A DNA stretch of 64,000 bases from assembly GCA_031431155.1 (NCBI GenBank), contig JANPCW010000204.1:2461-66460 (forward strand), in the 5' to 3' direction. The translations under genes and the position numbers were made by a program. This document shows, piece by piece, positions 1 through 64,000 of this stretch; the first letter of the stretch is position 1; each line of letters starts with the position of its first letter. Under the pieces are notes generated by a model. It did not search any database. It saw only the letters and a list, made by a program, of their open reading frames with translations, and was not told where the DNA came from. This DNA comes from Janthinobacterium sp. Lineage in GTDB: Bacteria; Pseudomonadota; Gammaproteobacteria; Burkholderiales; Burkholderiaceae_D.

Positions 1-94
1 TGTACCCAACGATGCCGCAGCGCGCGCATGGGAGCGCGGCAATCAGGCGGCGGTAGGGCTCGCTTCGGACGGCGTTCTCTTTTGGGAACCTCAC
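1..94 (-). CDS. partial CDS (5' end only, continues past window start); Cys-containing nuclease-like N-terminus
   Basis: GTG at 94 overlaps the upstream stop (GTGA). Hand translation VRFPKENAVRSEPYRRLIAALPCARCGIVGY stays open to position 1. It is absent from the ORF track because it is truncated. Confidence 0.35.
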   Translation of the reverse strand, partial: MRFPKENAVRSEPYRRLIAALPCARCGIVGY

Positions 95-270
95 GCCGGC
101 ACTTTCAACGCCGCGCGGACGCGATCCTCCAGGCCAATCCATTCCTCATGCTCTCGCGCCAGCTTGCGGGCTTGCTCGCGCCACGCTGGCACCTGCGCCG
201 GGTACTGCCGGCAAAGGGCGACGTAGTGCTGCACGATCTTCGTGGTTTCGGCGTCGAAGTCGAAGCTCAT
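91..270 (-). CDS. hypothetical small protein (59 aa)
   Basis: Hand translation gives MSFDFDAETTKIVQHYVALCRQYPAQVPAWREQARKLAREHEEWIGLEDRVRAALKVPA. Its ATG overlaps the upstream stop (ATGA at 267-270). It falls below the 60-aa cutoff of the track. Confidence 0.5.
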   Translation of the reverse strand: MSFDFDAETTKIVQHYVALCRQYPAQVPAWREQARKLAREHEEWIGLEDRVRAALKVPA

Positions 271-743
271 ACGCCCAATCCCGAGAAGGGCGATGAGTAA
301 TTGCGCCGGGCCTCGCCGCGCGCAATGCGATAGAGATAGCTCGTTGGCACGTTCAGCGCAGCCAACTCGCTGTCATCGCCGGTCGTGCGGAATCGGGCCA
401 CCACGTCATCCGTGATGCGCGATCCGGCCCTGCGCGCCTTTGCAATCGCAGCAGTGTGCGCCAAGCTCTTTGGCTTGCCGACAAATACTGCGCTGCGTGT
501 GCGCGCAACCAAGTGCTCCGGGTGAGTGCAGCCGAGCACACAACTCAGCCGGGCGCCGACAAACTTCTTTCCGGGGCTTCGCTCGTTTACCAGCGCAAAC
601 AAGTCCCTGCGCACCAAGCGTGTGCCGATCCCCGATGCGTAGTATTGCGGTTGTCCTTGGGGGTTGATGTACCCGGTCCACACCCAGCAGCCGTCTTCCT
701 CGCGGACCCGAGATTGCAGCCAATCAAGCGTGAGTGCCTTCAT
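267..743 (-). CDS. HNH-type endonuclease-like DNA-binding protein
   Basis: N-terminal GCWVWTGY...LSCVLGCTHPEHL resembles the HNH_3 'CWxWtG...C..CvnPeHL' pattern. The C-terminal part is HTH-like (VPTSYLYRIARGE). The catalytic residues look degenerate. Confidence 0.55.
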   Translation of the reverse strand: MKALTLDWLQSRVREEDGCWVWTGYINPQGQPQYYASGIGTRLVRRDLFALVNERSPGKKFVGARLSCVLGCTHPEHLVARTRSAVFVGKPKSLAHTAAIAKARRAGSRITDDVVARFRTTGDDSELAALNVPTSYLYRIARGEARRNYSSPFSGLGV

Positions 744-937
744 GCTTTTGGCCCCGGTAGCGTCGCCGCGTCAATCGCCCGCCGAATCCACTCACCCCCC
801 GACACAGGCTTATTTCCGGCCCACCGCGCCAGCAGGCCGAGTTTCTGGCGCTGCGTTTTAGTCATCTGGAGCGAATACTGCGTGTCCAGGTACTTGGCCT
901 TGGGCCGGAAACCAGGATCGTCGATTTTTCGAGTCAT
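740..937 (-). CDS. hypothetical small protein
   Basis: ORF track entry with 4-nt overlaps to both neighbours, which suggests translational coupling. Confidence 0.5.
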   Translation of the reverse strand: MTRKIDDPGFRPKAKYLDTQYSLQMTKTQRQKLGLLARWAGNKPVSGGEWIRRAIDAATLPGPKA

Positions 938-1467
938 CCAAATACCTCTCCAGTTTCAGGGTCAATGTCGTGTCCGTCCCAAGTTTGCCAGTTCGGGACC
1001 GGGAACTCCACACCAAGGTCATTGATGGCGAAGGCTTGAAGCTGATCGAGGTACTTGGACATATCTCTCACGCCCAGGTCGGCCACACTCTTGAGTTTTC
1101 GCACGGTGCGCTTTTTTCGTTGGCCTGCAATCGTGATGATTTTGATGTCGTAGCCAAGGAACTGGCGCTTCATGGCCTCGTGCCACGCCTCGGCGGTCCA
1201 TTGTCCGCCAAGAGCCTGTCGCGCGATCACGCGCAGGCAAGGCCCAAAATAGAACCTCAGTTGCTTCAAGGTCTTGCTGTCCTCGAACTCCCCGGCCACC
1301 ACCACCACCTTCTTGCCGTCGGTGAGCATCTTCTTGCAGTAGGGCCAGATGCGGGTCTTGAACTCGACGTGCCCGTGCTCCTGGTTCTCCAGCAGGACGG
1401 TGAGGCCGGGCTTGACGTTGAGTTTCACACCCACCACGCCTTGATCCACTCCACAAAGCGCAGCCAC
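934..1467 (-). CDS. NinB/Orf-like recombination mediator (tentative)
   Basis: The segment LKQLRFYFGPCLRVIARQ..WTAEAWHEAMKRQFLG weakly resembles the NinB core by eye. A GTG at 1428 overlapping the upstream stop (GTGA) is a more likely start than 1467. Confidence 0.4.
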   Translation of the reverse strand: MAALCGVDQGVVGVKLNVKPGLTVLLENQEHGHVEFKTRIWPYCKKMLTDGKKVVVVAGEFEDSKTLKQLRFYFGPCLRVIARQALGGQWTAEAWHEAMKRQFLGYDIKIITIAGQRKKRTVRKLKSVADLGVRDMSKYLDQLQAFAINDLGVEFPVPNWQTWDGHDIDPETGEVFG

Positions 1468-1679
1468 AATGACCCGTGCTTGCGCACAAACTCGAAGCGC
1501 GCCACATAGCGGTCCTCAACCAACTCGATCACGCCTCGCTGCACCAAGCGCAGCGCAGCGGCGCGACGTTGCGGGATCGAATCAATCCAGGCCGGGTAAG
1601 CGGTGTCGTTCTCCACATGGGCAAGCACTTCTTGCTCGCGGCCGACGCGGGTGCGGAAGTCGGGCGGGGCAACGATCAT
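1425..1679 (-). CDS. hypothetical protein
   Basis: ORF track entry lying in an operon of overlapping genes. Confidence 0.5.
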   Translation of the reverse strand: MIVAPPDFRTRVGREQEVLAHVENDTAYPAWIDSIPQRRAAALRLVQRGVIELVEDRYVARFEFVRKHGSLWLRFVEWIKAWWV

Positions 1680-2020
1680 TTCGGCATCCTCTGCAAAATC
1701 AGGTTCCTGGTCATCAGCACGGCGGCCCCGCTCTTGATGTCTTCCTCGGTGAAGCGCAAGACGCTCCAGCCAAGAATGACCGCCGCGTTGTACTTGGTGC
1801 AGTCGTCAATGAAGCCCTGCGGCTGTTGATGCCGCCCTTTGGTCCAGACGCCGCCCTCACACTCCACCGCGATCTTGAACTCAGGCCAAGCGAAGTCAAA
1901 GCGCCACTTGCGCAACAGGTCGAACTTGAACTCGCGCATCGGCTCGGGCAGCTTGTGCGCCTTGACGTGCAGAGCGAACGCTTCTTCGAGGGCGCTGGGG
2001 GGCTTGGGGATTTTGGTCAT
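1676..2020 (-). CDS. DUF559/Vsr-like endonuclease-fold protein
   Basis: FDFAWPEFKIAVECEGGVW...GWSVLRFTEEDI matches the very-short-patch-repair/DUF559 restriction-endonuclease-like signature. Confidence 0.65.
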   Translation of the reverse strand: MTKIPKPPSALEEAFALHVKAHKLPEPMREFKFDLLRKWRFDFAWPEFKIAVECEGGVWTKGRHQQPQGFIDDCTKYNAAVILGWSVLRFTEEDIKSGAAVLMTRNLILQRMPK

Positions 2021-2418
2021 GCTGGCACCGCGATCCGATTCGCCACCCAGGTCCGCATGCGCGACCAGCGGCTCTCCTGGGTTTCATGGCCCCAGGAACC
2101 TTCGTCGTTCTCGTACACGATTTCAGCGGCCAGCGCGCGCGCCACGCCGAACAGTTTGCTGACGGCCTGGGCGTCTTCAATGTCCACCCCGGTCATGGGC
2201 AACCCACGCTTCTCTCCAAGCACACCAAGAGCGCAATACCCGCCCTCATGGACCAGTTCGTCCGCGATCAGTCTTTTCACCGGCATCGCGTCCAGGGCCT
2301 CAATCAGTTCGCGCAGCATGGCCTGCCCGCGCTGACCTCGGATGGCCGACTTCACGGCGCCACGCCACATGATGAGTTGCCAGCCATCGCAATCGTCGGA
2401 GTAGTTGCTGCGGCTCAT
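2017..2418 (-). CDS. hypothetical protein
   Basis: ORF track entry with an ATGA overlap to the downstream gene. Confidence 0.55.
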   Translation of the reverse strand: MSRSNYSDDCDGWQLIMWRGAVKSAIRGQRGQAMLRELIEALDAMPVKRLIADELVHEGGYCALGVLGEKRGLPMTGVDIEDAQAVSKLFGVARALAAEIVYENDEGSWGHETQESRWSRMRTWVANRIAVPA

Positions 2419-2570
2419 AGGTCGCGCTCAAAGAAAAACACAAACCCGAGGATTGTGAAAATCCATGTTTCGTACCATCCGCCAGCATCTTGGCGGCAAA
2501 AGTGCAGGATGTTCTTCGGCCTCCAGCAATGATGCCATTGGTCACGATTCCACAAGTTGACGCTCGACAT
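2415..2570 (-). CDS. hypothetical small Trp/Cys-rich protein with a hydrophobic C-terminus (51 aa)
   Basis: Hand translation gives MSSVNLWNRDQWHHCWRPKNILHFCRQDAGGWYETWIFTILGFVFFFERDL. Its stop overlaps the ATG at 2418 (ATGA). I see no clear SD sequence. Confidence 0.3.
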   Translation of the reverse strand: MSSVNLWNRDQWHHCWRPKNILHFCRQDAGGWYETWIFTILGFVFFFERDL

Positions 2571-2584
2571 GAATTTCAGTGGTT

Positions 2585-2914
2585 TCATTGGTTCACCTTC
2601 TTGACTGCGCCAGCCACCATGCGGGCGATGGATTGATTGATTTGCACCGCATAAGCGGCCTTTTCTCTCTGCCGGATGGCTTCAAGATCATGGCCGTCAC
2701 GTTTGATTTTGGGGTACACCGTGAGCCAGCCGTTGATGGCTGCTGTCCCCAATGCTTCGTTCATGTCCCAGCCCTCGGCGTGCATCTTGGTGATGCGGCC
2801 AATCATCAAGGCCTGGGCCTTGGGCGTGAACGGGTGTTGCTTTTTTGTGGCCTCTCGGCGTTCGAGAAAGGCAGCCCAAATTTCAGGGTCGATGAAAGCC
2901 GGGAGTTCAGTCAT
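2585..2914 (-). CDS. hypothetical protein
   Basis: This is the ORF 2585-2968 with the start moved to MTELPAF. That start overlaps the upstream stop by 8 nt. Confidence 0.55.
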   Translation of the reverse strand: MTELPAFIDPEIWAAFLERREATKKQHPFTPKAQALMIGRITKMHAEGWDMNEALGTAAINGWLTVYPKIKRDGHDLEAIRQREKAAYAVQINQSIARMVAGAVKKVNQ

Positions 2915-3122
2915 CGAAGTGAACCCCGTTTTGCCGCGCAACATTGATGCAGTTCTGGCAGACCTCATGCCCTAGAGTCTTGTCGGCCACGATGTACTTT
3001 TTCTTAGCCATGCCGCCAGTCGAATACATCCGACACCAGGAATCACCATCAACACCTGTTGGGCTTTCAATCCAAAGGTGAGCCCTCTTTTTGTTTTGCA
3101 TCCTTGGTACAAGGTATTTCAT
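2907..3122 (-). CDS. hypothetical small Cys-containing protein
   Basis: Start placed at MKYLVP, preceded by a GGAG 6 nt upstream. The longer ORF-track start at 3176 has no such support. Confidence 0.5.
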   Translation of the reverse strand: MKYLVPRMQNKKRAHLWIESPTGVDGDSWCRMYSTGGMAKKKYIVADKTLGHEVCQNCINVARQNGVHFDD

Positions 3123-3573
3123 TGTTTGCTCCAAGATTTCGAGCGGTTCGATGGCGAAGCCCCCCCTACCCCCCAAGCAAAGGAAGTAGTGAAGGCGTCA
3201 ATGTTGCTCCTGAGTTTCAGAGTCGGACATAGACGACCCGCGACCGGCTTTGCAGCCACCCTTTCGGGCTTCCATCTGTCTCGCGGGTAAGCCCCGACAG
3301 TTCCGCACATGGATTGCATGGTTGCCTTTCGGCAGCGGTGTCGAGGAAAGAAAAAACCCCCAAGGGTTCCGGCTTTCCTGCTGGCACAGTACCCACTGAA
3401 GGGCTTGAAAGCCGAAGCCGTTGGGGGCTTCGAGTCGTGTGCCAGCATCGACGGAACGGATGTTAGCACATCACCATGGCAGGCCGCAAGTACCCTTTGA
3501 ACTGCGCCCCGCCGGCCCTGACCGACCGACCCCTTGCGGGTTGGGGCGCAGATCAAAAAAGTCTGGCGCCGCG
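3123..3573 (-). promoter_or_regulatory. about 450-bp non-coding, highly structured region carrying a conserved 21-nt box
   Basis: No credible ORF is present. It contains a 9-bp inverted repeat (3380-3388/3438-3446) and several GNRA-type hairpins (minus-sense CCCGAAAGGG and GCCGAAAGGC). The box GACGGAACGGATGTTAGCACA at 3450-3470 recurs at 52680-52700. Confidence 0.4.
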
Positions 3574-3588
3574 TCACGCGATGCACCA
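3555..3588 (-). terminator. candidate intrinsic terminator after CDS 3574-3912
   Basis: On the minus sense, the arms TGGTGC and GCGCCA form a stem that includes one G-U pair. GAC and a TTTTTT tract follow it. Confidence 0.3.
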
Positions 3589-3912
3589 CACCTTGACCGG
3601 ATGTGCATGCGTCTTGACTGACGCCGCTGGCCTATAAACCGGCGACCCGTCTGGATGCATCGTTTGGCGTATCAGGCCATCCTTGGCCGCCAACAATGAC
3701 AGCGGCCCCCAAGCCTTGTGCGATGCCGGCTGCGTCTTTGCGACGGCGCGAAACTGCTCCATCGTCATCGTGGAGTGCCCTTGCGATTTTCGGATCAGCA
3801 ACCATGCTCGAAGCTCATTCACGACCTCATGGCGCCATTCTGGAGCAAACTCGATGGCAAGCTGCATCCCGCGTTCTTTAGCCTCGCGGCCTGCCGTTGC
3901 GTCTAGCGTCAT
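3574..3912 (-). CDS. hypothetical protein
   Basis: This is the ORF 3574-3990 with the start at MTLDATAG. That start overlaps the stop of the HTH gene (ATGA at 3909-3912). Confidence 0.55.
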   Translation of the reverse strand: MTLDATAGREAKERGMQLAIEFAPEWRHEVVNELRAWLLIRKSQGHSTMTMEQFRAVAKTQPASHKAWGPLSLLAAKDGLIRQTMHPDGSPVYRPAASVKTHAHPVKVWCIA

Positions 3913-4097
3913 TCCAGCACCTTCTTGACCGCCAGCAGAGTCTCCAGGCCGGGGTTTGCGACGTGCCCGTTCATAAATTTGCTGATCCACGAATAGGACA
4001 CGCCAGACGCATTTGCGACCCTTACCCAGTCGCCTTTGGAGCGCTTGAGCAGCGCCTTGACCGCCTTGTCGAGTCGAACGGGCTTGCTTGGGGTCAT
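3909..4097 (-). CDS. Cro/CI-type helix-turn-helix transcriptional regulator
   Basis: It is a 62-aa protein with an HTH-like segment VANASGVSYSWISKFMNGH. It is the first gene of a leftward operon at a divergent promoter region. Confidence 0.65.
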   Translation of the reverse strand: MTPSKPVRLDKAVKALLKRSKGDWVRVANASGVSYSWISKFMNGHVANPGLETLLAVKKVLE

Positions 4098-4127
4098 GGT
4101 GTTGCCTTGGTGGATGCCATAAACCGG

Positions 4128-4156
4128 ATGCTAAACCACGGAAAAGGATTCGTCAA
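4128..4156 (-). promoter_or_regulatory. candidate sigma70-type promoter (leftward)
   Basis: On the minus sense there is TTGACG (4156-4151), a 17-nt spacer and TAGCAT (4133-4128). Confidence 0.35.
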
Positions 4157-4182
4157 GGCCCATCGTGCCATCAATGTTTTGC

Positions 4183-4211
4183 TTGACACCGGAAAATAAT
4201 GCGCGTATTCT
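4183..4211 (+). promoter_or_regulatory. candidate sigma70-type promoter (rightward)
   Basis: TTGACA (4183-4188), a 17-nt spacer and TATTCT (4206-4211). The ATG at 4219 lies about where transcription would start. Confidence 0.4.
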
Positions 4212-4218
4212 CGCGCCC

Positions 4219-4386
4219 ATGTCCTGGCTCTACTCCATCTGGTTCGATGTCTTTGGCCGATTCTGGTTGCATCTGCAACTGGCGTACTACGAGACGGCCT
4301 TGGAGCAGGTCGATCCCCTGTCTGATGATGTCCCGTACATCGTCGGGCGCCTCTCTGAAATCCACGATCAACTCAACAAGGAATGA
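4219..4386 (+). CDS. hypothetical small protein (55 aa), possibly leaderless
   Basis: MSWLYSIWFDVFGRFW.... Its stop overlaps the next ATG (ATGA at 4383-4386). The longer start at 4165 would lie upstream of the predicted promoter. Confidence 0.45.
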   Translation: MSWLYSIWFDVFGRFWLHLQLAYYETALEQVDPLSDDVPYIVGRLSEIHDQLNKE

Positions 4387-4694
4387 CCATGCCCCTGCCA
4401 GCCCCTCCCGCACAGTTCTCCGACAAGCCGCGCCCACCCATCACAATGGACCCGGTTGAATCCAGTCAGATCGCAGCCATCGGCTATGACCCGGCCACCA
4501 AGACCCTGGCCGTGCAGTTCAAGCATGGCGCCGGGGCGATCTACCACTACCCCAACTTCGAGCCGGAAACATTCGAGGCCCTGCGCGCCGCCGAGTCGCC
4601 CGGCAAGTTCTTCGGGCAGCACATCAAGGGGCTGCCGTTTGAGAAGTACGCGCCCGAGCCCAAGGCGGACGAACCCAAGACCAGCCTCGAATAA
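4383..4694 (+). CDS. KTSC domain protein
   Basis: VESSQIAAIGYDPATKTLAVQFKHGAGAIYHYPNFEPETFEAL matches the KTSC domain pattern. Confidence 0.75.
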   Translation: MTMPLPAPPAQFSDKPRPPITMDPVESSQIAAIGYDPATKTLAVQFKHGAGAIYHYPNFEPETFEALRAAESPGKFFGQHIKGLPFEKYAPEPKADEPKTSLE

Positions 4695-4710
4695 CTACCA
4701 AGGAAATCTC

Positions 4711-5856
4711 ATGGACGAAACCAGCACCGAATTGATGAACGCCGATTCCGGCACCGTCGCGCTTCTGAACCGCTCAGAAATCGACATGCAAATTGCCACC
4801 GCGCACAAGTACCCGCGCAGCGTGGCGCAGTTCCGCAAAAACGTGTTCAACATGGTCGCCCTGTCCGAACAGGTTGCAGCCGAGTGCATTTATGCCGTCC
4901 CTAGGGATGGCAAGATGATTGAGGGGCCGTCGGCGCGCTTTGCCGAAGTCGTTGCCTCTGCCTGGGGCAACAGCCGGGCCGGCGCGCGCGTGGTCAGCGA
5001 CGTGGGTGAGTTCGTCACGGCGCAAGGCGTGTTCCATGACCTGGAGCAGAACGTCGCCATCACATATGAAGTGCAGCGGCGCATCATCAACAAGTCGGGT
5101 AAGCGATTCAGCGCCGACATGATCGGCGTCACCGCCAACGCAGCTTGCTCGATTGCGCTGCGCAACGCCATCCTCAAGGGCATCCCCAAGGCCTACTGGG
5201 TCGAAATGTACGACGGCGCCCGCAAGATGGCGCTGGGCGACAGCAAGACTCTCCCAACCCGCCGGGCCGACGTGTTGGCCGATTTGCTGCGCATGGGCGT
5301 GTCGCCGGAAATGGTCTATGCCAAGCTGGGCATTGTCGGCAAGGAAGACCTGGGCCTGGAGCAGTTGGGCCTGCTCAAGTTCACCATGACCGCCATCAAG
5401 GACGGCGACACCACCGCCGAGCAGGCGTTCGCGCCAGACGATGCGACCACCGGCAAGCCCGCCGTCAAAATGCCAACCGCCAAGCCGACCGCAGTGGCGG
5501 AAGATCGCGCGACCATCGTGGATCAGGCCACGGGCGAAATCACAAGCCAGCACAGCGCCCCGGTCAGCGCATCGGCAATGGTGAAGGTGAATCTGCCTTC
5601 ATCCGACGGAGAAAACCCGCCCTGGGAAATAGCGAAAGCCGCCATGGCGTCGCCCGGCGAACAAAGCCGCCCAGCGGGCAATGCCGCGCTCGCGTCCGAG
5701 GGCGAGCGCAAATTCATCATCAACCGCGCTCGCAGCAACGGCGCCGAAATGGCGCAGTTGATGATTGAGGCTGGCATCAGCGGGCTCCCGGCGGACTTGA
5801 AGGGCTTGACCACGGATGGATTCAATGCGCTCAAGGATGCGCTGGGGACGCATTGA
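4711..5856 (+). CDS. putative single-strand annealing / recombination protein (family uncertain)
   Basis: Start taken at MDETSTEL. The 85-codon upstream extension in the ORF track overlaps the KTSC gene and looks like noise. The function is inferred only from the position next to a PD-(D/E)XK exonuclease gene and a conserved-looking N-terminal domain (ECIYAVPRDGKMIEGPSARFAEVVASAWGN). Confidence 0.45.
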   Translation: MDETSTELMNADSGTVALLNRSEIDMQIATAHKYPRSVAQFRKNVFNMVALSEQVAAECIYAVPRDGKMIEGPSARFAEVVASAWGNSRAGARVVSDVGEFVTAQGVFHDLEQNVAITYEVQRRIINKSGKRFSADMIGVTANAACSIALRNAILKGIPKAYWVEMYDGARKMALGDSKTLPTRRADVLADLLRMGVSPEMVYAKLGIVGKEDLGLEQLGLLKFTMTAIKDGDTTAEQAFAPDDATTGKPAVKMPTAKPTAVAEDRATIVDQATGEITSQHSAPVSASAMVKVNLPSSDGENPPWEIAKAAMASPGEQSRPAGNAALASEGERKFIINRARSNGAEMAQLMIEAGISGLPADLKGLTTDGFNALKDALGTH

Positions 5857-6125
5857 TGCTTACCGCCCATCAGTACGTCAACAACTTCGTCTCCGAGGAA
5901 GTTCTGCTTCCGCTTGGTGACGATGGTGAGGCCGTTCCCGTTCGTGTTGTACGCAACATGGACTCGAACGGGATGGGGGAAATCGTCTTGTCGATCAACA
6001 GGCGGACGGTTTTCCAGTTCCCCGTCGGCAAGGACACAAGCGACGAATCCGTCCAGGCCATGCAGACGCTTGCCCGCATGATCGGCGACGTGGCCGGCGT
6101 CAATATGGACATCAAGACGTGCTGA
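5853..6125 (+). CDS. hypothetical protein
   Basis: ORF track entry that overlaps both of its neighbours. Confidence 0.6.
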   Translation: MMLTAHQYVNNFVSEEVLLPLGDDGEAVPVRVVRNMDSNGMGEIVLSINRRTVFQFPVGKDTSDESVQAMQTLARMIGDVAGVNMDIKTC

Positions 6126-6727
6126 CCTTCGATGACGGCCCGCACGAATACCGCTGGAACGGCGCAGTCGTGCCCAGCGTCACGCAGATTCTCAAGCCCC
6201 TGATGTCCGGGTTGCAGTTCGTGGACCCGGAAGTCCTGGAGGCGGCGTCGGCGTTCGGGACTGCGGTTCACAAAGCCTGTGAACTTTCAGACCTGGGCAC
6301 GCTGGACGAGGCCGATCTGGACCCGGCGCTGGCGCCGTATCTGGAGGGGTGGAAGAAGTTTCAGCGCGAACGTCGTTGCAAGTGGCGCAACATCGAAGTG
6401 CCTAAGTTCCACAAGCAGTTTCGGTACGCTGGCACGCCGGATCGGCACGGCACCGTTGACGAATGGGAATCTGTCGTGGACATCAAAAGCGGCACGGCCC
6501 TGTTCCAGTCGGTGGGGCCGCAGCTTGCCGCCTATGAGCGCATCTGCGCCGATCCAGAACTCAAGGGGATGTTCACCATGCGCCGCATCGCCATCCTTCT
6601 CAAGCCCGATGGCACTTACCGGATGGAGGAATACAAAGACCCCTCCGACTGGTCCGTTTTCATGTCGCTCATCACCCTGCGCGGGTGGTGCGCGAAGCAT
6701 TCCGTCACCCCGAACTTCAAGGATTGA
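6119..6727 (+). CDS. PD-(D/E)XK (Cas4/RecB-like) exonuclease
   Basis: It has HEY..PSVTQIL at the N-terminus, GTAVH, and the core RYAGTPD...VVDIKSG...QLAAY typical of phage RecB-family exonucleases. Confidence 0.7.
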   Translation: MLTFDDGPHEYRWNGAVVPSVTQILKPLMSGLQFVDPEVLEAASAFGTAVHKACELSDLGTLDEADLDPALAPYLEGWKKFQRERRCKWRNIEVPKFHKQFRYAGTPDRHGTVDEWESVVDIKSGTALFQSVGPQLAAYERICADPELKGMFTMRRIAILLKPDGTYRMEEYKDPSDWSVFMSLITLRGWCAKHSVTPNFKD

Positions 6728-6729
6728 GC

Positions 6730-7014
6730 ATGGCAAAGATCGACCCGGATGCACCACTCAAGCTGACGCCGCGATCATTCGACCCGGTGACGAGCAGAAC
6801 GATGGTTGGCGACGAGCGCGCCCGTGTCATCGAAGCAAAGGCCCGAGCCGATGCAGAGAAGGGACAGGAAGGATTCGACCCGCCAGCGCCGCGCTACTCC
6901 GCCGACACCTATATGGGCAGGGTGAGCAATTCTTTTGAGAGCAACGTGTACTTCGACCAATTCAAGAGGCGCCTTGAGCGCATCCAACGCATAGCAGAAA
7001 AGGAAACCACATGA
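6730..7014 (+). CDS. hypothetical protein
   Basis: Start at MAKIDPD, 3 nt after the upstream stop. Confidence 0.6.
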   Translation: MAKIDPDAPLKLTPRSFDPVTSRTMVGDERARVIEAKARADAEKGQEGFDPPAPRYSADTYMGRVSNSFESNVYFDQFKRRLERIQRIAEKETT

Positions 7015-7856
7015 TCGACTCAGCAGAAACCATCGTCACCAAGGGCCAAGTGGCCTATGACGCCGCCAGCGCCATTGTCCTGGGGCAGCAGGCACGGCGC
7101 ATGCTCGCCATGTCATCCGACTACATCATCGACTCCGACTCGCTGATGACAGCCGCAGGGGACGACCTTCGCAACATCAAGACCTTGCAAAAGCAGGTCG
7201 AGGAGCAGCGCACGGCCATCGCCGGGCCGCTCAACACCGCCGTCAAAGCGGTCAACGACCTGTTCCGCCCGGCCAAAGACTGGCTGGAGAAGGCCGAAGC
7301 CCAGATCAAGAGCGCCATGCACATTCGCATCGAGTACGTCGAGAAGACGGCGCGCGAGGAAGCGGCCAGGGCGGCAGAGCGTGAGCGGGTCGAGCGTGAG
7401 CGCATCGCCGCCGAGCAGCGCGAGCAGGAACGTCTCGCGCGCGAGGCCCAGGAAGCAGTGGCGGCAGCCCAGCGCGAGGTTGATGCCGCAGCGGCGCGCG
7501 GCGACGAGCAGGCAAGGCTTGCGGCGGAACAGCAGGCGCGCGAGGCCGAAGCCCAGGCCGAGGCCGCCAGCCAGAACGCAGCAGCAGCAGCCGTCCAGGC
7601 CGAAGTCATCAGCCTGCCCAGCGCCGCGCCAGCGCCGCTCAAGGTGGCCGGGGTGTCATCGTCCAAGACGCTGGACTATGAGGTCACGGACTTGCTGGCG
7701 ATCATCAAGCACGTCGCCGTCCACCCCGAGTTGGTCAACCTGTTGGTGGCTGACTCGGTGAAGCTGCGCGCCTACGTCCGCCTCGTCGGCGAGGCCAACA
7801 AAATCCCCGGCCTGCGCGTGTTCGAGAAGCGCAGCATGTCGGCTCGTAGCAAGTAA
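7011..7856 (+). CDS. hypothetical coiled-coil protein
   Basis: The central region is E/R/A-rich (AERERVERERIAAEQREQERLAREAQEA) and is flanked by globular ends. Confidence 0.6.
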   Translation: MIDSAETIVTKGQVAYDAASAIVLGQQARRMLAMSSDYIIDSDSLMTAAGDDLRNIKTLQKQVEEQRTAIAGPLNTAVKAVNDLFRPAKDWLEKAEAQIKSAMHIRIEYVEKTAREEAARAAERERVERERIAAEQREQERLAREAQEAVAAAQREVDAAAARGDEQARLAAEQQAREAEAQAEAASQNAAAAAVQAEVISLPSAAPAPLKVAGVSSSKTLDYEVTDLLAIIKHVAVHPELVNLLVADSVKLRAYVRLVGEANKIPGLRVFEKRSMSARSK

Positions 7857-7877
7857 CCAACCCACCAGGAGCTAGTC

Positions 7878-8753
7878 ATGCAAAACATCACCGAAGAAAA
7901 AATCACCCCTGCCAAGGCCGAAAAATACCTGAACCTCAACAAAGGCAACCGCTCCATGCGGGAAGGCGTGGCCGAGAAGTATGCCGCCGATATGCGCGGC
8001 GGCACCTGGACCGCCTGCGCGGCGCCGATTGTGTTCTACGATGACGGCGACTTGGCTGACGGCCAGCACCGGCTTTGGGCTATTGTGGAGGCACAAACAC
8101 CCCAAACTTTTCTCGTCGTTCGCGGTTTCCCGCGCCAGGCAGGGCTCAACATCGACGCCGGGCTCGCCCGCTCTTTGGTTGATAGCGGCCGGATCAGCGG
8201 CCGCGACACACATTTGTCGCACAATTTGATTGCCATTGCTCGCGCGGTCAACGACGGAGCGAGTGGGGGTATCGCCATTTCAAACGCCGCGAAGCTGGCT
8301 ATCGTTGAGAATCACCGCAATGCGGCCAACTTTGCAATGACCTTCGGCCCAAGGTCCAAGGGCTTGCGTAACGCGGTTGTTTTGAGCGCGATAGCAAGAG
8401 CGTGGTATCACGAAGCCGACAAGGATAAGCTGTGCCGTTTCGGCGAAGTGATGGGCAAGGGATTTGCCGATGGCGAACGAGAATCGGCAGCAGTGGCGAT
8501 CAGGAACTACATGATCACCAAAGGGCCGACTGCATCCACCACCGGATGCTGGCGCGAGACGTTTCTCAAGGTGCAAAACGCCATTTGGTATTTCATGCGC
8601 AGCAAGCCGTTGATGAACATTCGCGTCGTAAACGACGAGGCCTATGCGCTGGATAAGACAAGGTCTACCTCTGGCGGGGCCCGGAAAGCTGCCGCCAAGC
8701 CAAACTGGAAAGAAAGCGGGGTTTTGCGCGAAGCCAAAAAGTCGGTGGCGTGA
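7878..8753 (+). CDS. ParB-like nuclease domain protein
   Basis: The N-terminal domain carries the DGQHR motif (DLADGQHRLWAI). Confidence 0.7.
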   Translation: MQNITEEKITPAKAEKYLNLNKGNRSMREGVAEKYAADMRGGTWTACAAPIVFYDDGDLADGQHRLWAIVEAQTPQTFLVVRGFPRQAGLNIDAGLARSLVDSGRISGRDTHLSHNLIAIARAVNDGASGGIAISNAAKLAIVENHRNAANFAMTFGPRSKGLRNAVVLSAIARAWYHEADKDKLCRFGEVMGKGFADGERESAAVAIRNYMITKGPTASTTGCWRETFLKVQNAIWYFMRSKPLMNIRVVNDEAYALDKTRSTSGGARKAAAKPNWKESGVLREAKKSVA

Positions 8754-9103
8754 TGGAACGCCGCAGCTTTCTCGCCGGGATGCTCGCCGCATGCGCGGCG
8801 CCGGCCATCGTGCGCTCGGGCATCCTTATGCCCATTAGGCCTGCCGGGATCGACCTGTCGGCGGCGCCAAGCACGGCCGGGGTTTTCCTTGGCCCTGAGT
8901 TCGGGAGCTACGAGGGATTCAGGTTTGTCGAGTCGAAAGAGTTGGCCTGGATAGGTTCCGTCACAAACAACGACAGCGTGAGGATCAATCTATCGAAGGA
9001 GGGCAGCCGGGTGTTCGTCCCAAACAAGAGTGGCATTTTGAGAGTCTTCATGGATGGCTCGGCCACCATCAACGATCAGCAGCTTGGGCAAATGCCATCA
9101 TAG
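8750..9103 (+). CDS. small secreted protein with a twin-arginine (Tat) signal
   Basis: MMERRSFLAGMLAACAAPAIV fits the Tat consensus (S/T)RRxFL followed by a hydrophobic h-region. Confidence 0.55.
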   Translation: MMERRSFLAGMLAACAAPAIVRSGILMPIRPAGIDLSAAPSTAGVFLGPEFGSYEGFRFVESKELAWIGSVTNNDSVRINLSKEGSRVFVPNKSGILRVFMDGSATINDQQLGQMPS

Positions 9104-11137
9104 TAGCCAGCCGCCGCCTTCGGCAGGCTCCAATTCCCGATCCTCTGGCGGGATGTCCTTCACCGGGGCAGCGGGGATTTCATAGGCCCGGCTTTCCGAA
9201 TCGGCCTCCACCAACCTGGACTCGCGCAGCACGACGTAGATGCGTTGGCCCTTGGTGCCGTACACGGCATCCTGGTAGTCGCGCAGATAAAGGCGATCCA
9301 GCACATTCCCGGTGATGGCCACGCCAATCGTCGCGTCCATGAACTCGGTGAAGGCCAGCACGTCGGCCACCGCAGCGTTGAAGATCGCCGTGCCGGCGTA
9401 GGTGTCCGAAGGGGCCAGGGAATCGCTGACGGCGCCCACGGCCGCCAGGACGCTCGCTTGGCTATCCGCCGGAGCCAGGGAGTCACTGACCGCGTTGCTG
9501 GTGGTCAACAGCCCGGCCTGGGCATCCGAGACGGTCAGGGCATCCGCCACGGCCCCAGCAACCACCAGCAGGCCGGTCTGCGCGTCCGCAGGGGCCAGGG
9601 TATCCGCCACAGCCATGATGGTGCTGTTGATCAGCGCGGTCTGCGAGTCCGTGACCGTGAGGCTGTCGGTGACGGTCGAAAGCGTCGCAGCGTCGCCGGT
9701 CTGGCTGTCGGTGACGGTCAAGGAATCCGAAACCGTCATTACGACGGTGCTGATCAACCCTGTCTGGCTGTGCGATGGGGTCAGAGAGTCCGCTACGGCC
9801 CCTACAGCCGTGTTGAGCAATCCAGTTTGGGCGTCCGTGACGGTCAGGTTATCCGCCGCTGCACCGACGGCAGTGTTGAGCAGCCCAGTCTGTGAGTCAG
9901 CCGGGGTCAACGTGTCGGCCACGGCCATCACGACCGTAACGATCAGCGCAGTCTGCGAGTCGGCCGGCGTCAAGGCTTCAGAAACGGCTCCAATCGCTTC
10001 CAGGGCGCTGTTTTGGCTGTCCGCTGGTGTCAGAGTCTCGGTTCTGGCTCCGACGGCCACCAGGACGCTATTTTGCGAATCGGCTGGGGTTAGGGTTTCA
10101 GCGACATCGCCAATCCGCGTCAGGTTCGCCGTTTCGCTCTCAACTGGGGTCAGGGTATCGCTGACGGCACCGACCACCGTGGATAGGAGGCCGGTCTGGC
10201 TGTCGGCCGGCGTCAAGGTTTCTGTACGCGCGCTGACCGCAGTGCTCAACAACCCCGTCTGGGTGTCCGCTGGTGTCAGGGTGTCTGCGACGGCCAGGAC
10301 GGCGAAGTTGACAAGTCCGGCTTGACTGTCAGCCGGGGAGAGCGTTTCCGCCACCGCCCCCACAGCAACCAGGATACTTGTCTGTGAGTCCGCAGGCGTG
10401 AGAGTTTCCGTGCGCGTGTTGACCGCCGTGGACATCAGCCCAGTCTGGCTGTCAACCGGGGTAAGCGTGTCGGCAACAGCCAGGACGGCGAAATCCACCA
10501 GTCCGGTCTGGCTGTCCGCAGGCGTCAACGTGTCGGCTACGGCCATAACGACCGTGTTGATCAGCGCAGTTTGCGTGTCGGTTGGCGTCAGCGTATCGGC
10601 CACCGCCATGACGACCGTAGCGATCAGCGCAGTCTGGCTATCGACTGGGGACAGAGACTCACCGATAAGCGCGTCGCCCTCGACCGAGCCCCAGTCGCAT
10701 TGATCGACCAGGGCGGCGTCGGTGATGAGGCCGTAGTCCGGGTTGCTGTCCACCCCGGCTGTGATCAGGTCGTAGTCTTGGTTGACATCCCAGCAAGAGT
10801 GCTGAGCGATCTGAGTGTCGGCGACGGTAAGGGAGTCAGCACGCGCGCTGACGACGGCGTCGAGCAGCCCAGCCTGGGAATCAGCCGGGGATAGCGTCTC
10901 GGATACAGCCCCAACTGCTTCGAGCAGGGAGGTTTGCGAATCAACGACTGCGAGGCTGTCGGATACGGCCCCGACTGCGGTAGCAAGCAGGCCCGTCTGG
11001 GAGTCCGTGACGGCCAGGGTATCTGCCGCGGCGCCTGTGTACGTCGCTGGCGGCGGGACGTAAGCGGCTACTGCGACATTGATCCTCCGGGGCTTGCCCG
11101 GATACTTGACCTTCTGATAACTGAGGCGCTTGAGCAC
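9098..11137 (-). CDS. tandem-repeat fibrous virion protein (putative fibre or decoration)
   Basis: This is a 679-aa ORF and the last gene of the late operon. About 25 copies of a 19-21-aa unit (consensus near AVADTLTPADSQTGLLxTAVG) are flanked by unique N- and C-terminal domains. Confidence 0.7.
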   Translation of the reverse strand: MLKRLSYQKVKYPGKPRRINVAVAAYVPPPATYTGAAADTLAVTDSQTGLLATAVGAVSDSLAVVDSQTSLLEAVGAVSETLSPADSQAGLLDAVVSARADSLTVADTQIAQHSCWDVNQDYDLITAGVDSNPDYGLITDAALVDQCDWGSVEGDALIGESLSPVDSQTALIATVVMAVADTLTPTDTQTALINTVVMAVADTLTPADSQTGLVDFAVLAVADTLTPVDSQTGLMSTAVNTRTETLTPADSQTSILVAVGAVAETLSPADSQAGLVNFAVLAVADTLTPADTQTGLLSTAVSARTETLTPADSQTGLLSTVVGAVSDTLTPVESETANLTRIGDVAETLTPADSQNSVLVAVGARTETLTPADSQNSALEAIGAVSEALTPADSQTALIVTVVMAVADTLTPADSQTGLLNTAVGAAADNLTVTDAQTGLLNTAVGAVADSLTPSHSQTGLISTVVMTVSDSLTVTDSQTGDAATLSTVTDSLTVTDSQTALINSTIMAVADTLAPADAQTGLLVVAGAVADALTVSDAQAGLLTTSNAVSDSLAPADSQASVLAAVGAVSDSLAPSDTYAGTAIFNAAVADVLAFTEFMDATIGVAITGNVLDRLYLRDYQDAVYGTKGQRIYVVLRESRLVEADSESRAYEIPAAPVKDIPPEDRELEPAEGGGWLL
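9415..11032 (-). repeat. in-frame tandem coding repeats, about 60-63 bp period, about 25 units in two blocks
   Basis: There are 4 units at about 10823-11032 and 21 units at about 9415-10640. A unique Cys/Trp/Asp-rich insert (HSCWDVNQDYDLI...DQCDWGSVEGD) separates the two blocks. Confidence 0.8.
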
Positions 11138-11154
11138 TCAAGCTCCCCTTGGGT

Positions 11155-11634
11155 TTAACCGCCGATTTCGCGGAAACGGATGTAGCCGCTGAACGTCGTG
11201 GACGCCGCCGGGGCTGTGTGCAGGCCAATCGCGCAGCGAGAGGCAGAGCCCGCAGTCGGGCCGAGCACGAGCAACGGGTCGTCGAACGCGCCCTTCCAGA
11301 GCCAGCCGTTCAGGATGTTCTGCCCTTCCCGGCGCATGAGCGTCGTGACCGCCGAAGAAGCGGCAGCGAGCATGGTACGCGCCGTGCCGCCGTAGGCCGG
11401 AGAGCCGACTTCCAGTGGCGCGGGTGTGTTGGCTGTGCCCACTGCCTCGTTGCCGGTCGCCGTGCGCCAGAGCTTAAGGACAAGCTGCTCGCTGATCTCA
11501 ATGGTGTCCTGCGTGATGCAGATTTCCTCGACAAACGTCACGGCATCCGTGGGGTTTGAGAGGAAGAAGAACTCGATGGCCGTCGTTGCAGCAACGCCGT
11601 CGATGACTGAGGTATAGACACGTCCAAGGGCCAT
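11155..11634 (-). CDS. hypothetical virion-module protein
   Basis: ORF track entry lying within the late operon. Confidence 0.6.
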   Translation of the reverse strand: MALGRVYTSVIDGVAATTAIEFFFLSNPTDAVTFVEEICITQDTIEISEQLVLKLWRTATGNEAVGTANTPAPLEVGSPAYGGTARTMLAAASSAVTTLMRREGQNILNGWLWKGAFDDPLLVLGPTAGSASRCAIGLHTAPAASTTFSGYIRFREIGG

Positions 11635-11643
11635 AGGTTTCTC

Positions 11644-12390
11644 CTAAATTCTTACGCCGTAGGCGCGTCTTGCAAAAACTGGGTTGTGTACTGCCTCGAC
11701 TTCCCGCAGCCTGATTATATTTCCGCCACCCGTCTGCGCCACAGAGAGCGTCCAGCCGACAACGGGCGCAGCAGTAGCGGTGCCTGCGGTACAAGAAGCA
11801 GTGCTGGCTGATGCTTCGAGGTCGTTGCCGAGGGCGGTGGTGCCTTCTGTGGCTGGGCGCTCAGTGACCGCGCCGATGGTTGCCGATGCCGCTGTCAGCG
11901 TAGGCGTGCCAAAGGTGGAGTTGTCGCCAGCTATGACGGAGCCGGTGACAAGGAAGTCCCCGTTGGTGATGCCGGGGTTGGCGTCCATCGTAAGAGAAAA
12001 ACCCGTGCCGCTGGTGGTGTCCGAGCCTTTGGCAGCAGCGATGAGCCACTCTTTTCCTGCGGCCTTGCTGAACCCGCCCATGTAGCCCAGCGCAACGTTG
12101 CCCGATGTCACCGTCACCGTCACCGCAGCGTCACCGCTTCGCCAGAAGCGGTAAAACGATTTCCACAGCACCGAGCCAGTGTCGATGCCCGAGGCGGTTG
12201 AGCCGTTGGCTCCGTCACTGCCGGGGATAAGCTCCCACCCCGCAGGCACGACGATGTCGGCGTTGAATGGTTTGCAGCCGACGAAGATGATATTAACGTC
12301 ACCCGCTGCGTTACCCGTAGGCAAGGGTATGGATGCAACAGACGTAGTGCCTGCCGTCCACGCCCCTGGGGTGCGTGCTGCGATGGTCAT
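11644..12390 (-). CDS. hypothetical virion-module protein
   Basis: ORF track entry. The protein is Gly/Thr/Ala-rich and looks like a beta-rich protein. Confidence 0.6.
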   Translation of the reverse strand: MTIAARTPGAWTAGTTSVASIPLPTGNAAGDVNIIFVGCKPFNADIVVPAGWELIPGSDGANGSTASGIDTGSVLWKSFYRFWRSGDAAVTVTVTSGNVALGYMGGFSKAAGKEWLIAAAKGSDTTSGTGFSLTMDANPGITNGDFLVTGSVIAGDNSTFGTPTLTAASATIGAVTERPATEGTTALGNDLEASASTASCTAGTATAAPVVGWTLSVAQTGGGNIIRLREVEAVHNPVFARRAYGVRI

Positions 12391-12684
12391 TTATCTCAGC
12401 TTCCAATTACGGTACGCCACAAGCGCATACAAAACCGTCGCCGCCACGAGCAGGCCGTAGGCAATCCAAGGATAGCCCTGCCCCATGATGTGCAGGACGC
12501 CAAGCCAAACGATGGCGCAGGACACTACCTTGACCAAGAGCAACGCTTCCTTCACGCCGATCTTGTCCATCAACATTTTTAGTAATGGATTCGCTTCATA
12601 GTTGCCGGGTTTTTTTAATGCCAAAACTGTCGTGTAAGCATCTAAAACCTGAGCAACTACTAGGAGAAAAAATAGGGCGTTCAT
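12391..12684 (-). CDS. small integral membrane protein (DUF5658-like)
   Basis: It has three hydrophobic segments and a LDAYTT...EANPLL motif. The gene is visibly AT-richer than its surroundings. Confidence 0.6.
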   Translation of the reverse strand: MNALFFLLVVAQVLDAYTTVLALKKPGNYEANPLLKMLMDKIGVKEALLLVKVVSCAIVWLGVLHIMGQGYPWIAYGLLVAATVLYALVAYRNWKLR

Positions 12685-12845
12685 ACAGCCACCGCCACTT
12701 CCGGCTTGGGCGTCAGTTCTTCCACCTTTGCTCGCAGTACGGCGTTATCTGCCGCAAGGTTCAGGCATCGCTCGGTCGTGGCGTTGAACAGGGCTTGCAT
12801 TTCTGCAATTGCTGCGCGTAGGCGGGTTTCGGTTTCGTTTGGCAT
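12681..12845 (-). CDS. hypothetical small coiled-coil protein
   Basis: Start at MPNETETRL with an AGGA 5 nt upstream. The ORF-track start at 12923 would overlap the upstream gene. Confidence 0.5.
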   Translation of the reverse strand: MPNETETRLRAAIAEMQALFNATTERCLNLAADNAVLRAKVEELTPKPEVAVAV

Positions 12846-12852
12846 GGGGTTC

Positions 12853-13056
12853 CTAAGTGGGGCCAAAGTCGTCGTCAGTGATGGCCGTTTCAGCCACCCG
12901 TCTTTCCTGCTGATGGACAACACCGCGCATCTGCCCGATCAGCCACTGCTTGATGTCAGCAATAGTCGGGTCCGTAGGCATGCTCAGATGCTTTTTGAAG
13001 GCTCCTTGCGCGCGGGTTGCTTGGGCGTTGGTAAGGTCGATGGTTAGGCTTGGCAC
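12853..13056 (-). CDS. hypothetical protein
   Basis: ORF track entry. Confidence 0.55.
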   Translation of the reverse strand: MPSLTIDLTNAQATRAQGAFKKHLSMPTDPTIADIKQWLIGQMRGVVHQQERRVAETAITDDDFGPT

Positions 13057-13142
13057 AACGGCTCCTTGAGGTTAAAATAACGAAGCCGAACACGCGCTGA
13101 TAACGCGGCCCGGCCTCTGACCACAACGCGAGGAACCGCATC

Positions 13143-13664
13143 ATGGCTGCTGACAATCTTACCGCGCAACGTCTGCGCGAGCTTCTGAATTACGACCCCG
13201 ACACCGGCGTATTTACCCGCCGCTTGAAAAACGCGAATTGCGTCAAGGTTGGCGACGTGGCGGGAGGTCTCGACGGGCGAGGGTACTGCCGCTTCCGAAT
13301 CGACGGCAAGAAACACCGAGCGCACAGACTGGCATGGCTCTACATGCACGGAGACTGGCCGTTGGGGGAAATAGACCACATCAATGGCTTGCCCGCTGAT
13401 AACAGGATTTCCAATCTGCGCGATGTATCGCACGCCGAGAATGTTCAAAACGTGCATAAGCCGAACAAAGACAACGAATCCTGCGAATTTCGCGGAGTTC
13501 ACTGGCACAGGCGCGATCTGAAGTGGACGGCGCAAATCCGCGCCAATGGCAAGATTAAATGGCTTGGCGCCTTCCCCACGAAAGAGGCTGCGGCAGAAGC
13601 CTACAAACAGGCCAAGCGCGTTCATCATGTCAGCGCCGCCGTTGATAGCCACCCACCATCGTAG
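13143..13664 (+). CDS. HNH-AP2 homing endonuclease
   Basis: YDPDTGVFT, AHRLAWLYMHGDWPLGEIDHINGLPADNRISNL (HNH_3), then an AP2-type DNA-binding domain (FRGVHWHRRDLKWTAQIRANGKIKWLGAFPTKEAAAEAY). It lies on the opposite strand to the late operon. Confidence 0.85.
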   Translation: MAADNLTAQRLRELLNYDPDTGVFTRRLKNANCVKVGDVAGGLDGRGYCRFRIDGKKHRAHRLAWLYMHGDWPLGEIDHINGLPADNRISNLRDVSHAENVQNVHKPNKDNESCEFRGVHWHRRDLKWTAQIRANGKIKWLGAFPTKEAAAEAYKQAKRVHHVSAAVDSHPPS

Positions 13665-14845
13665 ATGTACAGCTTGTTGTTCGTGGTATCGAACTGGATA
13701 GCCACCTGTCCGGTCTTTGCCGCAGGGATGCCAGTCGGAGCGCCTGCGCTGGTTTGGATGTAAACGTGCCCTGTTGTCGCGCCTGTAGCCAAGGCCGCAG
13801 TTCCAAACCACGCGCCGCCATCAGCGTTAAATGTGCTTGTGGCGCTGAGAGTGCCTGTTACTGCTAGGCCGGTGGAGTCTAGGGTAGCCACAGTGGCAGC
13901 AGCCATTCCGCGACCTGCTTTGAAGTACAGCTTTGAGTCGGCGTTGATGGTTCCGATTGTCCATCTGTCAGCTATGGCGTCCTCAGTGAATGTCAGCTGT
14001 GCTGTTTTACCTGCGGCTGGGCGTAGGTGCCATTCGAGGCCCGTTGTGGATACCACAACGCCACCGATGGTGCCCAGTCCAGTGGGTGCTGTCATATTTA
14101 GCAGGCCAGACCAATTCGACGTTGCGGTTGATGTGCAGGTAATTGTTCCCGTGCTGCTGAGAGTGCCTGTTACTGCTAGGCCGCCTGCCATAATGACGCC
14201 CTGCGCGTCGGGGTCAATACTGACCAACTGCCCCGCCGACATTCCGATGACGCGAATGTCGGCGGAGTTGGCATTATTCCTAGCCGACAAGAACGATGCC
14301 GACGGCATCCGAAAAGCGCCTGTCGTCGCCGGAGTAGTGCCGGAAACGATTGCCGCAGCAGTCAGTGCGCCGCTCACCGTAACGTTGTTTGAAGCATCGA
14401 TCGAGATACCCGCCGAAGTTCCTGCACGACTAATGTAGTTCGCACCAAGAGTAATGCCGCCGTTTGGACTCAAGGCTCCGCTGAAACTACCAGTCCCCGT
14501 AACCCCCAACCCCGTAGCTGAAATATCCAGCACCTTCACGCCGCTGATCGCGTAGCCGTGGTTGTTGGCTCCGATGCGGTAGAGGCCGGAGCCTGTCTCA
14601 GCGTTCAGGTACAGGCTTGGGGCGGCTACGGTGCCAGAGGCAAAGTTGGCAACCCCGCTGAAGCTTTGGATACCTGCAAAGGTGTTGGCTGCGTGCGTTA
14701 CGGCAAGCGGGAATCCCCCCGCTGTCGCGCCGTCATGGACGACGACGGTTTTCTTGTCAGTATCAACCGTGACTTCGCCCAGCGCACCCGTGAAGGATGC
14801 GTGCTGGGCGGTCGTGCCGCGACGGCGTTTGACTTCAACTGCCAT
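13625..14845 (-). CDS. tail fibre protein
   Basis: The N-terminus RRRGTTAQHASFTGALGEVTVDTDKKTVVVHDGATAGGFPLA matches the conserved phage tail-fibre / Mtd-type N-terminal domain. The rest is Gly/Thr/Ala-rich. Confidence 0.75.
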   Translation of the reverse strand: MAVEVKRRRGTTAQHASFTGALGEVTVDTDKKTVVVHDGATAGGFPLAVTHAANTFAGIQSFSGVANFASGTVAAPSLYLNAETGSGLYRIGANNHGYAISGVKVLDISATGLGVTGTGSFSGALSPNGGITLGANYISRAGTSAGISIDASNNVTVSGALTAAAIVSGTTPATTGAFRMPSASFLSARNNANSADIRVIGMSAGQLVSIDPDAQGVIMAGGLAVTGTLSSTGTITCTSTATSNWSGLLNMTAPTGLGTIGGVVVSTTGLEWHLRPAAGKTAQLTFTEDAIADRWTIGTINADSKLYFKAGRGMAAATVATLDSTGLAVTGTLSATSTFNADGGAWFGTAALATGATTGHVYIQTSAGAPTGIPAAKTGQVAIQFDTTNNKLYIYDGGWLSTAALT

Positions 14846-14930
14846 GATGCGGCCCTACAATGCGCAACGCCCCAAGGTTTGCATCCAAGGGGCGCCACTT
14901 CCCACACCATTGCTTTGAAGGAGCAACAGC

Positions 14931-15434
14931 ATGAGCAAGCAGAATTCTACGTTGACGCAAGAGCGCCTTCGCGAGGTCTTGCACTATGACCCGGAGACTG
15001 GGATTTTCACCTGGAGAGTCAATCGCGCCCAGATGGTCGCGGGGAGCGTTGCAGGTGGCCCGAACGGCAAGGGGTACTGGTACATCAAGATCGACCGTTA
15101 CTCGTACCCGGCACACCGCCTCGCTTGGCTCTATGTTCACGGGGTATGGCCACCCTTTGACACCGATCACCACGACACCAAACCATCGAATAACCGCATC
15201 GATAATCTGCGCGAGGCAACGCGCGGCCAGAACCGCCAGAACATGCGCAAGGCGCACAAGAACAACAAGGCTGGGCTGCTTGGCGTCATGTGGCACAAGC
15301 AGAGCCAACGCTGGCGCGCGAAGATCACGGTCGATGGGAAAGGCATTCATCTTGGAAACTTTCTCACTCCTGAACTTGCCAGCGCGGCCTACGCTGAGGC
15401 CAAGCGCAAGTACCACCCGTTTGCAACAGTCTGA
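14931..15434 (+). CDS. HNH-AP2 homing endonuclease (paralog of 13143-13664)
   Basis: YDPETGIFT, AHRLAWLYVHGVWPPFDTDHHDTKPSNNRIDNL, and an AP2-like LLGVMWHKQSQRWRAKITVDGKGIHLGNFLTPELASAAY. Confidence 0.85.
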   Translation: MSKQNSTLTQERLREVLHYDPETGIFTWRVNRAQMVAGSVAGGPNGKGYWYIKIDRYSYPAHRLAWLYVHGVWPPFDTDHHDTKPSNNRIDNLREATRGQNRQNMRKAHKNNKAGLLGVMWHKQSQRWRAKITVDGKGIHLGNFLTPELASAAYAEAKRKYHPFATV

Positions 15435-15442
15435 ATAACCCT

Positions 15443-16270
15443 TCAAAGCGTGAGGGTATACGTGCAATTGAGAGTGTCACCGTTGATAACAGAGCGGCTA
15501 CCGCCCGAGAAATCACCAGCCGAGAACAAAATCCCGGTGGTGTTGTCCTTTGTCGCGCTGCCGCCGTTGTTGATGAAGCAACCGAACACCGTGCCGGTGG
15601 ACGTGATGGCAAAGGCCTGGGTCGGACTGGCCGAGGACCGAGCGCCGGCACCGGCGCCGGTCGCCGCGTTCATGGTCACGTCCTTGCGGTTGCCGGTGTA
15701 GGTCGGGGCGTTCGCCAAGCCCTGCTCCAGCCATGCGCCGTGGGAGGCTTGCGTGTCGCCCACAACCGCCGTGCCGGTGCCTTTGAGGCCCATGCGGATG
15801 GTCTGGGTGTAGGTCGAGCCCTTCATGTACTTGTCGAGCAAGTCCAGAGAGCCAACGTCGGTAACGATGTTGTCGAACGCCTCTGCGTGGAGCACGTCTT
15901 GAAACGGCCGCATCTGGGCTGTCAGCGCGGCTTCTTCGGCGCGCAGTGACACGAGTTCGGCCAGGGCCGTGTTGTACTCGCTGGCTTCCTCCAGCACGTC
16001 CTGGGCCAGCCCCAGAGCTTCGATCCAGGCCTTGAGCTTCTTCACGGGCGCTTCGAGTACAGCGGTTGTGAGGCTGAGTTGCTTGGGCACCAGCGGAAGC
16101 AGCATGCCCTCCATCCTGGTTTCGAGCGCAGCGATCTTCTCGGTCGATTCGTTGCGCGCAGTCCACAGCGGCCAGAACTTGGCATTCTTTTCGGGATCGG
16201 CGCTGGGGCGAAGGTGTTGCAGGCCGTATTGACCATGAACGCGCTTCTGGGGGGCTTGGATTTCGGACAT
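15443..16270 (-). CDS. hypothetical virion protein
   Basis: Start at MSEIQAPQ; the 77-codon extension in the track looks like noise. The C-terminal domain resembles that of CDS 40762-41268. Confidence 0.6.
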   Translation of the reverse strand: MSEIQAPQKRVHGQYGLQHLRPSADPEKNAKFWPLWTARNESTEKIAALETRMEGMLLPLVPKQLSLTTAVLEAPVKKLKAWIEALGLAQDVLEEASEYNTALAELVSLRAEEAALTAQMRPFQDVLHAEAFDNIVTDVGSLDLLDKYMKGSTYTQTIRMGLKGTGTAVVGDTQASHGAWLEQGLANAPTYTGNRKDVTMNAATGAGAGARSSASPTQAFAITSTGTVFGCFINNGGSATKDNTTGILFSAGDFSGGSRSVINGDTLNCTYTLTL

Positions 16271-16281
16271 GGCTTTCGCTC

Positions 16282-16560
16282 CTATCGTTGGACAATTCGT
16301 AGAGTCACCGACCGATCTTCCACCCTGGGGGTCGCGCCGGTGGTCGTAATCCGGCACGTTATGGTTTCGTTTGTCCCGGCGGTTCCGCCAGAGACGTAAA
16401 TTGTTGCAGTGTCCGCCGTGTTGGCTACCGCCACCTGGGTCAAGCCTGACGAAAGAACCCACGCCACCGAGGCGATGGAAACCCCAAGCGGGGTCAGCCA
16501 ATCCTGCCAGTCGAAGACATAGTCAAGCGTCGCGTTCGGGTCTTTCTTGAAGGTGGGCAT
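16282..16560 (-). CDS. hypothetical small virion protein
   Basis: Start at MPTFKKDPNATLDYVFDWQDWL. The protein looks like a beta-rich, Ig-like domain. Confidence 0.6.
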   Translation of the reverse strand: MPTFKKDPNATLDYVFDWQDWLTPLGVSIASVAWVLSSGLTQVAVANTADTATIYVSGGTAGTNETITCRITTTGATPRVEDRSVTLRIVQR

Positions 16561-16632
16561 ATTCAGTTCAGGAATGACAATGCCGGGGCATTGTAACTTT
16601 CGGTCCTTATGACCGCAACGCATAATGAGGGC

Positions 16633-16785
16633 ATGGAACTCCTGGCCCTATTGTGGTTGGCCTGTCTCGTCTGGGTGTTTGCCGCTCCCAGTGAGGGGCA
16701 TCGCCAACAGATGCTTCTGGCGTCTTGGGGGGTGTTGCTAATTCCCGTCATATTCGGTCTGCTCAAGCTGCTTTTCGGTCGGTGA
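16633..16785 (+). CDS. candidate 50-aa two-transmembrane peptide, antisense to the late operon
   Basis: Hand translation gives MELLALLWLACLVWVFAAPSEGHRQQMLLASWGVLLIPVIFGLLKLLFGR. It lies in the 200-bp gap after the giant gene and overlaps that gene's last codons. Only a poorly spaced GAGG precedes the ATG. Confidence 0.3.
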   Translation: MELLALLWLACLVWVFAAPSEGHRQQMLLASWGVLLIPVIFGLLKLLFGR

Positions 16786-19700
16786 CGGACCGCACCGCTT
16801 CATTGAATCGCCGCTGCTTGTTGGCGATCTGCTGCTCGATGAGCTTGACCGATTCCTTGCTGGCGTCCTTTGCCATCAGTTCGCGCTTGCGCTTGCGCAG
16901 TTGGCTCACGTCTCGCTCAACGGCATTGGCCATCATCACCAAGCGCGCTTCTGGGTTCTCTGTAAGGTACTCCGCAGTTGGCTCTCCTGCTTTCCTTCTG
17001 CCCTTCAATTCGGCCTCGTGCTCGTTGATGGCTTTCAGGTTGTTGTAGAAGGCGTTGGATTGGGATGATTGCTGCTCGGCGTCGCCGTAGAACCGACCCA
17101 ACAGAGGCACCTTGTACGTCGGCAAGTCTTCTCCGGTAAACGCGCTGGCAACGGTTTGTTCGGCCTTCATGGCTTCTCGTCCAACTCCGCCAGTCAACTG
17201 CCCGATCAGGTAGTCGATCTGGTCGGGCGTGGGGCTGAACAGGCCGGGCTTGTAGTGCGAGCCGCCGCTGATGTAGTTCAGCGCCTGAGAAACCATCTTG
17301 CTCGCACTGCTGGCCGTGTCCTTGGCCCTGGTGAATCCTGGCGTCGGGTTGAGCTTGTTGAAGTCCTCGCGGGCGATGGGCCTCCCAGTCCAGTCCTTGT
17401 TCTCGGACAAAGCCGCCAGCGGGTCGAGCACAGTCGGCGTGACGGTTTGAATCGACAACCCGGCATTGCCCGTGGGATTGAAGGCGTCGGCCACCATGCT
17501 TACCAGTTGGCCGATTCGCTTCGCCGGATTCCTGAACCCCGACAGGGTGAACTCGGCCGCGATCCGCCCGACCCCTGGAATGACATGCAAACCAAGAGGC
17601 ATCGGGACGGTTAGGTATTCCTTTCCGCCGATGGGCAGGATCAGGTTGCGCTCGCGCACAAAGTCAGGGGGTTCTTCGTCATCGAACCCGGCGGCGGCCA
17701 AGGCCAGGGCTTGCATCACGCCAAGCAAGGCCCCTCCAGCGATGATCTTTTTGCCCGCAGGCCCCTTGAGTGTTTTGGCAAGCCTGGCAGTTCCCTGGAC
17801 TGAGGCGTTGAAGAAGGCGTACAGAGCGCCGGCTTGAAGCCCAATCTCGCCCTTGCGATTGAAGTTCACCGTCAGGTTCTTAGCCATCGAGGCGGCACGC
17901 TGCTTGGTCATGCCCTGCTCTTTGCCGACCTTGTACGCCGCAAGTCTGACCGCGTTTTCCATCGCGGCGTTGTAGTCGCTCAACCAGTCGAACACGGCTC
18001 TGCCAAACCGGATGAACTTGCCCTCGCTGGCCTTTTTGAACTCGCGCTGAATCTCCTCGGCGCGCTCCTGACTGGTGCGAAACAAATCCCGAAATCCAGT
18101 CTGCCCGCCCTCGTTCTGAAATTCCTCCCACTCCTGCGCCCACGCCGAGACTGCTGAATTTCCAGCGCGCACGTCTCGCGCGTCAATGTAGATGCCCCGA
18201 AGCGCCGACAGCGTGTAACTCAACACCGCTGCTTGCTTGCCAGCAATCGGCGTGGTTGTCAGGTTCAACATCGCGCCCTGCAAGTCGCGCACCAGATTGA
18301 CAACGCCAAACACCGGGTTGTACTGGGTATTGATCGAGGCAAAGTACCGCGTCGCCTTGGCCGTTGTCCCAAGCACTTCACCCAACTGCGCGCCGTCCAG
18401 ATTCTTCAAGGTGCGGGCCATTCTCAAGGCCCTCGGGTCGCGCTCGTTGAACTCGACGCCACGCTGAACGATTCGCCCAGTGCCGTCAGGCGCCCTGAAC
18501 ATGATGACGTTTTCTTTTCCTTGGTAGGACATATCGAGCACGTCCACTGGGCTGCCGGTTTCCGTGCTGATGGCCGTCGTCACGCCGGGTTTGGCGATCT
18601 TCCAGAAATCCGAGTTCGGGTTCATCTTTGCAAGACCGTAGAGCGCCATGCCCACGCGGTTCTTTTCTCCGCGCACAACGGCCTTTTCCCGCTGTATGGC
18701 GATGTTGGCTAAGATGTTCACCACAGCCCGCTTGGAGCCCTTTCTTCGGCGCGTCTCAGGCCCGCGAATGGAGAAGCCCTGCCCGATGCCGGGGCCGTTC
18801 TCCATGCTCTCACGATGCAGCGGGACGTAGTGCTGGAATGCTTGCTCCATGCCGGCCACGTCATCCCTTGAAGTCAGGCCATAGTCAACCCAGGTCTGAC
18901 GGGTCTTGGCGGTGATGGCATCCACCCGAACAGCCAACGATTCATAGGCGCGCTTCGTGGCCGGGTCCAGGTTGGACAGGTAGTCAGCAGCCTCCTGCGT
19001 CTCCATGCCGGAGCCGTCGGTCACGGTCGGGTCGCGCGTCTCGATGGCGTCATTGGCTTCCTCGGCGTGCCTTGCATGCAGGTAGGCTTCAAAGTCATCC
19101 ATCTTCACGCCGCGCGTCGTCACATCTTCGATCAGTGGCCGGAGTTCCTTGTCGATGAAATCGTGCGTTCCCTTGGCCGCCCTACCGTAGTAAAGCTCCT
19201 CCTGGAGGTACACATCCAAAGCGTCCGCGATGGCCTGCCCCTGCGCAACAACGGCTTCCAAAACGCGCTTGCCGTCGATCATCTTATCCTGTAGGAAATA
19301 GATGAGGTTGTCCAGCTTGGATGGTTCTGGCGCAACCCAGGTGCCGTTTGCGCCGCCTGTCAGGCCAAGCGGCGTCTGACCGGCGGCCGGGGTGTACTGC
19401 CGATTGGTCTGGCCGGCGATCACGGCGCGGCTGTAGCGCACGCCGCTCCGCGCGTTGTCCACGATCCGCTCAAGTCTGTCCAGGCGCGCGCGCTGCATGT
19501 TTTTGCTGAACAGCGGCAGGCCCCACCGGACGTTCTCGCGCATCTTGTCGGTGATGGTGAAGCCGGGCTGCTGTCCTGGCGGCGCAATCCCGAGACGATC
19601 CCCACGGTCACGCGATTCTTTCAGCGCCACCGCTTTATCTGAATGTCCTGCGCCAGACGCCTGCCCGCTTGCGTCCTCAACATACCAAAGCCCATCAGCG

Positions 19701-22700
19701 TGGCGCTCAACACTGAACTGCATGTCTGTGTCTGCAAACGCAACGTCAGCCACCGCCCCACCCCCCAATTTCGCCAGCAGTTTGTTCACCGCTATCGGCA
19801 CAATCTTGTCGTAGAAGTCGAGCATGCCTTCGCCGCCGACTTTGAGGTCGAGGCCAGAATACTCGCCGCCGCCATCAGCAATGATCCGCGCGGCCAAGTC
19901 CTTACCGACCGTAGCCTCAAGCTCTGACTCTTTTACGTCTGTGTCGATGACGGTATCGCCATCCTTCTCTGCAAGGATGGCGTAACTACCTCCTTGTTTG
20001 CGGGCGACGAGCGTGTCAACCTGATTTATCAAAGCAAACATATCCGCAGCCTGATCGCCCGTGATGAACACCACGCCGTCATGGCCCTCTTGTGCTGCTG
20101 CGACCATGATGCGTTTGAGGGCCAGGGTGAGCCACTTGTCGGTGTGGGTGACGAATGGGGCGGCGGGCGGTCGGCGGGCGGTCTTGTTTCCGGCGTCATG
20201 TTCGCGCCGCTCCTTCTGGAGCCAGTCGCCCCGCAGGGCGGTCAATCGTTGCGCCGCCTGCTCCGGGGTCTGGTTGATGCGATCCGTCAACCGAGTGCGC
20301 TTACCATCTTCAAAGGTGGTCTGGAGCATGTCGTCAGGACCAAGTGGTCGCTCTTTCATGTCGGCGCGCATTTCGTTTCGCCCATCAAGCCACTCTTGCC
20401 CAGCAGCGCCTTCTCGCGCCAGCAGTTCGCGCACCGTTAGATTCTCGGCTGTGATTTTTGGCACCTTGCCGGTGAATGGCGTGGCAAACCCGACGGGCTT
20501 GCCGCCCGAGCCTTTCTTTTTGCTTGCCGCTTGCCAGTCGCTCTGCAACTCGATCACGCGCACATAGCTCTTGCCATCGTCCCCGATCACTACATCGCGG
20601 CGGACATGGGCAAGCACGTTGCGCTCGGCCCAGTGGCCGCCTTTGAATTTGTTTTCTGTCGTCGGCGCCGCCAGCGTCATCAATTCTTCTTTGTATTCGA
20701 TGCCGCCTGGGAGCCGCCATTTGGAAAATTTTGTTCTGTCAGGAACCAGGGTCATTGTTTCAACGGGCCGGCCTTCGGCGTCTGTGCTTGTCGTGCGGTT
20801 TTTTTCTCCGCCCTGCTCCAGCGTCACCACCTTAACCTGTACCCCATTGGCGTCCAGGTACTCGGCCACCTGTTCCTTGGTGATCCGGCCTTCCTGGAGC
20901 CCAAGCCATTCCTCGATGCCGCTCCAGGTCACTTCATCCTGCTTGATCTTTCCCTTGTTGATTAGGCTCTTGATCGCGCCCATCCAGCCCATGGCCGGCA
21001 GAGCTTTGGCTTCCAGGGTTGCAATTTCACGGGACAGGGCAGAGAAGAAGGTTGGGGCGCGCGTGCTGGCGCGCACCCTGCTGCCGCCACCTGGGGCCGC
21101 TGGGCCGCCGCCCTCAACGAACGCCCGAGCCGGGAGCAGGTAGTCGCGGATGATTTCAGCGTCACTCAGGCCCATCGACAGGCCTGGGATGTTCTCGCGC
21201 AGCCACGTCCTGATGGCGGCCACGGCGCGGCGCACCCAGCCCAGCGTGGGTTCGTTCTGCGCCATGTAGGCAAGCAATTCCTCGGCGGCCTCGCGCCGGC
21301 CGTCCAGGGTGTCGTAGTCGATCTTCAGGCGCGCAGCAGCAGCCTTGACCTTGGCCCCGTTCATGGCGATCAGTCCGTCCAGCACCGCATTGAGCCCGGC
21401 GCCGAACACGCCGCGCAGGCCGAAGTGCCCGAGGGTTTCGTGCATCACCACACGGCGCACGGCGCGGGCGTCTGGCAACCTGTCGGCAACCAGATAGACC
21501 GTGCCGTTATCGAACAACCCCTCAACCGACCCGCCCGAGTCAGAGGCCATGGCTCCGCCGCGCAAGTTGGCAGGCAACTCGCTTGCGGTGGAAACCACGA
21601 CGATCTTGGGGCCGTTCTTCCACTTGGACTTGATCTGCGCCGCGACCATGGACGCCATGCCGACGTTGGGCGTGTTGGTCCGGCCTGCCTTGCGACTGGC
21701 TGCTGGCGGGTTGGAGCCGTCGTTCCTGGCCGCCGGGCCGTCGTCCTTCTTGTTCGGGTCTTTCAACTCGACCAGCGGCTTTGTCTCGAAAATGCGATCC
21801 AGCACCTTCCAGCCGTCGGGGCCGACGGGGACGAACAGGCGCTCCGCCCATGCGATGCGCTCCTTGATGACGCCGTATGACACCAGTTCGCGCTGCGACG
21901 CCTCGTAGATCGTCCGGCCATTGCCGCCGATTTCGATGCGCAGTTCGTCCGACACCTTGGCGCGCGCCAGCTTCCAGCCGTTCGCCAGTTCGGCAACTTC
22001 GCCACGGAGAATCCGGCGCATCACTTCGGAAGTCTCGATCTTTGGCGCTGAGATATTCAGGCGCTTCTTGATGTCGTCAACGTCCTTCGGGTGGATGATC
22101 TTGCCCAGCAGGCGTCGTCCGTCCACGGTGTTCGTGCGCGCGACTTGAATGGTGCCGTCCGTTTCCAAGCGGTCCCAGATCGGCAGCATCGCGCCCACGA
22201 TCATGTGCAGCTTCTCGGTGAAAGTCGGCGGACGGGCCTGGGTTTCCTTGTCCCAAAGCGCTTCGGCTTCCTCTGGTGTGGCGGCGCGGTACTTGCCGTT
22301 CTTCACCCAGCGCCCACCGGAGATTTCCTCAAATTCCTCGCGCACTTTGATCGTGGTGCCGCCGGTCCCCAGCATGCGATAACGGTCGCTGATGCTGCCG
22401 TTCTTGTTCGTGATGGTGCCGCTCTTGACCTTGGCCCAGATACGACCGCTCTTGACGTTCACCACCCACTCAATGGGGGCGCCCTGCGTCTTTTCGCTCG
22501 GAAGGCTATAGAACCTATTGGGCTGCGTGACTTCCAACTCGACATAGGTGGTTTCGGCGCCGGTCCTTGGGTCGGTGTGGATTACTTCCTCTTGCGTCAC
22601 CTTGGTTTCGATGGCCTTGATGGTCTGCATCCCGGTGTCGAGTTCTCCACGGGAGCGCGCGACCTCCACCTTTTCCTCGATGCGAGACATGAAAGCGGCG

Positions 22701-25700
22701 AACACCAATTCCTGCATTTCCAAGCCCATCGACAGCAGGCGGTTCAAAAATTGCCGCGTCGGCGGGTACTTGGACTCGGCAATGTTTCCGGTGTTCGGAT
22801 CAACAATGTCTTCCAGGCCCATCTGTTCGAGGAAGTCCACAAACGACACCCCAACCACCTGCCCGCGCTTGATGTCGTCCACCAGTTGGCGGGTGGCCTG
22901 GGTCGCGTACTTGGACTCTAGGTTGTCGGACTCGTTGAACAGGCCGCCGCTGGACGTGTCACGTTGGCCCTTGGTCAAGGCTCCAAGTTGATCCAATCGA
23001 CGCGCGATAGCCGAAAGAAACCGCTTGTGGGCGGGTATGTCGGTTGATGCCAGCTTGTAGTGCGGCTCCGATGCTTGGTTGGTCCGGTGCGACCGGCCCA
23101 TACCCTGGACCGCCTTGTTGGCCCTCCATCCAGGCTGGATCAGGTAGTGCTGGCGCTTGCGCTGGTTTTTCTGCGTGCGGTCGGCGTGGAAGGAGTAGCC
23201 CGTCCCGCCGGCATCGGAGTACACGATGATGCGTTTCTTGTCCGCCATGAAGGCTTCCGCGTCGGCCTTGGCAGCAGAGGCGCCGCGCTGCTCAATCTGA
23301 GCCTTGATGTCGCCGTTCTTGTCTGGCTTGCGCACAACGCGCTGCTTGCGGCCGGTAACTTCGGCCGTGATGTCCGGCCCAAAGTGGTTCAAGATGATTT
23401 CAAGCGGGCCGTCAGGAACACGGATTTCGCGCAAGTCTTTAAGCAACTGCTCGCGCATCTTCACGGCTTCCTTGTTCAGCATCGGCGTGCCATCGGCGTT
23501 CATAACCGGCACGGATATTCTGTTGCCTTCTGGGTCCACGTCATCCTCGTACTGAATGACGGGGAAGGCCTTGGCAACCATTTCCAGCAGTTGATCGCGC
23601 GGCGTCAGGTCCAAGTCCTCCAGGTCGTCAGACTCGTCATCCTCTGCGCGCTTCGCAAGCGCCCGCTCCTGCTGGGCTTCGTTGGTGTTGACCAGTTGCA
23701 GAAGCACCGCGTCGCCTGCTTTCAGGTCTTGCTCGACGGCATCAATGATCGTCGGCATCTGCATGCTGGTGATGATCTGGTTGAAGAACCGTTGCTGGGC
23801 TCCCCAGTAGGCCGACTTCATGTTGGCCTTGGCGCGGTTCGGTTTCTTCTCTCCGTTCGGCCCTGCGGCGTCGGTCGTTGACATAGCCTCGTTCATCCGG
23901 CGAAGCGTGAGTTGCCACGCCTCCGCCAGTTTGTTGTAGATGTCACGCTGGAGAGGGGTCAACTTATGCTCAACCTCGGCGCGCGAGTAGGTCACGCCGT
24001 CGAAGGACAGGCTGCGGGCGATGTATGCGCCCATCTGCTTCATGTCGCGGGCAACAAGCTCCATGGTCGCAAGGCCGCCGGCCACCATCTTCTCGACAAA
24101 GCTATGGACGCTTGGGAACGGCGTGCCCATTCCCCACAACCCAAGGCGGGTCGCAAAGGACAGGTTGGACACTTCCGTCGCGCCGGTCGCAGACACATAG
24201 ACCACGCGGGCCTTGGGCAGTTGCTTTTGAAGCTCCACCACCGCCATAGCCTGGGCGGACGGCTGTGAAGCTCCGCGCTCGCCCTTGATGGCGATGGCGT
24301 TGCCGGCGTTGTGCGCTTCATCGAAGGCGATCACGCCATCGAAGTCTTTGCCGAGCCAATTGACAAGCTGGTCAAGCCTGGATTGTCCTTTGGCGACAAC
24401 GCTCATCCCGTGGATGGCGGCGCCTGTCCTCTGCGATTTAGCCGCGCTGCGCAGCGTCGAATAGGTTGTGAAAATGATGCCGTTTTTCGCGTCGATCTTG
24501 CCTTCGGCGCCGGTCTTGTTCTGATTGAAGATGATCGACTCGTCGCCACCGACTCCTTTGAAGTCGCGCTTTGCGTCGTTCATCAGGCCTTGCTTCTCAG
24601 AAACCCAAACGTGCTTCTTGCGGCCTTGGCGCAGGTTGTCCAGGAGGATGCCGCCGATCATTCTCCCTTTGCCGGTGTTGTGAGTGACGATCAGATCGTC
24701 GGTCAGGTACAGGTGCTGGTCATGCGCAACTGAAATGCACTGGCACTCGCGCTCGCCAATGGGCTCGACCGAGCGAAGGATTCGCTGCGGCGAGTATTTT
24801 TCCCAGGATGCGCGCACTCTGGTCGCCTTGCGCCCAAGCGAGAACGGGTTGACGCCGGACGGAAGTTTCACATAGACAACGTGGCAGTCCCTGTGCGTGG
24901 TTTTCTTAATGGAGCGCGTGGCCACGCCGCCCAGTGATCGGCACAGAAACACCACATCGTCGGCGAGTCGCGCAGAAATGGTGTAGTAAATCGCCGAGCC
25001 GTTGTGTTTGGCGGCATGCCCGTCGGTGTCCATCAGACCGCGCAGGATGGCCAGGCGTGTCTCGACTGAGTTGATCTTGTAGTCGTCGGGGATGAACTTA
25101 TCAGCGGCCCCCGCTCCGGCAAGTCCGAGGTTACGCAGGGCAACCAACAGCGGGTTCGATTGTCGGTCCATACCGGACCACTGGCGCCCGCCGGCTTTAA
25201 CGATGTCGTAGTGGTAATCGCGCGAAACAACCTTGCGAGCCATCAGACCGTGCGGCAGAGCAGCCTCCACCATTTCAACCATCTCTGGCTCGGCGCACAC
25301 CAGTTGCGCAGACGACTGCCGCAGGCATCCATCGCCAAGCAACACCCCCAGCAGCCACGGATTGATGCTCACCGGCTTCTTGGGAAATTGCACCGGAGCC
25401 ACCAAAGGAATGGAATGTAATTTACGAACATCGGTCGCCAGCATGTCGGTGGTCCTCAGCTTCGGAGGCCCGTATGTCACGCCCCTTCCTTGCTTCTGGA
25501 AACTGCGCTCCTGGCGCGTTTGCGTCAGCCACAGGTGCTCGCCGCTGGCCTCCGTGCTGGAGCCATCTGAGAACGTCAGCTTGTAAGTTGAAAGGACGCC
25601 CTGCGGGAATACGCCGGTCACTCGCGTTGGCGTTCCATCGACCGCGATTACCTCGTCGCCTTCGACCAAATCCCCCATGGTGCGCCAACCGGTGGGCGTG

Positions 25701-28700
25701 AGCACCTTGGCGGTCAACGGCTGCGGGCCGGTTCCATCGCCGATGAAGAATCCGCGCCGCGCCTCCACCAAATTGGAATCTCGCGGCAGCAGTTGCTCAT
25801 GGGCCTGCCCGGCATAGACCACGGCCTCAATCTGCGCCAGCGACAGCAGGCCGTCGGTGATGGTCTTTTTCGGCAGGTTCGGCGTGTAGGTTGGGGCCGG
25901 CGGCAGCACCGACGCCATGGCGGCGGATTGCACCAACGCGCCAGGATGCGGCTTGGCCCCTTCGACCTGCAAGCGCTGCGGCGTGTAGCCCTCGAAGATC
26001 GAGTCGGTCAGTTCCCCGGCCTGGGTCGTTTCCGATCCGACATTTACGCCGGTTGCGCCCCCGGCGGTATCAGGTCCACTACCAGCGTCAGGATCGCTCT
26101 GCCCGCCTCCTCCAGGCTTTTCGCTGTCTCGATTTCCGCGCTTTCCAGGTTGCGGTAAACGTCCTCCGGGTCGTCCCCCTCCACCTCCGCCACCGCCGCC
26201 TCCACGGCCTCCGCCCACACCGGGTCGGCCGCCAGGTTCTCCAGCGCCCACTCCAGCAGTTGGACCAGTATCAATCGGCCCGGCTGGACCGTCAGGTGTT
26301 GCTGCGTCATCAGGCGCATCACGTTCTGACTCAGCATCGTCGCGTTCAAGCTGGTCACGGTCGTTGGTTGCGCCTTTTGCATTTGGTCGGTCATTGCGGA
26401 CTCCTTCGAGTAGTGCGATCAGTTCTGTGTAGTCAGAAACTCCGGTTGTGATTGGCTTTGCCCCATCTTTCGGAGGGGCCACTTTGTCAATGACGATCAG
26501 GACGTTGTTGAACGTGGTTCCGTACTTGGCATATCCACTCCCGTCCACCGGGATCACCGCCCGAACGTGGTGCTTGGCGGCGATCCTTGCCCACCATTCA
26601 CGGAAGGCTGGCTTGCCCCACTCCATGCCCTCGCCAGAGATTGCGACAAGGCGCCCTCCATCCACCAGACTGCTGAGCCCTTGCTCAATGTGCTTGGCGC
26701 CGATGGCCGAGTTGTTTTTCAGATTGTTGGCGGCGGCCGAGAACGGTGGGTTCATCACCACCACTGTTGGCTGCGCGCTGTCGGGCAGGAAGTTGCTGAT
26801 GTGCTCGGCGTTTTCGTGATAGACCGTGGCGCCTGGGAACAGGTCTTGCAGCACAGCGGCGCGGCGGCTCGACAGTTCGTTCAAGATCAGCTTGGCGCCA
26901 GCGTTCTTGGCGAACACGGTCAGGCCACCAATGCCGGCCGATGGCTCCAGCATCGTGTCTGCGCTGGTGACGTTGGCGGCCCAGTTGGCGATGAACGCAA
27001 ACGGCGGCACCGTGCTGAACTGCTGGAACTTGTCCATTTCCTCCGTGCGCTTGGTCTGCGTCGGCAGCAGGGCGGTGATCTTCTTGAGCGACTCCACGGC
27101 CAGGATTGCGCTGGCTCGGTCGGTGTTCGGGTTGAACGTGATGCCATTGCGCATCAGGTGCAGGTTGACGCCCGCCTCCATGGCGTCGTAGGCGTCCTTC
27201 GGGGTGTACTTGCCCTCGGCCTGGGTGCCGCCGAAAGCCTCGTCCGCCTCCTCGAACAGCGCCCTCCAGTCGAACGCCAGCCCTTTCTCTAGGATGCCCT
27301 GCACGCGCTTGGCAAGCGTCATCGAGGCGCTTGACTTGGCTCCAAGCTGCGCCGTCAGGCCCTCGTCCTTTGCAAAGCGGATGGCGTATTCCTTGATGCC
27401 ATCACCGAACTGCTCGATCAGGAACTTGAACAACTCCTTGAGAGTCTTCCCGGCATCCTGGAACGCCTTGAGCGCTGCGGAAAAGTGGGGCTTGGCCTCT
27501 TTGTAGGCGTCCTCGTCAAAGCCGCCCGGAAACGAGTTCAACCGCCCCGGCTTGCTGCCGAACAGTTTGGCAAGCCCGGTGAGCGCTTCATTGATGCCGG
27601 TCACGCCAAGCTGCGCCGCCTGACCAATCAGGTTAGCAGCCGTCGGGTTCTCGCGCGCCAGCTTCTCAGGCGTCCACGCTCCCGAGTCGGCTTTGGGTGC
27701 TGGCTCCGGTGGTGCATCCGGGGTTTCCTGCTCCGATTCCGAAAGTTCGGCCGCCGCTTCGTCAAACAGGTTTTCCAGGTCGGTGTCGGTCAGGTCGCCG
27801 GATGGCTCTGCCGGCGCGTCCACTATCGGCGGCGCAAGTTCGGCCTCTTTTTCTTCCGCAAGGCGGTCCAGTTCCTCCTGCTCGGCCCTGGTCTTGGCTT
27901 CGGCTTCTTGGGCGCGTCGCGCAATTTCCTCTTGATAGAAAACTCGCATGTTCTCCGGGTCGGACAGGTCTTTCATGCGACGCTGGCCGTCCTGGATTTC
28001 TTCGGGAAGGTTCTTCTCGAAAGCCTCTCTGCTGACGGTCGGCTTCCCGTCCTTCCATGTGATGGACTTGAACAGAGTGGCGTACAGCTTGTTGAACAGC
28101 GCGCGCTCAGTGCCGGTGGGGTACGGGGTGCCTCGGAAGCCCTTGGCCTTTGTCACGTTGCCTTCGCCCACCCAGGCCGCGTTGACAAGGTAGTCGCTCC
28201 TGAATCCCAGCGTGTCGGCCACCCACGCCTCGCCCGCCCTGGCGAACAACTCCTTGTCGTTGCCCCAGTATTTCTTGCCCAGAATGTCGGCATTTTGTTT
28301 ATAGGCCGTGGATTTGTCGGAGAACCCGCGCGTCATGGCGTAGGTGGCATGATTCACCTTGTCTTTCCTGTCGCCCAGGTGCGTCCAATAGGTTCCACCG
28401 AACAGGAAATCCATGGCGCGCTTTTCTACGGCATCGACCGTGGGCGCCTGTTGTTTCAGGTAGCGCAGGAACATGCCGCGAACGGTGGCCCAGTCGCCCC
28501 CCATCATGTCGTCTATGGCGTGGTGCCACTCATGCGCCAGCGTGCCGTCGCCCTTGGTGTTGGTGACGTTGATGGCCTTCACCGGGCCGTTGGGGCTTGG
28601 GTGGGCTGGGTGGAATGTCGCCGCAAACTTGCCGCGCCCCAGGGCGCCAATAAGGAAGTGCATCTTCCCGCCAAAGCCAATCCCACTCAACGATGCTCCG

Positions 28701-31700
28701 ACGTGGCTCGCCAGATCGACAAAAGCGTCGTGCGAATAGTTCAGGTGGTCCTGGTCCTCTTTGGCCTTGACATAGGTGCCGAAGCCGATGTCGGCAAACG
28801 AGAAGCGTGTTTTTACACCCTCCGGGGTAACGTCTTTGCCTTCTCGAAGTTCTGGTCCATCGCGCACAACGATGTCCAAGCGCGGCGGGATCATCTGCGC
28901 GTTGCGCGTCGGCAGGGCGATGGTTTTCTCGTTCTCGATCAGGTGTTTTGTCCACTCTGATTTGGAGCGAAGCTGCTGGAAGTCTCTGTCCACTGGCCGC
29001 CAGATTTTGCTGTTGACAACCGCCAAGCCCTTGTCGTTCAACAAGCTGCTGTAGAAGCGTTGTTCGGCGTCGTGCTCTTTTTCTTTTGCCGCATCGACGT
29101 AGCGTTCATCGAATTGCTCGGCGGCCTCTTTCACGGATGACTTGCCTTGCGCAAACTCGATCAGCGCACGAACCTTGCCGACGTACTCGGCGGCCACGTC
29201 CTGGAGCCACTTGATGCGATAGGCGGAGTCAGATTGGAACTTGTCGCGGTCCTCTGATGTCAGGTTGCCTGGATACCTGTCGCCCTCAAGCATGTAGTCG
29301 GTGTTGCTCTTGTCGCTATTCCTCCACGCGGAATTTCCCAGCCAAAAATACGACTTGTCCAGCCATTCCTTGAAGGTTTCGGTGTTGCCGCGAATGTGCT
29401 CAATGTAGAGCCGGAAGCCTGGGCTCACGCCATCCGGGAGCAATGGCTCGAACAGGCTGGCCCGCGCAGTGGCGCGCTCGATCTGCGCCCATGCTGTGGT
29501 CGCGTCGCTCTCGTCGGCTTTCATCTGGTCGCGCAACTGCTCGTACCAGCGGCGAAGATCGACCCCGGTGTTCTCCAGCTTGTTGACTGGCACCCCTTCG
29601 TACCACGCATTGCCTTCGGTGGTTTTCATCCAGCGGCGGCCGGCTTTGTACCCAAGCATGCGCGATGGCATTTCGCCGCCGTGCATCGTGCTCTTGGTCT
29701 TGCCTCTGAGCGCGTGGTCCCACCCAGACGTGAATGCCACTTGCTGCTCGGGCGTCAGCACCGGGTCGATGCCCTTCATGGCGTCGTCGATGGCGCCCTG
29801 GCGGACTTCGGGCTTGCGGTGTTTCTGTTTTTCCAATTCGGCCTGCTTCACCTTGATCTTCTGTTCTGCGACTTTGACGAGGCGCTGAATCTGGAACGGC
29901 GCCAGCTTCGTGTCGCCAAGCAACTCCGTGACGCGGGCGATCAGTTCCTCGCGCGACTTTCCAACCATGTCTGGGTCGTTCGCCAGCGCGTTGAAAACTT
30001 CCGACTGCTTGATGCGCTTGGCCTTGGGCGTGTTGTCCTCTGCGGCCGGTGGCTTGGGTGTCGGCGGCGCTGGCTGGGTCTTGCTTGGCTCTGCCTTTTT
30101 CGGCGACCGCACCTTTCCTTGGATCACTGGGTCAAGCTCGTCCCATGGCGTGTTTGAGAACTGGCGGATTTGGTCGCCATCAACATAACCGGCATCGCGC
30201 AGCATCTTGGCTCGCACTGGCACTGCGGCTGCATCCCATCCGTCTTTGGTGGCGTCTTTCCCGGCAGGCTCCTTGGGCGGCTTTTGCGGCTCCGCTATCG
30301 TTCCTCCGCCACCAGTTCCGGTTGGTGGCGGCGGAGTCCCCGGCTTTGTCCATGGCATCATTCCGGCCCCTGGCGGATCGTCCTCGGTCCCCGGCTCGGT
30401 TTTGTCTTTGGGTGGCATGGCGGCCCCGCCGGCCGACGTAGATTCGCCGCCAATGGTTCCGCCGCCTTGTGCAGGTGGTGCTACCGGGCCGCTGCCTGAG
30501 ACACCAGTTCCACCCGCCGTTCCTGCGCCTGGCGTTTGCGGTCCCGCGCCAGGAGCATTGCCGCCACCTGGATTTCCAAGTCCTCCGGTGGGGGTGGGTG
30601 CTTGTCCGGGTGGCTGTTGCGCTTGGCCTTGCTGGGCTTCTGTTTTTTTACCATGTGCATCGCCCTTCGTTGTCGGAATGATGTTTTTTGCGACCGATGA
30701 CGGGCCTACAATAGGCGTCGCGGGTGGCGTTGATGCGTCACCCGCGACTGGCACATCATTACTGGTTGGAGTAACAGCATGCTTACTGTCAAGTGTAGTT
30801 GGTGCGGCGCCGCCGTCACTAGGCACCCGTCCCTCATTCTGAGGGCGCCCAACGTCTTCTGCTGTCGTCGATGTTCTGGACTGCACAGGGCTTCTGCCAC
30901 GCCCATCGTCAACAAAACCAGCGGCGCCTTTTATCCCTGCGTTCGTTGTGGCAAGGCCGTCTATAGGCAAGTCTGCCGAATGAAGACCCTCAAGGAGGGC
31001 AGGGTGTTTTGCGGCCACGCTTGCTACCAAGCGCATGATCGAGGAGGAGGCATCAACTCCGATGGTTACCGCGTTATCACCGTCGCCCCGTACACCACCA
31101 AAATCGAGCATCGATGGATCATGGAACAGCATCTCGGGCGTGAGCTTTTGGCGACTGAGCACGTTCACCACATCAACAGGGATAAGCTTGATAACCGCCT
31201 TGAGAACCTCGTCGTTCTTTCCGATAGCGAGCATATGTCGCTTCACAGAAGACACCGCCTCACTATCGATGACATCAAACCCTTTGTTTCCTGTGGTCGT
31301 ACTTCCACCGAAATCGCTGTTGCCTTCGGGGTTGACCGATCCACCGTCACTCGCTTGCTTCACTCCAATGGACTGATTGCCAGTCGAATCAGTCGGCAAT
31401 AAAGCGGTCGGCAGCAGTCCTGCTGCGATCTTGGAAATCGGGCCGACAACGGGGATGCCATTCCCAACGGGCGGCATCGGGCCAAGCTGCGGCCCATTGT
31501 TGTATCCCATCGCGCCAGCCGAAAGCGGCGGGGCGGGCGGCGGGATGACGGTGTTGGTCGCTGCCGTGATGGGGCCTGAGGGCGGCGGGATGGCGGCGAA
31601 GCCACCACCGAGAACGGCCCCAGCCAGAGCGCCCTCGGTCACGGCGCGAGCCATGCCCTCGGTGATTGGTTTGCCTTCGGCCCAGTTCTTCGCCGCCGAT

Positions 31701-32494
31701 TCGATGGCAGATTGCGGGCCTTCCTCGAACAAAGCCTCGCTCACCATGCCGCTTGGCACCCGCTTGTAAATCGGCGGGGCAACGGCGCCTGCTGTACGCG
31801 CACCACCGGCAATCGCCACGTCTGGGTCCAGGAATCCGAAGCGTTGCGCGATGCGGCCGCCGCCATAGCCAACGACGCCGCCAAGCGCTCCGGCGCCAAG
31901 CGATGCGAGGGCGGCCCTTTGCGGGTCCACGGCCGGGTCGATTTCCTTCATGGACCCGCCGGCAATGATGGAGCCTTCGCCAATCGCCGCGCGGGCTGGG
32001 CCTGATGCTATTCCGCCAATGACCCCCAGGGCACGGCCAGCCAACCCACCCGCAAACATTGGCGCGATTGAGCGCGCCACGGTCATGGCGGTGGCGCGTG
32101 GATTGTCGATGTATGCACGCGCCACGTCCCAGGCTGTAGTGTTTGGGTCTTTCCAGGCTGTATCAACGGCTCCTTGCTGGGCCTGCGTCTCGGTAGAAAG
32201 TTGCGCGTTTGTTTCGTCTTCCCACTTGCCGGGCTGAAACCCGGTGGCCGTGCCAACCCGGTCGGCCAAGCGGCTGATTGGACGGTCGAACCCAGCAAGA
32301 CCAAGCGGTATGTCCGCCACGCCCGTCAGTAGTCCGGGGATGCTTTGCACACCCTGCTTGAGCCCAGCCCCCAGGTCTTGCGTCAGTGTGCGTCGCGGCG
32401 CAAGTGTTGCCGTATCTGAATCGACGGCGACGCCGCCAAATTCATCGGTCCCGCCATCTACAAGTTCACCGCCAAATTGGTCTTTTGCCATCAT
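16763..32494 (-). CDS. giant polyvalent virion/ejection protein (5,243 aa): N6-adenine DNA methyltransferase, Sbno/SNF2-type helicase, two HExxH metallopeptidase-like modules and a C-terminal membrane-associated module
   Basis: The ORF is uninterrupted and its ATG overlaps the upstream stop (ATGA at 32491-32494). Motifs are located in the sub-features below. The hydrophobic segment IIAGGALLGVMQALALAAAGF lies near 17690-17760. The gene sits where podoviruses encode internal or ejection proteins. Confidence 0.85.
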   Translation of the reverse strand: MMAKDQFGGELVDGGTDEFGGVAVDSDTATLAPRRTLTQDLGAGLKQGVQSIPGLLTGVADIPLGLAGFDRPISRLADRVGTATGFQPGKWEDETNAQLSTETQAQQGAVDTAWKDPNTTAWDVARAYIDNPRATAMTVARSIAPMFAGGLAGRALGVIGGIASGPARAAIGEGSIIAGGSMKEIDPAVDPQRAALASLGAGALGGVVGYGGGRIAQRFGFLDPDVAIAGGARTAGAVAPPIYKRVPSGMVSEALFEEGPQSAIESAAKNWAEGKPITEGMARAVTEGALAGAVLGGGFAAIPPPSGPITAATNTVIPPPAPPLSAGAMGYNNGPQLGPMPPVGNGIPVVGPISKIAAGLLPTALLPTDSTGNQSIGVKQASDGGSVNPEGNSDFGGSTTTGNKGFDVIDSEAVSSVKRHMLAIGKNDEVLKAVIKLIPVDVVNVLSRQKLTPEMLFHDPSMLDFGGVRGDGDNAVTIGVDASSSIMRLVASVAAKHPALLEGLHSADLPIDGLATTNAGIKGAAGFVDDGRGRSPVQSRTSTTAEDVGRPQNEGRVPSDGGAAPTTLDSKHAVTPTSNDVPVAGDASTPPATPIVGPSSVAKNIIPTTKGDAHGKKTEAQQGQAQQPPGQAPTPTGGLGNPGGGNAPGAGPQTPGAGTAGGTGVSGSGPVAPPAQGGGTIGGESTSAGGAAMPPKDKTEPGTEDDPPGAGMMPWTKPGTPPPPTGTGGGGTIAEPQKPPKEPAGKDATKDGWDAAAVPVRAKMLRDAGYVDGDQIRQFSNTPWDELDPVIQGKVRSPKKAEPSKTQPAPPTPKPPAAEDNTPKAKRIKQSEVFNALANDPDMVGKSREELIARVTELLGDTKLAPFQIQRLVKVAEQKIKVKQAELEKQKHRKPEVRQGAIDDAMKGIDPVLTPEQQVAFTSGWDHALRGKTKSTMHGGEMPSRMLGYKAGRRWMKTTEGNAWYEGVPVNKLENTGVDLRRWYEQLRDQMKADESDATTAWAQIERATARASLFEPLLPDGVSPGFRLYIEHIRGNTETFKEWLDKSYFWLGNSAWRNSDKSNTDYMLEGDRYPGNLTSEDRDKFQSDSAYRIKWLQDVAAEYVGKVRALIEFAQGKSSVKEAAEQFDERYVDAAKEKEHDAEQRFYSSLLNDKGLAVVNSKIWRPVDRDFQQLRSKSEWTKHLIENEKTIALPTRNAQMIPPRLDIVVRDGPELREGKDVTPEGVKTRFSFADIGFGTYVKAKEDQDHLNYSHDAFVDLASHVGASLSGIGFGGKMHFLIGALGRGKFAATFHPAHPSPNGPVKAINVTNTKGDGTLAHEWHHAIDDMMGGDWATVRGMFLRYLKQQAPTVDAVEKRAMDFLFGGTYWTHLGDRKDKVNHATYAMTRGFSDKSTAYKQNADILGKKYWGNDKELFARAGEAWVADTLGFRSDYLVNAAWVGEGNVTKAKGFRGTPYPTGTERALFNKLYATLFKSITWKDGKPTVSREAFEKNLPEEIQDGQRRMKDLSDPENMRVFYQEEIARRAQEAEAKTRAEQEELDRLAEEKEAELAPPIVDAPAEPSGDLTDTDLENLFDEAAAELSESEQETPDAPPEPAPKADSGAWTPEKLARENPTAANLIGQAAQLGVTGINEALTGLAKLFGSKPGRLNSFPGGFDEDAYKEAKPHFSAALKAFQDAGKTLKELFKFLIEQFGDGIKEYAIRFAKDEGLTAQLGAKSSASMTLAKRVQGILEKGLAFDWRALFEEADEAFGGTQAEGKYTPKDAYDAMEAGVNLHLMRNGITFNPNTDRASAILAVESLKKITALLPTQTKRTEEMDKFQQFSTVPPFAFIANWAANVTSADTMLEPSAGIGGLTVFAKNAGAKLILNELSSRRAAVLQDLFPGATVYHENAEHISNFLPDSAQPTVVVMNPPFSAAANNLKNNSAIGAKHIEQGLSSLVDGGRLVAISGEGMEWGKPAFREWWARIAAKHHVRAVIPVDGSGYAKYGTTFNNVLIVIDKVAPPKDGAKPITTGVSDYTELIALLEGVRNDRPNAKGATNDRDQLERDDAESERDAPDDAATPDGPAGPIDTGPTAGVGAGEPGGRPGVGGGRGGGGGGGGGGRPGGRLPQPGKRGNRDSEKPGGGGQSDPDAGSGPDTAGGATGVNVGSETTQAGELTDSIFEGYTPQRLQVEGAKPHPGALVQSAAMASVLPPAPTYTPNLPKKTITDGLLSLAQIEAVVYAGQAHEQLLPRDSNLVEARRGFFIGDGTGPQPLTAKVLTPTGWRTMGDLVEGDEVIAVDGTPTRVTGVFPQGVLSTYKLTFSDGSSTEASGEHLWLTQTRQERSFQKQGRGVTYGPPKLRTTDMLATDVRKLHSIPLVAPVQFPKKPVSINPWLLGVLLGDGCLRQSSAQLVCAEPEMVEMVEAALPHGLMARKVVSRDYHYDIVKAGGRQWSGMDRQSNPLLVALRNLGLAGAGAADKFIPDDYKINSVETRLAILRGLMDTDGHAAKHNGSAIYYTISARLADDVVFLCRSLGGVATRSIKKTTHRDCHVVYVKLPSGVNPFSLGRKATRVRASWEKYSPQRILRSVEPIGERECQCISVAHDQHLYLTDDLIVTHNTGKGRMIGGILLDNLRQGRKKHVWVSEKQGLMNDAKRDFKGVGGDESIIFNQNKTGAEGKIDAKNGIIFTTYSTLRSAAKSQRTGAAIHGMSVVAKGQSRLDQLVNWLGKDFDGVIAFDEAHNAGNAIAIKGERGASQPSAQAMAVVELQKQLPKARVVYVSATGATEVSNLSFATRLGLWGMGTPFPSVHSFVEKMVAGGLATMELVARDMKQMGAYIARSLSFDGVTYSRAEVEHKLTPLQRDIYNKLAEAWQLTLRRMNEAMSTTDAAGPNGEKKPNRAKANMKSAYWGAQQRFFNQIITSMQMPTIIDAVEQDLKAGDAVLLQLVNTNEAQQERALAKRAEDDESDDLEDLDLTPRDQLLEMVAKAFPVIQYEDDVDPEGNRISVPVMNADGTPMLNKEAVKMREQLLKDLREIRVPDGPLEIILNHFGPDITAEVTGRKQRVVRKPDKNGDIKAQIEQRGASAAKADAEAFMADKKRIIVYSDAGGTGYSFHADRTQKNQRKRQHYLIQPGWRANKAVQGMGRSHRTNQASEPHYKLASTDIPAHKRFLSAIARRLDQLGALTKGQRDTSSGGLFNESDNLESKYATQATRQLVDDIKRGQVVGVSFVDFLEQMGLEDIVDPNTGNIAESKYPPTRQFLNRLLSMGLEMQELVFAAFMSRIEEKVEVARSRGELDTGMQTIKAIETKVTQEEVIHTDPRTGAETTYVELEVTQPNRFYSLPSEKTQGAPIEWVVNVKSGRIWAKVKSGTITNKNGSISDRYRMLGTGGTTIKVREEFEEISGGRWVKNGKYRAATPEEAEALWDKETQARPPTFTEKLHMIVGAMLPIWDRLETDGTIQVARTNTVDGRRLLGKIIHPKDVDDIKKRLNISAPKIETSEVMRRILRGEVAELANGWKLARAKVSDELRIEIGGNGRTIYEASQRELVSYGVIKERIAWAERLFVPVGPDGWKVLDRIFETKPLVELKDPNKKDDGPAARNDGSNPPAASRKAGRTNTPNVGMASMVAAQIKSKWKNGPKIVVVSTASELPANLRGGAMASDSGGSVEGLFDNGTVYLVADRLPDARAVRRVVMHETLGHFGLRGVFGAGLNAVLDGLIAMNGAKVKAAAARLKIDYDTLDGRREAAEELLAYMAQNEPTLGWVRRAVAAIRTWLRENIPGLSMGLSDAEIIRDYLLPARAFVEGGGPAAPGGGSRVRASTRAPTFFSALSREIATLEAKALPAMGWMGAIKSLINKGKIKQDEVTWSGIEEWLGLQEGRITKEQVAEYLDANGVQVKVVTLEQGGEKNRTTSTDAEGRPVETMTLVPDRTKFSKWRLPGGIEYKEELMTLAAPTTENKFKGGHWAERNVLAHVRRDVVIGDDGKSYVRVIELQSDWQAASKKKGSGGKPVGFATPFTGKVPKITAENLTVRELLAREGAAGQEWLDGRNEMRADMKERPLGPDDMLQTTFEDGKRTRLTDRINQTPEQAAQRLTALRGDWLQKERREHDAGNKTARRPPAAPFVTHTDKWLTLALKRIMVAAAQEGHDGVVFITGDQAADMFALINQVDTLVARKQGGSYAILAEKDGDTVIDTDVKESELEATVGKDLAARIIADGGGEYSGLDLKVGGEGMLDFYDKIVPIAVNKLLAKLGGGAVADVAFADTDMQFSVERHADGLWYVEDASGQASGAGHSDKAVALKESRDRGDRLGIAPPGQQPGFTITDKMRENVRWGLPLFSKNMQRARLDRLERIVDNARSGVRYSRAVIAGQTNRQYTPAAGQTPLGLTGGANGTWVAPEPSKLDNLIYFLQDKMIDGKRVLEAVVAQGQAIADALDVYLQEELYYGRAAKGTHDFIDKELRPLIEDVTTRGVKMDDFEAYLHARHAEEANDAIETRDPTVTDGSGMETQEAADYLSNLDPATKRAYESLAVRVDAITAKTRQTWVDYGLTSRDDVAGMEQAFQHYVPLHRESMENGPGIGQGFSIRGPETRRRKGSKRAVVNILANIAIQREKAVVRGEKNRVGMALYGLAKMNPNSDFWKIAKPGVTTAISTETGSPVDVLDMSYQGKENVIMFRAPDGTGRIVQRGVEFNERDPRALRMARTLKNLDGAQLGEVLGTTAKATRYFASINTQYNPVFGVVNLVRDLQGAMLNLTTTPIAGKQAAVLSYTLSALRGIYIDARDVRAGNSAVSAWAQEWEEFQNEGGQTGFRDLFRTSQERAEEIQREFKKASEGKFIRFGRAVFDWLSDYNAAMENAVRLAAYKVGKEQGMTKQRAASMAKNLTVNFNRKGEIGLQAGALYAFFNASVQGTARLAKTLKGPAGKKIIAGGALLGVMQALALAAAGFDDEEPPDFVRERNLILPIGGKEYLTVPMPLGLHVIPGVGRIAAEFTLSGFRNPAKRIGQLVSMVADAFNPTGNAGLSIQTVTPTVLDPLAALSENKDWTGRPIAREDFNKLNPTPGFTRAKDTASSASKMVSQALNYISGGSHYKPGLFSPTPDQIDYLIGQLTGGVGREAMKAEQTVASAFTGEDLPTYKVPLLGRFYGDAEQQSSQSNAFYNNLKAINEHEAELKGRRKAGEPTAEYLTENPEARLVMMANAVERDVSQLRKRKRELMAKDASKESVKLIEQQIANKQRRFNEAVRSVTDRKAA
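21425..21442 (-). other. HExxH motif 2 (HETLGH, aa 3685-3690) of the giant protein
   Basis: The context VRRVVMHETLGHFGLRGVFG resembles a SprT/ArdC-type metallopeptidase. Confidence 0.55.
23050..25860 (-). other. Strawberry-notch/SNF2-like superfamily-2 helicase domain of the giant protein (interrupted by an intein)
   Basis: The P-loop GFFIGDGTG|TGKGR is split at 24677-25726. DEAH lies at 24311-24322. C-terminal helicase motifs are YSDAGGTGYSFHAD and QGMGRSHRTNQ (about 23080-23250). Confidence 0.75.
24677..25726 (-). mobile_element. intein (350 aa) with a LAGLIDADG homing endonuclease, inserted in the helicase P-loop
   Basis: It spans P2257 to N2606. It ends in VTHN followed by a +1 Thr. LAGLIDADG motifs are LLGVLLGDGCL and LRGLMDTDGH. 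Block B is GEHLW and block F is ECQCISV. Removing it restores GDGTGTGKGR. Confidence 0.8.
26480..27040 (-). other. N6-adenine DNA methyltransferase domain of the giant protein
   Basis: Motif I is LEPSAGIGGL (about 26924-26947). Motif IV is NPPF (26741-26752, aa 1915-1918). Confidence 0.75.
28520..28534 (-). other. HExxH motif 1 (HEWHH, aa 1321-1325) of the giant protein
   Basis: The context GDGTLAHEWHHAIDDMMGG resembles the zincin-like modules of large polyvalent proteins. Confidence 0.5.
30779..31402 (+). CDS. HNH homing endonuclease (207 aa) encoded antisense within the giant ORF
   Basis: A GGAG at 30768-30771 lies 7 nt before the ATG. The N-terminus has two Cys4-type zinc-finger pairs. 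The HNH_3 core is GYRVITV...EHRWIMEQHLGRELLATEHVHHINRDKLDNRLENLVVLSDSEHMSLH. The C-terminal HTH is TSTEIAVAFGVDRSTVTRLL. Confidence 0.85.
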   Translation: MLTVKCSWCGAAVTRHPSLILRAPNVFCCRRCSGLHRASATPIVNKTSGAFYPCVRCGKAVYRQVCRMKTLKEGRVFCGHACYQAHDRGGGINSDGYRVITVAPYTTKIEHRWIMEQHLGRELLATEHVHHINRDKLDNRLENLVVLSDSEHMSLHRRHRLTIDDIKPFVSCGRTSTEIAVAFGVDRSTVTRLLHSNGLIASRISRQ

Positions 32495-34407
32495 GGCTTC
32501 CGGTACGTTTTTCCGTCGGCGCCCGTGTAGGTGGCTCCCTTGGGCAGTTTGTCAAACTCAGCCTGCGAGGCAATCTTGGGCGCGGCCTTCTGCGCCGTGG
32601 CCCCGATTTCTTCCCTTTGGCCGGTCTGCTCGTTGATGATCCAGACTCGATCTGGGGTCTTGATGATGTTGTTGTTGGCGTCCACGCTCTGCCCGCCAGC
32701 GGCGGTAACGACTTTGTGGGTTTCGGGAGACTTCCCGTGCATAGCCAGCAGGTTTTGCGCTGCCACCTGCCGCTCTTCCGGCGTCTTGGCGTTTGTGTAC
32801 TTGTCCTGCGCGGCGTTGATCTTCTGCGCTGCTTCGGCAGTGCGCTTCTCTCCGGCCTGGGCAATGCCCAGTTGCCCGCGCTCGATGTCCGTCCGTGCGG
32901 CTGCTGACTTGGCCTGGGCGTCGGTGTTGTATTTCGAGGTCGCCGATTGCGCGTCCTGGCCGCGCTGCGTGGTGGCGTTCTGCATGCCCGCGCGCGTGGT
33001 TTCCCCGGCGCTGCGCTCCATCGCTGCACGGCGTTCGTTCAGGGCCTGGATCACCTGGGATGCCCCAGCCTGCTGCGCCTTCGAGGAAAGGCTCGAACTC
33101 AGGGTGAAGTCGGCGCTGTGCTTGGCGTTGCGGTCATCAATGCCTTGTTCGTATGTCTTGGCGTTCGCAATGGTCCCCGCCAACTGCTTGTCTTGCTTGG
33201 CATAGGCCGCATCGGTTTCGGCCTTCGACGCGGCCAACTGGGCATTTATCTGGTCGGTTACGGCCATGCTGTTGCCGTAGGCGTCCGTGCGGCCGGCGGG
33301 CATGCCTGAAATTGGCCCAGCAGGCGCGGCGACTCCAGGCGTCGCCTGACTTCCGCTGAAACTGATATTCCCGCCACTTAGGCCGGGCTGGATCACGCCA
33401 TCAACTGTCTGGCCTGCATAGCGCGGGTCAAGTCCGGCGGCTGCGGCTTGGTTCTGCGCGCTGATTGGTCCGCCGCGCGCGGCCAGCGGGGCGCCGCTTG
33501 GGGATGCGAAGCTCACGGGGCCAGAGATATTCGTGCCGCTGTACGAGTTGCCGTCGCGCGTGACCTGACCGGACGAAATGGGTCCAGCGGGCGGCGGCGT
33601 GACAGCGCCGGGCAGTGCTGGAGTTGCTGGCGTTGCCGGGGTGGCGAGTTTGGCGGCCCCAGGAGCCGGGTTGTTCCTGCCCTCGTTGCTGTACGAGGCT
33701 TGCTGTGGCACAACAGGCGGCGCGGGTTTCGGCCCATAGTATTCCTCGATGGTCTTGCCGCCCCTGGCGGTTTGCCCAGAAAGCGCCGAGCCAATCGGAG
33801 CAAGCGGATTGGACGAAGGCGCCGTGCCGTCATCTTGCGCTTGTTGTTCAACGATTTGCCGTGTTGCCAGTTCGTCGGCGGTCATCGCGGCGGGCGCCTG
33901 GACAGCCACGGGCGCGGCGGCGGGCTGTTGCGCCAAAGTAAATCCACGGACTGGCCCTTGCGCCATCCCCAGGCCGCCGGGTTGCGTTGCCGCCTTTGGT
34001 AGGGCTTGCGGGACGGTTGGGATTTGCGTGGAGACGGACGGGTTGGTCGCTTGCGCGGGCGCGGCAGGCGGCGCGGCCATCACGGGGGCAGCGACAGGTG
34101 CCGGTGCTTCATTGCTGAACAGACTGGTGTTTGGCTTGGGCTGGTGGTAGTACCCATGCTCGGCCTTGAGCGTGCCGGTCTTGATGGCATCCTTGTTCGC
34201 CATCGCTGCGGTCTTGCCTTTGGGCAGGCTTTTTGCCCGAAGCGTCTTGAGCATTTCCAACAGGCCGGGGGCCTTGGCGAGCATCTTCTTGGAAACGACG
34301 AACTCGCCGGGCGTGTACTTGGCCGGGATTTTGTCGCCGCCGCCTTTGCCGGGCACGACGCCGGCCCGTTTAGAGATTGGGGTTGCCATGTCCATAGGTT
34401 TCTCCAT
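32491..34407 (-). CDS. internal virion / ejection protein (Ala/Pro/Gln-rich)
   Basis: This is a 638-aa ORF directly upstream of, and overlapping, the giant gene. A GGAG favours the MDMATP start at 34395. Confidence 0.6.
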   Translation of the reverse strand: MEKPMDMATPISKRAGVVPGKGGGDKIPAKYTPGEFVVSKKMLAKAPGLLEMLKTLRAKSLPKGKTAAMANKDAIKTGTLKAEHGYYHQPKPNTSLFSNEAPAPVAAPVMAAPPAAPAQATNPSVSTQIPTVPQALPKAATQPGGLGMAQGPVRGFTLAQQPAAAPVAVQAPAAMTADELATRQIVEQQAQDDGTAPSSNPLAPIGSALSGQTARGGKTIEEYYGPKPAPPVVPQQASYSNEGRNNPAPGAAKLATPATPATPALPGAVTPPPAGPISSGQVTRDGNSYSGTNISGPVSFASPSGAPLAARGGPISAQNQAAAAGLDPRYAGQTVDGVIQPGLSGGNISFSGSQATPGVAAPAGPISGMPAGRTDAYGNSMAVTDQINAQLAASKAETDAAYAKQDKQLAGTIANAKTYEQGIDDRNAKHSADFTLSSSLSSKAQQAGASQVIQALNERRAAMERSAGETTRAGMQNATTQRGQDAQSATSKYNTDAQAKSAAARTDIERGQLGIAQAGEKRTAEAAQKINAAQDKYTNAKTPEERQVAAQNLLAMHGKSPETHKVVTAAGGQSVDANNNIIKTPDRVWIINEQTGQREEIGATAQKAAPKIASQAEFDKLPKGATYTGADGKTYRKP

Positions 34408-34441
34408 TTTCCGCCGAATCTAGGCCGGCGGCAAGGTCAAA

Positions 34442-35479
34442 TTAAGCCGACTCGCGGGTGCCCCAGTCTGCACTGCCGCGTAGCGCGTTCATCGCCGCTG
34501 CCGAAGCCGTCCCCGCGCTCTGCGCTGCCGCCTGCACCAGCGCGACGCGCGCTTTGATGTTCTCCGTGTACGCCGAGAGGTTCGCCTTGCGAATGTCCAC
34601 GTCGGCGTTTGCGTCGGCAATCGCCACCCTGGCGGGCAGTTCGACGGCTGAGATTTGGGCGTTGTAGAACGCAATCAGGGCTTGCGCCATTTTTGTCTTG
34701 GACTCGACCATTGATGTCGCAAGCTGGGCGCCGAGTTGCGGGCCAAGGGCGAGGGTCTTGATGTAATCCCCAGCCGACTGAATCGCCGCGATGCGCAGCG
34801 CCAGCGCCTTGTCGATGGCGAACTTGATGTTCTCGATTTCGATTTCGGCTTGCTTGATTGCCACGTCGCGCGACGCCTGGGCGATCTTGTCTCGGGCGTC
34901 TTGGTCAATGACCATGGCCTGATGGACCAACGCCCCAGGCGGAAGCGGGTAGCCCTTGGCCGCCCACATGGCGCTTGCTTCGTCCATGGCTCTTGCCGAA
35001 TCTCTCAGCACGCGCGAGCGGTCGCGCTGCCAGATTTGATCCTCCACCGTGGCATTCATCCCGGTGCCGCCGTTGACGATGGCGTTCTCCACCCAGGCCC
35101 TCGCCGCCGCCAGTTCAGCCCCCAGCGGGAAGTAGGTCGTGAAAAAGGTGGCCAAGCCGTTGCCAAGCAGCGCGGTGATTTCATCTGCCGTGCTTTGGTA
35201 CAGGGCGGTGAGTTGCGCTTCGGTGTAGTCGGTGATGTCTGGCGCGGGCGGGATGTCCAGCATCGCCGCGATGTCAACCTCGGTCGCTTGCGGGGCATTC
35301 GGGATCAGCGCCAGCGCAGCTTGCGTCTGCTCGTCCTGGCGGTTGAGCAGGATTTGCGCCAGACGAAGCTGCTCATTGAACACGCCCGTAACGAACGTCC
35401 CGCCAACCGCCGACCCAGCATAGGTGAAGGCCCAGTCGCCGCCGTCGCCGTTAAGGACGGGGAAAGGTTCTGTTGCCAT
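34442..35479 (-). CDS. internal virion protein (predominantly helical)
   Basis: ORF track entry. The composition is Ala-rich and helical, and the gene lies between a tail protein gene and the ejection protein genes. Confidence 0.55.
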   Translation of the reverse strand: MATEPFPVLNGDGGDWAFTYAGSAVGGTFVTGVFNEQLRLAQILLNRQDEQTQAALALIPNAPQATEVDIAAMLDIPPAPDITDYTEAQLTALYQSTADEITALLGNGLATFFTTYFPLGAELAAARAWVENAIVNGGTGMNATVEDQIWQRDRSRVLRDSARAMDEASAMWAAKGYPLPPGALVHQAMVIDQDARDKIAQASRDVAIKQAEIEIENIKFAIDKALALRIAAIQSAGDYIKTLALGPQLGAQLATSMVESKTKMAQALIAFYNAQISAVELPARVAIADANADVDIRKANLSAYTENIKARVALVQAAAQSAGTASAAAMNALRGSADWGTRESA

Positions 35480-37737
35480 TATCTGACTCTCCTTGTGAGG
35501 ACCGCTGGCGTGAACTCAATCGAATCGAGTTCAAAGTCGGCGCCGACCTCGTTGAATAGCTCGAACGTGAAGTAGTTTGCAATCAGCCCTTTGCCGATTT
35601 TAATTCGCTGCGCTTGCAGGAAATCCTCGTTCCTGTTTGTCTGGTAGGTGTGGGTCACGCCATTGGCGGTCACTTGCAGGTACAGGTCGCCAGAGGACGA
35701 TGCGCCGATGTAGCAGTTCGGGATCGACTTCTTGGCCGAAGTGCCGAAGTCATGCTTGCCAAAGTTCACCGATGACCGGATGGGGGATGCCCCGTCACCG
35801 TCGCCTTCGAGCAGGTACACCCCGTCGGGCTTCACGCCGTAGCTTGCGCCACGGAATTGGGCGAAGCTGTTGAAGTCATAGCTCTCATAGGCAACCGAGG
35901 CGCCGGTTTCATCGTTCACCACCCAGACCTCCGCATCCTCCGCGTACACCGGGATGCCCGCGAACACCTGGGCCTCGAACTCCATCACGGCTTGCATGAT
36001 GGCGCTGTAGGTCATGGTGACGGTGCCTTCGATGGTGTCCTGGACCGCTGCGTCCAAGATCGTCAGCGTCGCCAAGGTGGAAGACCCGGTGATGCTGGAG
36101 TACATCGACACGTCGATCTGCCCGTAGAAGGTGATCGTGCTGGTCGGAACAACAAGCTCGCGCATGGCAGCCTGGGTGTTCCCCTCAAGCCCGCTGGCGC
36201 TCACAGTCAGCGGCAAGAACGACATGACGGCCTGGGCATACTTCCCGCTAGTCTTCTGGCTCGCCATCATTTCCAGTGGCTTGAAGCTCATGTACCCGCC
36301 GACCCCGTACCACACACTGAATGCCCCAAGCGGCTGGTTCGTGCTGCTGGTCATCGTGTAGGTGCCCGCTGCCGCAGCAGTCGTGGTTGTCGATCCGCTC
36401 TGGAAGTTCCCGCCTATAGGAGCCCCAGGCGCTGCGCCTGTTCCAGACACGGTGATGCTGCCGTTGGCGTTGAACGTGATTGTCTGGGTCTGAACGGAGC
36501 CGTTGGGCAGCGTCATGGTGATGACGACGGAGCCGGTTGTCGGCTCGTTCGGGCTCGACACGATGGTCAACAGCCCGTCCTCAATCGTCCCCGTTCGCAC
36601 TTCACCAGAAGGGAAAGTGATGCTCACCACGATTCCAGGCGCACCGCTAAGGATGACGGTGATCGCGCCAGTGATGTAGCCGCGCTCGACGCTGGTTGAC
36701 ACCTTCGCCGTCGTCTGGATTGACGACCCGAGGGCGCTCAAAGTCAGTGGTGCGAAGCTCATGGCTGCGATGGCGTAGGTCGGCACCAGATCAGCCGCCT
36801 CTTCCGCGCTGACGGTCAGTTCCTCGAACGACATCACAGCGCCATTGATACGCCCCGCCACACCAGCATTCATCGCCAGTGGCAAGAACGACATGGAGCC
36901 GGTCGAAGGCTTCGTGCCGACGTACTCGTCAGTGAGGGTCAGGCGTTCTGTCACGCCGCGCGTGTAGGGCGACGCCTCTGTGGTGGTGTTTTCCTTGGCG
37001 CTCAGTTCAAGCGCCTCGAACATCATCACGTTGTTGATGACTGGGGTATCGACGTAATCCCCGCCTGCGTACAGAGCAGCCGTCAGGAACACGCGGCCGG
37101 TGCTTTGCAATGCGCTCTGATGGACCACGCTCGCGCCGATAGCGTAGCGCACGACATTGTTCATGCGGCTGATCGACAACTCCGTGCCAGAAGCCACCGC
37201 TCCGACGTAGGCAATCTCGATGCCTTTTTCATAGATGCGGGCAATGCCGTGCGTGACGTAGAAGCCGTGCTCGATGTCCTGATAAATTCCGCGCCGCGCG
37301 TTCTCGCGCGCAAGCCCGGTCACGCTCCCGATGGTGCCGGGGTTGACGGTGAAGCGGGCGATGCCGTGGCGGTCAAAGTACCTGACTGACCCAGCACCAG
37401 CGTTCCAGCCCAGATTGAAGTCATAGGTGACTTGGTACGCGCCTGCTGGCTGGCCGGGAGTTGGGGCGACGCCGGGGTCGTAGGGGTAATAGGTTGGAAC
37501 AAGCTGGCGCTTGCATTCGTATGGTCCTACCACGCCGCTTGTCGGGTAGATAGGAATGTGCCGCCATGTGCCATCCGGGTCTTGCGCCCAGGTATAGACG
37601 ACATCACGGTACTTGCACACCGTCGCGTAAGCCCAGGACGTGTAGGCATTGCGCGCCGGGTATCCGGGGCTTGCGACGATGCCAGGGCTCCCCGGCGTGT
37701 AGGTTGCCTTGACGTTCTTGAGAAGTTGATTCGTCAT
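35479..37737 (-). CDS. large tail structural protein (nozzle/tubular-like, tentative)
   Basis: This is a 752-aa ORF with five copies of an MSFxPL motif. The C-terminus is NYFTFELFNEVGADFELDSIEF. The gene order resembles that of a T7-like tail module. Confidence 0.55.
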   Translation of the reverse strand: MTNQLLKNVKATYTPGSPGIVASPGYPARNAYTSWAYATVCKYRDVVYTWAQDPDGTWRHIPIYPTSGVVGPYECKRQLVPTYYPYDPGVAPTPGQPAGAYQVTYDFNLGWNAGAGSVRYFDRHGIARFTVNPGTIGSVTGLARENARRGIYQDIEHGFYVTHGIARIYEKGIEIAYVGAVASGTELSISRMNNVVRYAIGASVVHQSALQSTGRVFLTAALYAGGDYVDTPVINNVMMFEALELSAKENTTTEASPYTRGVTERLTLTDEYVGTKPSTGSMSFLPLAMNAGVAGRINGAVMSFEELTVSAEEAADLVPTYAIAAMSFAPLTLSALGSSIQTTAKVSTSVERGYITGAITVILSGAPGIVVSITFPSGEVRTGTIEDGLLTIVSSPNEPTTGSVVITMTLPNGSVQTQTITFNANGSITVSGTGAAPGAPIGGNFQSGSTTTTAAAAGTYTMTSSTNQPLGAFSVWYGVGGYMSFKPLEMMASQKTSGKYAQAVMSFLPLTVSASGLEGNTQAAMRELVVPTSTITFYGQIDVSMYSSITGSSTLATLTILDAAVQDTIEGTVTMTYSAIMQAVMEFEAQVFAGIPVYAEDAEVWVVNDETGASVAYESYDFNSFAQFRGASYGVKPDGVYLLEGDGDGASPIRSSVNFGKHDFGTSAKKSIPNCYIGASSSGDLYLQVTANGVTHTYQTNRNEDFLQAQRIKIGKGLIANYFTFELFNEVGADFELDSIEFTPAVLTRRVR

Positions 37738-38468
37738 TCGATTTCTCGTGTGCCGTCGTGACCTGCCCAGAACAAGTTGCCCAAGGTTCCGGCGCGGAAC
37801 TCTTTGATCGTGATGCCTGGAGCAAGGCCGTCACTGGTGAATTGGCGCAAGCCGAGCCCAACCCATGTCTGAACGTTCGCGCGCCAGGAACCGGTCATCG
37901 TGCGTGAAATCTTCGACACCCCATCAACAAACACGGTAGCAACGTCACCGCGGCACTCCACGCGCAGGGTGTGATCGCCAAAGGTGCCACCGGCCACGTT
38001 GTAGTTTCCAGAGCCGGTAAACAGATTGCCTTCGTCCCCAATGTCGATTTGTTCGTTGGAAGCGCCGTTTACCGGCGTCCACGTCACGCGCCCGTAGTCA
38101 CTATTTTCCGCCCCGTAAGCTGGGTTCGGTTGTGTCTTGATCTTGAAGTACAGATTGACGAATCCGACATCATCGTTCGCGCCAATGTTGACATCGACCT
38201 CCACGAAGTAATCCACCAAGTTAAGCGGGGTTGCGCACCACGCATCGGATGTCCCCTCGTTGTGAGGCTCAGTCGCCGCCCCTGAACCGTTCAGACGCAA
38301 GTAGCTATTCGTGTTGCCCTCATACCACTTGTCGCCAGTCTCGGAAACGTGGTCGTTCGGCCCGACCAGTCCTTGGCTATTCTGCACATGCACATTCCCG
38401 CGATACAGCGGTGCGACCGGCGTGCCACCTGCGGTGCCGACGAACGAATCTTGGATGATGGTGGTCAT
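37734..38468 (-). CDS. putative ConA-like lectin/LamG-fold protein
   Basis: HTLRVECRGDVATVFVDGV and the overall beta-rich pattern suggest this fold. The assignment is tentative and made by eye. Confidence 0.35.
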   Translation of the reverse strand: MTTIIQDSFVGTAGGTPVAPLYRGNVHVQNSQGLVGPNDHVSETGDKWYEGNTNSYLRLNGSGAATEPHNEGTSDAWCATPLNLVDYFVEVDVNIGANDDVGFVNLYFKIKTQPNPAYGAENSDYGRVTWTPVNGASNEQIDIGDEGNLFTGSGNYNVAGGTFGDHTLRVECRGDVATVFVDGVSKISRTMTGSWRANVQTWVGLGLRQFTSDGLAPGITIKEFRAGTLGNLFWAGHDGTREIE

Positions 38469-40078
38469 GGCTGGTCAAACTCTCCAGGGAATGCTGGAAA
38501 GACGTAGGGCTTTCGAGCGCCGCCAAAGTTGGTGAAGAACACATTGAAGTCCGGGTCCGCCGTTTCGTCCAGCCCGTTCCCAGGCGGCTTGAGTGAAGTC
38601 ACTTGCTTGAATTCAGTGAAGTCTCCGTCGGTGCTGAAAAACACCAGCTTGTCCAGATCGTAGTCTGGCACGGCGAAGACGATTTTGCCCTTGTTATCCG
38701 CGTCCACATAGGGCTCTATCACCGCGCCGAAGTTGGACAGGTTGTTGTCGTTCATGCGCCCAGGCAGCACGCCTGAGAAATTCCAGGTCGAGCCGTAGTC
38801 GCGCGTGAACATGATCTTGTTGTCGGTGCCGTCACGCCGAACAGGCATATACATGCACCCGTCGCCAAAACCAAACTGGCACGTCCGAAGGTCGTTGGTG
38901 TAGCCAAAGAACCGCAGGTAATCGCCTCCGAGCGAAGCACCGTTGGAACTGGTGAACCAATCATCCGGGGGCCATGTGATCCTGGCATAGCCAGCCCCAT
39001 CAGTCCCGAGGAACGCCATCGGCCCGAAGCGCGCGTCAGGTGGTGTGTCCATTGGGTCGCCCATCATGTCCTTGAACCCATTGGAAATTATCAGCAGCGA
39101 CTTGCCCTGCCCGAGATAGACGATCAGCGAACTGAATGCCAAGCCCGTGAGTTGCAGGTTTTCGTAGTAGGCACGGTCTGGGCCATCAATCGGGTACTCG
39201 AACAGGTATGTAGTCAGGAACGCAGCAGCGGCAGAGGCCCAGGTGTCGCCGTGATCGGTCGAGTTCACAAGGTATGGCGCGACCTTCGGCAGCACCAGGG
39301 TATCGTCTTCCTCCACCACATGAATGCCTTGAAGCCTGCCCAGGCCAATCACGAACGGCGCGAAGGCGATGTTGTTGCGCCCCGCGCTATACACGGGGGC
39401 GACCTGAGTCATGGTCTGCGTCCCGGTGTCACCCACATAGAAGATCGGCACCCGGTTGTCAACGTGCGGCGAGCCAGTCCAGTAGGTTGCGGCCAGCCCG
39501 AAGCGATACCGCTTCGTGTCGTCGTCCCATCCCGAGCAAGTAAAGTAGAAGGTGTGCAGGTCGGTGAGCAAGCCGCTGATCTGGATGTCATCAATGAAGG
39601 TGGTCGAGCGGCCCATTCTCTCGGGGTCGCTGGCAAGGTACTGCGCCCAGGACAAGGCCTGCATCATCACGGGCCAATGTGTCACTGCGTCGGTGTCTGC
39701 GCCGATGTCGTTCAGGTTGCTGAACAGCGCCAGGACGAATCCGTCGCCCACATAGGGCAGGCGCGCGAGCGTTGGATTCGCCGCCAGTGTGCCCAGCAGG
39801 TAGAACGGCGTCAGCTTGGTGATGCGGCCAGATTCGTCATCGTCGATGTCGATAGCAGCCGGAAAAATGGCCGCTGAATTGAGTTTGTAGAGCCCGATCA
39901 GTGACGGCTCACCGACGAACACTTCGCTCTCGTAGAACCCGTTCTTCTTGTACGTCCTCGACCCCGGAGACTCCTTCGTCAGGAACGGCGTATTTACCCG
40001 TGCGAGCGCATCCCGGTCGCCCTGCGAGCCACGGGCGTAACCATTGCGCTCCCTGGTGAAGTCATTCGGGTACTTCAT
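38465..40078 (-). CDS. BNR/Asp-box repeat (sialidase-like beta-propeller) protein, putative tailspike or receptor-binding protein
   Basis: Asp-boxes are STDHGDTW (39239-39262) and TRDYGSTW (38783-38806). A degenerate third box is STDGDFTEF. Confidence 0.55.
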   Translation of the reverse strand: MKYPNDFTRERNGYARGSQGDRDALARVNTPFLTKESPGSRTYKKNGFYESEVFVGEPSLIGLYKLNSAAIFPAAIDIDDDESGRITKLTPFYLLGTLAANPTLARLPYVGDGFVLALFSNLNDIGADTDAVTHWPVMMQALSWAQYLASDPERMGRSTTFIDDIQISGLLTDLHTFYFTCSGWDDDTKRYRFGLAATYWTGSPHVDNRVPIFYVGDTGTQTMTQVAPVYSAGRNNIAFAPFVIGLGRLQGIHVVEEDDTLVLPKVAPYLVNSTDHGDTWASAAAAFLTTYLFEYPIDGPDRAYYENLQLTGLAFSSLIVYLGQGKSLLIISNGFKDMMGDPMDTPPDARFGPMAFLGTDGAGYARITWPPDDWFTSSNGASLGGDYLRFFGYTNDLRTCQFGFGDGCMYMPVRRDGTDNKIMFTRDYGSTWNFSGVLPGRMNDNNLSNFGAVIEPYVDADNKGKIVFAVPDYDLDKLVFFSTDGDFTEFKQVTSLKPPGNGLDETADPDFNVFFTNFGGARKPYVFPAFPGEFDQP

Positions 40079-40102
40079 AACGCCCCCGTTCAGGGCAGAG
40101 GA

Positions 40103-40540
40103 TTACAGCGTCGGCAACGCGATGCTGAAATAGTCGATGGTGCGCGAAGCCGCAGCAGTGAACGTGGTCGATTCCAAGTTCAGGTCAGCGCCAGCCGTGC
40201 CGACGGACATCTGAATCCGGCGCTCCGTGGTGGACACGCCACCCGTGTCAGATGCCAGTACCACCAATCGGCCGTAGCCGGCCGTGCCGCTTGCGTTGCA
40301 GCTTGAGTCCTGCCACGTTTCCGCAGCCTTCGACAACACGCCGCCCGAGGCTGACGGGCCGAGGCTCAATCCCGTGCCGCCACCGCTGACAGTGAACTCG
40401 GCGAGCAGCGTGCCGGTGACGGCCGCATCCGCCGTGGCAGGCTCCGCGCCCGTATAGATGCGCAGCACGGCCAGGGCGAGGCCTGCCTTGACAGAGCCGG
40501 TATCGAGTGCGTAGTTTCTTAGACCTGTTGAGGCGCGCAT
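40103..40540 (-). CDS. hypothetical small virion protein
   Basis: ORF track entry for a beta-rich, Gly/Thr/Ala-rich protein. Confidence 0.6.
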   Translation of the reverse strand: MRASTGLRNYALDTGSVKAGLALAVLRIYTGAEPATADAAVTGTLLAEFTVSGGGTGLSLGPSASGGVLSKAAETWQDSSCNASGTAGYGRLVVLASDTGGVSTTERRIQMSVGTAGADLNLESTTFTAAASRTIDYFSIALPTL

Positions 40541-40541
40541 T

Positions 40542-40762
40542 TCATTTCTCCTGTGGTTGACCGGACCAAATGCGTCCGGCGATTACTTTGCAAATTGTGC
40601 TACCACTCACGCCGAACTCGGCAGCCAATGTGGCCTGTGTGACTGTGCCGCTGGAAAACCTGGCTCGAATTTCACGCGCCAACGTGACTCGAAGCTGGAA
40701 GCCGAGCCGATATACCGCTTGCCATCCAAGCGGTTGGTGATTGAATATATGCCGGTTTCCAT
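40542..40762 (-). pseudogene. decayed GIY-YIG homing endonuclease
   Basis: Hand translation from the ATG at 40762 gives METGIYSITNRLDGKRYIGSASSFESRW (canonical GIY..YIG), then nonsense and a stop at 40607. A shifted frame continues as AREIRARFSSGTVTQATLAAEFGVSGSTICKVIAGRIWSG (a typical HEase C-terminal HTH), with a stop at 40542-40544. The nuclease core between them is missing. Confidence 0.7.
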
Positions 40763-41268
40763 CACGCAGAAATGAGGGTGAAGCCGGCCGTCACGCGCAG
40801 CACTTCGTCGTCGGCCAGTGGTTTCGGCGAAGCAAATCTCACCGCCGACAACAGGGTGCCAGACGTTGCACCCTTGGCGGATGCCGATGTGATGAAGCCG
40901 CCATAGATCGTGACTGTGGTGTTTATGGTGAACTCGGCCCGCGACGCTGAATTGTCCACAGCGCCGGCAGCCACCGTGCCGAACACCAGAATCTCGCGCG
41001 TGGCCTCGTCATAGGCAGAACTCTCCGTCGCCGAACCTGGGAACGTAGCGGCGGTGTCGCCGTTGACGGGCGTGTAGTTGCCGCTGAACAGGCCCATGTA
41101 CCACGATGTCACCTGGGCGCCGCCCTTCAACTCGGTGTTGAGAAGGTGGTTCAGGCCTTCGGTGGGCATCAGGTTTTTGATGACCTCCGAGTCGCGCACG
41201 TTGCCGGCCTTGTCGATCACTTCGATCAGGTAGGTGAATGCGGCCTTCATTTCGTCTTTTGCTTGCAT
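40762..41268 (-). CDS. hypothetical small virion protein
   Basis: ORF track entry. Its C-terminal domain is similar to that of CDS 15443-16270. Confidence 0.6.
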   Translation of the reverse strand: MQAKDEMKAAFTYLIEVIDKAGNVRDSEVIKNLMPTEGLNHLLNTELKGGAQVTSWYMGLFSGNYTPVNGDTAATFPGSATESSAYDEATREILVFGTVAAGAVDNSASRAEFTINTTVTIYGGFITSASAKGATSGTLLSAVRFASPKPLADDEVLRVTAGFTLISA

Positions 41269-41283
41269 GATTTGCTCCTGAGT

Positions 41284-42540
41284 TTATAGCGGCGTCGCTG
41301 CTTTGCGCACGATTTCGCCGCTCATGTATGAATAGGCGGCGGCGCCGGTTTGTTCCACACCAAAGCCCGCTGCAACGATCTGTTTCATGCCATCGCGTTC
41401 TCGGTAGTATGAGGCTCCCGAGACGGCTGCATTCAAGGCGAGATTCTTTTCCTGGACGTTGTTCAATGAACCGTCGGCTGCGGTGACAACCACCCCCCGG
41501 TCGGACATCCAGAAGGCGCGCTCGCTGTCAGGCGTCATCCCGCCCGTGCGCGCGACGCCGCCATAGGGCAGCACTTCGTCGGCCTTTGCGGTGGCGATGT
41601 CGCCAGTGAAGCGGTACGTCAGCTTTTCCGTGGCGATGTAGGTGTGATCCGGGGTGCATTCGACCACGGTGATTGGGTCGGCGAACGGGATGAAGTTGCG
41701 CGAGGGCCGGTACAGGCCCAGGGCATACGGGTCCGAATAGAACAGGAACCGCCCAACAGCAACGAGCAGGCGGCCCGAGCCATAGCGCACGATTTCCCCG
41801 GCCGGCATGGGCGCGAGCAGCGCCGTCTGGCTTCGGCCTTGAAGCTGGGGCATGGTGGCAATGGTCAGGCTCGCCTGCGGCGCGATCAGCGCCCTGGCGA
41901 GAAACAATTGGTCGCCGTTGACCGGGCTCATAAACACCAGGATGCCCGTGATTCCCGTCGGGAAGGCCGCTGGCAGGCCCGAAATGATGATGCCCTGCCC
42001 AGCCACCACTTCGACCTGTTGGATGATCGTGGCGGCCGATTGCGCCAGTTGCACGTCATGGTAGGCAAGGCAGACTTGGTACAGGCCGGCAGCGAGCGAT
42101 CCAACCCCGCCAGCAGTCACCACGGGCTCCGGGTTGATCGTCGGAAGGGACAGGGCCTTGTCCACGCCGCCAACGACGCGCCGCAGCACAGAGCCGTCGG
42201 TGAAGATGACCTCGCCATTGGCATTGGTGTAGGACAGGCGCGCGCCCGGCGCGATGCCGGTTCGGACCTGGGTTTTGGTTGGGGCGTCCCGCTCGCCCGA
42301 GAGGGAATAGAGAACCGTGCCGTCAACAAAGAAGGACTGGTCCGCGCCGGACCAAAGGGAATGGCAGTCGGACCCGGCGACAACTTTCTCGGAGCCCAGG
42401 CGGCGCTTGATGGTTCCGTGCGCCGTCATGTCCACGTTCACGGCAGAGCGCAGGAAGGCGCCCTTCACGCGAGACAGTTCTTGGTCTTGCAGGCGGTTGT
42501 TCACCCCGAGGGTGAAGGGACCGAGTTTTTTCGGCTCCAT
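41284..42540 (-). CDS. tail/adaptor structural protein (tentative)
   Basis: This is a 418-aa ORF in the tail module. I recognise no diagnostic motif. Confidence 0.5.
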   Translation of the reverse strand: MEPKKLGPFTLGVNNRLQDQELSRVKGAFLRSAVNVDMTAHGTIKRRLGSEKVVAGSDCHSLWSGADQSFFVDGTVLYSLSGERDAPTKTQVRTGIAPGARLSYTNANGEVIFTDGSVLRRVVGGVDKALSLPTINPEPVVTAGGVGSLAAGLYQVCLAYHDVQLAQSAATIIQQVEVVAGQGIIISGLPAAFPTGITGILVFMSPVNGDQLFLARALIAPQASLTIATMPQLQGRSQTALLAPMPAGEIVRYGSGRLLVAVGRFLFYSDPYALGLYRPSRNFIPFADPITVVECTPDHTYIATEKLTYRFTGDIATAKADEVLPYGGVARTGGMTPDSERAFWMSDRGVVVTAADGSLNNVQEKNLALNAAVSGASYYRERDGMKQIVAAGFGVEQTGAAAYSYMSGEIVRKAATPL

Positions 42541-43203
42541 CTAAAAGTTCCCTTCAGCCTCGATGAAGTCGTGCTCGCGCTCCAGCCACAATTCATCAAT
42601 CGCACTGCTGCGCTTGCCGAACTCAGCCTCGAACTCGGCGAGGAAGGCGCCGGCTTTTTTCAGGTCGATGGTTTCCGCGTCCTGCTTCGAGTAGGCCCGA
42701 TACAGCATCCACGGGACCAAGTTCAGATGGAAGCGCGAGCGGATTTCAGGCTCGTCCTGGGCGGCGGCCATGTCCTCCAGCGGGAGCCGGGTGATGGTGA
42801 GATTCACCACACCAACAGCCGTCGGGATCGGGTAGGGCCTGAACATCAGGTTGTCCATGTCCGGGATGTAGCCGCGCGGCTCGCCCGTCTCGTCTTCCCA
42901 TCCTGGGCAGGTTTCGTCCAGGTCTTGGAAGCTCACTCGGCGCAGCACGGGCGCCCGCCCTACCAACTTGGCACGGCGGATAAACAGCACCTTTTCATGC
43001 AGTTCATAGGTTGGGTCGGCGATTGCCAGGGTGATCCGGCAGCACTCAAGCGTGGTCGAGTCGATGATGAGGCGCGCGCGCCGGCACGCCTCGCGCTCTG
43101 CTTCGTTGGCCCAGGACGTGAACTCCGCGTCCGACCAAAGCGACGGGGTTGCGTTGTCGTTCGCCCGGCTGCGCGCTTCTGCAAGTAGTTCGCCAAGGTT
43201 CAT
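42541..43203 (-). CDS. hypothetical head-tail joining protein (tentative)
   Basis: This is a 220-aa ORF between the capsid-proximal genes and the tail genes. Confidence 0.45.
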   Translation of the reverse strand: MNLGELLAEARSRANDNATPSLWSDAEFTSWANEAEREACRRARLIIDSTTLECCRITLAIADPTYELHEKVLFIRRAKLVGRAPVLRRVSFQDLDETCPGWEDETGEPRGYIPDMDNLMFRPYPIPTAVGVVNLTITRLPLEDMAAAQDEPEIRSRFHLNLVPWMLYRAYSKQDAETIDLKKAGAFLAEFEAEFGKRSSAIDELWLEREHDFIEAEGNF

Positions 43204-43204
43204 G

Positions 43205-44800
43205 TCATGCGGCCAATCTCATGTCCAGTTTCCAGTCTTCGTACCTGCGCATGATCGCAAGAAACACGCCGTTTGGCGAGATATTTTGCTGACACAGCGC
43301 GGCGCCGGTTTCGGCGTCTTCGTGGCAGAACTCCTTGCCGTAGTGCAGACGGTGGCACGGGTAGCAGTTCGTGCCCTGCGGCTCCATGACATCGGTGAGC
43401 TTCCAGTGCTTGGTCAAGTTTTCATGCGACGAGTGCGAGAGCATGATGACCTTGGGCACGGGCTCGAACGCCACGGAATTGAGAATCCCGGTTTCAGGTC
43501 CGACCACCAGATCAACCTGCTGGGCCAGCGTCAGGGAGTCGCGGATGCCCACTTCGCCAGAGGTACACATGATGCGCTCGGTTTCTTCCCAGCCGGCCTC
43601 AAGAATCTTGCACGGCTCGTCGCCGTTGAGAATCAGCAAAAGCTCCGGGATGTTGTCGAGCAGGCCCTGGATCACCGTGTCCTGGTGCGGATAGAACTTG
43701 TGGACGGATGACCCGGCAAGGCACCACAGCACGTTGAAGCGCTCCTTCGCCCTCATGGGGATGGGCAGGCCCGTGGCGAGCCGATTGCGGGCCGCACTGA
43801 GCATGGCGGCGGCTTTCTTCTTTTCCTCTGGGCTCGGGAAGAAGCGGGCTTCCTCGCTGTAGGGCAACTCGGCAAGCCGCGCCGTCCACTCCAGGTAGTT
43901 CTTGTTCAATTCCACCTTGCGCACGGAATGGGGCCAGCCGTGATTGGTCCTGCCGGGGAAGGCCAGCAGGGTTCCCTCGACCGACTCACTCAGGTTGATG
44001 AAGCGGTCAAAGCGCTTGGCCTGGGACGCCCAGAACAGCGGCAACTCATGGTTTGGAACCTGGTCCTCGTCTTGCAGCATGAACTCATCAATGTGCGGAT
44101 CGTGCTTGAGGATTTCGTGGCCCCTGGGCGTGGTCATAAAGACAACAAAATATCCCTGGCGCTTGAGTTCCGGCAGGATGCCGGCGGCCTGAATGGAATC
44201 GCCGAACCCGCCGTAGCGCACCACGCACGCGCTCTTGGCCGGGCGCACGCGCGGCGCCATGACCTGAAACCCGCTATCGTTCTTTTGGAACACCTGGAGG
44301 AAGCTGTACTCGCGGTCCTGGTCGCGCACTTCCTCGACCAGCAAAGTCCATGAGCCGATGTCGCTCATGGCGTCCAGGATGTCATCTTCGGTGAAGTCGT
44401 GAACGTGATCCGGGTTGGCGCCGAGCCTGCCGATGTTGGGGTACAGGTTGCGGTGGGGCAGGTACAAGACCAAGTGCCCGCCGACCTTGAGGCAGCGCCA
44501 CCAGTCTCTCAGGGCGGCATTGTGGTCAACGATATGCTCCAGCAAGTGGCTGCTGAACACGAAGTCCACCGATGCGTCCTTGACGCAATCGCTCAGATCG
44601 GCGGCGTCCTTGCAGACGACATCGGGCTTCATCTTGATGCCAAAAAGCTCGGTGTCCTTTTGGCTGTCGATGCCCAGGAAATGCGGGAAGGCCTTTTTTG
44701 GGCCGCAGCCAACATCGAGCCCGACGCCGCGCGTGTACTGAACGATGTCGTACTTGCACTTGTCGGCCTCATTGCCCTGGGGATCATCAAGCCGCCACAT
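43205..44800 (-). CDS. class I SAM-dependent methyltransferase fused to a GT9 (heptosyltransferase-like) glycosyltransferase
   Basis: The N-terminal part has GLDVGCGPKK, VDFVFSSHLLEHI and LKVGGHLVLYLP (Methyltransf_11-like). The C-terminal part has ACVVRYGGFGDSIQAAGILPELKRQG ... VVGPETGILNSVA (GT9 pattern). A Cys/His-rich tail follows. Confidence 0.7.
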   Translation of the reverse strand: MWRLDDPQGNEADKCKYDIVQYTRGVGLDVGCGPKKAFPHFLGIDSQKDTELFGIKMKPDVVCKDAADLSDCVKDASVDFVFSSHLLEHIVDHNAALRDWWRCLKVGGHLVLYLPHRNLYPNIGRLGANPDHVHDFTEDDILDAMSDIGSWTLLVEEVRDQDREYSFLQVFQKNDSGFQVMAPRVRPAKSACVVRYGGFGDSIQAAGILPELKRQGYFVVFMTTPRGHEILKHDPHIDEFMLQDEDQVPNHELPLFWASQAKRFDRFINLSESVEGTLLAFPGRTNHGWPHSVRKVELNKNYLEWTARLAELPYSEEARFFPSPEEKKKAAAMLSAARNRLATGLPIPMRAKERFNVLWCLAGSSVHKFYPHQDTVIQGLLDNIPELLLILNGDEPCKILEAGWEETERIMCTSGEVGIRDSLTLAQQVDLVVGPETGILNSVAFEPVPKVIMLSHSSHENLTKHWKLTDVMEPQGTNCYPCHRLHYGKEFCHEDAETGAALCQQNISPNGVFLAIMRRYEDWKLDMRLAA

Positions 44801-44990
44801 GCTCGTCTTCCTTGTAGAGGATGGCGCGGATCGCCTCGCGCGTCCAGGTTTTCAGCTTGCGCTTGCGGGATGGCGGCCTGTCCGACAAAACACGGTTGCC
44901 TTGTCGGTCGAATAGAAGACCGTCTTGCTCAAAAGCAAGTCTGGGGTCGCCGTGGATTTCTCCGAACGGCCTGTCTCGGTCGAGCCTCAT
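44787..44990 (-). CDS. hypothetical small protein
   Basis: ORF track entry. Confidence 0.45.
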   Translation of the reverse strand: MRLDRDRPFGEIHGDPRLAFEQDGLLFDRQGNRVLSDRPPSRKRKLKTWTREAIRAILYKEDEHVAA

Positions 44991-44993
44991 GGC

Positions 44994-45194
44994 TCAACTA
45001 TCGAGGTCTTTGCCGAACTTGGCGTCCTTGGCGTCGCTCTTGGCGTTGAACGAGCCGTGGCTATTCAATGCGCTCTGGGACAGGTCGGCGCCGTAGGTGT
45101 CGCCGTTCATGCCCGTGCCTGTGCCTGCGTCACCCATCTTGGTCTTGTCGCCCTGGACGGTGCCGTCGGGCTTGGGGTTGCTCAGTTTGTCCAT
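44994..45194 (-). CDS. hypothetical small low-complexity protein (Gly/Asp/Lys/Ser-rich)
   Basis: ORF track entry with a disordered-looking composition. Confidence 0.45.
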   Translation of the reverse strand: MDKLSNPKPDGTVQGDKTKMGDAGTGTGMNGDTYGADLSQSALNSHGSFNAKSDAKDAKFGKDLDS

Positions 45195-45198
45195 GATG

Positions 45199-45426
45199 TC
45201 ACCTTTCCCATCCGCCGGGGCGGGTCAAAAATCCCTGCGGACCTGGGGGCGAGTCAACAATCAGGGACGAGCCCTTCATGCCGCTGCCCGTGGGCTCATT
45301 CATCGAATGGTAGCCCTTTTTCAGGTCTGCCATGCTGGCGTCCCCAAGCGACCCAGAGGTCGCGCCCTCCGTGCTGCCCGATGATGCGGGCAGCGACGGG
45401 GACTTGTTGAGGTCTAGGCCTTTCAC
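45199..45426 (-). CDS. hypothetical small low-complexity protein (Ser/Gly-rich)
   Basis: ORF track entry. Its GTG start overlaps the upstream stop (GTGA). Confidence 0.45.
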   Translation of the reverse strand: MKGLDLNKSPSLPASSGSTEGATSGSLGDASMADLKKGYHSMNEPTGSGMKGSSLIVDSPPGPQGFLTRPGGWER

Positions 45427-45788
45427 GACTTCACCGCGTCAGGCAGGACTTCAAACTCGTACACGATCTGGGCCGTGCCGGTCGCATCCGCGCCAGAGGT
45501 AGCGCTGACCTGATCCATCGCCTCGACCGTCGAATTGATCACGCCGGAACTCACTTCGACCCCCGCCACGTTGGTTGAGAGAGTGATAAGGCCAACCGAA
45601 GTCGTGCCGTTTTTGATGGTGTAGGCGTGGGTGGTGGCCGTGCCCGCGACGACGACGGCGGCGTGCGCCTTCTTGAGCCGCATCTTCTGGAAGGAGCGAA
45701 ACTTCGAGCCCTCCGTGGTGGCGCCCGCCGTGGTGGGCGGCATGCAGGCTTCGCGGCGAATTGTGAAATCGGGATCAGAGTAACCCAT
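45423..45788 (-). CDS. hypothetical head-associated protein
   Basis: ORF track entry for a beta-rich small protein downstream of the capsid gene. Confidence 0.55.
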   Translation of the reverse strand: MGYSDPDFTIRREACMPPTTAGATTEGSKFRSFQKMRLKKAHAAVVVAGTATTHAYTIKNGTTSVGLITLSTNVAGVEVSSGVINSTVEAMDQVSATSGADATGTAQIVYEFEVLPDAVKS

Positions 45789-45806
45789 GATGATGCTCCT
45801 AAAAAA

Positions 45807-46328
45807 CTAAGTTCCAATCTCAGCCGTAGCATACCCTTTATTGAGTTTGATGCGACTGATCGTATTCTGTGTGACGCCAAATACAGCCCCGATTTTTTCT
45901 TGACTGATCCCGCCAATCTCCAGCATTTTTCTCACTTGCCTTGCCTGCTCATTTGTCAACAGCGCATTGTGGTTTGCTTCACCAATCAATCTCGCATGCT
46001 GCGCTCCAGAAAACTTGACTCGCTTTTGTTCTTCGCCAACCGGGTGAGCCGATTTGTGGCACCGGAAACAAAGCCAGTCAACATCCAGGGGGCGGCCGTA
46101 ATCATCGTGGTGTGCATGCACTTTCTCGGTCGCTGCGCAAAGCCGGCATGGTTGCCTAGCAAGAAGCCCTTGCCTGATCGCGTAATTGAGCCTGTTTTGC
46201 GCGGCAGTCTTTTCGCGATTTCTCGCTCGATATGCGCGCGCCAACTCAGCATGGCGTTCGGGATGGGCTTTTTTCCAGGCACGGGACATTTCTTTCTGCT
46301 GCTCGTACTGCTGTGGTTTGCGGTCCAT
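45807..46328 (-). CDS. HNH endonuclease with a C-terminal HTH
   Basis: CRLCAATEKVHAHHDDYGRPLDVDWLCFRCHKSAH is the HNH core. ISQEKIGAVFGVTQNTISRI is the HTH. Confidence 0.8.
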   Translation of the reverse strand: MDRKPQQYEQQKEMSRAWKKAHPERHAELARAYRARNREKTAAQNRLNYAIRQGLLARQPCRLCAATEKVHAHHDDYGRPLDVDWLCFRCHKSAHPVGEEQKRVKFSGAQHARLIGEANHNALLTNEQARQVRKMLEIGGISQEKIGAVFGVTQNTISRIKLNKGYATAEIGT

Positions 46329-46385
46329 GACGGCTCCTTTGGTTATGGAGCCCGCATTATGCCGTTTCCCACAGAAAGTACCTAG

Positions 46386-47396
46386 CTATGTCGCGCTATC
46401 CCACTTAACCACCCTGCTATTCTTGCTGGAGTTGGCTGCCACCAGGGGATGGACGAGGCCAAACCCGCCGATGTAGTACCACGCGATGCCACGATCCCGG
46501 CCGAAGTCGGACGGAATCTTGCCGCGCATTTCCTCGGGGACCGCAACACCCTCGGCCACCGTGTCGTTGCCCAAGAAGAAGGCCCAGCTTGACAGGGCGT
46601 TGTTCCATGGGTCGGCGGTGTCGGTGCTGGCATTGAACGTCCCTGAGTCAGCGGCGCCGCCCTTGGGAATGTTCGTCTGCTCGACAAACCGGGTGCTTTC
46701 GTAGCGCCCAACCTCGCCGTTCAGAATGAACTGGAAACCCGCGTCGGTGTACTGCTTGATCTGCTCAAGCTCGTCCTTGAAGGGCCTCCAGGTCGAGACG
46801 TGGCTGATTGCCACATAGTCGTCGGCCATGTAGGGCGGAATGTTCCGTTCCTTCATCAGGTCCACGATCAACTTGACGTGAGCCTTGCCCAGCGCGACGT
46901 TGTTCGTGGTGACGGACGTGCCGCTGGTGGACAGGACCAGGGAGGTCGTGGACGTGCCGGCCGTTGGCGTCACGCGCAGAGGCGTGGCGTTGAACTCGGT
47001 GAAGGCGGCCACGTCGAACGCTTTTTTGGCGTCGTTCTTGAGCACCTTGTCGATGATTTCCTTGATCGGCTGCTCGGACAGGTCATCGAGCTTGCCGGTG
47101 TAATCGACCGAGTTGCCGTACTCGGTGATCGTCATGGTGCCCTGCGTGATCGTGAAGTTCGTCTTGGGCATGACGGTGGTTTCCGTCAGGGTCGTCCCGC
47201 GAGTCGTCACGTCCGAATAGACGTTCCAGTGGAAGGTGTCGCCCTTGCCCTTGCCTTGGACGGCAGCGTCTTTGATGTCCGCAAACTGGCGGAACTTGAC
47301 GGTGGGCTGGACAGCATGCCGAAGCACTTTGGACAGGTTCGGCGACCACATATAGCCGCCGAGTGAATTGGTCAACCAGACTTGTTGAGCAGGCAT
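46386..47396 (-). CDS. major capsid protein (HK97 fold)
   Basis: This is the 336-aa reading from MPAQQVWLT, with a GGAG 6 nt upstream; the ORF-track TTG start at 47408 is less likely. The sequence pattern and its position after the scaffold gene are typical of HK97-family capsid proteins. Confidence 0.75.
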   Translation of the reverse strand: MPAQQVWLTNSLGGYMWSPNLSKVLRHAVQPTVKFRQFADIKDAAVQGKGKGDTFHWNVYSDVTTRGTTLTETTVMPKTNFTITQGTMTITEYGNSVDYTGKLDDLSEQPIKEIIDKVLKNDAKKAFDVAAFTEFNATPLRVTPTAGTSTTSLVLSTSGTSVTTNNVALGKAHVKLIVDLMKERNIPPYMADDYVAISHVSTWRPFKDELEQIKQYTDAGFQFILNGEVGRYESTRFVEQTNIPKGGAADSGTFNASTDTADPWNNALSSWAFFLGNDTVAEGVAVPEEMRGKIPSDFGRDRGIAWYYIGGFGLVHPLVAANSSKNSRVVKWDSAT

Positions 47397-47426
47397 TTGA
47401 ATCTCCAATCAAAAAATGGACGATGG

Positions 47427-48404
47427 CTATGCCGGGAGTCCTCTTGCCAGCCGCATTTCCTTGATGACATCGGTTGCGGTTGGCTCAACTACTTCGGGCG
47501 TTGCCGCCTTTGTTCCAAGGCCTCGCACGTTGTCGATGCGCGCCTTGCGGTCCAGCTTTGTCTGGCGATCCGTGGTCGGGGCTTCGTCGGCGATCTTCAT
47601 GCCCTTGCTTTTGGCCCAATCTCGCATCGCAGTGGCCGCCGTTTCCAATGATTCGGAGAATGACTTTCCCGTCTTCTTCGCCGCATCGAAATGCTGGTCT
47701 GCCATCTGCGCGAGGTATGGGTCATCCACAATGAACTTGTTGTTCACCGCGAAAGCGTCCAATGCACTCTCGTCTTCCATCTGCTGTCGGATTTGCGGCG
47801 TCAACTGGGCAGTCAACTGGGCAATGTCGAGGGTGGGATTTTCCGTCCGCCTCTGACTCACCAACGCGACCAACCGATCAACCGCAGCATCCTCGTCGCC
47901 CTCGAACATCGCTTTGACAGTGGCTCTCACCGTGTCTTGAAGCTCTGCCCCGCTGGCGTCTTGGGCGCCATTCTGCACTGGTTTCGGTGTTTCAGCAACA
48001 GGCTGTGGTGCGGACGCTATTTTTTGTGCTTCGGCCAGCAAACGCTCGGCATCGGCGCGCGCGCGGGCACCTTCCTCAAAGCGCTTGTCGGCCGCCAACC
48101 CTTTTTGGTAGGCGCGTTGCATTTCCGCAACAGTGACTTGGCTCTCGACGCCATCGACCTTGACGGTGACGAGCGTGTCCTCCTTGGCAAAAATATTTGC
48201 CGGCTTCTCTGTCGGCTCTGGCGCCAGTTGCGCGGCCAACTGATCGGGCTCGACGCCGCGCTCTTGGTCGTGCGAGTCGGACATCGCATCCATCGCCAGC
48301 AGGCGCGGATTGATGGGCGGGTCTTTCGGGGCTTCGCCACCTGGAAGGCTGTCGTTTCCTTCTGGTGACACGCCCGTTGGGGTAGCGTCTTGTTCGAGTG
48401 GCAT
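47427..48404 (-). CDS. scaffolding protein
   Basis: The protein is acidic, helical and Ala/Glu/Gln-rich, and the gene lies between the portal-region genes and the capsid gene. Confidence 0.6.
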   Translation of the reverse strand: MPLEQDATPTGVSPEGNDSLPGGEAPKDPPINPRLLAMDAMSDSHDQERGVEPDQLAAQLAPEPTEKPANIFAKEDTLVTVKVDGVESQVTVAEMQRAYQKGLAADKRFEEGARARADAERLLAEAQKIASAPQPVAETPKPVQNGAQDASGAELQDTVRATVKAMFEGDEDAAVDRLVALVSQRRTENPTLDIAQLTAQLTPQIRQQMEDESALDAFAVNNKFIVDDPYLAQMADQHFDAAKKTGKSFSESLETAATAMRDWAKSKGMKIADEAPTTDRQTKLDRKARIDNVRGLGTKAATPEVVEPTATDVIKEMRLARGLPA

Positions 48405-48429
48405 GAAAAAAGCTCCTTTGGTTGTTGAA

Positions 48430-48738
48430 TCAGTCGCTCATGTTTGCGAAGGATCGCTCCGCGTTCTCCCCCTCTGCGACGGCCTGCGCCATCCAGATGA
48501 GAAAGTTCTCTGCGCAGCGTGCATCGTTTTGCAGCTTGCGAATCTCTTTGGGGTTGTCCGCGTCGGCGTCCTTGAGTGCTTCAAGGGCCTGCTCGCGTTC
48601 ATCGTTCGCCCTGCCGGTCAGATACCGGCCCAGGGTTGAGTTCATAAACGCCTGGGCGTCCAGACCGAAGGCAATCGTGCCTCGGATCGCGGTCAGGTCG
48701 GCCTTCTCGACTTCTGCGTCTGGCTCTTGTTCATCCAT
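48430..48738 (-). CDS. hypothetical protein
   Basis: ORF track entry that overlaps the end of the portal gene by 8 nt. Confidence 0.55.
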   Translation of the reverse strand: MDEQEPDAEVEKADLTAIRGTIAFGLDAQAFMNSTLGRYLTGRANDEREQALEALKDADADNPKEIRKLQNDARCAENFLIWMAQAVAEGENAERSFANMSD

Positions 48739-50920
48739 TGGAGTCTGGCCTTACGGTTTGAATGCCCTGGTTCGCCCCAACGCCTGGGCTGGCTGGCGCC
48801 GCCGGCAATGCTGGCGTGAGCGGCGTCGTGTCTCCGGTCGCCTGCGCCGTCTCGATGCTCGTCTTGGGGTTGAACATCGGCTGGAGCGTCATGCCCGTCG
48901 CGTCAGCCATGGGCTGCGGGAAATTCGGGTCAATCGCAGCCGGATTGGGCGGGACATATCCAGCGGCCTTCATCAACTCGTCGGCGATAGGCGACACCTG
49001 TGGTGTGGCGGCAACAACCTGCGCCGCTTGCATGGCGGCGAAGATCGAGCGCATACTTTTCTCGACCTGGGTGGCGATGTTGTCCTTGGACTTGGTGCCG
49101 ATGTTGGCAATCTCCGCGTCCAGCTTCTCGATCTGCTTGGCGAGCATTTCGGGGGACACCTTTTGCTCCAGAGCCTTCTGCAACTCCTGGATTTCGGCCT
49201 GCGCAGCAAGCAGCGCCGGGTCTTGCGTCTCATCGAAGAAGCGGTCGCCGTCTTTGTAGCCCAGCTTGCCGAACAGTTCCTTGATGACTTCGCCGATGTC
49301 CAGGCCATATTTCTCCAGAACGCCGTCGGCCAAAAGCTCCTTGAGGTTCTTCATGCCCAGCATGAAGTTGGCGATCTGCTCTTGCGGGCTCGTCGCTCCA
49401 ATACCCACGTTCACGTTGAGCGTGAGTTCCCTGGACAACAGGTCGTCGGTCACGGCGTCCACGCCGAAGCGCTGGAACAGCTTGGCCTTCTTGCCGGCCA
49501 GCGCCAGGACCACGCTATCAGTTTCGTAGTGTTGCTCCAGCAAGATCATCTGCGACAGGACGGGCTCGACCCACGTCTCGACAAACGTGCGCAGTTGGTA
49601 GCTCGATACCTGCGATGCGTTGCCGGTCAGGATGTTCATGCCGCCGACGGTTTCGTTGAGCTTCCGATTGCTCTGAACCGATGACGGTGAAAACGTCCCC
49701 GCCACTTCATCAAAGTCCACGTTCAGGCGGTCCTGCTCCTGGTATGCAGAGGCCGTCACGTCGGGCGTGTTGATGACCAGCACGTCCTTCTCCGGGTCGT
49801 CCATCATGGTCACACTGCTGGGCGTGTTGCGCGTGAGGCTTCGGACATCAACTTGCTTGTTGCGCTTGACGAAGTAGCGCTTGTTCATGGCGAACTTCAC
49901 GTTGTCGATGCGCTGGTTTGCCACCTCGTTGATTTCGGACGCGAGGCTCTTGGTCACGTCGGCAACGCCTTCGGGATAGACCTTGTGCGTCTCGATCATG
50001 CAGAACCCCATGGCATAGGGGCGCCGGCCGTGCCAGTACGCGGCCTTGAGCGGCTCGGGGTCGGTGAGCATGTGAAACGTGCCCAGCGTGTAGAACAGCA
50101 AGTCCTGCCCGTCAACGGCTATGATGTTGCGGTGGACCCAGACAACCGTGAAGTCGCCGACGGACTGACTGACCTCCTTGGAGTCGGTGCGACCCCGCTC
50201 GCGCGTAAGCCGGGTGGAGTCGGAGTACAGCTTGGACGCCTGCAAGATTTGGGCGTCGGTCATAGTCTTCCAAGCTCGCGTACCCTCGCTCTTGATCGGA
50301 GTCCTGCGCATGCGGGCCTTCACGTCTTTGACGTACATCGGGATCAGTTGAATCAGGTACGGGCTGGTGTTGATCGGGTCGGACCACTCAGCAGCGGGGT
50401 CGAGCCGAAAGTTCTCCAGGGGAATCAACTCGATGCAGGGCTTGTCAACCCCGCGCTCGGCGTCGTAGTCCCAGTATTGGTAGGAGAGGCAAGCTCCCAG
50501 GGCCTGCGCGTCTTGGTACGCCCCCATCGAAATCAGGAACCATGGGACGGACTTCTTGAGCCGGTAGTTGATAAGCTCCATGACCACGGCGGCTGACGCC
50601 TGCTGAATTTCGTCGGAGTCATCCTGGGCGGAAATCGACAGCACGTCCTTGGCAGAGAACAGCGCCTCGGCGGCGATAGCCTCGTTCTTCCTGATCGTGG
50701 AGCGCGTCTTGGGCCGGTACAGCTTGGAGCGTCCCCGGTAGGCATCCGAGTGGTACTTCGAGCCGGCAGGGTGGACGCCCTGGAATTGCCGAAGGTTGGA
50801 CTCGATCTTGGCCCTGATGCTCGAATCGAAATAGGTGGTTGAGGCCGTGAATGCTTCGCGGGCCATCGCCAAGTAGTCCGTCGTGTCCTGGGTTTCTTCC
50901 TGCTCGATTGCGGTTTCCAT
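48731..50920 (-). CDS. portal protein
   Basis: This is a 729-aa ORF in the position downstream of terL. The pattern resembles a T7-type head-tail connector. Confidence 0.75.
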   Translation of the reverse strand: METAIEQEETQDTTDYLAMAREAFTASTTYFDSSIRAKIESNLRQFQGVHPAGSKYHSDAYRGRSKLYRPKTRSTIRKNEAIAAEALFSAKDVLSISAQDDSDEIQQASAAVVMELINYRLKKSVPWFLISMGAYQDAQALGACLSYQYWDYDAERGVDKPCIELIPLENFRLDPAAEWSDPINTSPYLIQLIPMYVKDVKARMRRTPIKSEGTRAWKTMTDAQILQASKLYSDSTRLTRERGRTDSKEVSQSVGDFTVVWVHRNIIAVDGQDLLFYTLGTFHMLTDPEPLKAAYWHGRRPYAMGFCMIETHKVYPEGVADVTKSLASEINEVANQRIDNVKFAMNKRYFVKRNKQVDVRSLTRNTPSSVTMMDDPEKDVLVINTPDVTASAYQEQDRLNVDFDEVAGTFSPSSVQSNRKLNETVGGMNILTGNASQVSSYQLRTFVETWVEPVLSQMILLEQHYETDSVVLALAGKKAKLFQRFGVDAVTDDLLSRELTLNVNVGIGATSPQEQIANFMLGMKNLKELLADGVLEKYGLDIGEVIKELFGKLGYKDGDRFFDETQDPALLAAQAEIQELQKALEQKVSPEMLAKQIEKLDAEIANIGTKSKDNIATQVEKSMRSIFAAMQAAQVVAATPQVSPIADELMKAAGYVPPNPAAIDPNFPQPMADATGMTLQPMFNPKTSIETAQATGDTTPLTPALPAAPASPGVGANQGIQTVRPDSNG

Positions 50921-50923
50921 GGA

Positions 50924-51274
50924 TTACCCCTTGTCGGCTTTGAGACGGCCAGCGAAATCGGTCGGCAGTGCTGATAGATGGTCGAGGTTGAGCTTGCCCG
51001 TGGTGAGACGGTAGCGATCCAAAAGCTCGCCCCCAGCGCGCATCACGCGCAGCTTGAACTCGCTCGCTGAGAACACCGTATCGAGCCTGATGCGAAAGCC
51101 CCAGTTGCCCGACAGCGCAAGGTTGCGGATGTCGGCAAAGCCGGTGGTCTTGCCATCCACTGCGACCGCCCAAAGGTGGCCTGGATACTTGGTGTGAAGC
51201 GTGTCGGCGATGTCTTTCGCCATCACAAGGTCATTGGCCGCGATCTGCGGGGAGTCGGTGACAAGTTCGCTCAT
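50924..51274 (-). CDS. hypothetical protein
   Basis: Start at MSELVTD, overlapping the upstream stop (ATGA at 51271-51274). Confidence 0.55.
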   Translation of the reverse strand: MSELVTDSPQIAANDLVMAKDIADTLHTKYPGHLWAVAVDGKTTGFADIRNLALSGNWGFRIRLDTVFSASEFKLRVMRAGGELLDRYRLTTGKLNLDHLSALPTDFAGRLKADKG

Positions 51275-51414
51275 TGGTCGTACTCCGGTTCGCACTCTCT
51301 GCGCTCAAGCGTGGCCTTTTCCCAGTCGGAAAGCCAGGACCACTGCTCGGGCGTGTAAAGAGTCTTTATGCTCTCGGGCAGAGCATCGTACTGCTCGTTA
51401 TGACCAGAAGGCAT
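51271..51414 (-). CDS. hypothetical small protein (47 aa)
   Basis: Start taken at MPSGHNEQYDAL. The longer ORF would overlap the HNH gene. Confidence 0.45.
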   Translation of the reverse strand: MPSGHNEQYDALPESIKTLYTPEQWSWLSDWEKATLERRECEPEYDQ

Positions 51415-51422
51415 ATGGTCTT

Positions 51423-52076
51423 TCACAACAGCAGTCCTCGTTCCCGCATGAAATCGGCGGGGTGTTTTGCACCTTTTTGGCCGTTGCATCGCTGACGAAG
51501 AAGCTGAATATTGTCGTCGGTGTTCGACCCGCCCAACGCGAGCGGCATGATGTGGTCAAGATGGTATTTCGCTCCAAGGGGTTGCGCGCAGCATGCGCAT
51601 TTTCCTTGCTGCAATATGAACAGCCTGTCGGAGAGGTTGCGCGAGAGAACGCCGCCAGCCAACCGACTGCGGCGATTCTGCGTTTGCAGCCTAGCCCATT
51701 CTGGGTTTTCTTTGCGTCGCCGCCGTGTATTGGCCGTTACCTTGGCGCGGTTGGCTATGCCCCATGCGGCATTCTTTGCGCGAACTTTGTCCTTGTTGGA
51801 GGAAGCCCATTTGGAAGTCCTGAAATTACACTTTTCTGGGTTGGCTTTTTGCCATGCTGCTGTGAGCGCTTTTACTCTATCAGGATATTTGCTCCTATAT
51901 GCTGCCGATCTGGTTTTTACAATATCCTGGTGCTCCAAATAGTACGTGGCATTGCGTTCTTTCAGCCGCTCCGCGTTTGCGACTCTCCATGCTGCGCCGC
52001 GCGACTTGGCGCATGCCTTGCAGTCACCTTTTTTGTTTCGGTCGGTGCTGCCGCATTTAATGCACGGTTTCATCAT
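51423..52076 (-). CDS. HNH endonuclease
   Basis: The C-terminal core is CACCAQPLGAKYHLDHIMPLALGGSNTDDNIQLLRQRCNGQKG. The N-terminus has a Cys4 zinc finger and repeated W..AN.E motifs. Confidence 0.85.
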   Translation of the reverse strand: MMKPCIKCGSTDRNKKGDCKACAKSRGAAWRVANAERLKERNATYYLEHQDIVKTRSAAYRSKYPDRVKALTAAWQKANPEKCNFRTSKWASSNKDKVRAKNAAWGIANRAKVTANTRRRRKENPEWARLQTQNRRSRLAGGVLSRNLSDRLFILQQGKCACCAQPLGAKYHLDHIMPLALGGSNTDDNIQLLRQRCNGQKGAKHPADFMRERGLLL

Positions 52077-52264
52077 GGTTGCGGAGGATCGGTGTTGTAG
52101 TGATTGCGCTCGTAAAACTTTCTGTTATTTGAAAAGTGGTAGGCCGCGTCATAGGGCTGCTTGATGACATCAATGCCATCCATGGCCTCGGCTGCCGCGA
52201 CGACTTCGGCCCAGAGCTTTTCGCTGGTTTTGACGGTGGATTGTGGTCCGAGGGGCATGGTCAA
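52073..52264 (-). CDS. hypothetical small protein
   Basis: ORF track entry that overlaps the start of the HNH gene. Confidence 0.5.
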   Translation of the reverse strand: MTMPLGPQSTVKTSEKLWAEVVAAAEAMDGIDVIKQPYDAAYHFSNNRKFYERNHYNTDPPQP

Positions 52265-52702
52265 TCTCCTTCGCGCGTGATTGTAGGCGCGTCAGATGCC
52301 CATAGGAAGACCCCGAGGCTCCCGACCTGACCCGGGTTTTGGAGCCTCTTTCGGCCATCCTTGCGGACTGCCGCTCGCTGAACGTCGCATTCGATTGTCA
52401 GGCGCCCGTCCGTGGGCCAAACGCTGCGTCGGTGTGCATTGCCTGTTTTTGTGGTCGCTGCGAAACGCCACGGCGCCGGGGTCTTGAACTGAAGCGTCAT
52501 CGGTACTTGGGTGCGGCCCCGACATTGGCCCATAAGCTGCGTCAACTGGCGCCCTGACCTCGGAAACGCAAAAAGGGTCTTTCTGCTGCGTTTACTTGGT
52601 GCGACCACACCACCCTTTCGGGACGTAAACGCATGAGAAAGACCCCTCATTCGTGTTGTCGCAGTGTGGTCGCACATTTGACGGAACGGATGGTAGCACA
52701 GT
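52265..52702 (-). promoter_or_regulatory. 438-bp non-coding structured region immediately downstream of terL
   Basis: No credible ORF is present. The 21-nt box at 52680-52700 also occurs at 3450-3470. There is a 12-bp perfect inverted repeat (52599-52610/52664-52675), a nested terminator hairpin, and further 8-bp stems such as GAGGCTCC/GGAGCCTC. Confidence 0.45.
52570..52645 (-). terminator. candidate intrinsic terminator with a composite stem
   Basis: On the minus sense, GGGUCUUUCU (52645-52636) pairs with AGAAAGACCC (52584-52575), and UUUUU (52574-52570) follows. Inside are the stem GCGUUUAC/GUAAACGC and a CCCGAAAGGG hairpin. Confidence 0.4.
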
Positions 52703-55414
52703 TTATGATCCATCGGTGAAGGTTTCAGGCTCAAGTGTACGCTGGTCAATGATGATTGGTCGAACTGGGTCCATGTCGTATATTCTGCTCGCACTATCCA
52801 TGAAGTCCTTTTTGGAACTGAACGGGTAGGTCAGGTATTCTTCGAGGAACCCCTTGTTCAGCGAGTACAGGTTCCCCTCATGGTCCTTGGCCTTGGTCGG
52901 CTTGAAGATGCGAAACGACTGCCCTTCTTCGCGGATTTTCTTCTGATTGGCCGTCTCGCCATCGGTTATGGCGGCCAGATAGTACCGGCCGGCGGCGAAA
53001 TCGGGCTGGAGACGCTGCACCCGGTCATCCTTGGCCGTGGTCCCGTCATGGGTCCAGGACAACTCGACAATCTCGAAGGAATCCTTGATCGCCTCCATCT
53101 TTTCCTCGAAATACTCCAGGTCCGACTGCATGCCGTACTTCTCGTAGCCGACCCGCACCATCTGGACCCCCACCGTGTTGACCCAGCGCTTGCGCAGCAG
53201 GTAAAGGTGCTCCCAGCGCTCCTTGAGCCCCATCTTGTGCCGAAATCCGTCGAGCAGATACTTGTTGCCACCCGAGTCGATCCCGGTTACAACCATGGCC
53301 GTGTTGTCCGAACCCTTCTTTTTCGAGTTCGCGGGGTCCACCGTGATGTAAATGTTCAGCGTCGCAGGGCGGATGTCGATGAAGCGCAGCCATTCCTTCT
53401 TGAACATCGCCTCGTTCCCGGCCGCCGGGTTCAAAAGCTGCTGGCAGGCAATCGTCGCCGGCCCCTGCTTCTGCTTCTTGTCCCCCCAGGCCTCGGGCGT
53501 GAGCAAAACCGGCTTGCCGTCCGCCGTGCCGTCATCGGTCGCCGGGTACAGCCTGACCTTGAGCGCCCCCTTGTCGATGATGTCCTGGTAGGTGTCGCCG
53601 AAGTGATACCGAGTCCCCGAGTGCCAAGCGCGCAGCGACCCATCCTCGCCCCGAGCCCCAAGGTTGTCCGACAACTCCCATGCGTCCGTCGTCTTCTTGA
53701 CCTGTTCGGGCGTGTTCACCGACGCCAGCGTCACCACGTCGTCATAGACCCGCAGCCGGTAGTGGGCGCCGGTAGGCTGCCCGTCCACCAGACCATGGGC
53801 CTCAATCGTCGCCTCCTTGGGGTTGGACTGCCTCTTGACAGTCAGCCCCTTTTCCTCCGACCATGTGGGGCTCTCGCGCTGGGGTTCGGCGTAAAAAATC
53901 TGTGGATAAGTCCTCTGCAACTCCCGGTTCGTCTCCAACTCCAACTTGATCTGGAGCATGAACTTTCGGGCAATCGGCTTGGTGTGCGAGAAAATCCCAA
54001 CCGTGACCTCCGGGTCGATGATGATTTCCTGGATGATCCCGGCGAACGTGATGATGGTGCTGTTGTGCGTGGTGACCATCTGCCGGCCGGCAAGGTACAG
54101 GCCGTCGGGGCGCTCCACCTGGATGCAGGACATTGGCACGGGCGCGATGGGCGTGCAATCCACTATGTAGCGGCGCGGGTGTGGCCGTGCGCCGGGCTTG
54201 GCACGCGCGGCCTTGCGCGGCAACCGGAAAGGGTTGGCTTCCTGATATGCCTGGAACGCCACTTGCCAGACCGGGCCGAACTCGTTTTTGTACTCGTAAA
54301 CCGATGGCTTGAGTCCCAGGCCGGTAGCCAACTCATAAACGTCGTGCACAAGACGCTCGTTGGTATTGGTGAAAGTCGCGGTGCCTCGGGTATTGCAGTG
54401 ACCGTCGGTGTCCATGAGTCCGCGCAACAGTTCCATGCGCTGGCGCGTGCTGCCACGCTGGTAGAAGACCGGGATGTGCTTGTCGCCCAGGATGCGTAGG
54501 CCTCGAAGCAGCGGTCGAAGCCCGTAAACCGTTCGCGTGACGGCATTTGGCTTGCTTGGAGCGGCGTCTGGGCCTACGATGTAGCCTTCTGCCTTGATGG
54601 CGTCGAATATCGCCTGGTCCTCGCCGGTTATGCGGCCATCGGCCGCCGATCCATCGCCAAGCCACGCGCCCAACGTGTACGGCTCGATGGGCAGCAAAGC
54701 ATCGGGCATGTTCAGCGGGGCATTGACCGGGATAGCCAGGCGGTTGTCAGCCGTGTGCTGGTGCGAATGAATATCGCGCGTGCTCAGTGTCACTGCTTCG
54801 CGGTACTGGCGCCCATTGGATGTGCCTGCAATGCGCTTGCGTGTCTTGCGCTCGACATCCCACAGATGGTCGGCGCCGGCCTGCATCACAGTCCCATCGT
54901 CAAAGCTGAGTTCAAAGGCATCGCCTTCCGTGAAGACCTCTGTGCAGGCCACAACGCGGGTCGGCATGCCATCCGGCCCGTACACCCAGTCACCATGCCT
55001 CAATGCTCCATGGGTGGTCCAGCCGCTTGGCGTTGGCACCGGCTCGTCAGTGCGCAGCATTTTGTAGTGTTCCCGAGCCCATAGGTCCAGGTATCCATCC
55101 GGGTCGAGTTCAACCTCGCGGCAGCGCGCGTAAATCCAGGGATGGACGGCATCAGAGCGGTGCAGCAGCTTCGTCAACAGGTAGAACCTGTCGTGGCGGC
55201 CCAGCCACCCCACCGCAATCTCCCCGAAACTGACCTCCAACTCGGCCCAAAGCTCCCGGATGCCAGTAAACGGCGCCGCCAGCAGCAACGGCTTGAACCG
55301 ATCCAGCACCGCCAAACGCTGCGCCAGCGTCAGTTCTGGAGCCTTCGGAGCCTTCTCGACCTCCTTCTTGGGTCGCCCACGCTTCTTCACGGGGGCATCA
55401 ACGTCAGCTTCCAT
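52703..55414 (-). CDS. terL: terminase large subunit (intein-containing)
   Basis: The Walker A region LWAREHYK|STIITFAG is split by an intein. Walker B is LRVYDDV. The nuclease half contains YITVDPA and MVVTGID. Confidence 0.85.
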   Translation of the reverse strand: MEADVDAPVKKRGRPKKEVEKAPKAPELTLAQRLAVLDRFKPLLLAAPFTGIRELWAELEVSFGEIAVGWLGRHDRFYLLTKLLHRSDAVHPWIYARCREVELDPDGYLDLWAREHYKMLRTDEPVPTPSGWTTHGALRHGDWVYGPDGMPTRVVACTEVFTEGDAFELSFDDGTVMQAGADHLWDVERKTRKRIAGTSNGRQYREAVTLSTRDIHSHQHTADNRLAIPVNAPLNMPDALLPIEPYTLGAWLGDGSAADGRITGEDQAIFDAIKAEGYIVGPDAAPSKPNAVTRTVYGLRPLLRGLRILGDKHIPVFYQRGSTRQRMELLRGLMDTDGHCNTRGTATFTNTNERLVHDVYELATGLGLKPSVYEYKNEFGPVWQVAFQAYQEANPFRLPRKAARAKPGARPHPRRYIVDCTPIAPVPMSCIQVERPDGLYLAGRQMVTTHNSTIITFAGIIQEIIIDPEVTVGIFSHTKPIARKFMLQIKLELETNRELQRTYPQIFYAEPQRESPTWSEEKGLTVKRQSNPKEATIEAHGLVDGQPTGAHYRLRVYDDVVTLASVNTPEQVKKTTDAWELSDNLGARGEDGSLRAWHSGTRYHFGDTYQDIIDKGALKVRLYPATDDGTADGKPVLLTPEAWGDKKQKQGPATIACQQLLNPAAGNEAMFKKEWLRFIDIRPATLNIYITVDPANSKKKGSDNTAMVVTGIDSGGNKYLLDGFRHKMGLKERWEHLYLLRKRWVNTVGVQMVRVGYEKYGMQSDLEYFEEKMEAIKDSFEIVELSWTHDGTTAKDDRVQRLQPDFAAGRYYLAAITDGETANQKKIREEGQSFRIFKPTKAKDHEGNLYSLNKGFLEEYLTYPFSSKKDFMDSASRIYDMDPVRPIIIDQRTLEPETFTDGS
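54062..55060 (-). mobile_element. intein (333 aa) with a LAGLIDADG homing endonuclease, in the terL P-loop
   Basis: It spans aa 119-451. It ends in VTTHN followed by a +1 Ser. LAGLIDADG motifs are LGAWLGDGSA and LRGLMDTDGH. Block B is ADHLW and block F is PMSCIQV. Confidence 0.8.
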
Positions 55415-55556
55415 TTACCAGACCCCTTCTTCCAAAAATTTTTCCGGCGCCGCGCAGAAATGGGAATAGTAACGGTACTCTTTTGGAACCGTTACCCCCA
55501 CCACTCTTTCCTGGGATTTTTTTTGGCGGCGGCGGATCGAGGCAGGGGCGATCATT

Positions 55557-55585
55557 GTTATAGGCAGAGGGGCTAAAGCCCCCAA
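55557..55585 (-). promoter_or_regulatory. weak candidate sigma70-type promoter upstream of terL
   Basis: On the minus sense there is TTGGGG (55585-55580), a 17-nt spacer and TATAAC (55562-55557). Confidence 0.2.
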
Positions 55586-55843
55586 GTCGCGGTCGCGGTC
55601 GGGCGCGCGGGACGGGAAAGCATGCTTCGTCCGGCTCGACCCACCCACCCCAGGTCCATCCTGCCCAGCACGCGCGCATCGTGCCTTGATCGAGTCGCGG
55701 CGCGCGATGTCATGCCTCATATACCCTGCTGTCCATGGTGTGTGTGGCCCTGGCCATGCTGTCCGCCCCTGTTCTGTCGCGCCTGGAACAGTCGGAGGGT
55801 GTAAACCCGCGTTTTCCCGCACTTCCTGTCCTGTTTGCGACCA

Positions 55844-56641
55844 TCAGGCCTGTATTTGGCTGGCCACCTGGGGCGCTGGAGCCGCCTTCTTGCCCGTCAA
55901 CTCCTCGATCCTGCGCTCGAACTTGAGCCGCAAGGCCTCCGCCCCAGCCTCGAAGTCCTCAAAGATCACATGCGCCGACCTGCCCAACGGTGGCGGTTCT
56001 GGTGCCACTGCCTGCCCGATGTTGAATGCCGTGCGCTCAATCTCCACCAGCTTCCCGAGGGCGTCCGCCAGCGTCTTGGCTGTCACTGCCCGATTGCCCA
56101 GGTTTGCAGCACGTTTGACCATCAACATAATGTCCCGTTTTTCGTCCATTCCCATGGGCTCCCCGTCAACTGGGTCAGCCGTCAGAAGGGCGTAGGCTCG
56201 TTCAAATACGTCCCGATTGAGGGTGATGGCCTCTAGCTCCTCAAAGAGCGCCTGCACGATTCCTAGTGCCTTTCCGGCATGCTGCCTATGCCCTCGGATC
56301 ACTTCGGCGATGGCTCGGGCGCTGGCCTCGACTACCTCGGCCTCCTTGGCCGGTGTGACCATTCCTTTGCCTTTTCTGACATTATTGGCAACATGCTCGG
56401 TCAGAAGTACCCTAGCCCGCTCCTCAACTCGTTCGCGCAGGTTGCGAGTCCAGCCGTAGCGCTTGGCTCGGTTCAGGATCGCGCTATGGGTCAGGTTGTG
56501 CTGCGCCGCTAGGTGTCTCAGGGTCTTGATGCCTGCCCTGTAGTCCGCTTCGATGGTGTCCCAATCCAGCGGCGCTGTGGGCCTAGCCTTGCGTGGGCGC
56601 GGTTGTTCTGGGGTTTTGGCCTTATGCAATGTTTTGGGCAT
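55844..56641 (-). CDS. terS: terminase small subunit
   Basis: The N-terminal HTH is IEADYRAGIKTLRHLAAQHNLTHSAILNRAKRYGW. It is the first gene of the late operon, upstream of terL. Confidence 0.7.
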   Translation of the reverse strand: MPKTLHKAKTPEQPRPRKARPTAPLDWDTIEADYRAGIKTLRHLAAQHNLTHSAILNRAKRYGWTRNLRERVEERARVLLTEHVANNVRKGKGMVTPAKEAEVVEASARAIAEVIRGHRQHAGKALGIVQALFEELEAITLNRDVFERAYALLTADPVDGEPMGMDEKRDIMLMVKRAANLGNRAVTAKTLADALGKLVEIERTAFNIGQAVAPEPPPLGRSAHVIFEDFEAGAEALRLKFERRIEELTGKKAAPAPQVASQIQA

Positions 56642-56769
56642 GTTGGGCGTTGCTTATGAGCAAATTATCTACTCTAGCGTAGAAATCTCTTGCGTTATCC
56701 AGTCTAAAGCGTACATTACGGGGTGTCGAAAGACATTCTATCAACCCTTCACTGACCTGGAGTAACCCC
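56642..56769. promoter_or_regulatory. AT-rich divergent intergenic region (likely promoters for terS leftward and early genes rightward)
   Basis: This is the only markedly AT-rich stretch between two divergent operons. One example is TTGCGT, a 16-nt spacer and TACATT on the plus strand. Confidence 0.35.
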
Positions 56770-57084
56770 ATGAAACACACACCTACACCTTGGACATTTG
56801 CCAGCAAAAATGTTTTCCCGCTGCGCATCCAGTCCGATGATGACCTGCCCACGCACATTTGCGAGATGATTACCGTCAACCCGGCATTATTTGCCGATGC
56901 CGCCCTGATCGTCCGCGCAGTCAATAGCCATCAAGCCCTTGTCGATGCGTTGGATGCCATTGCCTGTTATGACAGCAACACCGCACTCACGTTGATGCTG
57001 GCCGGCGAAATCACGGCGGCCATGGACGAAATCCGCAACATGCAGACCATCGCGCGCGCCGCCCTTACCAACACGATGGACTGA
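56770..57084 (+). CDS. hypothetical protein
   Basis: ORF track entry with a GGAG upstream. Confidence 0.6.
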   Translation: MKHTPTPWTFASKNVFPLRIQSDDDLPTHICEMITVNPALFADAALIVRAVNSHQALVDALDAIACYDSNTALTLMLAGEITAAMDEIRNMQTIARAALTNTMD

Positions 57085-57087
57085 GCC

Positions 57088-57459
57088 ATGGCCTACGCTG
57101 ACCTCGACCGCCTCGCCAACCAGATCAACGCTTGCGCCGGAACCCCGGCCAATATGTTCGACGCGCCCGTCGTGGCGCATGCTGGGCTCATTATGAGCCA
57201 ACCGCGCAACCCCGGCCACTACTTTTTTGAGTCCGCCAATGGCGGGTACTGCCTGCGTCAGATCACCCACGCGCACGGCGAGCGCAACGTGATGGCCCTG
57301 GGCTATCTGCCCCATGGGCAAACCCTGTTGCTTGGCCGTGCCTTCCTGGAAGGCCTACGCGAAGCTCTGCGCGCTGCTGAACAGGCCAACACTGACACCG
57401 ATGCGCCCGAAACCATTGACACCCTGGCGCGCGCCTGGGGCGTCGCCAACTTCGCTTGA
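57088..57459 (+). CDS. hypothetical protein
   Basis: ORF track entry. Confidence 0.6.
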   Translation: MAYADLDRLANQINACAGTPANMFDAPVVAHAGLIMSQPRNPGHYFFESANGGYCLRQITHAHGERNVMALGYLPHGQTLLLGRAFLEGLREALRAAEQANTDTDAPETIDTLARAWGVANFA

Positions 57460-57483
57460 CCCCACTGCCCAAGGAGCCCCACC

Positions 57484-57696
57484 ATGTACGACGATGACCA
57501 AGGTGCAGTTTATATGCGCCGCCGCATGTTCGCCGACCCTGGCGGTAAATCCGCCCTGCGCGCGGCCAGCAACCGCAACCCGCGCAATCTGCCCTGCCCA
57601 ACGTGCAAAGAGCCCAACCGCTTGACCCCTGCCGACCGCGCCAATGGCTACCAGTGCAATGCCTGCGCCAACCGTGCCGAGGGTGGCGGCTGGTAG
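57484..57696 (+). CDS. small zinc-ribbon protein
   Basis: It has CPTC...CNAC Cys pairs. Confidence 0.55.
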   Translation: MYDDDQGAVYMRRRMFADPGGKSALRAASNRNPRNLPCPTCKEPNRLTPADRANGYQCNACANRAEGGGW

Positions 57697-58071
57697 ATGA
57701 CGCCCTGCATGCCCTCTGCGAAGGGTATGCGGATGCGCCATCCGGCCATCATAAACCAACCAGAGCATCTGACCATGCAACAACCTATTCCCATCGTGTT
57801 CCACACTGACCTGGGTTTCGGCCATCAGATCAGCGCCTACAGCTACGTCGATGCGAGCGCATCGCACGACCTGAGCGCCGCCCGCGTGTTCCTTGAGGAG
57901 GATTGCGACGCCGCCCTGTGGATCAACGCCCTGAAAAATGAGGATCGCGTCCTGGTGTCCAAGAACATCCACACCAATCACGACAGCTTCATCCGGTCCC
58001 TGCCGCGCTGGCCCGGCCCGCTGCGCGCCTTCGCAGTCAAGCCCCTCGACGTTCCTGAACTGGAGGCCTGA
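57697..58071 (+). CDS. hypothetical protein
   Basis: ORF track entry. The start is uncertain; an alternative is MQQPIPIV at 57775. Confidence 0.5.
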   Translation: MTPCMPSAKGMRMRHPAIINQPEHLTMQQPIPIVFHTDLGFGHQISAYSYVDASASHDLSAARVFLEEDCDAALWINALKNEDRVLVSKNIHTNHDSFIRSLPRWPGPLRAFAVKPLDVPELEA

Positions 58072-58074
58072 GCC

Positions 58075-58587
58075 ATGGGCAAACTACTCTCCATCAGCGG
58101 CAAGTGTATCCACTATCCAGGCGGCACCAGCCGCCCCTGGGGAGTGACCGACATCGGCGACCACTGGGCGATAGTCCACACCGAAACCTTGGCGACTGTG
58201 CTTATGGGCAAGTTCAAGCTCGCCGGTCGAAACAGCTTCGACAGGGCTCTGGCCGAGGCCGCGCGCCGCAATGGCCCGACGCCTGCCGCGCAAGCGCCCG
58301 CCAAACTCGCCACCGCCCGGCCTGAACTGTCCTTTGACGGTTTCGGCATCAACGGCCCCGACACCTACCGCTCGCGCATTGTGACATTCCCCAACAACGT
58401 GATCGACGCCGACCGCGCCAAGTATGGCCCGCTGTTTGAGGCCGCGCCTGATCTGCTGGCTGCGCTGAAAAACATCATGGATGTTTGGCCCAACACAGAC
58501 AAGGTTCCCGGTTGGATTGACAGATGGACGAACGCACTGGCGCAAGCCCGCGCCGCAATCGCTCAGGCCACCAAGGGAACGCTATGA
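58075..58587 (+). CDS. hypothetical protein
   Basis: ORF track entry. Confidence 0.6.
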   Translation: MGKLLSISGKCIHYPGGTSRPWGVTDIGDHWAIVHTETLATVLMGKFKLAGRNSFDRALAEAARRNGPTPAAQAPAKLATARPELSFDGFGINGPDTYRSRIVTFPNNVIDADRAKYGPLFEAAPDLLAALKNIMDVWPNTDKVPGWIDRWTNALAQARAAIAQATKGTL

Positions 58588-59078
58588 CTCAAGCCCACTC
58601 CAATGACCCTGTGCCCTACGGCCCCGTTGCGCCCGCAAAGGCCGACCAGACCATCATCGACACCGCTTTAATGATCCTGGCGCGGCGCATGCGCCAACCG
58701 GGTGAAGCACTGAGCCGCCCCGATGACACCAAAGCCTACTGCCGCCTGCGCCTGGGCGCGCTGGAGCGCGAAGTCTTTGCCGTGCTGCTGCTTGACGCGC
58801 AGCACCGCATGATCGAGTTCGTGGAGCTTTTCAGTGGAACCTTGACGCAAACGGCAGTGTACCCGCGCGAAGTGGTCAAGCTGGCCCTGGCGCACAACGC
58901 CGCAGGCGTGATATTCACCCACAACCACCCCAGCGGCACCACATCGCCATCGCGCGCGGACGTGCATCTGACCGCGACGCTAAAGGCCGCGCTGGCGCTG
59001 GTTGATGTTCGCGTCCTGGATCATGTTGTTGTATCCGCTGACGACGCCCTAAGCATGGTCGAGACGGGGATGCTATGA
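58584..59078 (+). CDS. radC: RadC-like JAB/MPN domain protein
   Basis: Start at MTQAHSN (ATGA overlap). It carries the JAMM motif HNHPSGTTSPSRAD together with EVFAVLLLDAQHRMI. Confidence 0.75.
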   Translation: MTQAHSNDPVPYGPVAPAKADQTIIDTALMILARRMRQPGEALSRPDDTKAYCRLRLGALEREVFAVLLLDAQHRMIEFVELFSGTLTQTAVYPREVVKLALAHNAAGVIFTHNHPSGTTSPSRADVHLTATLKAALALVDVRVLDHVVVSADDALSMVETGML

Positions 59079-59290
59079 GCAAGTATTGCATTCTGCACCG
59101 CCCGGCATGGTCGAAGCCGCACGACGAGCCGCAAGCCTACACCTGTGAGGCCGACAACGCCGTGCAGGCCCGCGCAACCGTGGCGCGCGACTGGCCCGAC
59201 AGCGCCATCGTGTTCGTGTTCGCGCAGCTTGATCTGGTCGAGTGCGCGCGCCTTGCGTGGCGCGACAGCCAGCAACGGCGGCAAGCATGA
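59075..59290 (+). CDS. hypothetical protein
   Basis: ORF track entry. Confidence 0.55.
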   Translation: MSKYCILHRPAWSKPHDEPQAYTCEADNAVQARATVARDWPDSAIVFVFAQLDLVECARLAWRDSQQRRQA

Positions 59291-59505
59291 GCGTCGCCGA
59301 CCAACTGCGCGCGCGCACTGGCGCACCCATGGACATCATTCTGTTCCAGCGCATCGGTGGACGCTGGGAATACCACTACACCGCCCAGGACGGCGAGAAG
59401 TATGTGGGCGAGGGTGAGGACCACGCCGACGCCCGCGCCCGCCTACGCGCCCGCCTGGGCTGGACTGGATACCGTTTTGACCGTGCAAATTTCAGGAGAT
59501 TCTAA
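59287..59505 (+). CDS. hypothetical protein
   Basis: Start at MSVADQL (ATGA overlap). Confidence 0.55.
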   Translation: MSVADQLRARTGAPMDIILFQRIGGRWEYHYTAQDGEKYVGEGEDHADARARLRARLGWTGYRFDRANFRRF

Positions 59506-60066
59506 ATGCCCGCATATCTTTTCGACATCAAACTGTACGCCGCAATTCGCGTTACAGCACCGACCGAGGACGATGCCCGCGCCATGCTCGACCAGCACCT
59601 TGATGCTGCCGACTGCAACGCAGGCACTTGGCCCGATGGCACCCCGATCACGTTCGAGGCATCAGCAGACAGGGAAAACTCATACGACCTGATCGAGGAC
59701 GACGAACCCGACGACAGCATCACCATCGACGGGGAAGAATTTGAATATCTCACCCTGCGCAGCCGGCCCGGTGGCATTGACATCTTGGGCTGGGACACTT
59801 ACGAGAGCAGTTCAGTCCTGGCCGGGCAGGCGCGCAAGGTATTCCTGCATGGCATCGAAGGCTCCGACAACAACGAAGCTGCCGCCCGCGCGTGGATTGC
59901 CAAAGCCCTGGTGGATGAAGGATGGGGCAAGGAATACGCCGACAACTATGTCGCCGAAGTCCAGTTCAGCAACTATTGGACCGAGCCGCGAGTGTCCCTG
60001 GCCCACCTTCCCGGCGAGGATGATCCTGTCTCCGGCGGTATGTACCCCGACGACTGCAAGGATTGA
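59506..60066 (+). CDS. hypothetical acidic protein
   Basis: ORF track entry. Confidence 0.6.
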   Translation: MPAYLFDIKLYAAIRVTAPTEDDARAMLDQHLDAADCNAGTWPDGTPITFEASADRENSYDLIEDDEPDDSITIDGEEFEYLTLRSRPGGIDILGWDTYESSSVLAGQARKVFLHGIEGSDNNEAAARAWIAKALVDEGWGKEYADNYVAEVQFSNYWTEPRVSLAHLPGEDDPVSGGMYPDDCKD

Positions 60067-60069
60067 ACC

Positions 60070-60210
60070 ATGAAAACCTGGACCCTATTCTGGAGCCCCG
60101 AGGGGCGAGCAATCGCCACGGTGCAAGCCAAGACCGCGCGCGCGGCCATTCGCAAGGCACCGCTCCCCTACCGCAAATACTTGGGCGAGATTTACGCCCT
60201 GGAGGTCTGA
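60070..60210 (+). CDS. hypothetical small protein (46 aa)
   Basis: Hand translation gives MKTWTLFWSPEGRAIATVQAKTARAAIRKAPLPYRKYLGEIYALEV, with an AAGGA upstream. This reading is preferred over the implausible N-terminal half of ORF 60063-60458. Confidence 0.45.
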   Translation: MKTWTLFWSPEGRAIATVQAKTARAAIRKAPLPYRKYLGEIYALEV

Positions 60211-60212
60211 CC

Positions 60213-60458
60213 ATGGCACGATTGACCGAGAACGAACTGCGCCAGGGCTACGAAGCCGAGGGCATGAGCGAAGCCGAGCAGGAGCGCGCGCTTGATGCGT
60301 ATGAAGCGGCGAACCCGGACGACGAGTCGAACGACAAACCGGCGCCCATGACCGTGGACGAAATCGCCGTCTTGTGGGCGCGCATCCAGGCCGGGGCCTA
60401 TGCCAGCCTGTTGACGCGCATTGTTGAGCTTGTGCGCGAAGTGGAAGCTCGCCAATGA
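60213..60458 (+). CDS. hypothetical protein
   Basis: Start at MARLTENEL within ORF 60063-60458. Confidence 0.55.
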   Translation: MARLTENELRQGYEAEGMSEAEQERALDAYEAANPDDESNDKPAPMTVDEIAVLWARIQAGAYASLLTRIVELVREVEARQ

Positions 60459-60688
60459 CCACCAAATCCGACAAGCCAGTCACCCGCGAAACATCGGCCT
60501 ACGTTCGTGATCGCGGCATGCGCGCCGTGATCGCCACCATCGAGCATGGCATCTTGATTCTCCGAGCCAAGGGCTTGCGCTCGCGCGAGACGCTGGACTT
60601 GGCCTGGGCCTACCAGTTTGCCGTGAAGCAACGCATAGCCATGGAGCGCGCGGAGAAGAAGGCCGCGCGCAAAGGAGCAAAGAAGTGA
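60455..60688 (+). CDS. hypothetical protein
   Basis: ORF track entry. Confidence 0.55.
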   Translation: MTTKSDKPVTRETSAYVRDRGMRAVIATIEHGILILRAKGLRSRETLDLAWAYQFAVKQRIAMERAEKKAARKGAKK

Positions 60689-60942
60689 ACAAGCCACGGT
60701 ACAAAAGCCCGACCGTCACGGTCGAAGCCGAGTGCAGCCTGAACGAGTTTGACGACGAGCAGCTTGAGGCCGAACTGGCGCACCGACGCGCGAACGTCCA
60801 CATGCTCCCCGACACCCTGGCCGTGCCAGAGGCCGACGTGCATCGAGTCAAGCATCTACGGATGATTGGTCAAAACACCGAGGCCGACAAGCTCGCCATC
60901 GACATCATCACCGAACTCATCAACGCCGAAGAAACATTCTGA
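60685..60942 (+). CDS. hypothetical protein
   Basis: ORF track entry. Confidence 0.55.
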   Translation: MNKPRYKSPTVTVEAECSLNEFDDEQLEAELAHRRANVHMLPDTLAVPEADVHRVKHLRMIGQNTEADKLAIDIITELINAEETF

Positions 60943-60952
60943 AAGGATTGCC

Positions 60953-61255
60953 ATGCTCGAAAAAGGACAAATCACCCACCACGACGGGGGCACCATGATG
61001 GTCGGACCCAAGGCCGTCAACGTGTTCCGCCTCATCACGATCCAGGCGGGGTTGAAGATGCTGCACCGTACCAACGGGCGCATGCTCATCACGCGCACGG
61101 CGACGCCCACGGCGCTGTTCCGGCTCGCGTCCGAAGTCACCGGCGCGAAGTACAAGAGAGGCCAATACGAGAAGGCCATCGCCGAACTCCAAATCACCAT
61201 CGACTTGCGCCGCTCCGAGGAATGCGTCGAAGTTGACGAACGGAGCCGCGCTTGA
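60953..61255 (+). CDS. hypothetical protein
   Basis: Start at MLEKGQITHH within ORF 60866-61255. Confidence 0.55.
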   Translation: MLEKGQITHHDGGTMMVGPKAVNVFRLITIQAGLKMLHRTNGRMLITRTATPTALFRLASEVTGAKYKRGQYEKAIAELQITIDLRRSEECVEVDERSRA

Positions 61256-61482
61256 CGAACGAGCAGTTCACCGTGATCGGCAACCTGATCCGGTCGCGGC
61301 CTGGGCCAGTGCAGAAGGCCGCGCAAGCGGTGCTGGTGGACGGATTCTCGCCGCTGGATGCCGCCGAGCGATTCGGTATCCAGCGGCGGCAGGTTTACAA
61401 CACCGTCCGCGCTTTTCGCTTGGCTGCGGCGAAAATCCTATCAACCACCTGGGACGCTGCGCCCGGAACATTGGAGAGTTGA
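61252..61482 (+). CDS. KorA/TrfB-like HTH transcriptional regulator (tentative)
   Basis: FTVIGNLIRSR..VQKAAQAVLVDGFSPLDAAERFGIQRRQVYNTVRAF resembles TrfB-family repressors. The start codon is TTG. Confidence 0.45.
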   Translation: MTNEQFTVIGNLIRSRPGPVQKAAQAVLVDGFSPLDAAERFGIQRRQVYNTVRAFRLAAAKILSTTWDAAPGTLES

Positions 61483-61483
61483 A

Positions 61484-61663
61484 ATGCCATTCAATGAATT
61501 TACATACGGGCTCGCCTTGGGCCTTCCCATCGGCGCGTTCATCATGCTGGTCGTGCTGTCCATCGCGTCGGCCGGCAAGGACTGGAACAGCGCGCATTCG
61601 GCCTGCACTGGGGATTGCGACCAGGGCAGGAACTGCAACTGTCAAACCAAAGGAACGACATGA
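61484..61663 (+). CDS. small membrane protein with a Cys-rich tail (59 aa)
   Basis: MPFNEFTYGLALGLPIGAFIMLVVLSIASAG...CTGDCDQGRNCNC. Confidence 0.5.
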   Translation: MPFNEFTYGLALGLPIGAFIMLVVLSIASAGKDWNSAHSACTGDCDQGRNCNCQTKGTT

Positions 61664-61878
61664 AAACCGTACCACTGCCGAAGGGCGAAATCATGGGGTC
61701 AAAGATCGAGCTTGGCGCGCGGGTGTTTCTTGTCCGTTACACCGATGCCGAGCTTCGCGCCTACGGCGATGACCGCGTCCGTGCTGTGCTGGAAGCTGCG
61801 ATTGAGGTTTGCGAAGCACAGCCTGACGGCGTTGATCCACGTACCTGCGCGACGCTCATTAGGAGACTGATGCCATGA
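61660..61878 (+). CDS. hypothetical protein (paralog of 62561-62749)
   Basis: The two proteins share a core: LRAYGDDRVRAVLEAAIEV...IRRLMP here and LKAYGDARVRAALEAAVEL...IRRLMP in the paralog. Confidence 0.55.
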   Translation: MKTVPLPKGEIMGSKIELGARVFLVRYTDAELRAYGDDRVRAVLEAAIEVCEAQPDGVDPRTCATLIRRLMP

Positions 61879-61939
61879 CCCGCGAATTGATACAGCAGGC
61901 GCTTGCCGTGCCCGAAAACGTGTGAAAGGAGAATGAAAC

Positions 61940-62389
61940 GTGAAAACCAATCTTGAACTAGCGCAACAATGCGGGTTCACGCCAACCATCGACCCCGCCT
62001 TTGGGTACGCTGACGCTTATAAGCGCGCTGACGCCTTCGCCGCCCTAGTCGAGCAGCGTTACCGCGAGAGGCTGATGGAGATGAAGGTGGAGCCGGTGGG
62101 GTGGCGCTATCCTGACCCTAAAGGCTCAGTTATGCACTGGGACTTGCGTTTTTGGCTTGACCGGCCAAGTGAAAAATGGCGCGAGGGAGAAGAAGCGCTC
62201 TACACCGCCGAACAGTGCGCCGCGAAGGTGGCGCAGGCAATGCCCCAGCGGTTGACGCGGGAGCAGGTTGATGCCTGCCGGGGCAAGGCGATCACGCGGA
62301 CTGATACGAATGCCTTGCCCTTCAGCGATCAGGCTTTCGCCGACGCAATCCAAGACGCGCTTGGCATTAAGGAGCCAGATCATGGGTGA
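61940..62389 (+). CDS. hypothetical protein
   Basis: ORF track entry with a GTG start and a GGAG upstream. Confidence 0.55.
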   Translation: MKTNLELAQQCGFTPTIDPAFGYADAYKRADAFAALVEQRYRERLMEMKVEPVGWRYPDPKGSVMHWDLRFWLDRPSEKWREGEEALYTAEQCAAKVAQAMPQRLTREQVDACRGKAITRTDTNALPFSDQAFADAIQDALGIKEPDHG

Positions 62390-62564
62390 CATGGGCGACA
62401 TCTTCAACGAATGGCGGGCACACAAGAAAGCCCGCCGCGAAAGCCTTGGTCTGCCATGCCCAGCCTGCAAGGTGAATCTACCCAAGGCCCAGCCGAAGAT
62501 TCTGCTGCCGGGACAACGCTGCTGGTGCGGGTATCAAGACCGGCGCATTAAGGAGCAACCATGA
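62382..62564 (+). CDS. small zinc-ribbon protein
   Basis: Start at MGDMGDIF. It has CPAC...CWC Cys pairs. Confidence 0.5.
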   Translation: MGDMGDIFNEWRAHKKARRESLGLPCPACKVNLPKAQPKILLPGQRCWCGYQDRRIKEQP

Positions 62565-62749
62565 CCAAAGTACCACTGCCGATGGTCTTCCAATTCGAGC
62601 CAGGACCAGTGCGTTATAGCGCCGACCAACTCAAAGCCTACGGCGATGCCCGCGTCCGTGCTGCGCTTGAGGCGGCGGTTGAACTTGTCGAACAGATGGG
62701 CAGCAAGCCGCTGTCCTGCGCCGACGCCATCAGGAGATTGATGCCATGA
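62561..62749 (+). CDS. hypothetical protein (paralog of 61660-61878)
   Basis: ORF track entry. The similarity is described under the paralog. Confidence 0.55.
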   Translation: MTKVPLPMVFQFEPGPVRYSADQLKAYGDARVRAALEAAVELVEQMGSKPLSCADAIRRLMP

Positions 62750-63066
62750 CCGACTTGCAGATCGACCGCGCCCTGGCTCTGGCTATTGGGTGGAGGCAGG
62801 AGCAGATGCACGTTAGCGGTTCGTGGCTCTACGTGCATTTCGCTCCGTCCAGGTCCATTAATTCCGGATGGCGTCGCCTCTTCCACAAAGACCCCACCGT
62901 GATCTGGCCCATCGCGGAGCGATTTGATTGCTTTCCGTATGTGATTACTTTTGGCGTGTGGCGGTCGCGCTGCGAAATCAACGGGCAGGCTACCTTTCGC
63001 ATCCACATCAACCCCTGCACCGCTGTAGCCCTTGCCGTGATTGCGGCTCATGGAGGTGGGAAATGA
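62746..63066 (+). CDS. DUF2591-like phage protein (tentative)
   Basis: The N-terminus LQIDRALALAIGW resembles that family. Confidence 0.45.
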   Translation: MTDLQIDRALALAIGWRQEQMHVSGSWLYVHFAPSRSINSGWRRLFHKDPTVIWPIAERFDCFPYVITFGVWRSRCEINGQATFRIHINPCTAVALAVIAAHGGGK

Positions 63067-63329
63067 AAGTCTATTTCATGTACGACAACCATACCTTTTC
63101 GCCTGTTGGCGGTAGTCAGACGCCGCGACAAACCATGCAACAGAACCTGACCGCGCTGTTTCAAGAAGATGGCTGCGGTGTGGCCTTCGCGCGTAACAGT
63201 CAAGGTAGCGGCATAGGCAAGCCTTTGCATGGCAGGCGGCTGGATTCAGGCAGGTACGGAGCAACAACGCAAAGCATTGATGAGTTCCTCGACGCCGTGG
63301 AAGAAGAGTTAAATTGGGAGTGCAGATGA
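63063..63329 (+). CDS. hypothetical protein
   Basis: Start at MKVYFMYD (ATGA overlap). Confidence 0.5.
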   Translation: MKVYFMYDNHTFSPVGGSQTPRQTMQQNLTALFQEDGCGVAFARNSQGSGIGKPLHGRRLDSGRYGATTQSIDEFLDAVEEELNWECR

Positions 63330-63616
63330 CAAAAATCCCAACATGGCGGGAGCGGTGCAACCGGCATCCCGACCACCAAAGCGGCATGGTCACCAGCACC
63401 ATGATTCAGGCGCGGATGAACGAAGAGATCGCCGACCTGCGCGCTGCGCTCACCAAGGCCCGCAGGATGGCGAGGAAGCCTGATTGCAAGTGGACGTTCG
63501 ATGACGATGGCTTCTGGCTATCCAAGTGCGGCGAGGCGTATTGCTTCAATGATGGCGGGCCGAAAGAGAATGAAGTCAAGTTCTGCCACGGTTGTGGCGG
63601 AAAGGTGAAGCTATGA
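63326..63616 (+). CDS. hypothetical protein with a C-terminal Cys cluster
   Basis: Start at MTKIPTWRERC (ATGA overlap with the upstream stop). The protein ends in CHGCGG. Confidence 0.55.
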   Translation: MTKIPTWRERCNRHPDHQSGMVTSTMIQARMNEEIADLRAALTKARRMARKPDCKWTFDDDGFWLSKCGEAYCFNDGGPKENEVKFCHGCGGKVKL

Positions 63617-64000
63617 CCCGCGCCCTGATACAGCAGCTTCGTGATGCGCTAACGGTTTGCAAGACCGCAGAGTCGCTGCGGAGCGTTCCAACGATGGCCG
63701 TCATCCAGATTGCAGGCGACGCCATCGCAGCAGCAGACGCCGCCCTTGCGCAGCCTGAGCAGGAGCCGATTGGTTGGGTTGACCCTATAGACCTGATGCG
63801 CTTAAAGCACTGCGCGTTTATGTCTATCGGTGTCGAGGGCGGCTGGGGTGGGAACCAGAAAGACTTTCCCCAAAAGGCGCCTATTTACACCGCCCCACCA
63901 GTCCCCGCAAGGGTGCCGATGACACCCGATGAAATGCGGAATCTCATCGGTTGGAAGATGACTACCCATGAAGTAGTCCGCGCAGTCGAAGCGTATCACG
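63613..64000 (+). CDS. hypothetical protein, partial (runs off the window end)
   Basis: Hand translation MTRALIQQLRDALTVCKTAESL... stays open to 64000. Its ATG overlaps the upstream stop. Confidence 0.5.
   Translation, partial: MTRALIQQLRDALTVCKTAESLRSVPTMAVIQIAGDAIAAADAALAQPEQEPIGWVDPIDLMRLKHCAFMSIGVEGGWGGNQKDFPQKAPIYTAPPVPARVPMTPDEMRNLIGWKMTTHEVVRAVEAYH

What the first reader, a model, noticed from the sequence alone, without database searches (positions are those of the whole stretch)
52265..52702. 438-bp structured non-coding region after terL with a terminator/antiterminator-like architecture and a conserved 21-nt box
In an otherwise gap-free operon, terL is followed by 438 nt without a plausible ORF.

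In minus-sense order the region contains:
- the box UGUGCUACCAUCCGUUCCGUC (52700-52680);
- arm A, GUGCGACCACAC (52675-52664);
- a composite hairpin, with outer stem 52645-52636/52584-52575, inner stem 52632-52625/52595-52588 and a CCCGAAAGGG tetraloop hairpin, followed by UUUUU.

The perfect 12-nt complement of arm A (52610-52599) lies inside the terminator loop. Pairing of arm A with it would compete with the terminator or form a pseudoknot with it. More 8-bp stems follow downstream.

Inference: this is a cis-acting RNA switch. It could be processive antitermination of the put/nut type, an attenuator or a stable ncRNA. It would control read-through from the terminase genes into the portal and head genes.
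Basis: partly seen in the sequence, partly recalled or inferred. Interest (0 to 1): 0.6.

Follow-up and report, generated by a model that had tools for sequence, protein, structure and literature searches.

The report
Two-copy phage promoter–RNA–terminator cassette
The gap after the phage's large terminase gene is an optional 445-base insert; its first 135 bases (a promoter-like 21-base box, a folded RNA that can pair in two ways, and a strong terminator) recur in the phage's early operon with different letters but the same shape, so it is probably a small transcription-control unit of a kind known from other phages, though it fits no described RNA family and is untested.

Summary
The box, arm A, the compound hairpin with U5, and the 12-nt complement of arm A inside the hairpin loop are all at the stated coordinates. 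No ORF in the gap has coding-like codon usage.

New findings:
- The window lies in a complete 67.4-kb phage genome from freshwater sediment.
- A second module at 3344-3470 (minus strand) has the same box (20 of 21) and the same architecture. Both have a 73-nt Y-shaped terminator hairpin and an upstream arm that pairs with its loop. Stem sequences differ: 12 of 19 stem pairs changed on both sides and one broke.
- A model built from copy 1 alone finds copy 2 (E about 1e-6). Without the box, copy 2 is still the best non-self hit.
- The box contains an extended -10 promoter motif (TGnTAnnAT). The genome has only four of these, and one sits before terS.
- The whole gap (52265-52709) is absent from a relative whose flanks are about 95% identical. 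In all closer relatives found, orf61 follows terL directly.
- There is no Rfam match and no homologue elsewhere.

Best reading (0.42): a moron-like promoter, short RNA and conditional terminator cassette. A put/nut-type RNA box is less likely. Expression is untested.

The parts
52265..52709 (-). Whole optional insert (IGR1) between terL and orf61
   Evidence: A contig of run X5 joins 52264 to 52710 with 3 letters between (skips 445). Its flanks are about 95% identical. In the closest relatives orf61 starts 3-24 nt after the terL stop.
52680..52700 (-). 21-nt box, copy 1. It contains the extended -10 motif TGCTACCAT (52698-52690). Predicted transcription start near 52683-52682.
   Evidence: TGnTAnnAT occurs only 4 times in the 67.4-kb genome, against 12 expected.
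52664..52675 (-). Arm A (GUGCGACCACAC)
   Evidence: Perfect 12-nt complement of 52599-52610 (I2). Duplex energy -22.5 kcal/mol. 0 of 20,000 shuffles reach 12 nt.
52653..52664 (-). Degenerate tandem copy of arm A (CUGCGACAACAC, 10 of 12)
   Evidence: It can pair with A' at -15.6 kcal/mol.
52574..52646 (-). 73-nt Y-shaped terminator hairpin: outer stem 11 bp, inner stem 8 bp, the CCCGAAAGGG hairpin, and arm A' in the junction
   Evidence: -40.5 kcal/mol. It is one of the two strongest hairpin plus U-run sites on the minus strand. Fold.
52599..52610 (-). Arm A' (GUGUGGUCGCAC), inside the terminator's junction loop
52570..52574 (-). U5 tract of terminator T1
52450..52458 (-). Third copy of the arm-A core (GCGACCACA), 110 nt after the terminator
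   Evidence: D6, I4. Pairs with A' at -18.0 kcal/mol.
52265..52569 (-). Rest of the insert: about 300 nt, non-coding, function unknown
   Evidence: Folds no better than shuffles (z = 0.17). Codon log-odds are negative.
3450..3470 (-). 21-nt box, copy 2 (20 of 21 identical). It contains TGCTAACAT.
3438..3446 (-). Arm A of copy 2 (GCUGGCACA; 10 bp with the preceding U)
   Evidence: Complement of 3380-3388. 6 of 20,000 shuffles reach this length.
3357..3429 (-). 73-nt Y-shaped terminator hairpin of copy 2. A' lies at 3380-3388 and U6 follows at 3351-3356.
   Evidence: -42.0 kcal/mol. Fold z = -3.6. It aligns full-length to the copy-1 model at 35.8 bits, E = 1.2e-6.
56735..56743 (-). Probable terS-terL promoter (extended -10, TGATAGAAT), in a 128-nt divergent gap
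   Evidence: It is the same promoter class as the box, and is the upstream source of transcripts that reach T1.

Best explanation
IGR1 is an accessory, moron-like insert. Its first 135 nt are a self-contained transcription unit, and a diverged paralogue sits in the early-left operon at 3344-3470.

Proposed mechanism:
1. The 21-nt box acts on DNA. It is a sigma-70-type extended -10 promoter (TGnTAMCAT) together with its discriminator and start region, spanning about -17 to +4.
2. Transcription from the box, and from the upstream terS promoter, produces an RNA with arm A followed by a 73-nt three-way-junction hairpin and a U-tract, which is an intrinsic terminator.
3. A' emerges before the 3' halves of the terminator stems. 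A can therefore capture it first and hinder closure of the terminator, allowing read-through. If A stays free or is blocked, the Y-shaped hairpin forms and a short RNA of about 110 nt is released.

The cassette would thus make a small structured RNA and also set how much transcription continues into orf61 and the portal and head genes. For copy 2 the downstream genes are the replication and nin-like genes.

What is shown and what is inferred:
- Shown: the sequences, folds, paralogy, optional presence and promoter motif.
- Inferred: promoter activity, termination, the switch itself and any regulator.
For: - Paralogue with the same architecture. A model built from copy 1 alone aligns copy 2 end to end (35.8 bits, E = 1.2e-6). 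The outer stem keeps 10 of 11 pairs with 8 double-sided changes. The inner stem keeps 8 of 8 with 4 double-sided changes.
- Without the box, copy 2 is still the best non-self hit in 128 kb (15.9 bits).
- Both hairpins are 73 nt long and are the two strongest hairpin plus U-run sites on the minus strand.
- The arm/loop complement is 12 nt and 10 nt. It occurs in 0 and 6 of 20,000 shuffles.
- Nascent transcripts ending at A' fold with A:A' paired. At full length the terminator fold (-50.2 and -57.5 kcal/mol) and the fold with A:A' forced (-45.8 and -47.4) are close alternatives.
- The box holds TGnTAnnAT. The chance of this in a 21-mer is about 0.001. The genome has only 4 such motifs against 12 expected. 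One lies in the divergent gap before terS.
- The only difference between the two boxes falls on the third -10 position, which by general knowledge of sigma-70 promoters is the least constrained.
- The insert is optional, and relatives carry small protein-coding genes at the same junction.
- A strong terminator inside an essential late operon has to be bypassed somehow. No other promoter was found in the remaining 300 nt.
Against: - There are no expression data of any kind. The one metatranscriptome run laid on the region did not cover it.
- Only two members exist, both in one genome. The 'compensatory' changes therefore cannot separate divergence under selection from two hairpins of similar design.
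- There is no -35 element, and the -10 hexamers match the consensus at only 4 of 6.
- The ten box positions after the -10 are identical in both copies, which a promoter alone does not explain.
- The box-to-arm-A pairing that could act as an anti-antiterminator is good in copy 2 but only 4 bp in copy 1.
- The 215-300 nt between terminator and next gene are unexplained, and are long for a leader.
- The host and its RNA polymerase are unknown.
Confidence: 0.42

Rival explanations
1. Stand-alone small-RNA genes only. The box is the promoter, and the RNA of about 110 nt is a stable trans-acting or decoy sRNA. Its 5' arm and loop pairing is just part of its compact pseudoknotted fold. Read-through of its terminator is incidental, or is handled by an unrelated antitermination system of the phage.
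For: - It shares the promoter motif and strong terminator evidence.
- The naive pseudoknot sum (-60 to -62 kcal/mol) is the most stable state if it is sterically allowed.
- Optional presence is typical of accessory phage sRNA genes.
- Short promoter-to-terminator phage RNAs with regulatory roles are known, for example StxS (PMC7547250).
Against: - No target sites for A or A' were found elsewhere in the phage.
- No antiterminator gene was recognised among the proteins scanned.
- A terminator of -40 kcal/mol placed ahead of about 43 kb of essential structural genes would be costly if it were not built to be bypassed.
Confidence: 0.22
2. The box acts on RNA. It is a single-stranded recognition site in the polycistronic transcript for a phage or host protein or RNA (nut, RAT or put-like in spirit). 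Binding there frees or blocks arm A, and so decides between the terminator and the A:A' form at both an early and a late site. This is essentially the first reader's reading.
For: - All 21 nt are conserved, including 10 nt beyond the -10-like part, while everything around them has diverged.
- The box is pyrimidine-rich and predicted unpaired in copy 1.
- Copy 2 sits after the cro-like gene and before the replication genes, the position of lambda nutR/tR1.
- In copy 2 the box can pair with arm A.
Against: - The extended -10 motif would then be a coincidence of about 1 in 1000.
- There is no boxA/boxB or two-stem put structure.
- Rfam gives no match.
- Box-to-A pairing is not conserved in copy 1.
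- The element is absent from near relatives, so it is not part of the lineage's core regulation.
Confidence: 0.15
3. No regulatory role. The two gaps are relics of recombination or mobile DNA in a genome crowded with homing elements. The hairpins are ordinary terminators brought in with the inserts. The box is a leftover or a DNA site, for example a nuclease or recombination target.
For: - The insert is dispensable in a close relative.
- The junction is a hot spot for unrelated inserts in relatives.
- The genome carries inteins and several HNH genes.
- Imperfect direct repeats GATGGA and GAAGGA flank the insert.
- The last 300 nt show no signal of structure.
Against: - Preservation of a 20 of 21 box beside fully diverged but isomorphic structures argues for selection on both.
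- The arm/loop complement was kept through changes on both sides in two copies.
- No endonuclease gene lies inside either gap.
Confidence: 0.14
4. A self-splicing intron or other ribozyme of about 445 nt, inserted at the very end of terL.
For: - The insertion point lies inside the last codons of terL.
- The insert has several GNRA-type loops.
- An HNH gene lies nearby.
Against: - No group I, group II or small-ribozyme match appears even at E up to 10.
- The region after the terminator is not stably folded.
- An internal strong terminator is unexpected in an intron.
- Copy 2 lies 100 nt from the nearest ORF.
Confidence: 0.03

Closest known systems
Lambdoid late unit PR' - short 6S/StxS RNA - tR' (PMC7547250)
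   Same: A promoter is followed within about 100-200 nt by a strong intrinsic terminator, ahead of late genes. The short terminated RNA can itself be a regulatory sRNA. Read-through is needed for late gene expression.
   Different: - There, read-through depends on protein Q loaded at the promoter. Here no Q-like gene was recognised, and the RNA carries its own competing pairing.
- There are two copies (early and late) instead of one.
- The unit sits after the terminase genes and is optional.
Morons of lambdoid phages (promoter - gene - terminator inserts between genes that are adjacent in relatives; own knowledge: Juhala et al. 2000, Hendrix et al. 2000)
   Same: It is inserted between two genes that abut in relatives. 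It has its own terminator, a promoter-like element, and the same orientation as the operon.
   Different: It carries no protein gene. About 300 nt of unexplained sequence follow the terminator.
Classical terminator/antiterminator attenuators and riboswitch expression platforms (summarised in PMC8191782, introduction)
   Same: Two mutually exclusive folds control a single intrinsic terminator, and the antiterminator forms first during transcription.
   Different: - The antiterminator strand does not overlap the terminator's 5' stem. It pairs with the junction loop, which is pseudoknot topology.
- No leader peptide, aptamer or known ligand domain is present.
- No Rfam family matches.
HK022 putL/putR RNA (PMC9378689)
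   Same: Two paralogous cis-acting phage RNA elements of about 70 nt share some sequence, one per operon. putL contains a -10-like NANNAT element.
   Different: - put RNA is two stem-loops in a V shape that bind the RNA polymerase beta' zinc-binding domain, and it lies well upstream of the terminators.
- This module is one Y-shaped hairpin that is itself a terminator.
- The conserved part here is a linear box 5' of the structure.
Multi-copy prophage sRNA families with a conserved box, own promoter and terminator (STnc100/PasD, Rfam RF02076)
   Same: Several diverged copies occur in one phage. Each has a promoter-like box, a folded RNA and a terminator.
   Different: No match to RF02076 or to any Rfam model. 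The fold and the host range differ.
P4 CI RNA / P1 c4 immunity RNAs (own knowledge; Rfam C4 family)
   Same: A loop sequence in a structured RNA is complementary to sites both upstream and downstream on the same transcript. Here A' matches arm A and the third copy at 52458-52450.
   Different: - There is no Rfam C4 match.
- The downstream site is found only in copy 1 and is not near a ribosome-binding site.
- There is no evidence of processing.

Membership tests
Intrinsic (Rho-independent) terminator | G+C-rich hairpin followed directly by a U-tract on the transcribed strand | tested here: met
   The hairpins score -40.5 and -42.0 kcal/mol and are followed by U5 and U6 on the minus strand only. 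The stems are unusually long and branched (73 nt).
Intrinsic (Rho-independent) terminator | Releases transcripts at the U-tract | not testable with these tools
   The metatranscriptome run X7 did not cover the region.
Sigma-70 extended -10 promoter | TGn directly upstream of a TAnnnT hexamer | tested here: met
   TGCTACCAT and TGCTAACAT lie inside the boxes. The motif is rare in the genome and also occurs before terS.
Sigma-70 extended -10 promoter | Initiates transcription | not testable with these tools
   There are no 5'-end data, and the host is unknown.
Terminator/antiterminator attenuator | An alternative pairing that forms earlier and is incompatible with the terminator | tested here: inconclusive
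   A:A' is the minimum-energy fold of the nascent RNA in both copies. However, it does not share nucleotides with the terminator stems. Incompatibility rests on a topology argument, not on a computation that handles pseudoknots.
Terminator/antiterminator attenuator | A sensor (leader peptide, aptamer, or protein or RNA site) that chooses between the folds | tested here: inconclusive
   No Rfam aptamer matches. A 35-codon ORF from the GTG in the box has non-coding codon usage. The box is a candidate site only.
HK022 put RNA | About 70-nt RNA of two stem-loops just downstream of an early promoter, with no terminator inside it (PMC9378689) | tested here: not met
   The module is a single three-way-junction hairpin ending in a U-tract. 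Copy 1 lies in the late region after terL.
Lambda nut site | boxA (CGCUCUUA-like) followed by a short boxB hairpin with a GNRA-like pentaloop | tested here: not met
   By eye, the sequences contain no boxA-like sequence. The element after the box is a 12-nt arm, not a boxB hairpin.
Any Rfam 15 family (including group I/II introns, C4, STnc100, HEARO, ribozymes, riboswitches) | Covariance-model score at or above the gathering threshold | tested here: not met
   There were 0 matches in the whole window at gathering thresholds. At E up to 10 in 51900-53100 there were only two miRNA-model noise hits.
Moron | An insert between genes that are adjacent in related phages | tested here: met
Moron | Carries a protein-coding cargo gene between its promoter and terminator | tested here: not met
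   No coding signal was found.

The most novel reading that the evidence does not exclude
A 'loop-capture' attenuator. This would be a class of conditional terminator in which a 5' arm pairs with the junction loop of a three-way-junction terminator and blocks its closure topologically, without overlapping the stem. The identical 21-nt box would be the shared handle through which one phage or host factor co-ordinates an early and a late operon.
Probability: 0.15. Interest if true: 0.7.

Novelty: new variant of a known kind. Interest (0 to 1): 0.4.

Why it matters
If the reading holds, the cassette shows that phages pick up non-coding regulatory units (promoter, folded RNA, conditional terminator) by the same insertion route as protein-coding morons.

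It would also offer a compact, portable terminator design whose antiterminator works by capturing a loop rather than by competing for a stem strand. With two isomorphic but sequence-divergent copies in one genome, it is a ready-made test pair for mutational and compensatory experiments.

If it proves to be only a pair of accessory sRNA genes, it is one more unnamed phage RNA family from an uncultured phage, and of modest interest.

Tried and rejected
Searches for the box or the region elsewhere:
- Rfam, whole window at gathering thresholds and the local region at E up to 10: nothing. tRNA and tmRNA: none.
- blastn of the region against GenBank phages: no match.
- Nucleotide search (blastn, nhmmer) of the gap, a box scan with up to 6 mismatches, and the copy-1 model in the 47 IMG/VR relatives: nothing. 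The copy-1 model in the 80 metagenome relatives: nothing.
- Exact box scans. The metagenome collection gave 0 hits. The viral collection gave 6 hits, mostly inside continuous-looking sequence and none followed by the hairpin/arm architecture. The genome collection gave 48 hits, about the number chance predicts.
- Among those 48, six Acidobacteriaceae MAGs share a 20-nt identity at one orthologous non-coding site. I could not show this to be more than chance.
- The copy-1 model in 150 genomes related to the MAG: only self.
- Our-findings look-up by sequence: nothing.

Host link:
- The MAG is not acidobacterial by protein identity.
- There are no portal homologues in 200 genomes of its family, nor in 300 genomes of the Acidobacteriaceae family.

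Searches from neighbouring genes:
- Neighbours of copy 2 (the 138-aa and 70-aa genes) in viral contigs: one distant hit and none.
- orf61 in the 5.8-billion protein set: only itself.

Coding readings of the gaps:
- The long ORFs read the box in different frames and are unrelated.
- A leader peptide starting at the GTG in the box was rejected on codon usage.

Other checks:
- The terS-terL gap as a third member: it has no box, no terminator, and z = +1.2.
- TAnCATCCG shared with the early-left promoter: the 8-mer count in the genome equals the chance expectation.
- The RNA run X7 and the parts of runs without cover gave no information on expression.
- Literature search for the P4 seqA/seqB system found nothing usable.
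- I did not build a two-sequence covariance model. MAFFT misaligned the stems, and the model-based alignment also contains the reverse-strand self-hit.

Full report
**Setting.** The window lies in contig C204 of a 4.1-Mb MAG. The contig is 67,590 bp long and has a 138-bp terminal direct repeat, so it is a complete phage genome of about 67.45 kb. Runs that hold it come from freshwater sediment.

The relevant genes, all on the minus strand, are:

| Gene | Coordinates | Note |
|---|---|---|
| terS | 55844-56641 | |
| terL | 52703-55414 | 903 aa, with a LAGLIDADG intein |
| the gap | 52259-52702 (ORF-free stretch) | |
| orf61 | 52073-52258 | conserved small gene |
| HNH endonuclease | 51423-52076 | |
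| orf123 | 50924-51295 | |
| portal | 48731-50920 | SU10-type |
| scaffold candidate | 47427-48404 | |
| capsid | 46386-47408 | |

The terS-terL unit probably starts at an extended -10 promoter, TGATAGAAT (56743-56735). It sits in a 128-nt divergent gap.

**The observation.**
- The 141-nt stretch folds at -50.5 kcal/mol, z = -3.6.
- The hairpin itself is a 73-nt three-way junction. It has an 11-bp outer stem, a 3x3 internal loop, an 8-bp inner stem, the CCCGAAAGGG hairpin, and a second arm that contains A'.
- It is followed by U5 on the minus strand only. No U-run follows the hairpin on the plus strand.
- Arm A and A' are a perfect 12-nt complement. This length was reached in 0 of 20,000 shuffles.

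The gap is non-coding.
- All its ORFs have codon log-odds of -0.24 to -0.54, against +0.29 to +0.33 for core genes.
- No protein-level similarity appears in the first 47 relatives' loci.
- The part after the terminator (about 300 nt) folds no better than shuffles (z = 0.17).

**A paralogue.** The box has exactly one other copy in the phage and in the whole MAG, at 3470-3450 with 20 of 21 identical. The sequence after it is different but the plan is the same:
- an arm (GCUGGCACA, 3446-3438);
- a 73-nt Y-shaped hairpin (-42.0 kcal/mol) with the arm's complement (3388-3380) in the same junction position;
- a small CCC...GGG hairpin;
- U6.

A covariance model made from copy 1 alone aligns copy 2 from end to end (35.8 bits, E = 1.2e-6). 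In that alignment:
- the outer stem keeps 10 of 11 pairs, with 8 changed on both sides;
- the inner stem keeps 8 of 8, with 4 changed on both sides.

A model without the box, run with filters off, still ranks copy 2 as the best non-self hit in the window (15.9 bits, E about 0.08). The arm/loop complement of copy 2 is 10 nt, reached in 6 of 20,000 shuffles. The two hairpins are the two strongest hairpin plus U-run sites on the minus strand of the genome.

With only two sequences, these changes show two isomorphic structures beside one conserved box. They cannot by themselves prove descent with selection.

**Position of copy 2.** It follows a Cro-like HTH gene (3909-4097) and a 138-aa gene. It precedes a 70-aa CxxC ORF, an O-like replication gene and a NinB homologue. 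This is the place where lambda has nutR and tR1.

**The gap is an optional insert.** A DNA contig from another study (run X5) joins 52264 directly to 52710 with three letters between, skipping 445 bases. Its flanks are about 95% identical. Read in minus sense, that relative has ...ACC GAT GGG AGT TGA CC ATG..., so terL ends in D-G-S-stop two bases before the orf61 start.

More distant relatives show the same tight junction.
- In the closest relatives found (up to 78% terL identity), orf61 starts 3-24 nt after the terL stop.
- In others, the same junction holds small, tightly packed protein-coding genes.
- The HNH gene is absent from the first 47 relatives' loci.
- Neither the gap's sequence, the box nor the structure occurs in the 127 relatives' loci, in 150 genomes related to the MAG, or in the public collections scanned.

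**What the box is.** The box contains TGCTACCAT or TGCTAACAT, which fits the extended -10 consensus TGnTAnnAT.
- At this base composition, the chance that a 21-mer holds that motif is about 0.001.
- The genome has only four such motifs against 12 expected, all on the minus strand: the two boxes, one before terS, and one inside a gene.
- The single difference between the boxes falls on the third position of the hexamer, which by general knowledge of sigma-70 promoters is the least constrained.
- With the usual spacing, transcription would start at box position 18 or 19. The box would then span about -17 to +4 and the RNA would begin 6-8 nt before arm A.

Points against a simple promoter:
- there is no -35 element;
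- the ten positions after the hexamer are also identical, which a promoter alone does not need;
- a resemblance to the early-left promoter (TAGCATCCG) is no more than chance.

**How it may work.** For transcripts ending just after A', the minimum-energy fold pairs A with A' in both copies. At full length, the terminator fold (-50.2 and -57.5 kcal/mol) and the best fold with A:A' forced (-45.8 and -47.4) are close. A naive pseudoknot sum would be lowest, at about -60.

A' leaves the polymerase before the 3' halves of the stems, so A:A' can form first. The terminator would then have to wind about 19 bp through a closed 49-53-nt loop. I infer, but did not compute, that this hinders termination.

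A terminator of this strength ahead of about 43 kb of structural genes must be bypassed, and no promoter was found after it. In copy 2 the box can pair with arm A (11 of 12 positions by hand alignment; fold), which would be an anti-antiterminator. In copy 1 that pairing is only 4 bp, so this third state is not a shared feature.

Copy 1 also has two extra elements, neither with a counterpart in copy 2:
- a degenerate tandem copy of arm A;
- a third copy of its core, 110 nt after the terminator.

**Comparison with known systems.**
- The unit works like the lambdoid PR'-6S/StxS-tR' arrangement (PMC7547250) and like a classical attenuator, and it was acquired like a moron.
- It is not a put RNA. 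put is two stem-loops with no internal terminator (PMC9378689).
- It is not a nut site, nor any Rfam family.
- Long-stem terminators are reported to resist processive antitermination (PMC10325885). That would make a built-in bypass more necessary here, but this is only a lead.
- Earlier notes of this scan describe similar optional promoter-RNA-terminator genes in other phages (e1-1909677) and multi-copy boxed sRNA families (STnc100). So the kind is not new. The fold and the loop-capturing arm are.

**Verdict.** The element is a new, two-member, lineage-restricted variant of a known kind of phage regulatory or small-RNA cassette. Nothing about expression has been shown.

Noticed in passing
window 56642-56769: A 128-nt divergent gap. 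A plus-strand gene starts at 56770 (GGAG, 7 nt, ATG), and a minus-strand extended -10 motif TGATAGAAT (56743-56735) lies about 95 nt before terS. The packaging and late operon probably starts here, not further upstream.
   Followed up: partly
window 55415-55843: The 429-nt terS-terL gap. Its only ORF (135 aa, GTG start) has no family match and a codon log-odds of -0.12. The RNA fold is no better than shuffles (z = +1.2). It has no box and no terminator, so it is not a third member of the cassette family.
   Followed up: partly
L065, L074, L075, L078, L095, L102 (Acidobacteriaceae MAGs): A conserved non-coding site about 115 nt upstream of a secreted FecR-domain gene carries GTGCTAMCATCCGTTCCGTC. 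This is identical to 20 nt of the phage box, including the same A/C polymorphism. The total number of 18-mer hits equals the chance expectation, and no host link was found.
   Followed up: partly
L016:4262-4807, L019:6013-6298, L041:847-1132, L030:6326-6559, L018:3442-3707: In related phages the terL/orf61 junction holds one or two small, tightly packed protein-coding genes with their own GAGGA ribosome sites. The junction is an insertion hot spot.
   Followed up: partly
window 51423-52076: The HNH endonuclease gene between orf61 and orf123 has no counterpart in the 47 IMG/VR relatives' loci, and its codon usage is foreign-like (log-odds -0.08). It is a separate insertion from IGR1.
   Followed up: partly
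window 52610-52622 and 3256-3268: A shared 13-mer, CCCGAAAGGGTGG. In IGR1 it is the small hairpin inside the terminator. In IGR2 it lies about 90 nt after the terminator. Its GAAAGGGUG part is complementary to CAUCCGUUC of the box, with one mismatch.
   Followed up: no
window 52400-52450 (plus strand): A hairpin (-17.8 kcal/mol) followed by T5 on the plus strand inside IGR1. It could end an antisense transcript, but no plus-strand promoter was seen.
   Followed up: no
contig C204 ends (L057, L058): The first and last 138 bp of the contig are identical, so this is a complete circular or terminally redundant phage genome of about 67,452 bp. It is by far the longest contig of a fragmented MAG (the next longest is 24 kb), so its binning and its host are doubtful.
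   Followed up: partly
window 24629-32494 (residues about 2260-2610 of this N-terminal piece of the 5,243-aa protein): This segment of the giant virion protein matches the same intein-bearing PHROG families as the terL intein, so it is probably a second intein.
   Followed up: no

What the first reader, a model, noticed from the sequence alone, without database searches (positions are those of the whole stretch)
54062..55060. Second, paralogous class-3-like intein in the terminase large-subunit P-loop
The 333-aa insert lies between LWAREHYK and STIITFAG. It starts with Met (MLRTDEPVPTPSGW) and ends in TTHN followed by a +1 Ser. It carries ADHLW (block B), PMSCIQV (block F Cys) and the LAGLIDADG motifs LGAWLGDGSA and LRGLMDTDGH.

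It aligns closely with the helicase intein. The LRGLMDTDGH motif is identical, and VPTPSGWTTHGALRHGDWVYGPDGMPTRV compares with VLTPTGWRTMGDLVEGDEVIAVDGTPTRV.

One intein lineage therefore appears to occupy two unrelated ATPase P-loops in the same genome. That implies ectopic transposition of an intein between genes, which is rarely documented.
Basis: partly seen in the sequence, partly recalled or inferred. Interest (0 to 1): 0.6.

Follow-up and report, generated by a model that had tools for sequence, protein, structure and literature searches.

The report
Class 3 intein in phage terminase
A self-splicing, mobile protein insert (a class 3 intein with its own homing endonuclease) interrupts the ATP-binding loop of a phage DNA-packaging enzyme; it is real but an ordinary member of a known family, and it is not a recent copy of the other intein in the same phage.

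Summary
Window 54062-55060 (minus strand) is a 333-codon in-frame insert in terL. Intein-less homologues read LDLWAREHYK-STIITFAG without interruption, so the boundaries are exact.

The insert has every class 3 sequence hallmark. Residue 1 is a non-nucleophilic Met, the Trp67/Cys312/Thr331 triplet is present, it ends in His-Asn and the next residue is Ser. It also has two LAGLIDADG motifs. The predicted fold is confident (pLDDT 94) and matches PI-SceI and solved class 3 DnaB inteins.

The terL and helicase inteins are homologous (31% identity, E 6e-39). Each is much closer to same-site inteins in other genomes: up to 86% for terL, with 108 same-site alleles, and 54% for strawberry-notch helicases.

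A maximum-likelihood tree puts the two on opposite sides of a 100/95 split. Forcing them together costs 322 log-likelihood units (AU p = 3e-39). Their target DNAs are unrelated (15 of 48 bases) and there is no gene-conversion tract.

Class 3 inteins in terminase and SNF2-type P-loops, and switching between host genes, are already published. The scan has also noted this terL allele in other genomes. This is a new member of a known kind, of low interest.

The parts
52703..55414 (-). terL precursor gene (903 aa: N-extein, intein, C-extein)
   Evidence: Single open frame. The C-extein matches phrog_38, terminase large subunit, at E 3.9e-40. terS and the portal gene flank it.
55061..55414 (-). N-extein (118 aa as called), ending in LDLWAREHYK. 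The Lys is the Walker-A-like lysine. The true start codon may lie about 30 codons downstream.
   Evidence: Intein-less homologues have 85-106 aa before the junction. R, E, Y, K, S and T of the motif are invariant in 27 homologues.
54062..55060 (-). Class 3 intein, 333 aa (P0001)
   Evidence: It is absent from the closest TerL exteins.
54725..55060 (-). N-terminal splicing (HINT) lobe, residues 1-112. It holds block B His65 and Trp67 (codon 54860-54862).
   Evidence: Aligns to the solved class 3 DnaB inteins 6rix and 6bs8 over residues 6-74. His65 and Trp67 are invariant in 109 of 109 same-site inteins. The AF2 model shows strands here.
54185..54703 (-). LAGLIDADG homing-endonuclease domain, residues about 120-292. 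Motif 1 is LGAWLGDGS (54647-54673) and motif 2 is LRGLMDTDGH (54398-54427).
   Evidence: Pfam LAGLIDADG_3, E 6.6e-8. Asp136 and Asp219 are invariant in 109 of 109. Foldseek matches PI-SceI (TM 0.78) and I-DmoI.
54062..54175 (-). C-terminal splicing lobe, residues 296-333. It holds block F Cys312 (codon 54125-54127) and block G Thr331-His332-Asn333 (54062-54070).
   Evidence: Aligns to 6rix residues 112-145. Cys312, Thr331 and Asn333 are invariant in 109 of 109.
52703..54061 (-). C-extein (452 aa plus stop codon), beginning with the +1 Ser of STIITFAG. It holds the remainder of the ATPase domain and the nuclease domain.
   Evidence: There is a weak Terminase_6C match in homologues.
24677..25726 (-). 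Comparator: the second class 3 intein (350 aa, P0002), in the strawberry-notch helicase P-loop of the polyvalent protein. The junction is GDGTG|...THN|TGKGR.
   Evidence: An intein-less orthologue reads GDGTG-T-GKGRE without interruption.
55844..56641 (-). terS (small terminase subunit), gene context
   Evidence: phrog_1206, E 2.6e-41.

Best explanation
The insert is a full-length class 3 intein carrying a LAGLIDADG homing endonuclease. It sits between the Lys and Ser of the Walker-A-like motif (AREHYK|ST) of the large terminase of a complete phage genome of about 67.45 kb.

**Inferred mechanism**
1. terL is translated as a 903-aa precursor with a split ATP-binding loop.
2. Block F Cys312 attacks the Lys(-1)-Met1 peptide bond, helped by block B Trp67 and His65.
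3. The N-extein is passed to the +1 Ser.
4. Asn333 cyclises and releases the intein.
5. An acyl shift restores LDLWAREHYK-STIITFAG, giving a working terminase of about 570 aa.

**Spread at the DNA level**
- The endonuclease cuts intein-less terL alleles at this site during co-infection.
- Repair then copies the intein in (homing).

**Origin**
- This phage obtained its terL intein from the pool of same-site terL inteins.
- That acquisition was independent of the class 3 intein in its helicase, which belongs to a different, distantly related clade.
For: **Shown: it is an insertion with exact boundaries**
- The insert is in frame, and intein-less alleles confirm the boundaries.

**Shown: class 3 sequence signature**
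- Residue 1 is Met. Across 109 same-site inteins, residue 1 is A49, M35, L15, D5, G3, S1.
- Trp67, Cys312, Thr331, His65, Asn333 and both LAGLIDADG Asp residues are invariant in 109 of 109. The +1 residue is Ser.

**Shown: fold and solved relatives**
- The closest solved sequences are the class 3 DnaB inteins 6rix, 6riy and 6bs8 (E about 1e-21).
- The AF2 model has pLDDT 94.1.
- Foldseek matches PI-SceI at TM 0.78 and the class 3 DnaB inteins at TM 0.85, normalised to the target.

**Shown: signs of mobility**
- The nearest extein (P0374, 79-80% identical) lacks the intein.
- A 193-row extein tree needs at least 8 gains or losses.
- Among 47 IMG/VR terL relatives, an intein match was found in only 1; most of the loci include enough upstream DNA to show one.
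- The intein is more conserved than its extein in the nearest carriers: 86 vs 72%, 80 vs 48%, 78 vs 58%.

**Shown: independence from the helicase intein**
- Trees and the AU test separate the two.
- The target sites are dissimilar.
- There is no conversion tract.
- A related phage lacks both inteins.

**Shown: genome**
- The contig ends overlap by 138 bp, so the phage genome is complete.

**Inferred**
- The chemistry is taken from the class 3 prototype (PMC2807308).
- Splicing and nuclease activity are inferred from residue conservation.
Against: - No biochemical evidence exists here that this intein splices or that its nuclease cuts.
- The assignment of AREHYKST as the Walker A loop rests on three things: motif pattern, invariance, and a tblastn alignment that runs through both junctions to the Cjw1 TerL K|T site.
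- The family has no Pfam or PDB sequence match. The AF2 model of an intein-less homologue was too poor (pLDDT 58.5) to confirm the loop structurally.
- GC3 of the intein (74%) is lower than that of the C-extein (82%), but the helicase gene shows similar spread. Composition therefore says little about how recent the acquisition was.
- The tree samples only database hits to the two queries and is unrooted.
Confidence: 0.87

Rival explanations
1. One reading: one intein copied itself ectopically from one P-loop gene to the other within this phage genome or its recent ancestors, so the two are recent paralogues.
For: Full-length homology at 31% identity, E 6e-39. Both are class 3, both lie in P-loops, and both carry the exact LRGLMDTDGH motif.
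Against: - The two lie in distant clades. Holding them together is rejected: the log-likelihood falls by 322, AU p = 3e-39. They were joined in 0 of 200 bootstrap trees.
- Each has far closer same-site relatives elsewhere: 86% and 54%.
- The shared nonamer occurs in 102 of 393 family members.
- The target DNAs share 15 of 48 bases.
- The two intein DNAs share only 24-28 nt patches.
Confidence: 0.01
2. The insert is a decaying or splicing-dead intein relic, so this terL copy is non-functional.
For: No experimental data are available. The first residue is Met rather than the more common Ala.
Against: - All splicing and nuclease residues are intact and invariant across 109 same-site alleles.
- The frame is uninterrupted.
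- This is the only terL found in the window, in what looks like a complete phage genome.
- Met1 occurs in 35 of 109 alleles.
Confidence: 0.05
3. Besides being selfish, the intein acts as a conditional switch. For example, redox-sensitive splicing through Cys312 could gate terminase maturation and so DNA packaging. This is not exclusive of the best explanation.
For: - The closest solved relative is the M. smegmatis DnaBi1 class 3 intein (6bs8). Its splicing is reported as stress-responsive (PMC6195587).
- P-loop retention of inteins has been argued to be functional (PMC4760082).
Against: - Nothing in the sequence is specific to regulation.
- The sporadic distribution fits a purely selfish element: an intein match was found in only 1 of 47 IMG/VR relatives, and the extein tree needs at least 8 gains or losses.
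Confidence: 0.08

Closest known systems
Mycobacteriophage TerL1-a P-loop class 3 inteins, for example Cjw1 gp8 (cluster E) and Omega gp11 (Kelley et al. 2016, PMC5050341)
   Same: - Class 3 WCT intein with a LAGLIDADG nuclease.
- Inserted between the Walker A Lys and the following Ser/Thr of a large terminase (Cjw1: ARKNGK|A...THN|T).
- 36.5-37% identical, and on the same half of the tree.
   Different: - The terminase family differs: phrog_38-like with no Pfam hit, against Terminase_1.
- The Walker A is deviant (HYK rather than GK).
- The +1 residue is Ser rather than Thr.
- The named carriers of relatives include Pseudomethylobacillus, Devosia and Telluria rather than actinobacteria.
Same-site inteins in uncultured terL homologues (P0005-P0123 and others), including Pseudomethylobacillus aquaticus ED236_00440
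   Same: Identical junction LDLWAREHYK|...THN|STIITF, 45-86% identity, and all catalytic residues shared.
   Different: Nothing essential. This is the same allele family.
Mycobacteriophage Bethlehem DnaB intein, the class 3 prototype (Tori et al. 2010, PMC2807308)
   Same: Non-nucleophilic residue 1, the WCT triplet, a +1 Ser/Thr, and a host that is a P-loop ATPase. That paper already lists SNF2 and phage terminase hosts.
   Different: Different host gene. It was not compared directly here, because the Bethlehem DnaB-like gene annotated in the stretch I fetched has no room for an intein.
M. chimaera DnaB-1 and M. smegmatis DnaBi1 class 3 mini-inteins (PDB 6rix, 6riy, 6bs8)
   Same: The splicing lobes align at E about 1e-21 and TM 0.85. 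This includes the HxW motif, the block F Cys and the THN terminus.
   Different: These are mini-inteins without a nuclease domain, and they sit in bacterial DnaB.
The co-resident helicase intein (window 24677-25726) and its 'AQPL' clade in strawberry-notch, SNF2, PhoH and methylase-helicase proteins
   Same: Class 3 with a LAGLIDADG nuclease, a P-loop location, and the same overall architecture.
   Different: - Only 31% identical and on the opposite side of a 100/95 split.
- Inserted at G|TGK rather than K|S.
- The homing site is unrelated.
PI-SceI (yeast VMA1 intein, PDB 1vde, 1ef0, 1lws)
   Same: The same two-domain HINT plus LAGLIDADG architecture (TM 0.78-0.80).
   Different: Class 1 (Cys1), 16-17% identity, and it has an extra DNA-recognition region.

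Membership tests
Intein (HINT-domain protein-splicing element) | In-frame insertion that is precisely absent from orthologous host proteins | tested here: met
   About 100 of the 120 closest intein-less TerL homologues read LDLW[AS]REHYKS[ST] without interruption. Removing 333 aa restores that sequence.
Intein (HINT-domain protein-splicing element) | C-terminal His-Asn followed by a Ser, Thr or Cys at +1 | tested here: met
   The insert ends in TTHN, followed by S. Asn333 is invariant in 109 of 109 and His332 in 108 of 109.
Intein (HINT-domain protein-splicing element) | HINT fold formed by the N- and C-terminal lobes | tested here: met
   AF2 pLDDT 94.1. Foldseek matches PI-SceI at E 3e-20 and class 3 DnaB inteins at TM 0.85.
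Intein (HINT-domain protein-splicing element) | Autocatalytic splicing | not testable with these tools
   Needs expression and protein analysis.
Class 3 inteins (Tori et al. 2010) | No Cys, Ser or Thr nucleophile at intein residue 1 | tested here: met
   Residue 1 is Met. It is non-nucleophilic in 108 of 109 same-site alleles.
Class 3 inteins (Tori et al. 2010) | WCT triplet: Trp at B:12, Cys at F:4, Thr at G:5 | tested here: met
   Trp67 lies two residues after His65, Cys312 lies in MSCIQV, and Thr331 precedes His-Asn. All three are invariant in 109 of 109, and they align with the same residues of 6rix.
Class 3 inteins (Tori et al. 2010) | [quoted passage not shown] | tested here: met
   The +1 residue is Ser.
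Class 3 inteins (Tori et al. 2010) | Obligate block F Cys and a block F branched intermediate | not testable with these tools
   Needs C312A or C312S mutants and thiol-lability assays.
LAGLIDADG homing endonuclease (double-motif, intein-borne) | Two LAGLIDADG motifs, each with its catalytic acidic residue | tested here: met
   The motifs are LGAWLGDGS and LRGLMDTDGH. Asp136 and Asp219 are invariant in 109 of 109. Pfam LAGLIDADG_3 matches at E 6.6e-8.
LAGLIDADG homing endonuclease (double-motif, intein-borne) | Sporadic distribution that is decoupled from host-gene phylogeny | tested here: met
   At least 8 gains or losses on the extein tree. The nearest extein lacks the intein. The intein is more conserved than the extein in the nearest carriers.
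LAGLIDADG homing endonuclease (double-motif, intein-borne) | Cleavage of the intein-less allele | not testable with these tools
   Needs a nuclease assay.
Terminase large subunit, with the insertion in Walker A (P-loop) | The host protein is TerL | tested here: met
   phrog_38 matches the C-extein at E 3.9e-40 and an intein-less homologue at E 1.7e-45. The gene order is terS, terL, portal.
Terminase large subunit, with the insertion in Walker A (P-loop) | The insertion point is the Walker A Lys|Ser/Thr junction | tested here: inconclusive
   The R-x-x-x-K-S-T motif is invariant in 27 homologues, and a YDDVV motif that could be Walker B lies about 105 aa downstream. A tblastn alignment to Cjw1 TerL runs through both junctions to its ARKNGK|T site. 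Structural confirmation failed: AF2 pLDDT was 58.5, and there is no Pfam or PDB sequence hit.
   They lie in separate clades across a 100/95 split. The AU test gives p = 3e-39. They were joined in 0 of 200 bootstrap trees.

The most novel reading that the evidence does not exclude
The terL intein may be more than a selfish passenger. It could be a conditional post-translational gate on DNA packaging, with splicing through Cys312 responding to redox state or stress. This is what is reported for its closest solved relative, the M. smegmatis DnaBi1 class 3 intein. Terminase would then mature only under permissive conditions. A weaker variant is that the deep split between the TerL/Cas4/DnaB-type clade and the 'AQPL'-type clade records a switch of host gene that took place in phages carrying both target genes.
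Probability: 0.08. Interest if true: 0.5.

Novelty: new member of a known kind. Interest (0 to 1): 0.2.

Why it matters
The main value is correct annotation.
- This terL should be read as a gene for a terminase of about 570 aa plus a 333-aa intein, not as a 903-aa enzyme.
- The phage carries two independently acquired class 3 inteins.

The finding extends the documented range of class 3 P-loop terminase inteins from actinobacteriophages to a Pfam-unassigned terminase family. That family is common in metagenomes, with more than 100 same-site alleles.

The alleles show a clean homing signature, because the intein is more conserved than its extein. They could serve as material for studying intein spread in uncultured phages.

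The finding does not provide a case of within-genome intein transposition.

Tried and rejected
- **Recent ectopic transposition.** Tested with FastTree on 393 inteins and IQ-TREE on 76 inteins plus an AU test. Rejected.
- **Gene conversion between the two inteins.** This could have explained the identical LRGLMDTDGH motif. blastn finds only 24-28 nt patches at 87-89% identity. The nonamer is family consensus, and the helicase intein's relatives differ from it by one or two residues.
- **Shared homing-site DNA.** The two sites share 15 of 48 bases, about the chance level.
- **Co-conversion tracts in the exteins next to the intein.** At the protein level there is no excess similarity near the junction in carriers of the closest inteins.
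- **Composition as a sign of recent import.** Inconclusive.
- **Structural confirmation of the P-loop.** I folded an intein-less homologue. The model was too poor to search with (pLDDT 58.5). A profile search of PDB sequences found nothing. Pfam gave only a sub-threshold Terminase_6C match.
- **Bethlehem DnaB intein as a direct reference.** In the stretch I fetched (38-48 kb of NC_009878), the gene annotated as DnaB-like (gp61) is only 273 aa, too short to hold the intein. I did not use it.
- **Co-occurrence in related phages.** Only 1 of 5 long related viral contigs has the helicase gene. That one lacks both inteins. The sample is too small for statistics.
Full report
**Observation**

The minus-strand ORF 52703-55414 encodes 903 aa. 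It begins MLRTDEPVPTPSGW and ends TTHN, with LWAREHYK upstream and STIITFAG downstream.

The C-extein matches PHROG 38, terminase large subunit, at E 3.9e-40. The gene lies between a small-terminase gene (55844-56641) and the portal, head-closure and major-capsid genes. The contig is 67,590 bp and its first and last 138 bp are identical, so this is a closed phage genome of about 67.45 kb that was binned into a MAG.

**Boundaries**

A search with the C-extein alone found thousands of TerL homologues. The best 120 are mostly 537-565 aa and 70-80% identical. In about 100 of these 120 the motif reads LDLW[AS]REHYKS[ST] without interruption, and the commonest form is LDLWAREHYKSTIITFAGI. Removing exactly 333 residues therefore restores the uninterrupted host sequence.

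**What the insert is**

- Pfam finds a LAGLIDADG_3 domain.
- The closest solved sequences are the class 3 DnaB inteins of M. chimaera (6rix, 6riy) and M. smegmatis (6bs8), at E about 1e-21. The alignments cover both splicing lobes and superpose His-x-Trp, the block F Cys and Thr-His-Asn.
- An AlphaFold2 model built on 25 same-clade inteins has mean pLDDT 94.1.
- Foldseek matches the whole model to PI-SceI (TM 0.78-0.80, E 3e-20). It matches the splicing domain to the class 3 DnaB inteins (TM 0.85 by target) and the middle domain to I-DmoI.

The class 3 definition is set out in PMC2807308 and restated in PMC5050341. It requires no nucleophile at residue 1, a Trp(B:12)-Cys(F:4)-Thr(G:5) triplet and a Ser or Thr at +1. 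All of these are met: Met1, Trp67, Cys312, Thr331 and Ser+1.

Across 109 inteins at this same terL site, Trp67, Cys312, Thr331, His65, Asn333 and both LAGLIDADG aspartates (Asp136, Asp219) are invariant. Residue 1 is A, M, L, D or G in 108 of 109. This conservation is the basis for inferring that both splicing and nuclease activities are maintained. Neither activity was or could be tested here.

**Is the site the P-loop?**

- The motif R-E-x-Y-K-S-T is invariant in 27 intein-less homologues. A YDDVV motif that could be Walker B follows about 105 residues later.
- The tblastn alignment to the mycobacteriophage Cjw1 terminase runs through both junctions, covering query residues 63-466 against an intein at 119-451. 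Cjw1's intein sits at ARKNGK|...THN|T. Kelley et al. call this the classic Lys|Thr P-loop site, TerL1-a (PMC5050341).
- Structural confirmation failed. The family has no Pfam hit and no PDB sequence relative. The model of an intein-less homologue was poor, at pLDDT 58.5.

I therefore rate the P-loop assignment as likely but not proven.

**Mobility**

- *Same-site alleles.* Searching long proteins with the intein alone found 3,333 hits. The top ones are terL-sized proteins with the identical junction at 45-86% identity.
- *Family size.* An exhaustive scan of 1.84 billion cluster representatives found 17,621 relatives at E <= 1e-3 and 4,107 at E <= 1e-30.
- *Extein tree.* On a 193-row extein tree, the window's TerL is sister (100*) to an intein-less protein (P0374, 79-80% identical). 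Intein presence needs at least 8 changes.
- *Intein against extein identity.* In the carriers of the closest inteins, the intein is more conserved than the extein: 86 vs 72%, 80 vs 48%, 78 vs 58%.
- *IMG/VR relatives.* An intein match was found in only 1 of 47 terL relatives. Most of these loci include 2.5 kb of DNA upstream of the C-extein match, where an intein would lie.

This is the standard signature of horizontal spread by homing.

**Relation to the helicase intein**

The second intein (24677-25726, 350 aa) lies in the AAA_34/strawberry-notch P-loop of the 5,243-aa polyvalent protein. The two are homologous over their full length at 31% identity, E 6e-39.

The helicase intein's best single-copy relatives (50-54%) are in strawberry-notch proteins. 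After those come inteins at 43-47% in SNF2, PhoH, methylase-helicase, FtsH-like and other P-loop proteins, nearly all beginning AQPL.

Tree results:
- A FastTree of 393 inteins places each window intein with its same-host group.
- A careful IQ-TREE (LG+C20+F+G4 PMSF, 76 rows, 350 columns) puts the terL intein in an 18-row same-site clade (97/87). That clade lies in a half of the tree that also holds the Cjw1 and Omega TerL inteins, other terminase families, a DnaB intein and Cas4/PD-(D/E)XK exonuclease inteins.
- The same tree puts the helicase intein in a 13-row strawberry-notch clade (100/97), in the other half.
- The halves are separated by branches with 100/95 support, and the patristic distance between the two inteins is 3.06.
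- The two were joined in 0 of 200 bootstrap trees. The AU test rejects holding them together: the log-likelihood falls by 322, p = 3e-39.

Other evidence points the same way:
- The terL intein is closer to the Streptomyces phage Frankenweenie Cas4 intein (37.6%) and to the mycobacteriophage TerL inteins (36.5-37%) than to its genome-mate.
- Extrapolating the bit-score to E-value relation, the helicase intein's 106 bits corresponds to E of about 1e-25. It would therefore rank behind more than 4,000 cluster representatives.
- At the DNA level the two inteins share only 24-28 nt patches at the two LAGLIDADG motifs.
- The 48 nt around the two insertion sites match at 15 positions.
- A related viral contig carries intein-less versions of both genes. 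This confirms both junctions and shows the ancestral state without either intein.

The two are independent acquisitions from two long-separated class 3 clades.

**Comparison with what is known**

- Kelley et al. 2016 catalogued TerL P-loop inteins and proposed shared ancestry of class 3 inteins across RecB, TerL and DnaB (PMC5050341).
- Gosselin et al. 2025 documented switching of host gene from TerL to Cas4 with an AU test (bioRxiv 10.1101/2025.01.02.630785).
- Novikova et al. described the P-loop as a general intein hot spot (PMC4760082).
- No cultured phage in GenBank has a relative above 60% identity to either intein.
- Metagenomes hold over 100 same-site alleles, and earlier notes of this scan recorded the same AREHYK|...|STIITF allele in other genomes.

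**Verdict**

The class 3 intein reading is supported. The intragenomic transposition reading is refuted. This is a new member of a known kind, of low interest.

Noticed in passing
window 24677-25726 (-), with flanks: The helicase intein sits at GDGTG|TGKGR. That is five residues upstream of the GKGR|T site used by all 12 of its nearest strawberry-notch relatives. Here the residue after GKGR is Met, so no nucleophile is available at the usual site. An intein-less orthologue of the giant protein (IMGVR_UViG_3300046660_000364) reads GDGTG-T-GKGRE without interruption.
   Followed up: partly
whole contig G000:C204 (window = 2461-66460 of 67,590): The first and last 138 bp of the contig are identical. 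The contig is therefore a closed or terminally redundant complete phage genome of about 67.45 kb that was binned into a MAG, not a prophage fragment.
   Followed up: yes
database proteins (no window coordinates): A very promiscuous class 3 clade starts AQPLDAKVLT. Its members occupy strawberry-notch, SNF2, PhoH (two sites), methylase-helicase, FtsH-like AAA, portal and terminase proteins at 43-54% mutual identity. This suggests frequent switching between P-loop hosts on a large scale.
   Followed up: partly
protein P0244: A free-standing 349-aa ORF is 57% identical to the terL intein over its whole length. It has essentially no exteins and ends in His-Asp instead of His-Asn. It may be a stranded or domesticated intein.
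   Followed up: no
window 55320-55414 (-): The called terL start gives a 118-aa N-extein, but the intein-less homologues I checked have 85-106 aa before the junction. The first 30 or so codons (a Lys/Pro-rich stretch) may not be translated. That would widen the terS-terL gap further.
   Followed up: no
window 52703-54061 and 55061-55414 (-): This terminase family has thousands of metagenomic members but no Pfam-A match above threshold and no PDB sequence relative. Its Walker A is deviant (HYKST, with no Gly before the Lys). AlphaFold2 with a shallow alignment gave only pLDDT 58.
   Followed up: partly
proteins P0012, P0024, P0043 and others: Many longer proteins among the hits to the terL intein (about 1,200-1,450 aa) match it in two stretches, so they probably carry two related inteins in one protein. 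Pfam marks one of them, P0024, as a terminase.
   Followed up: no
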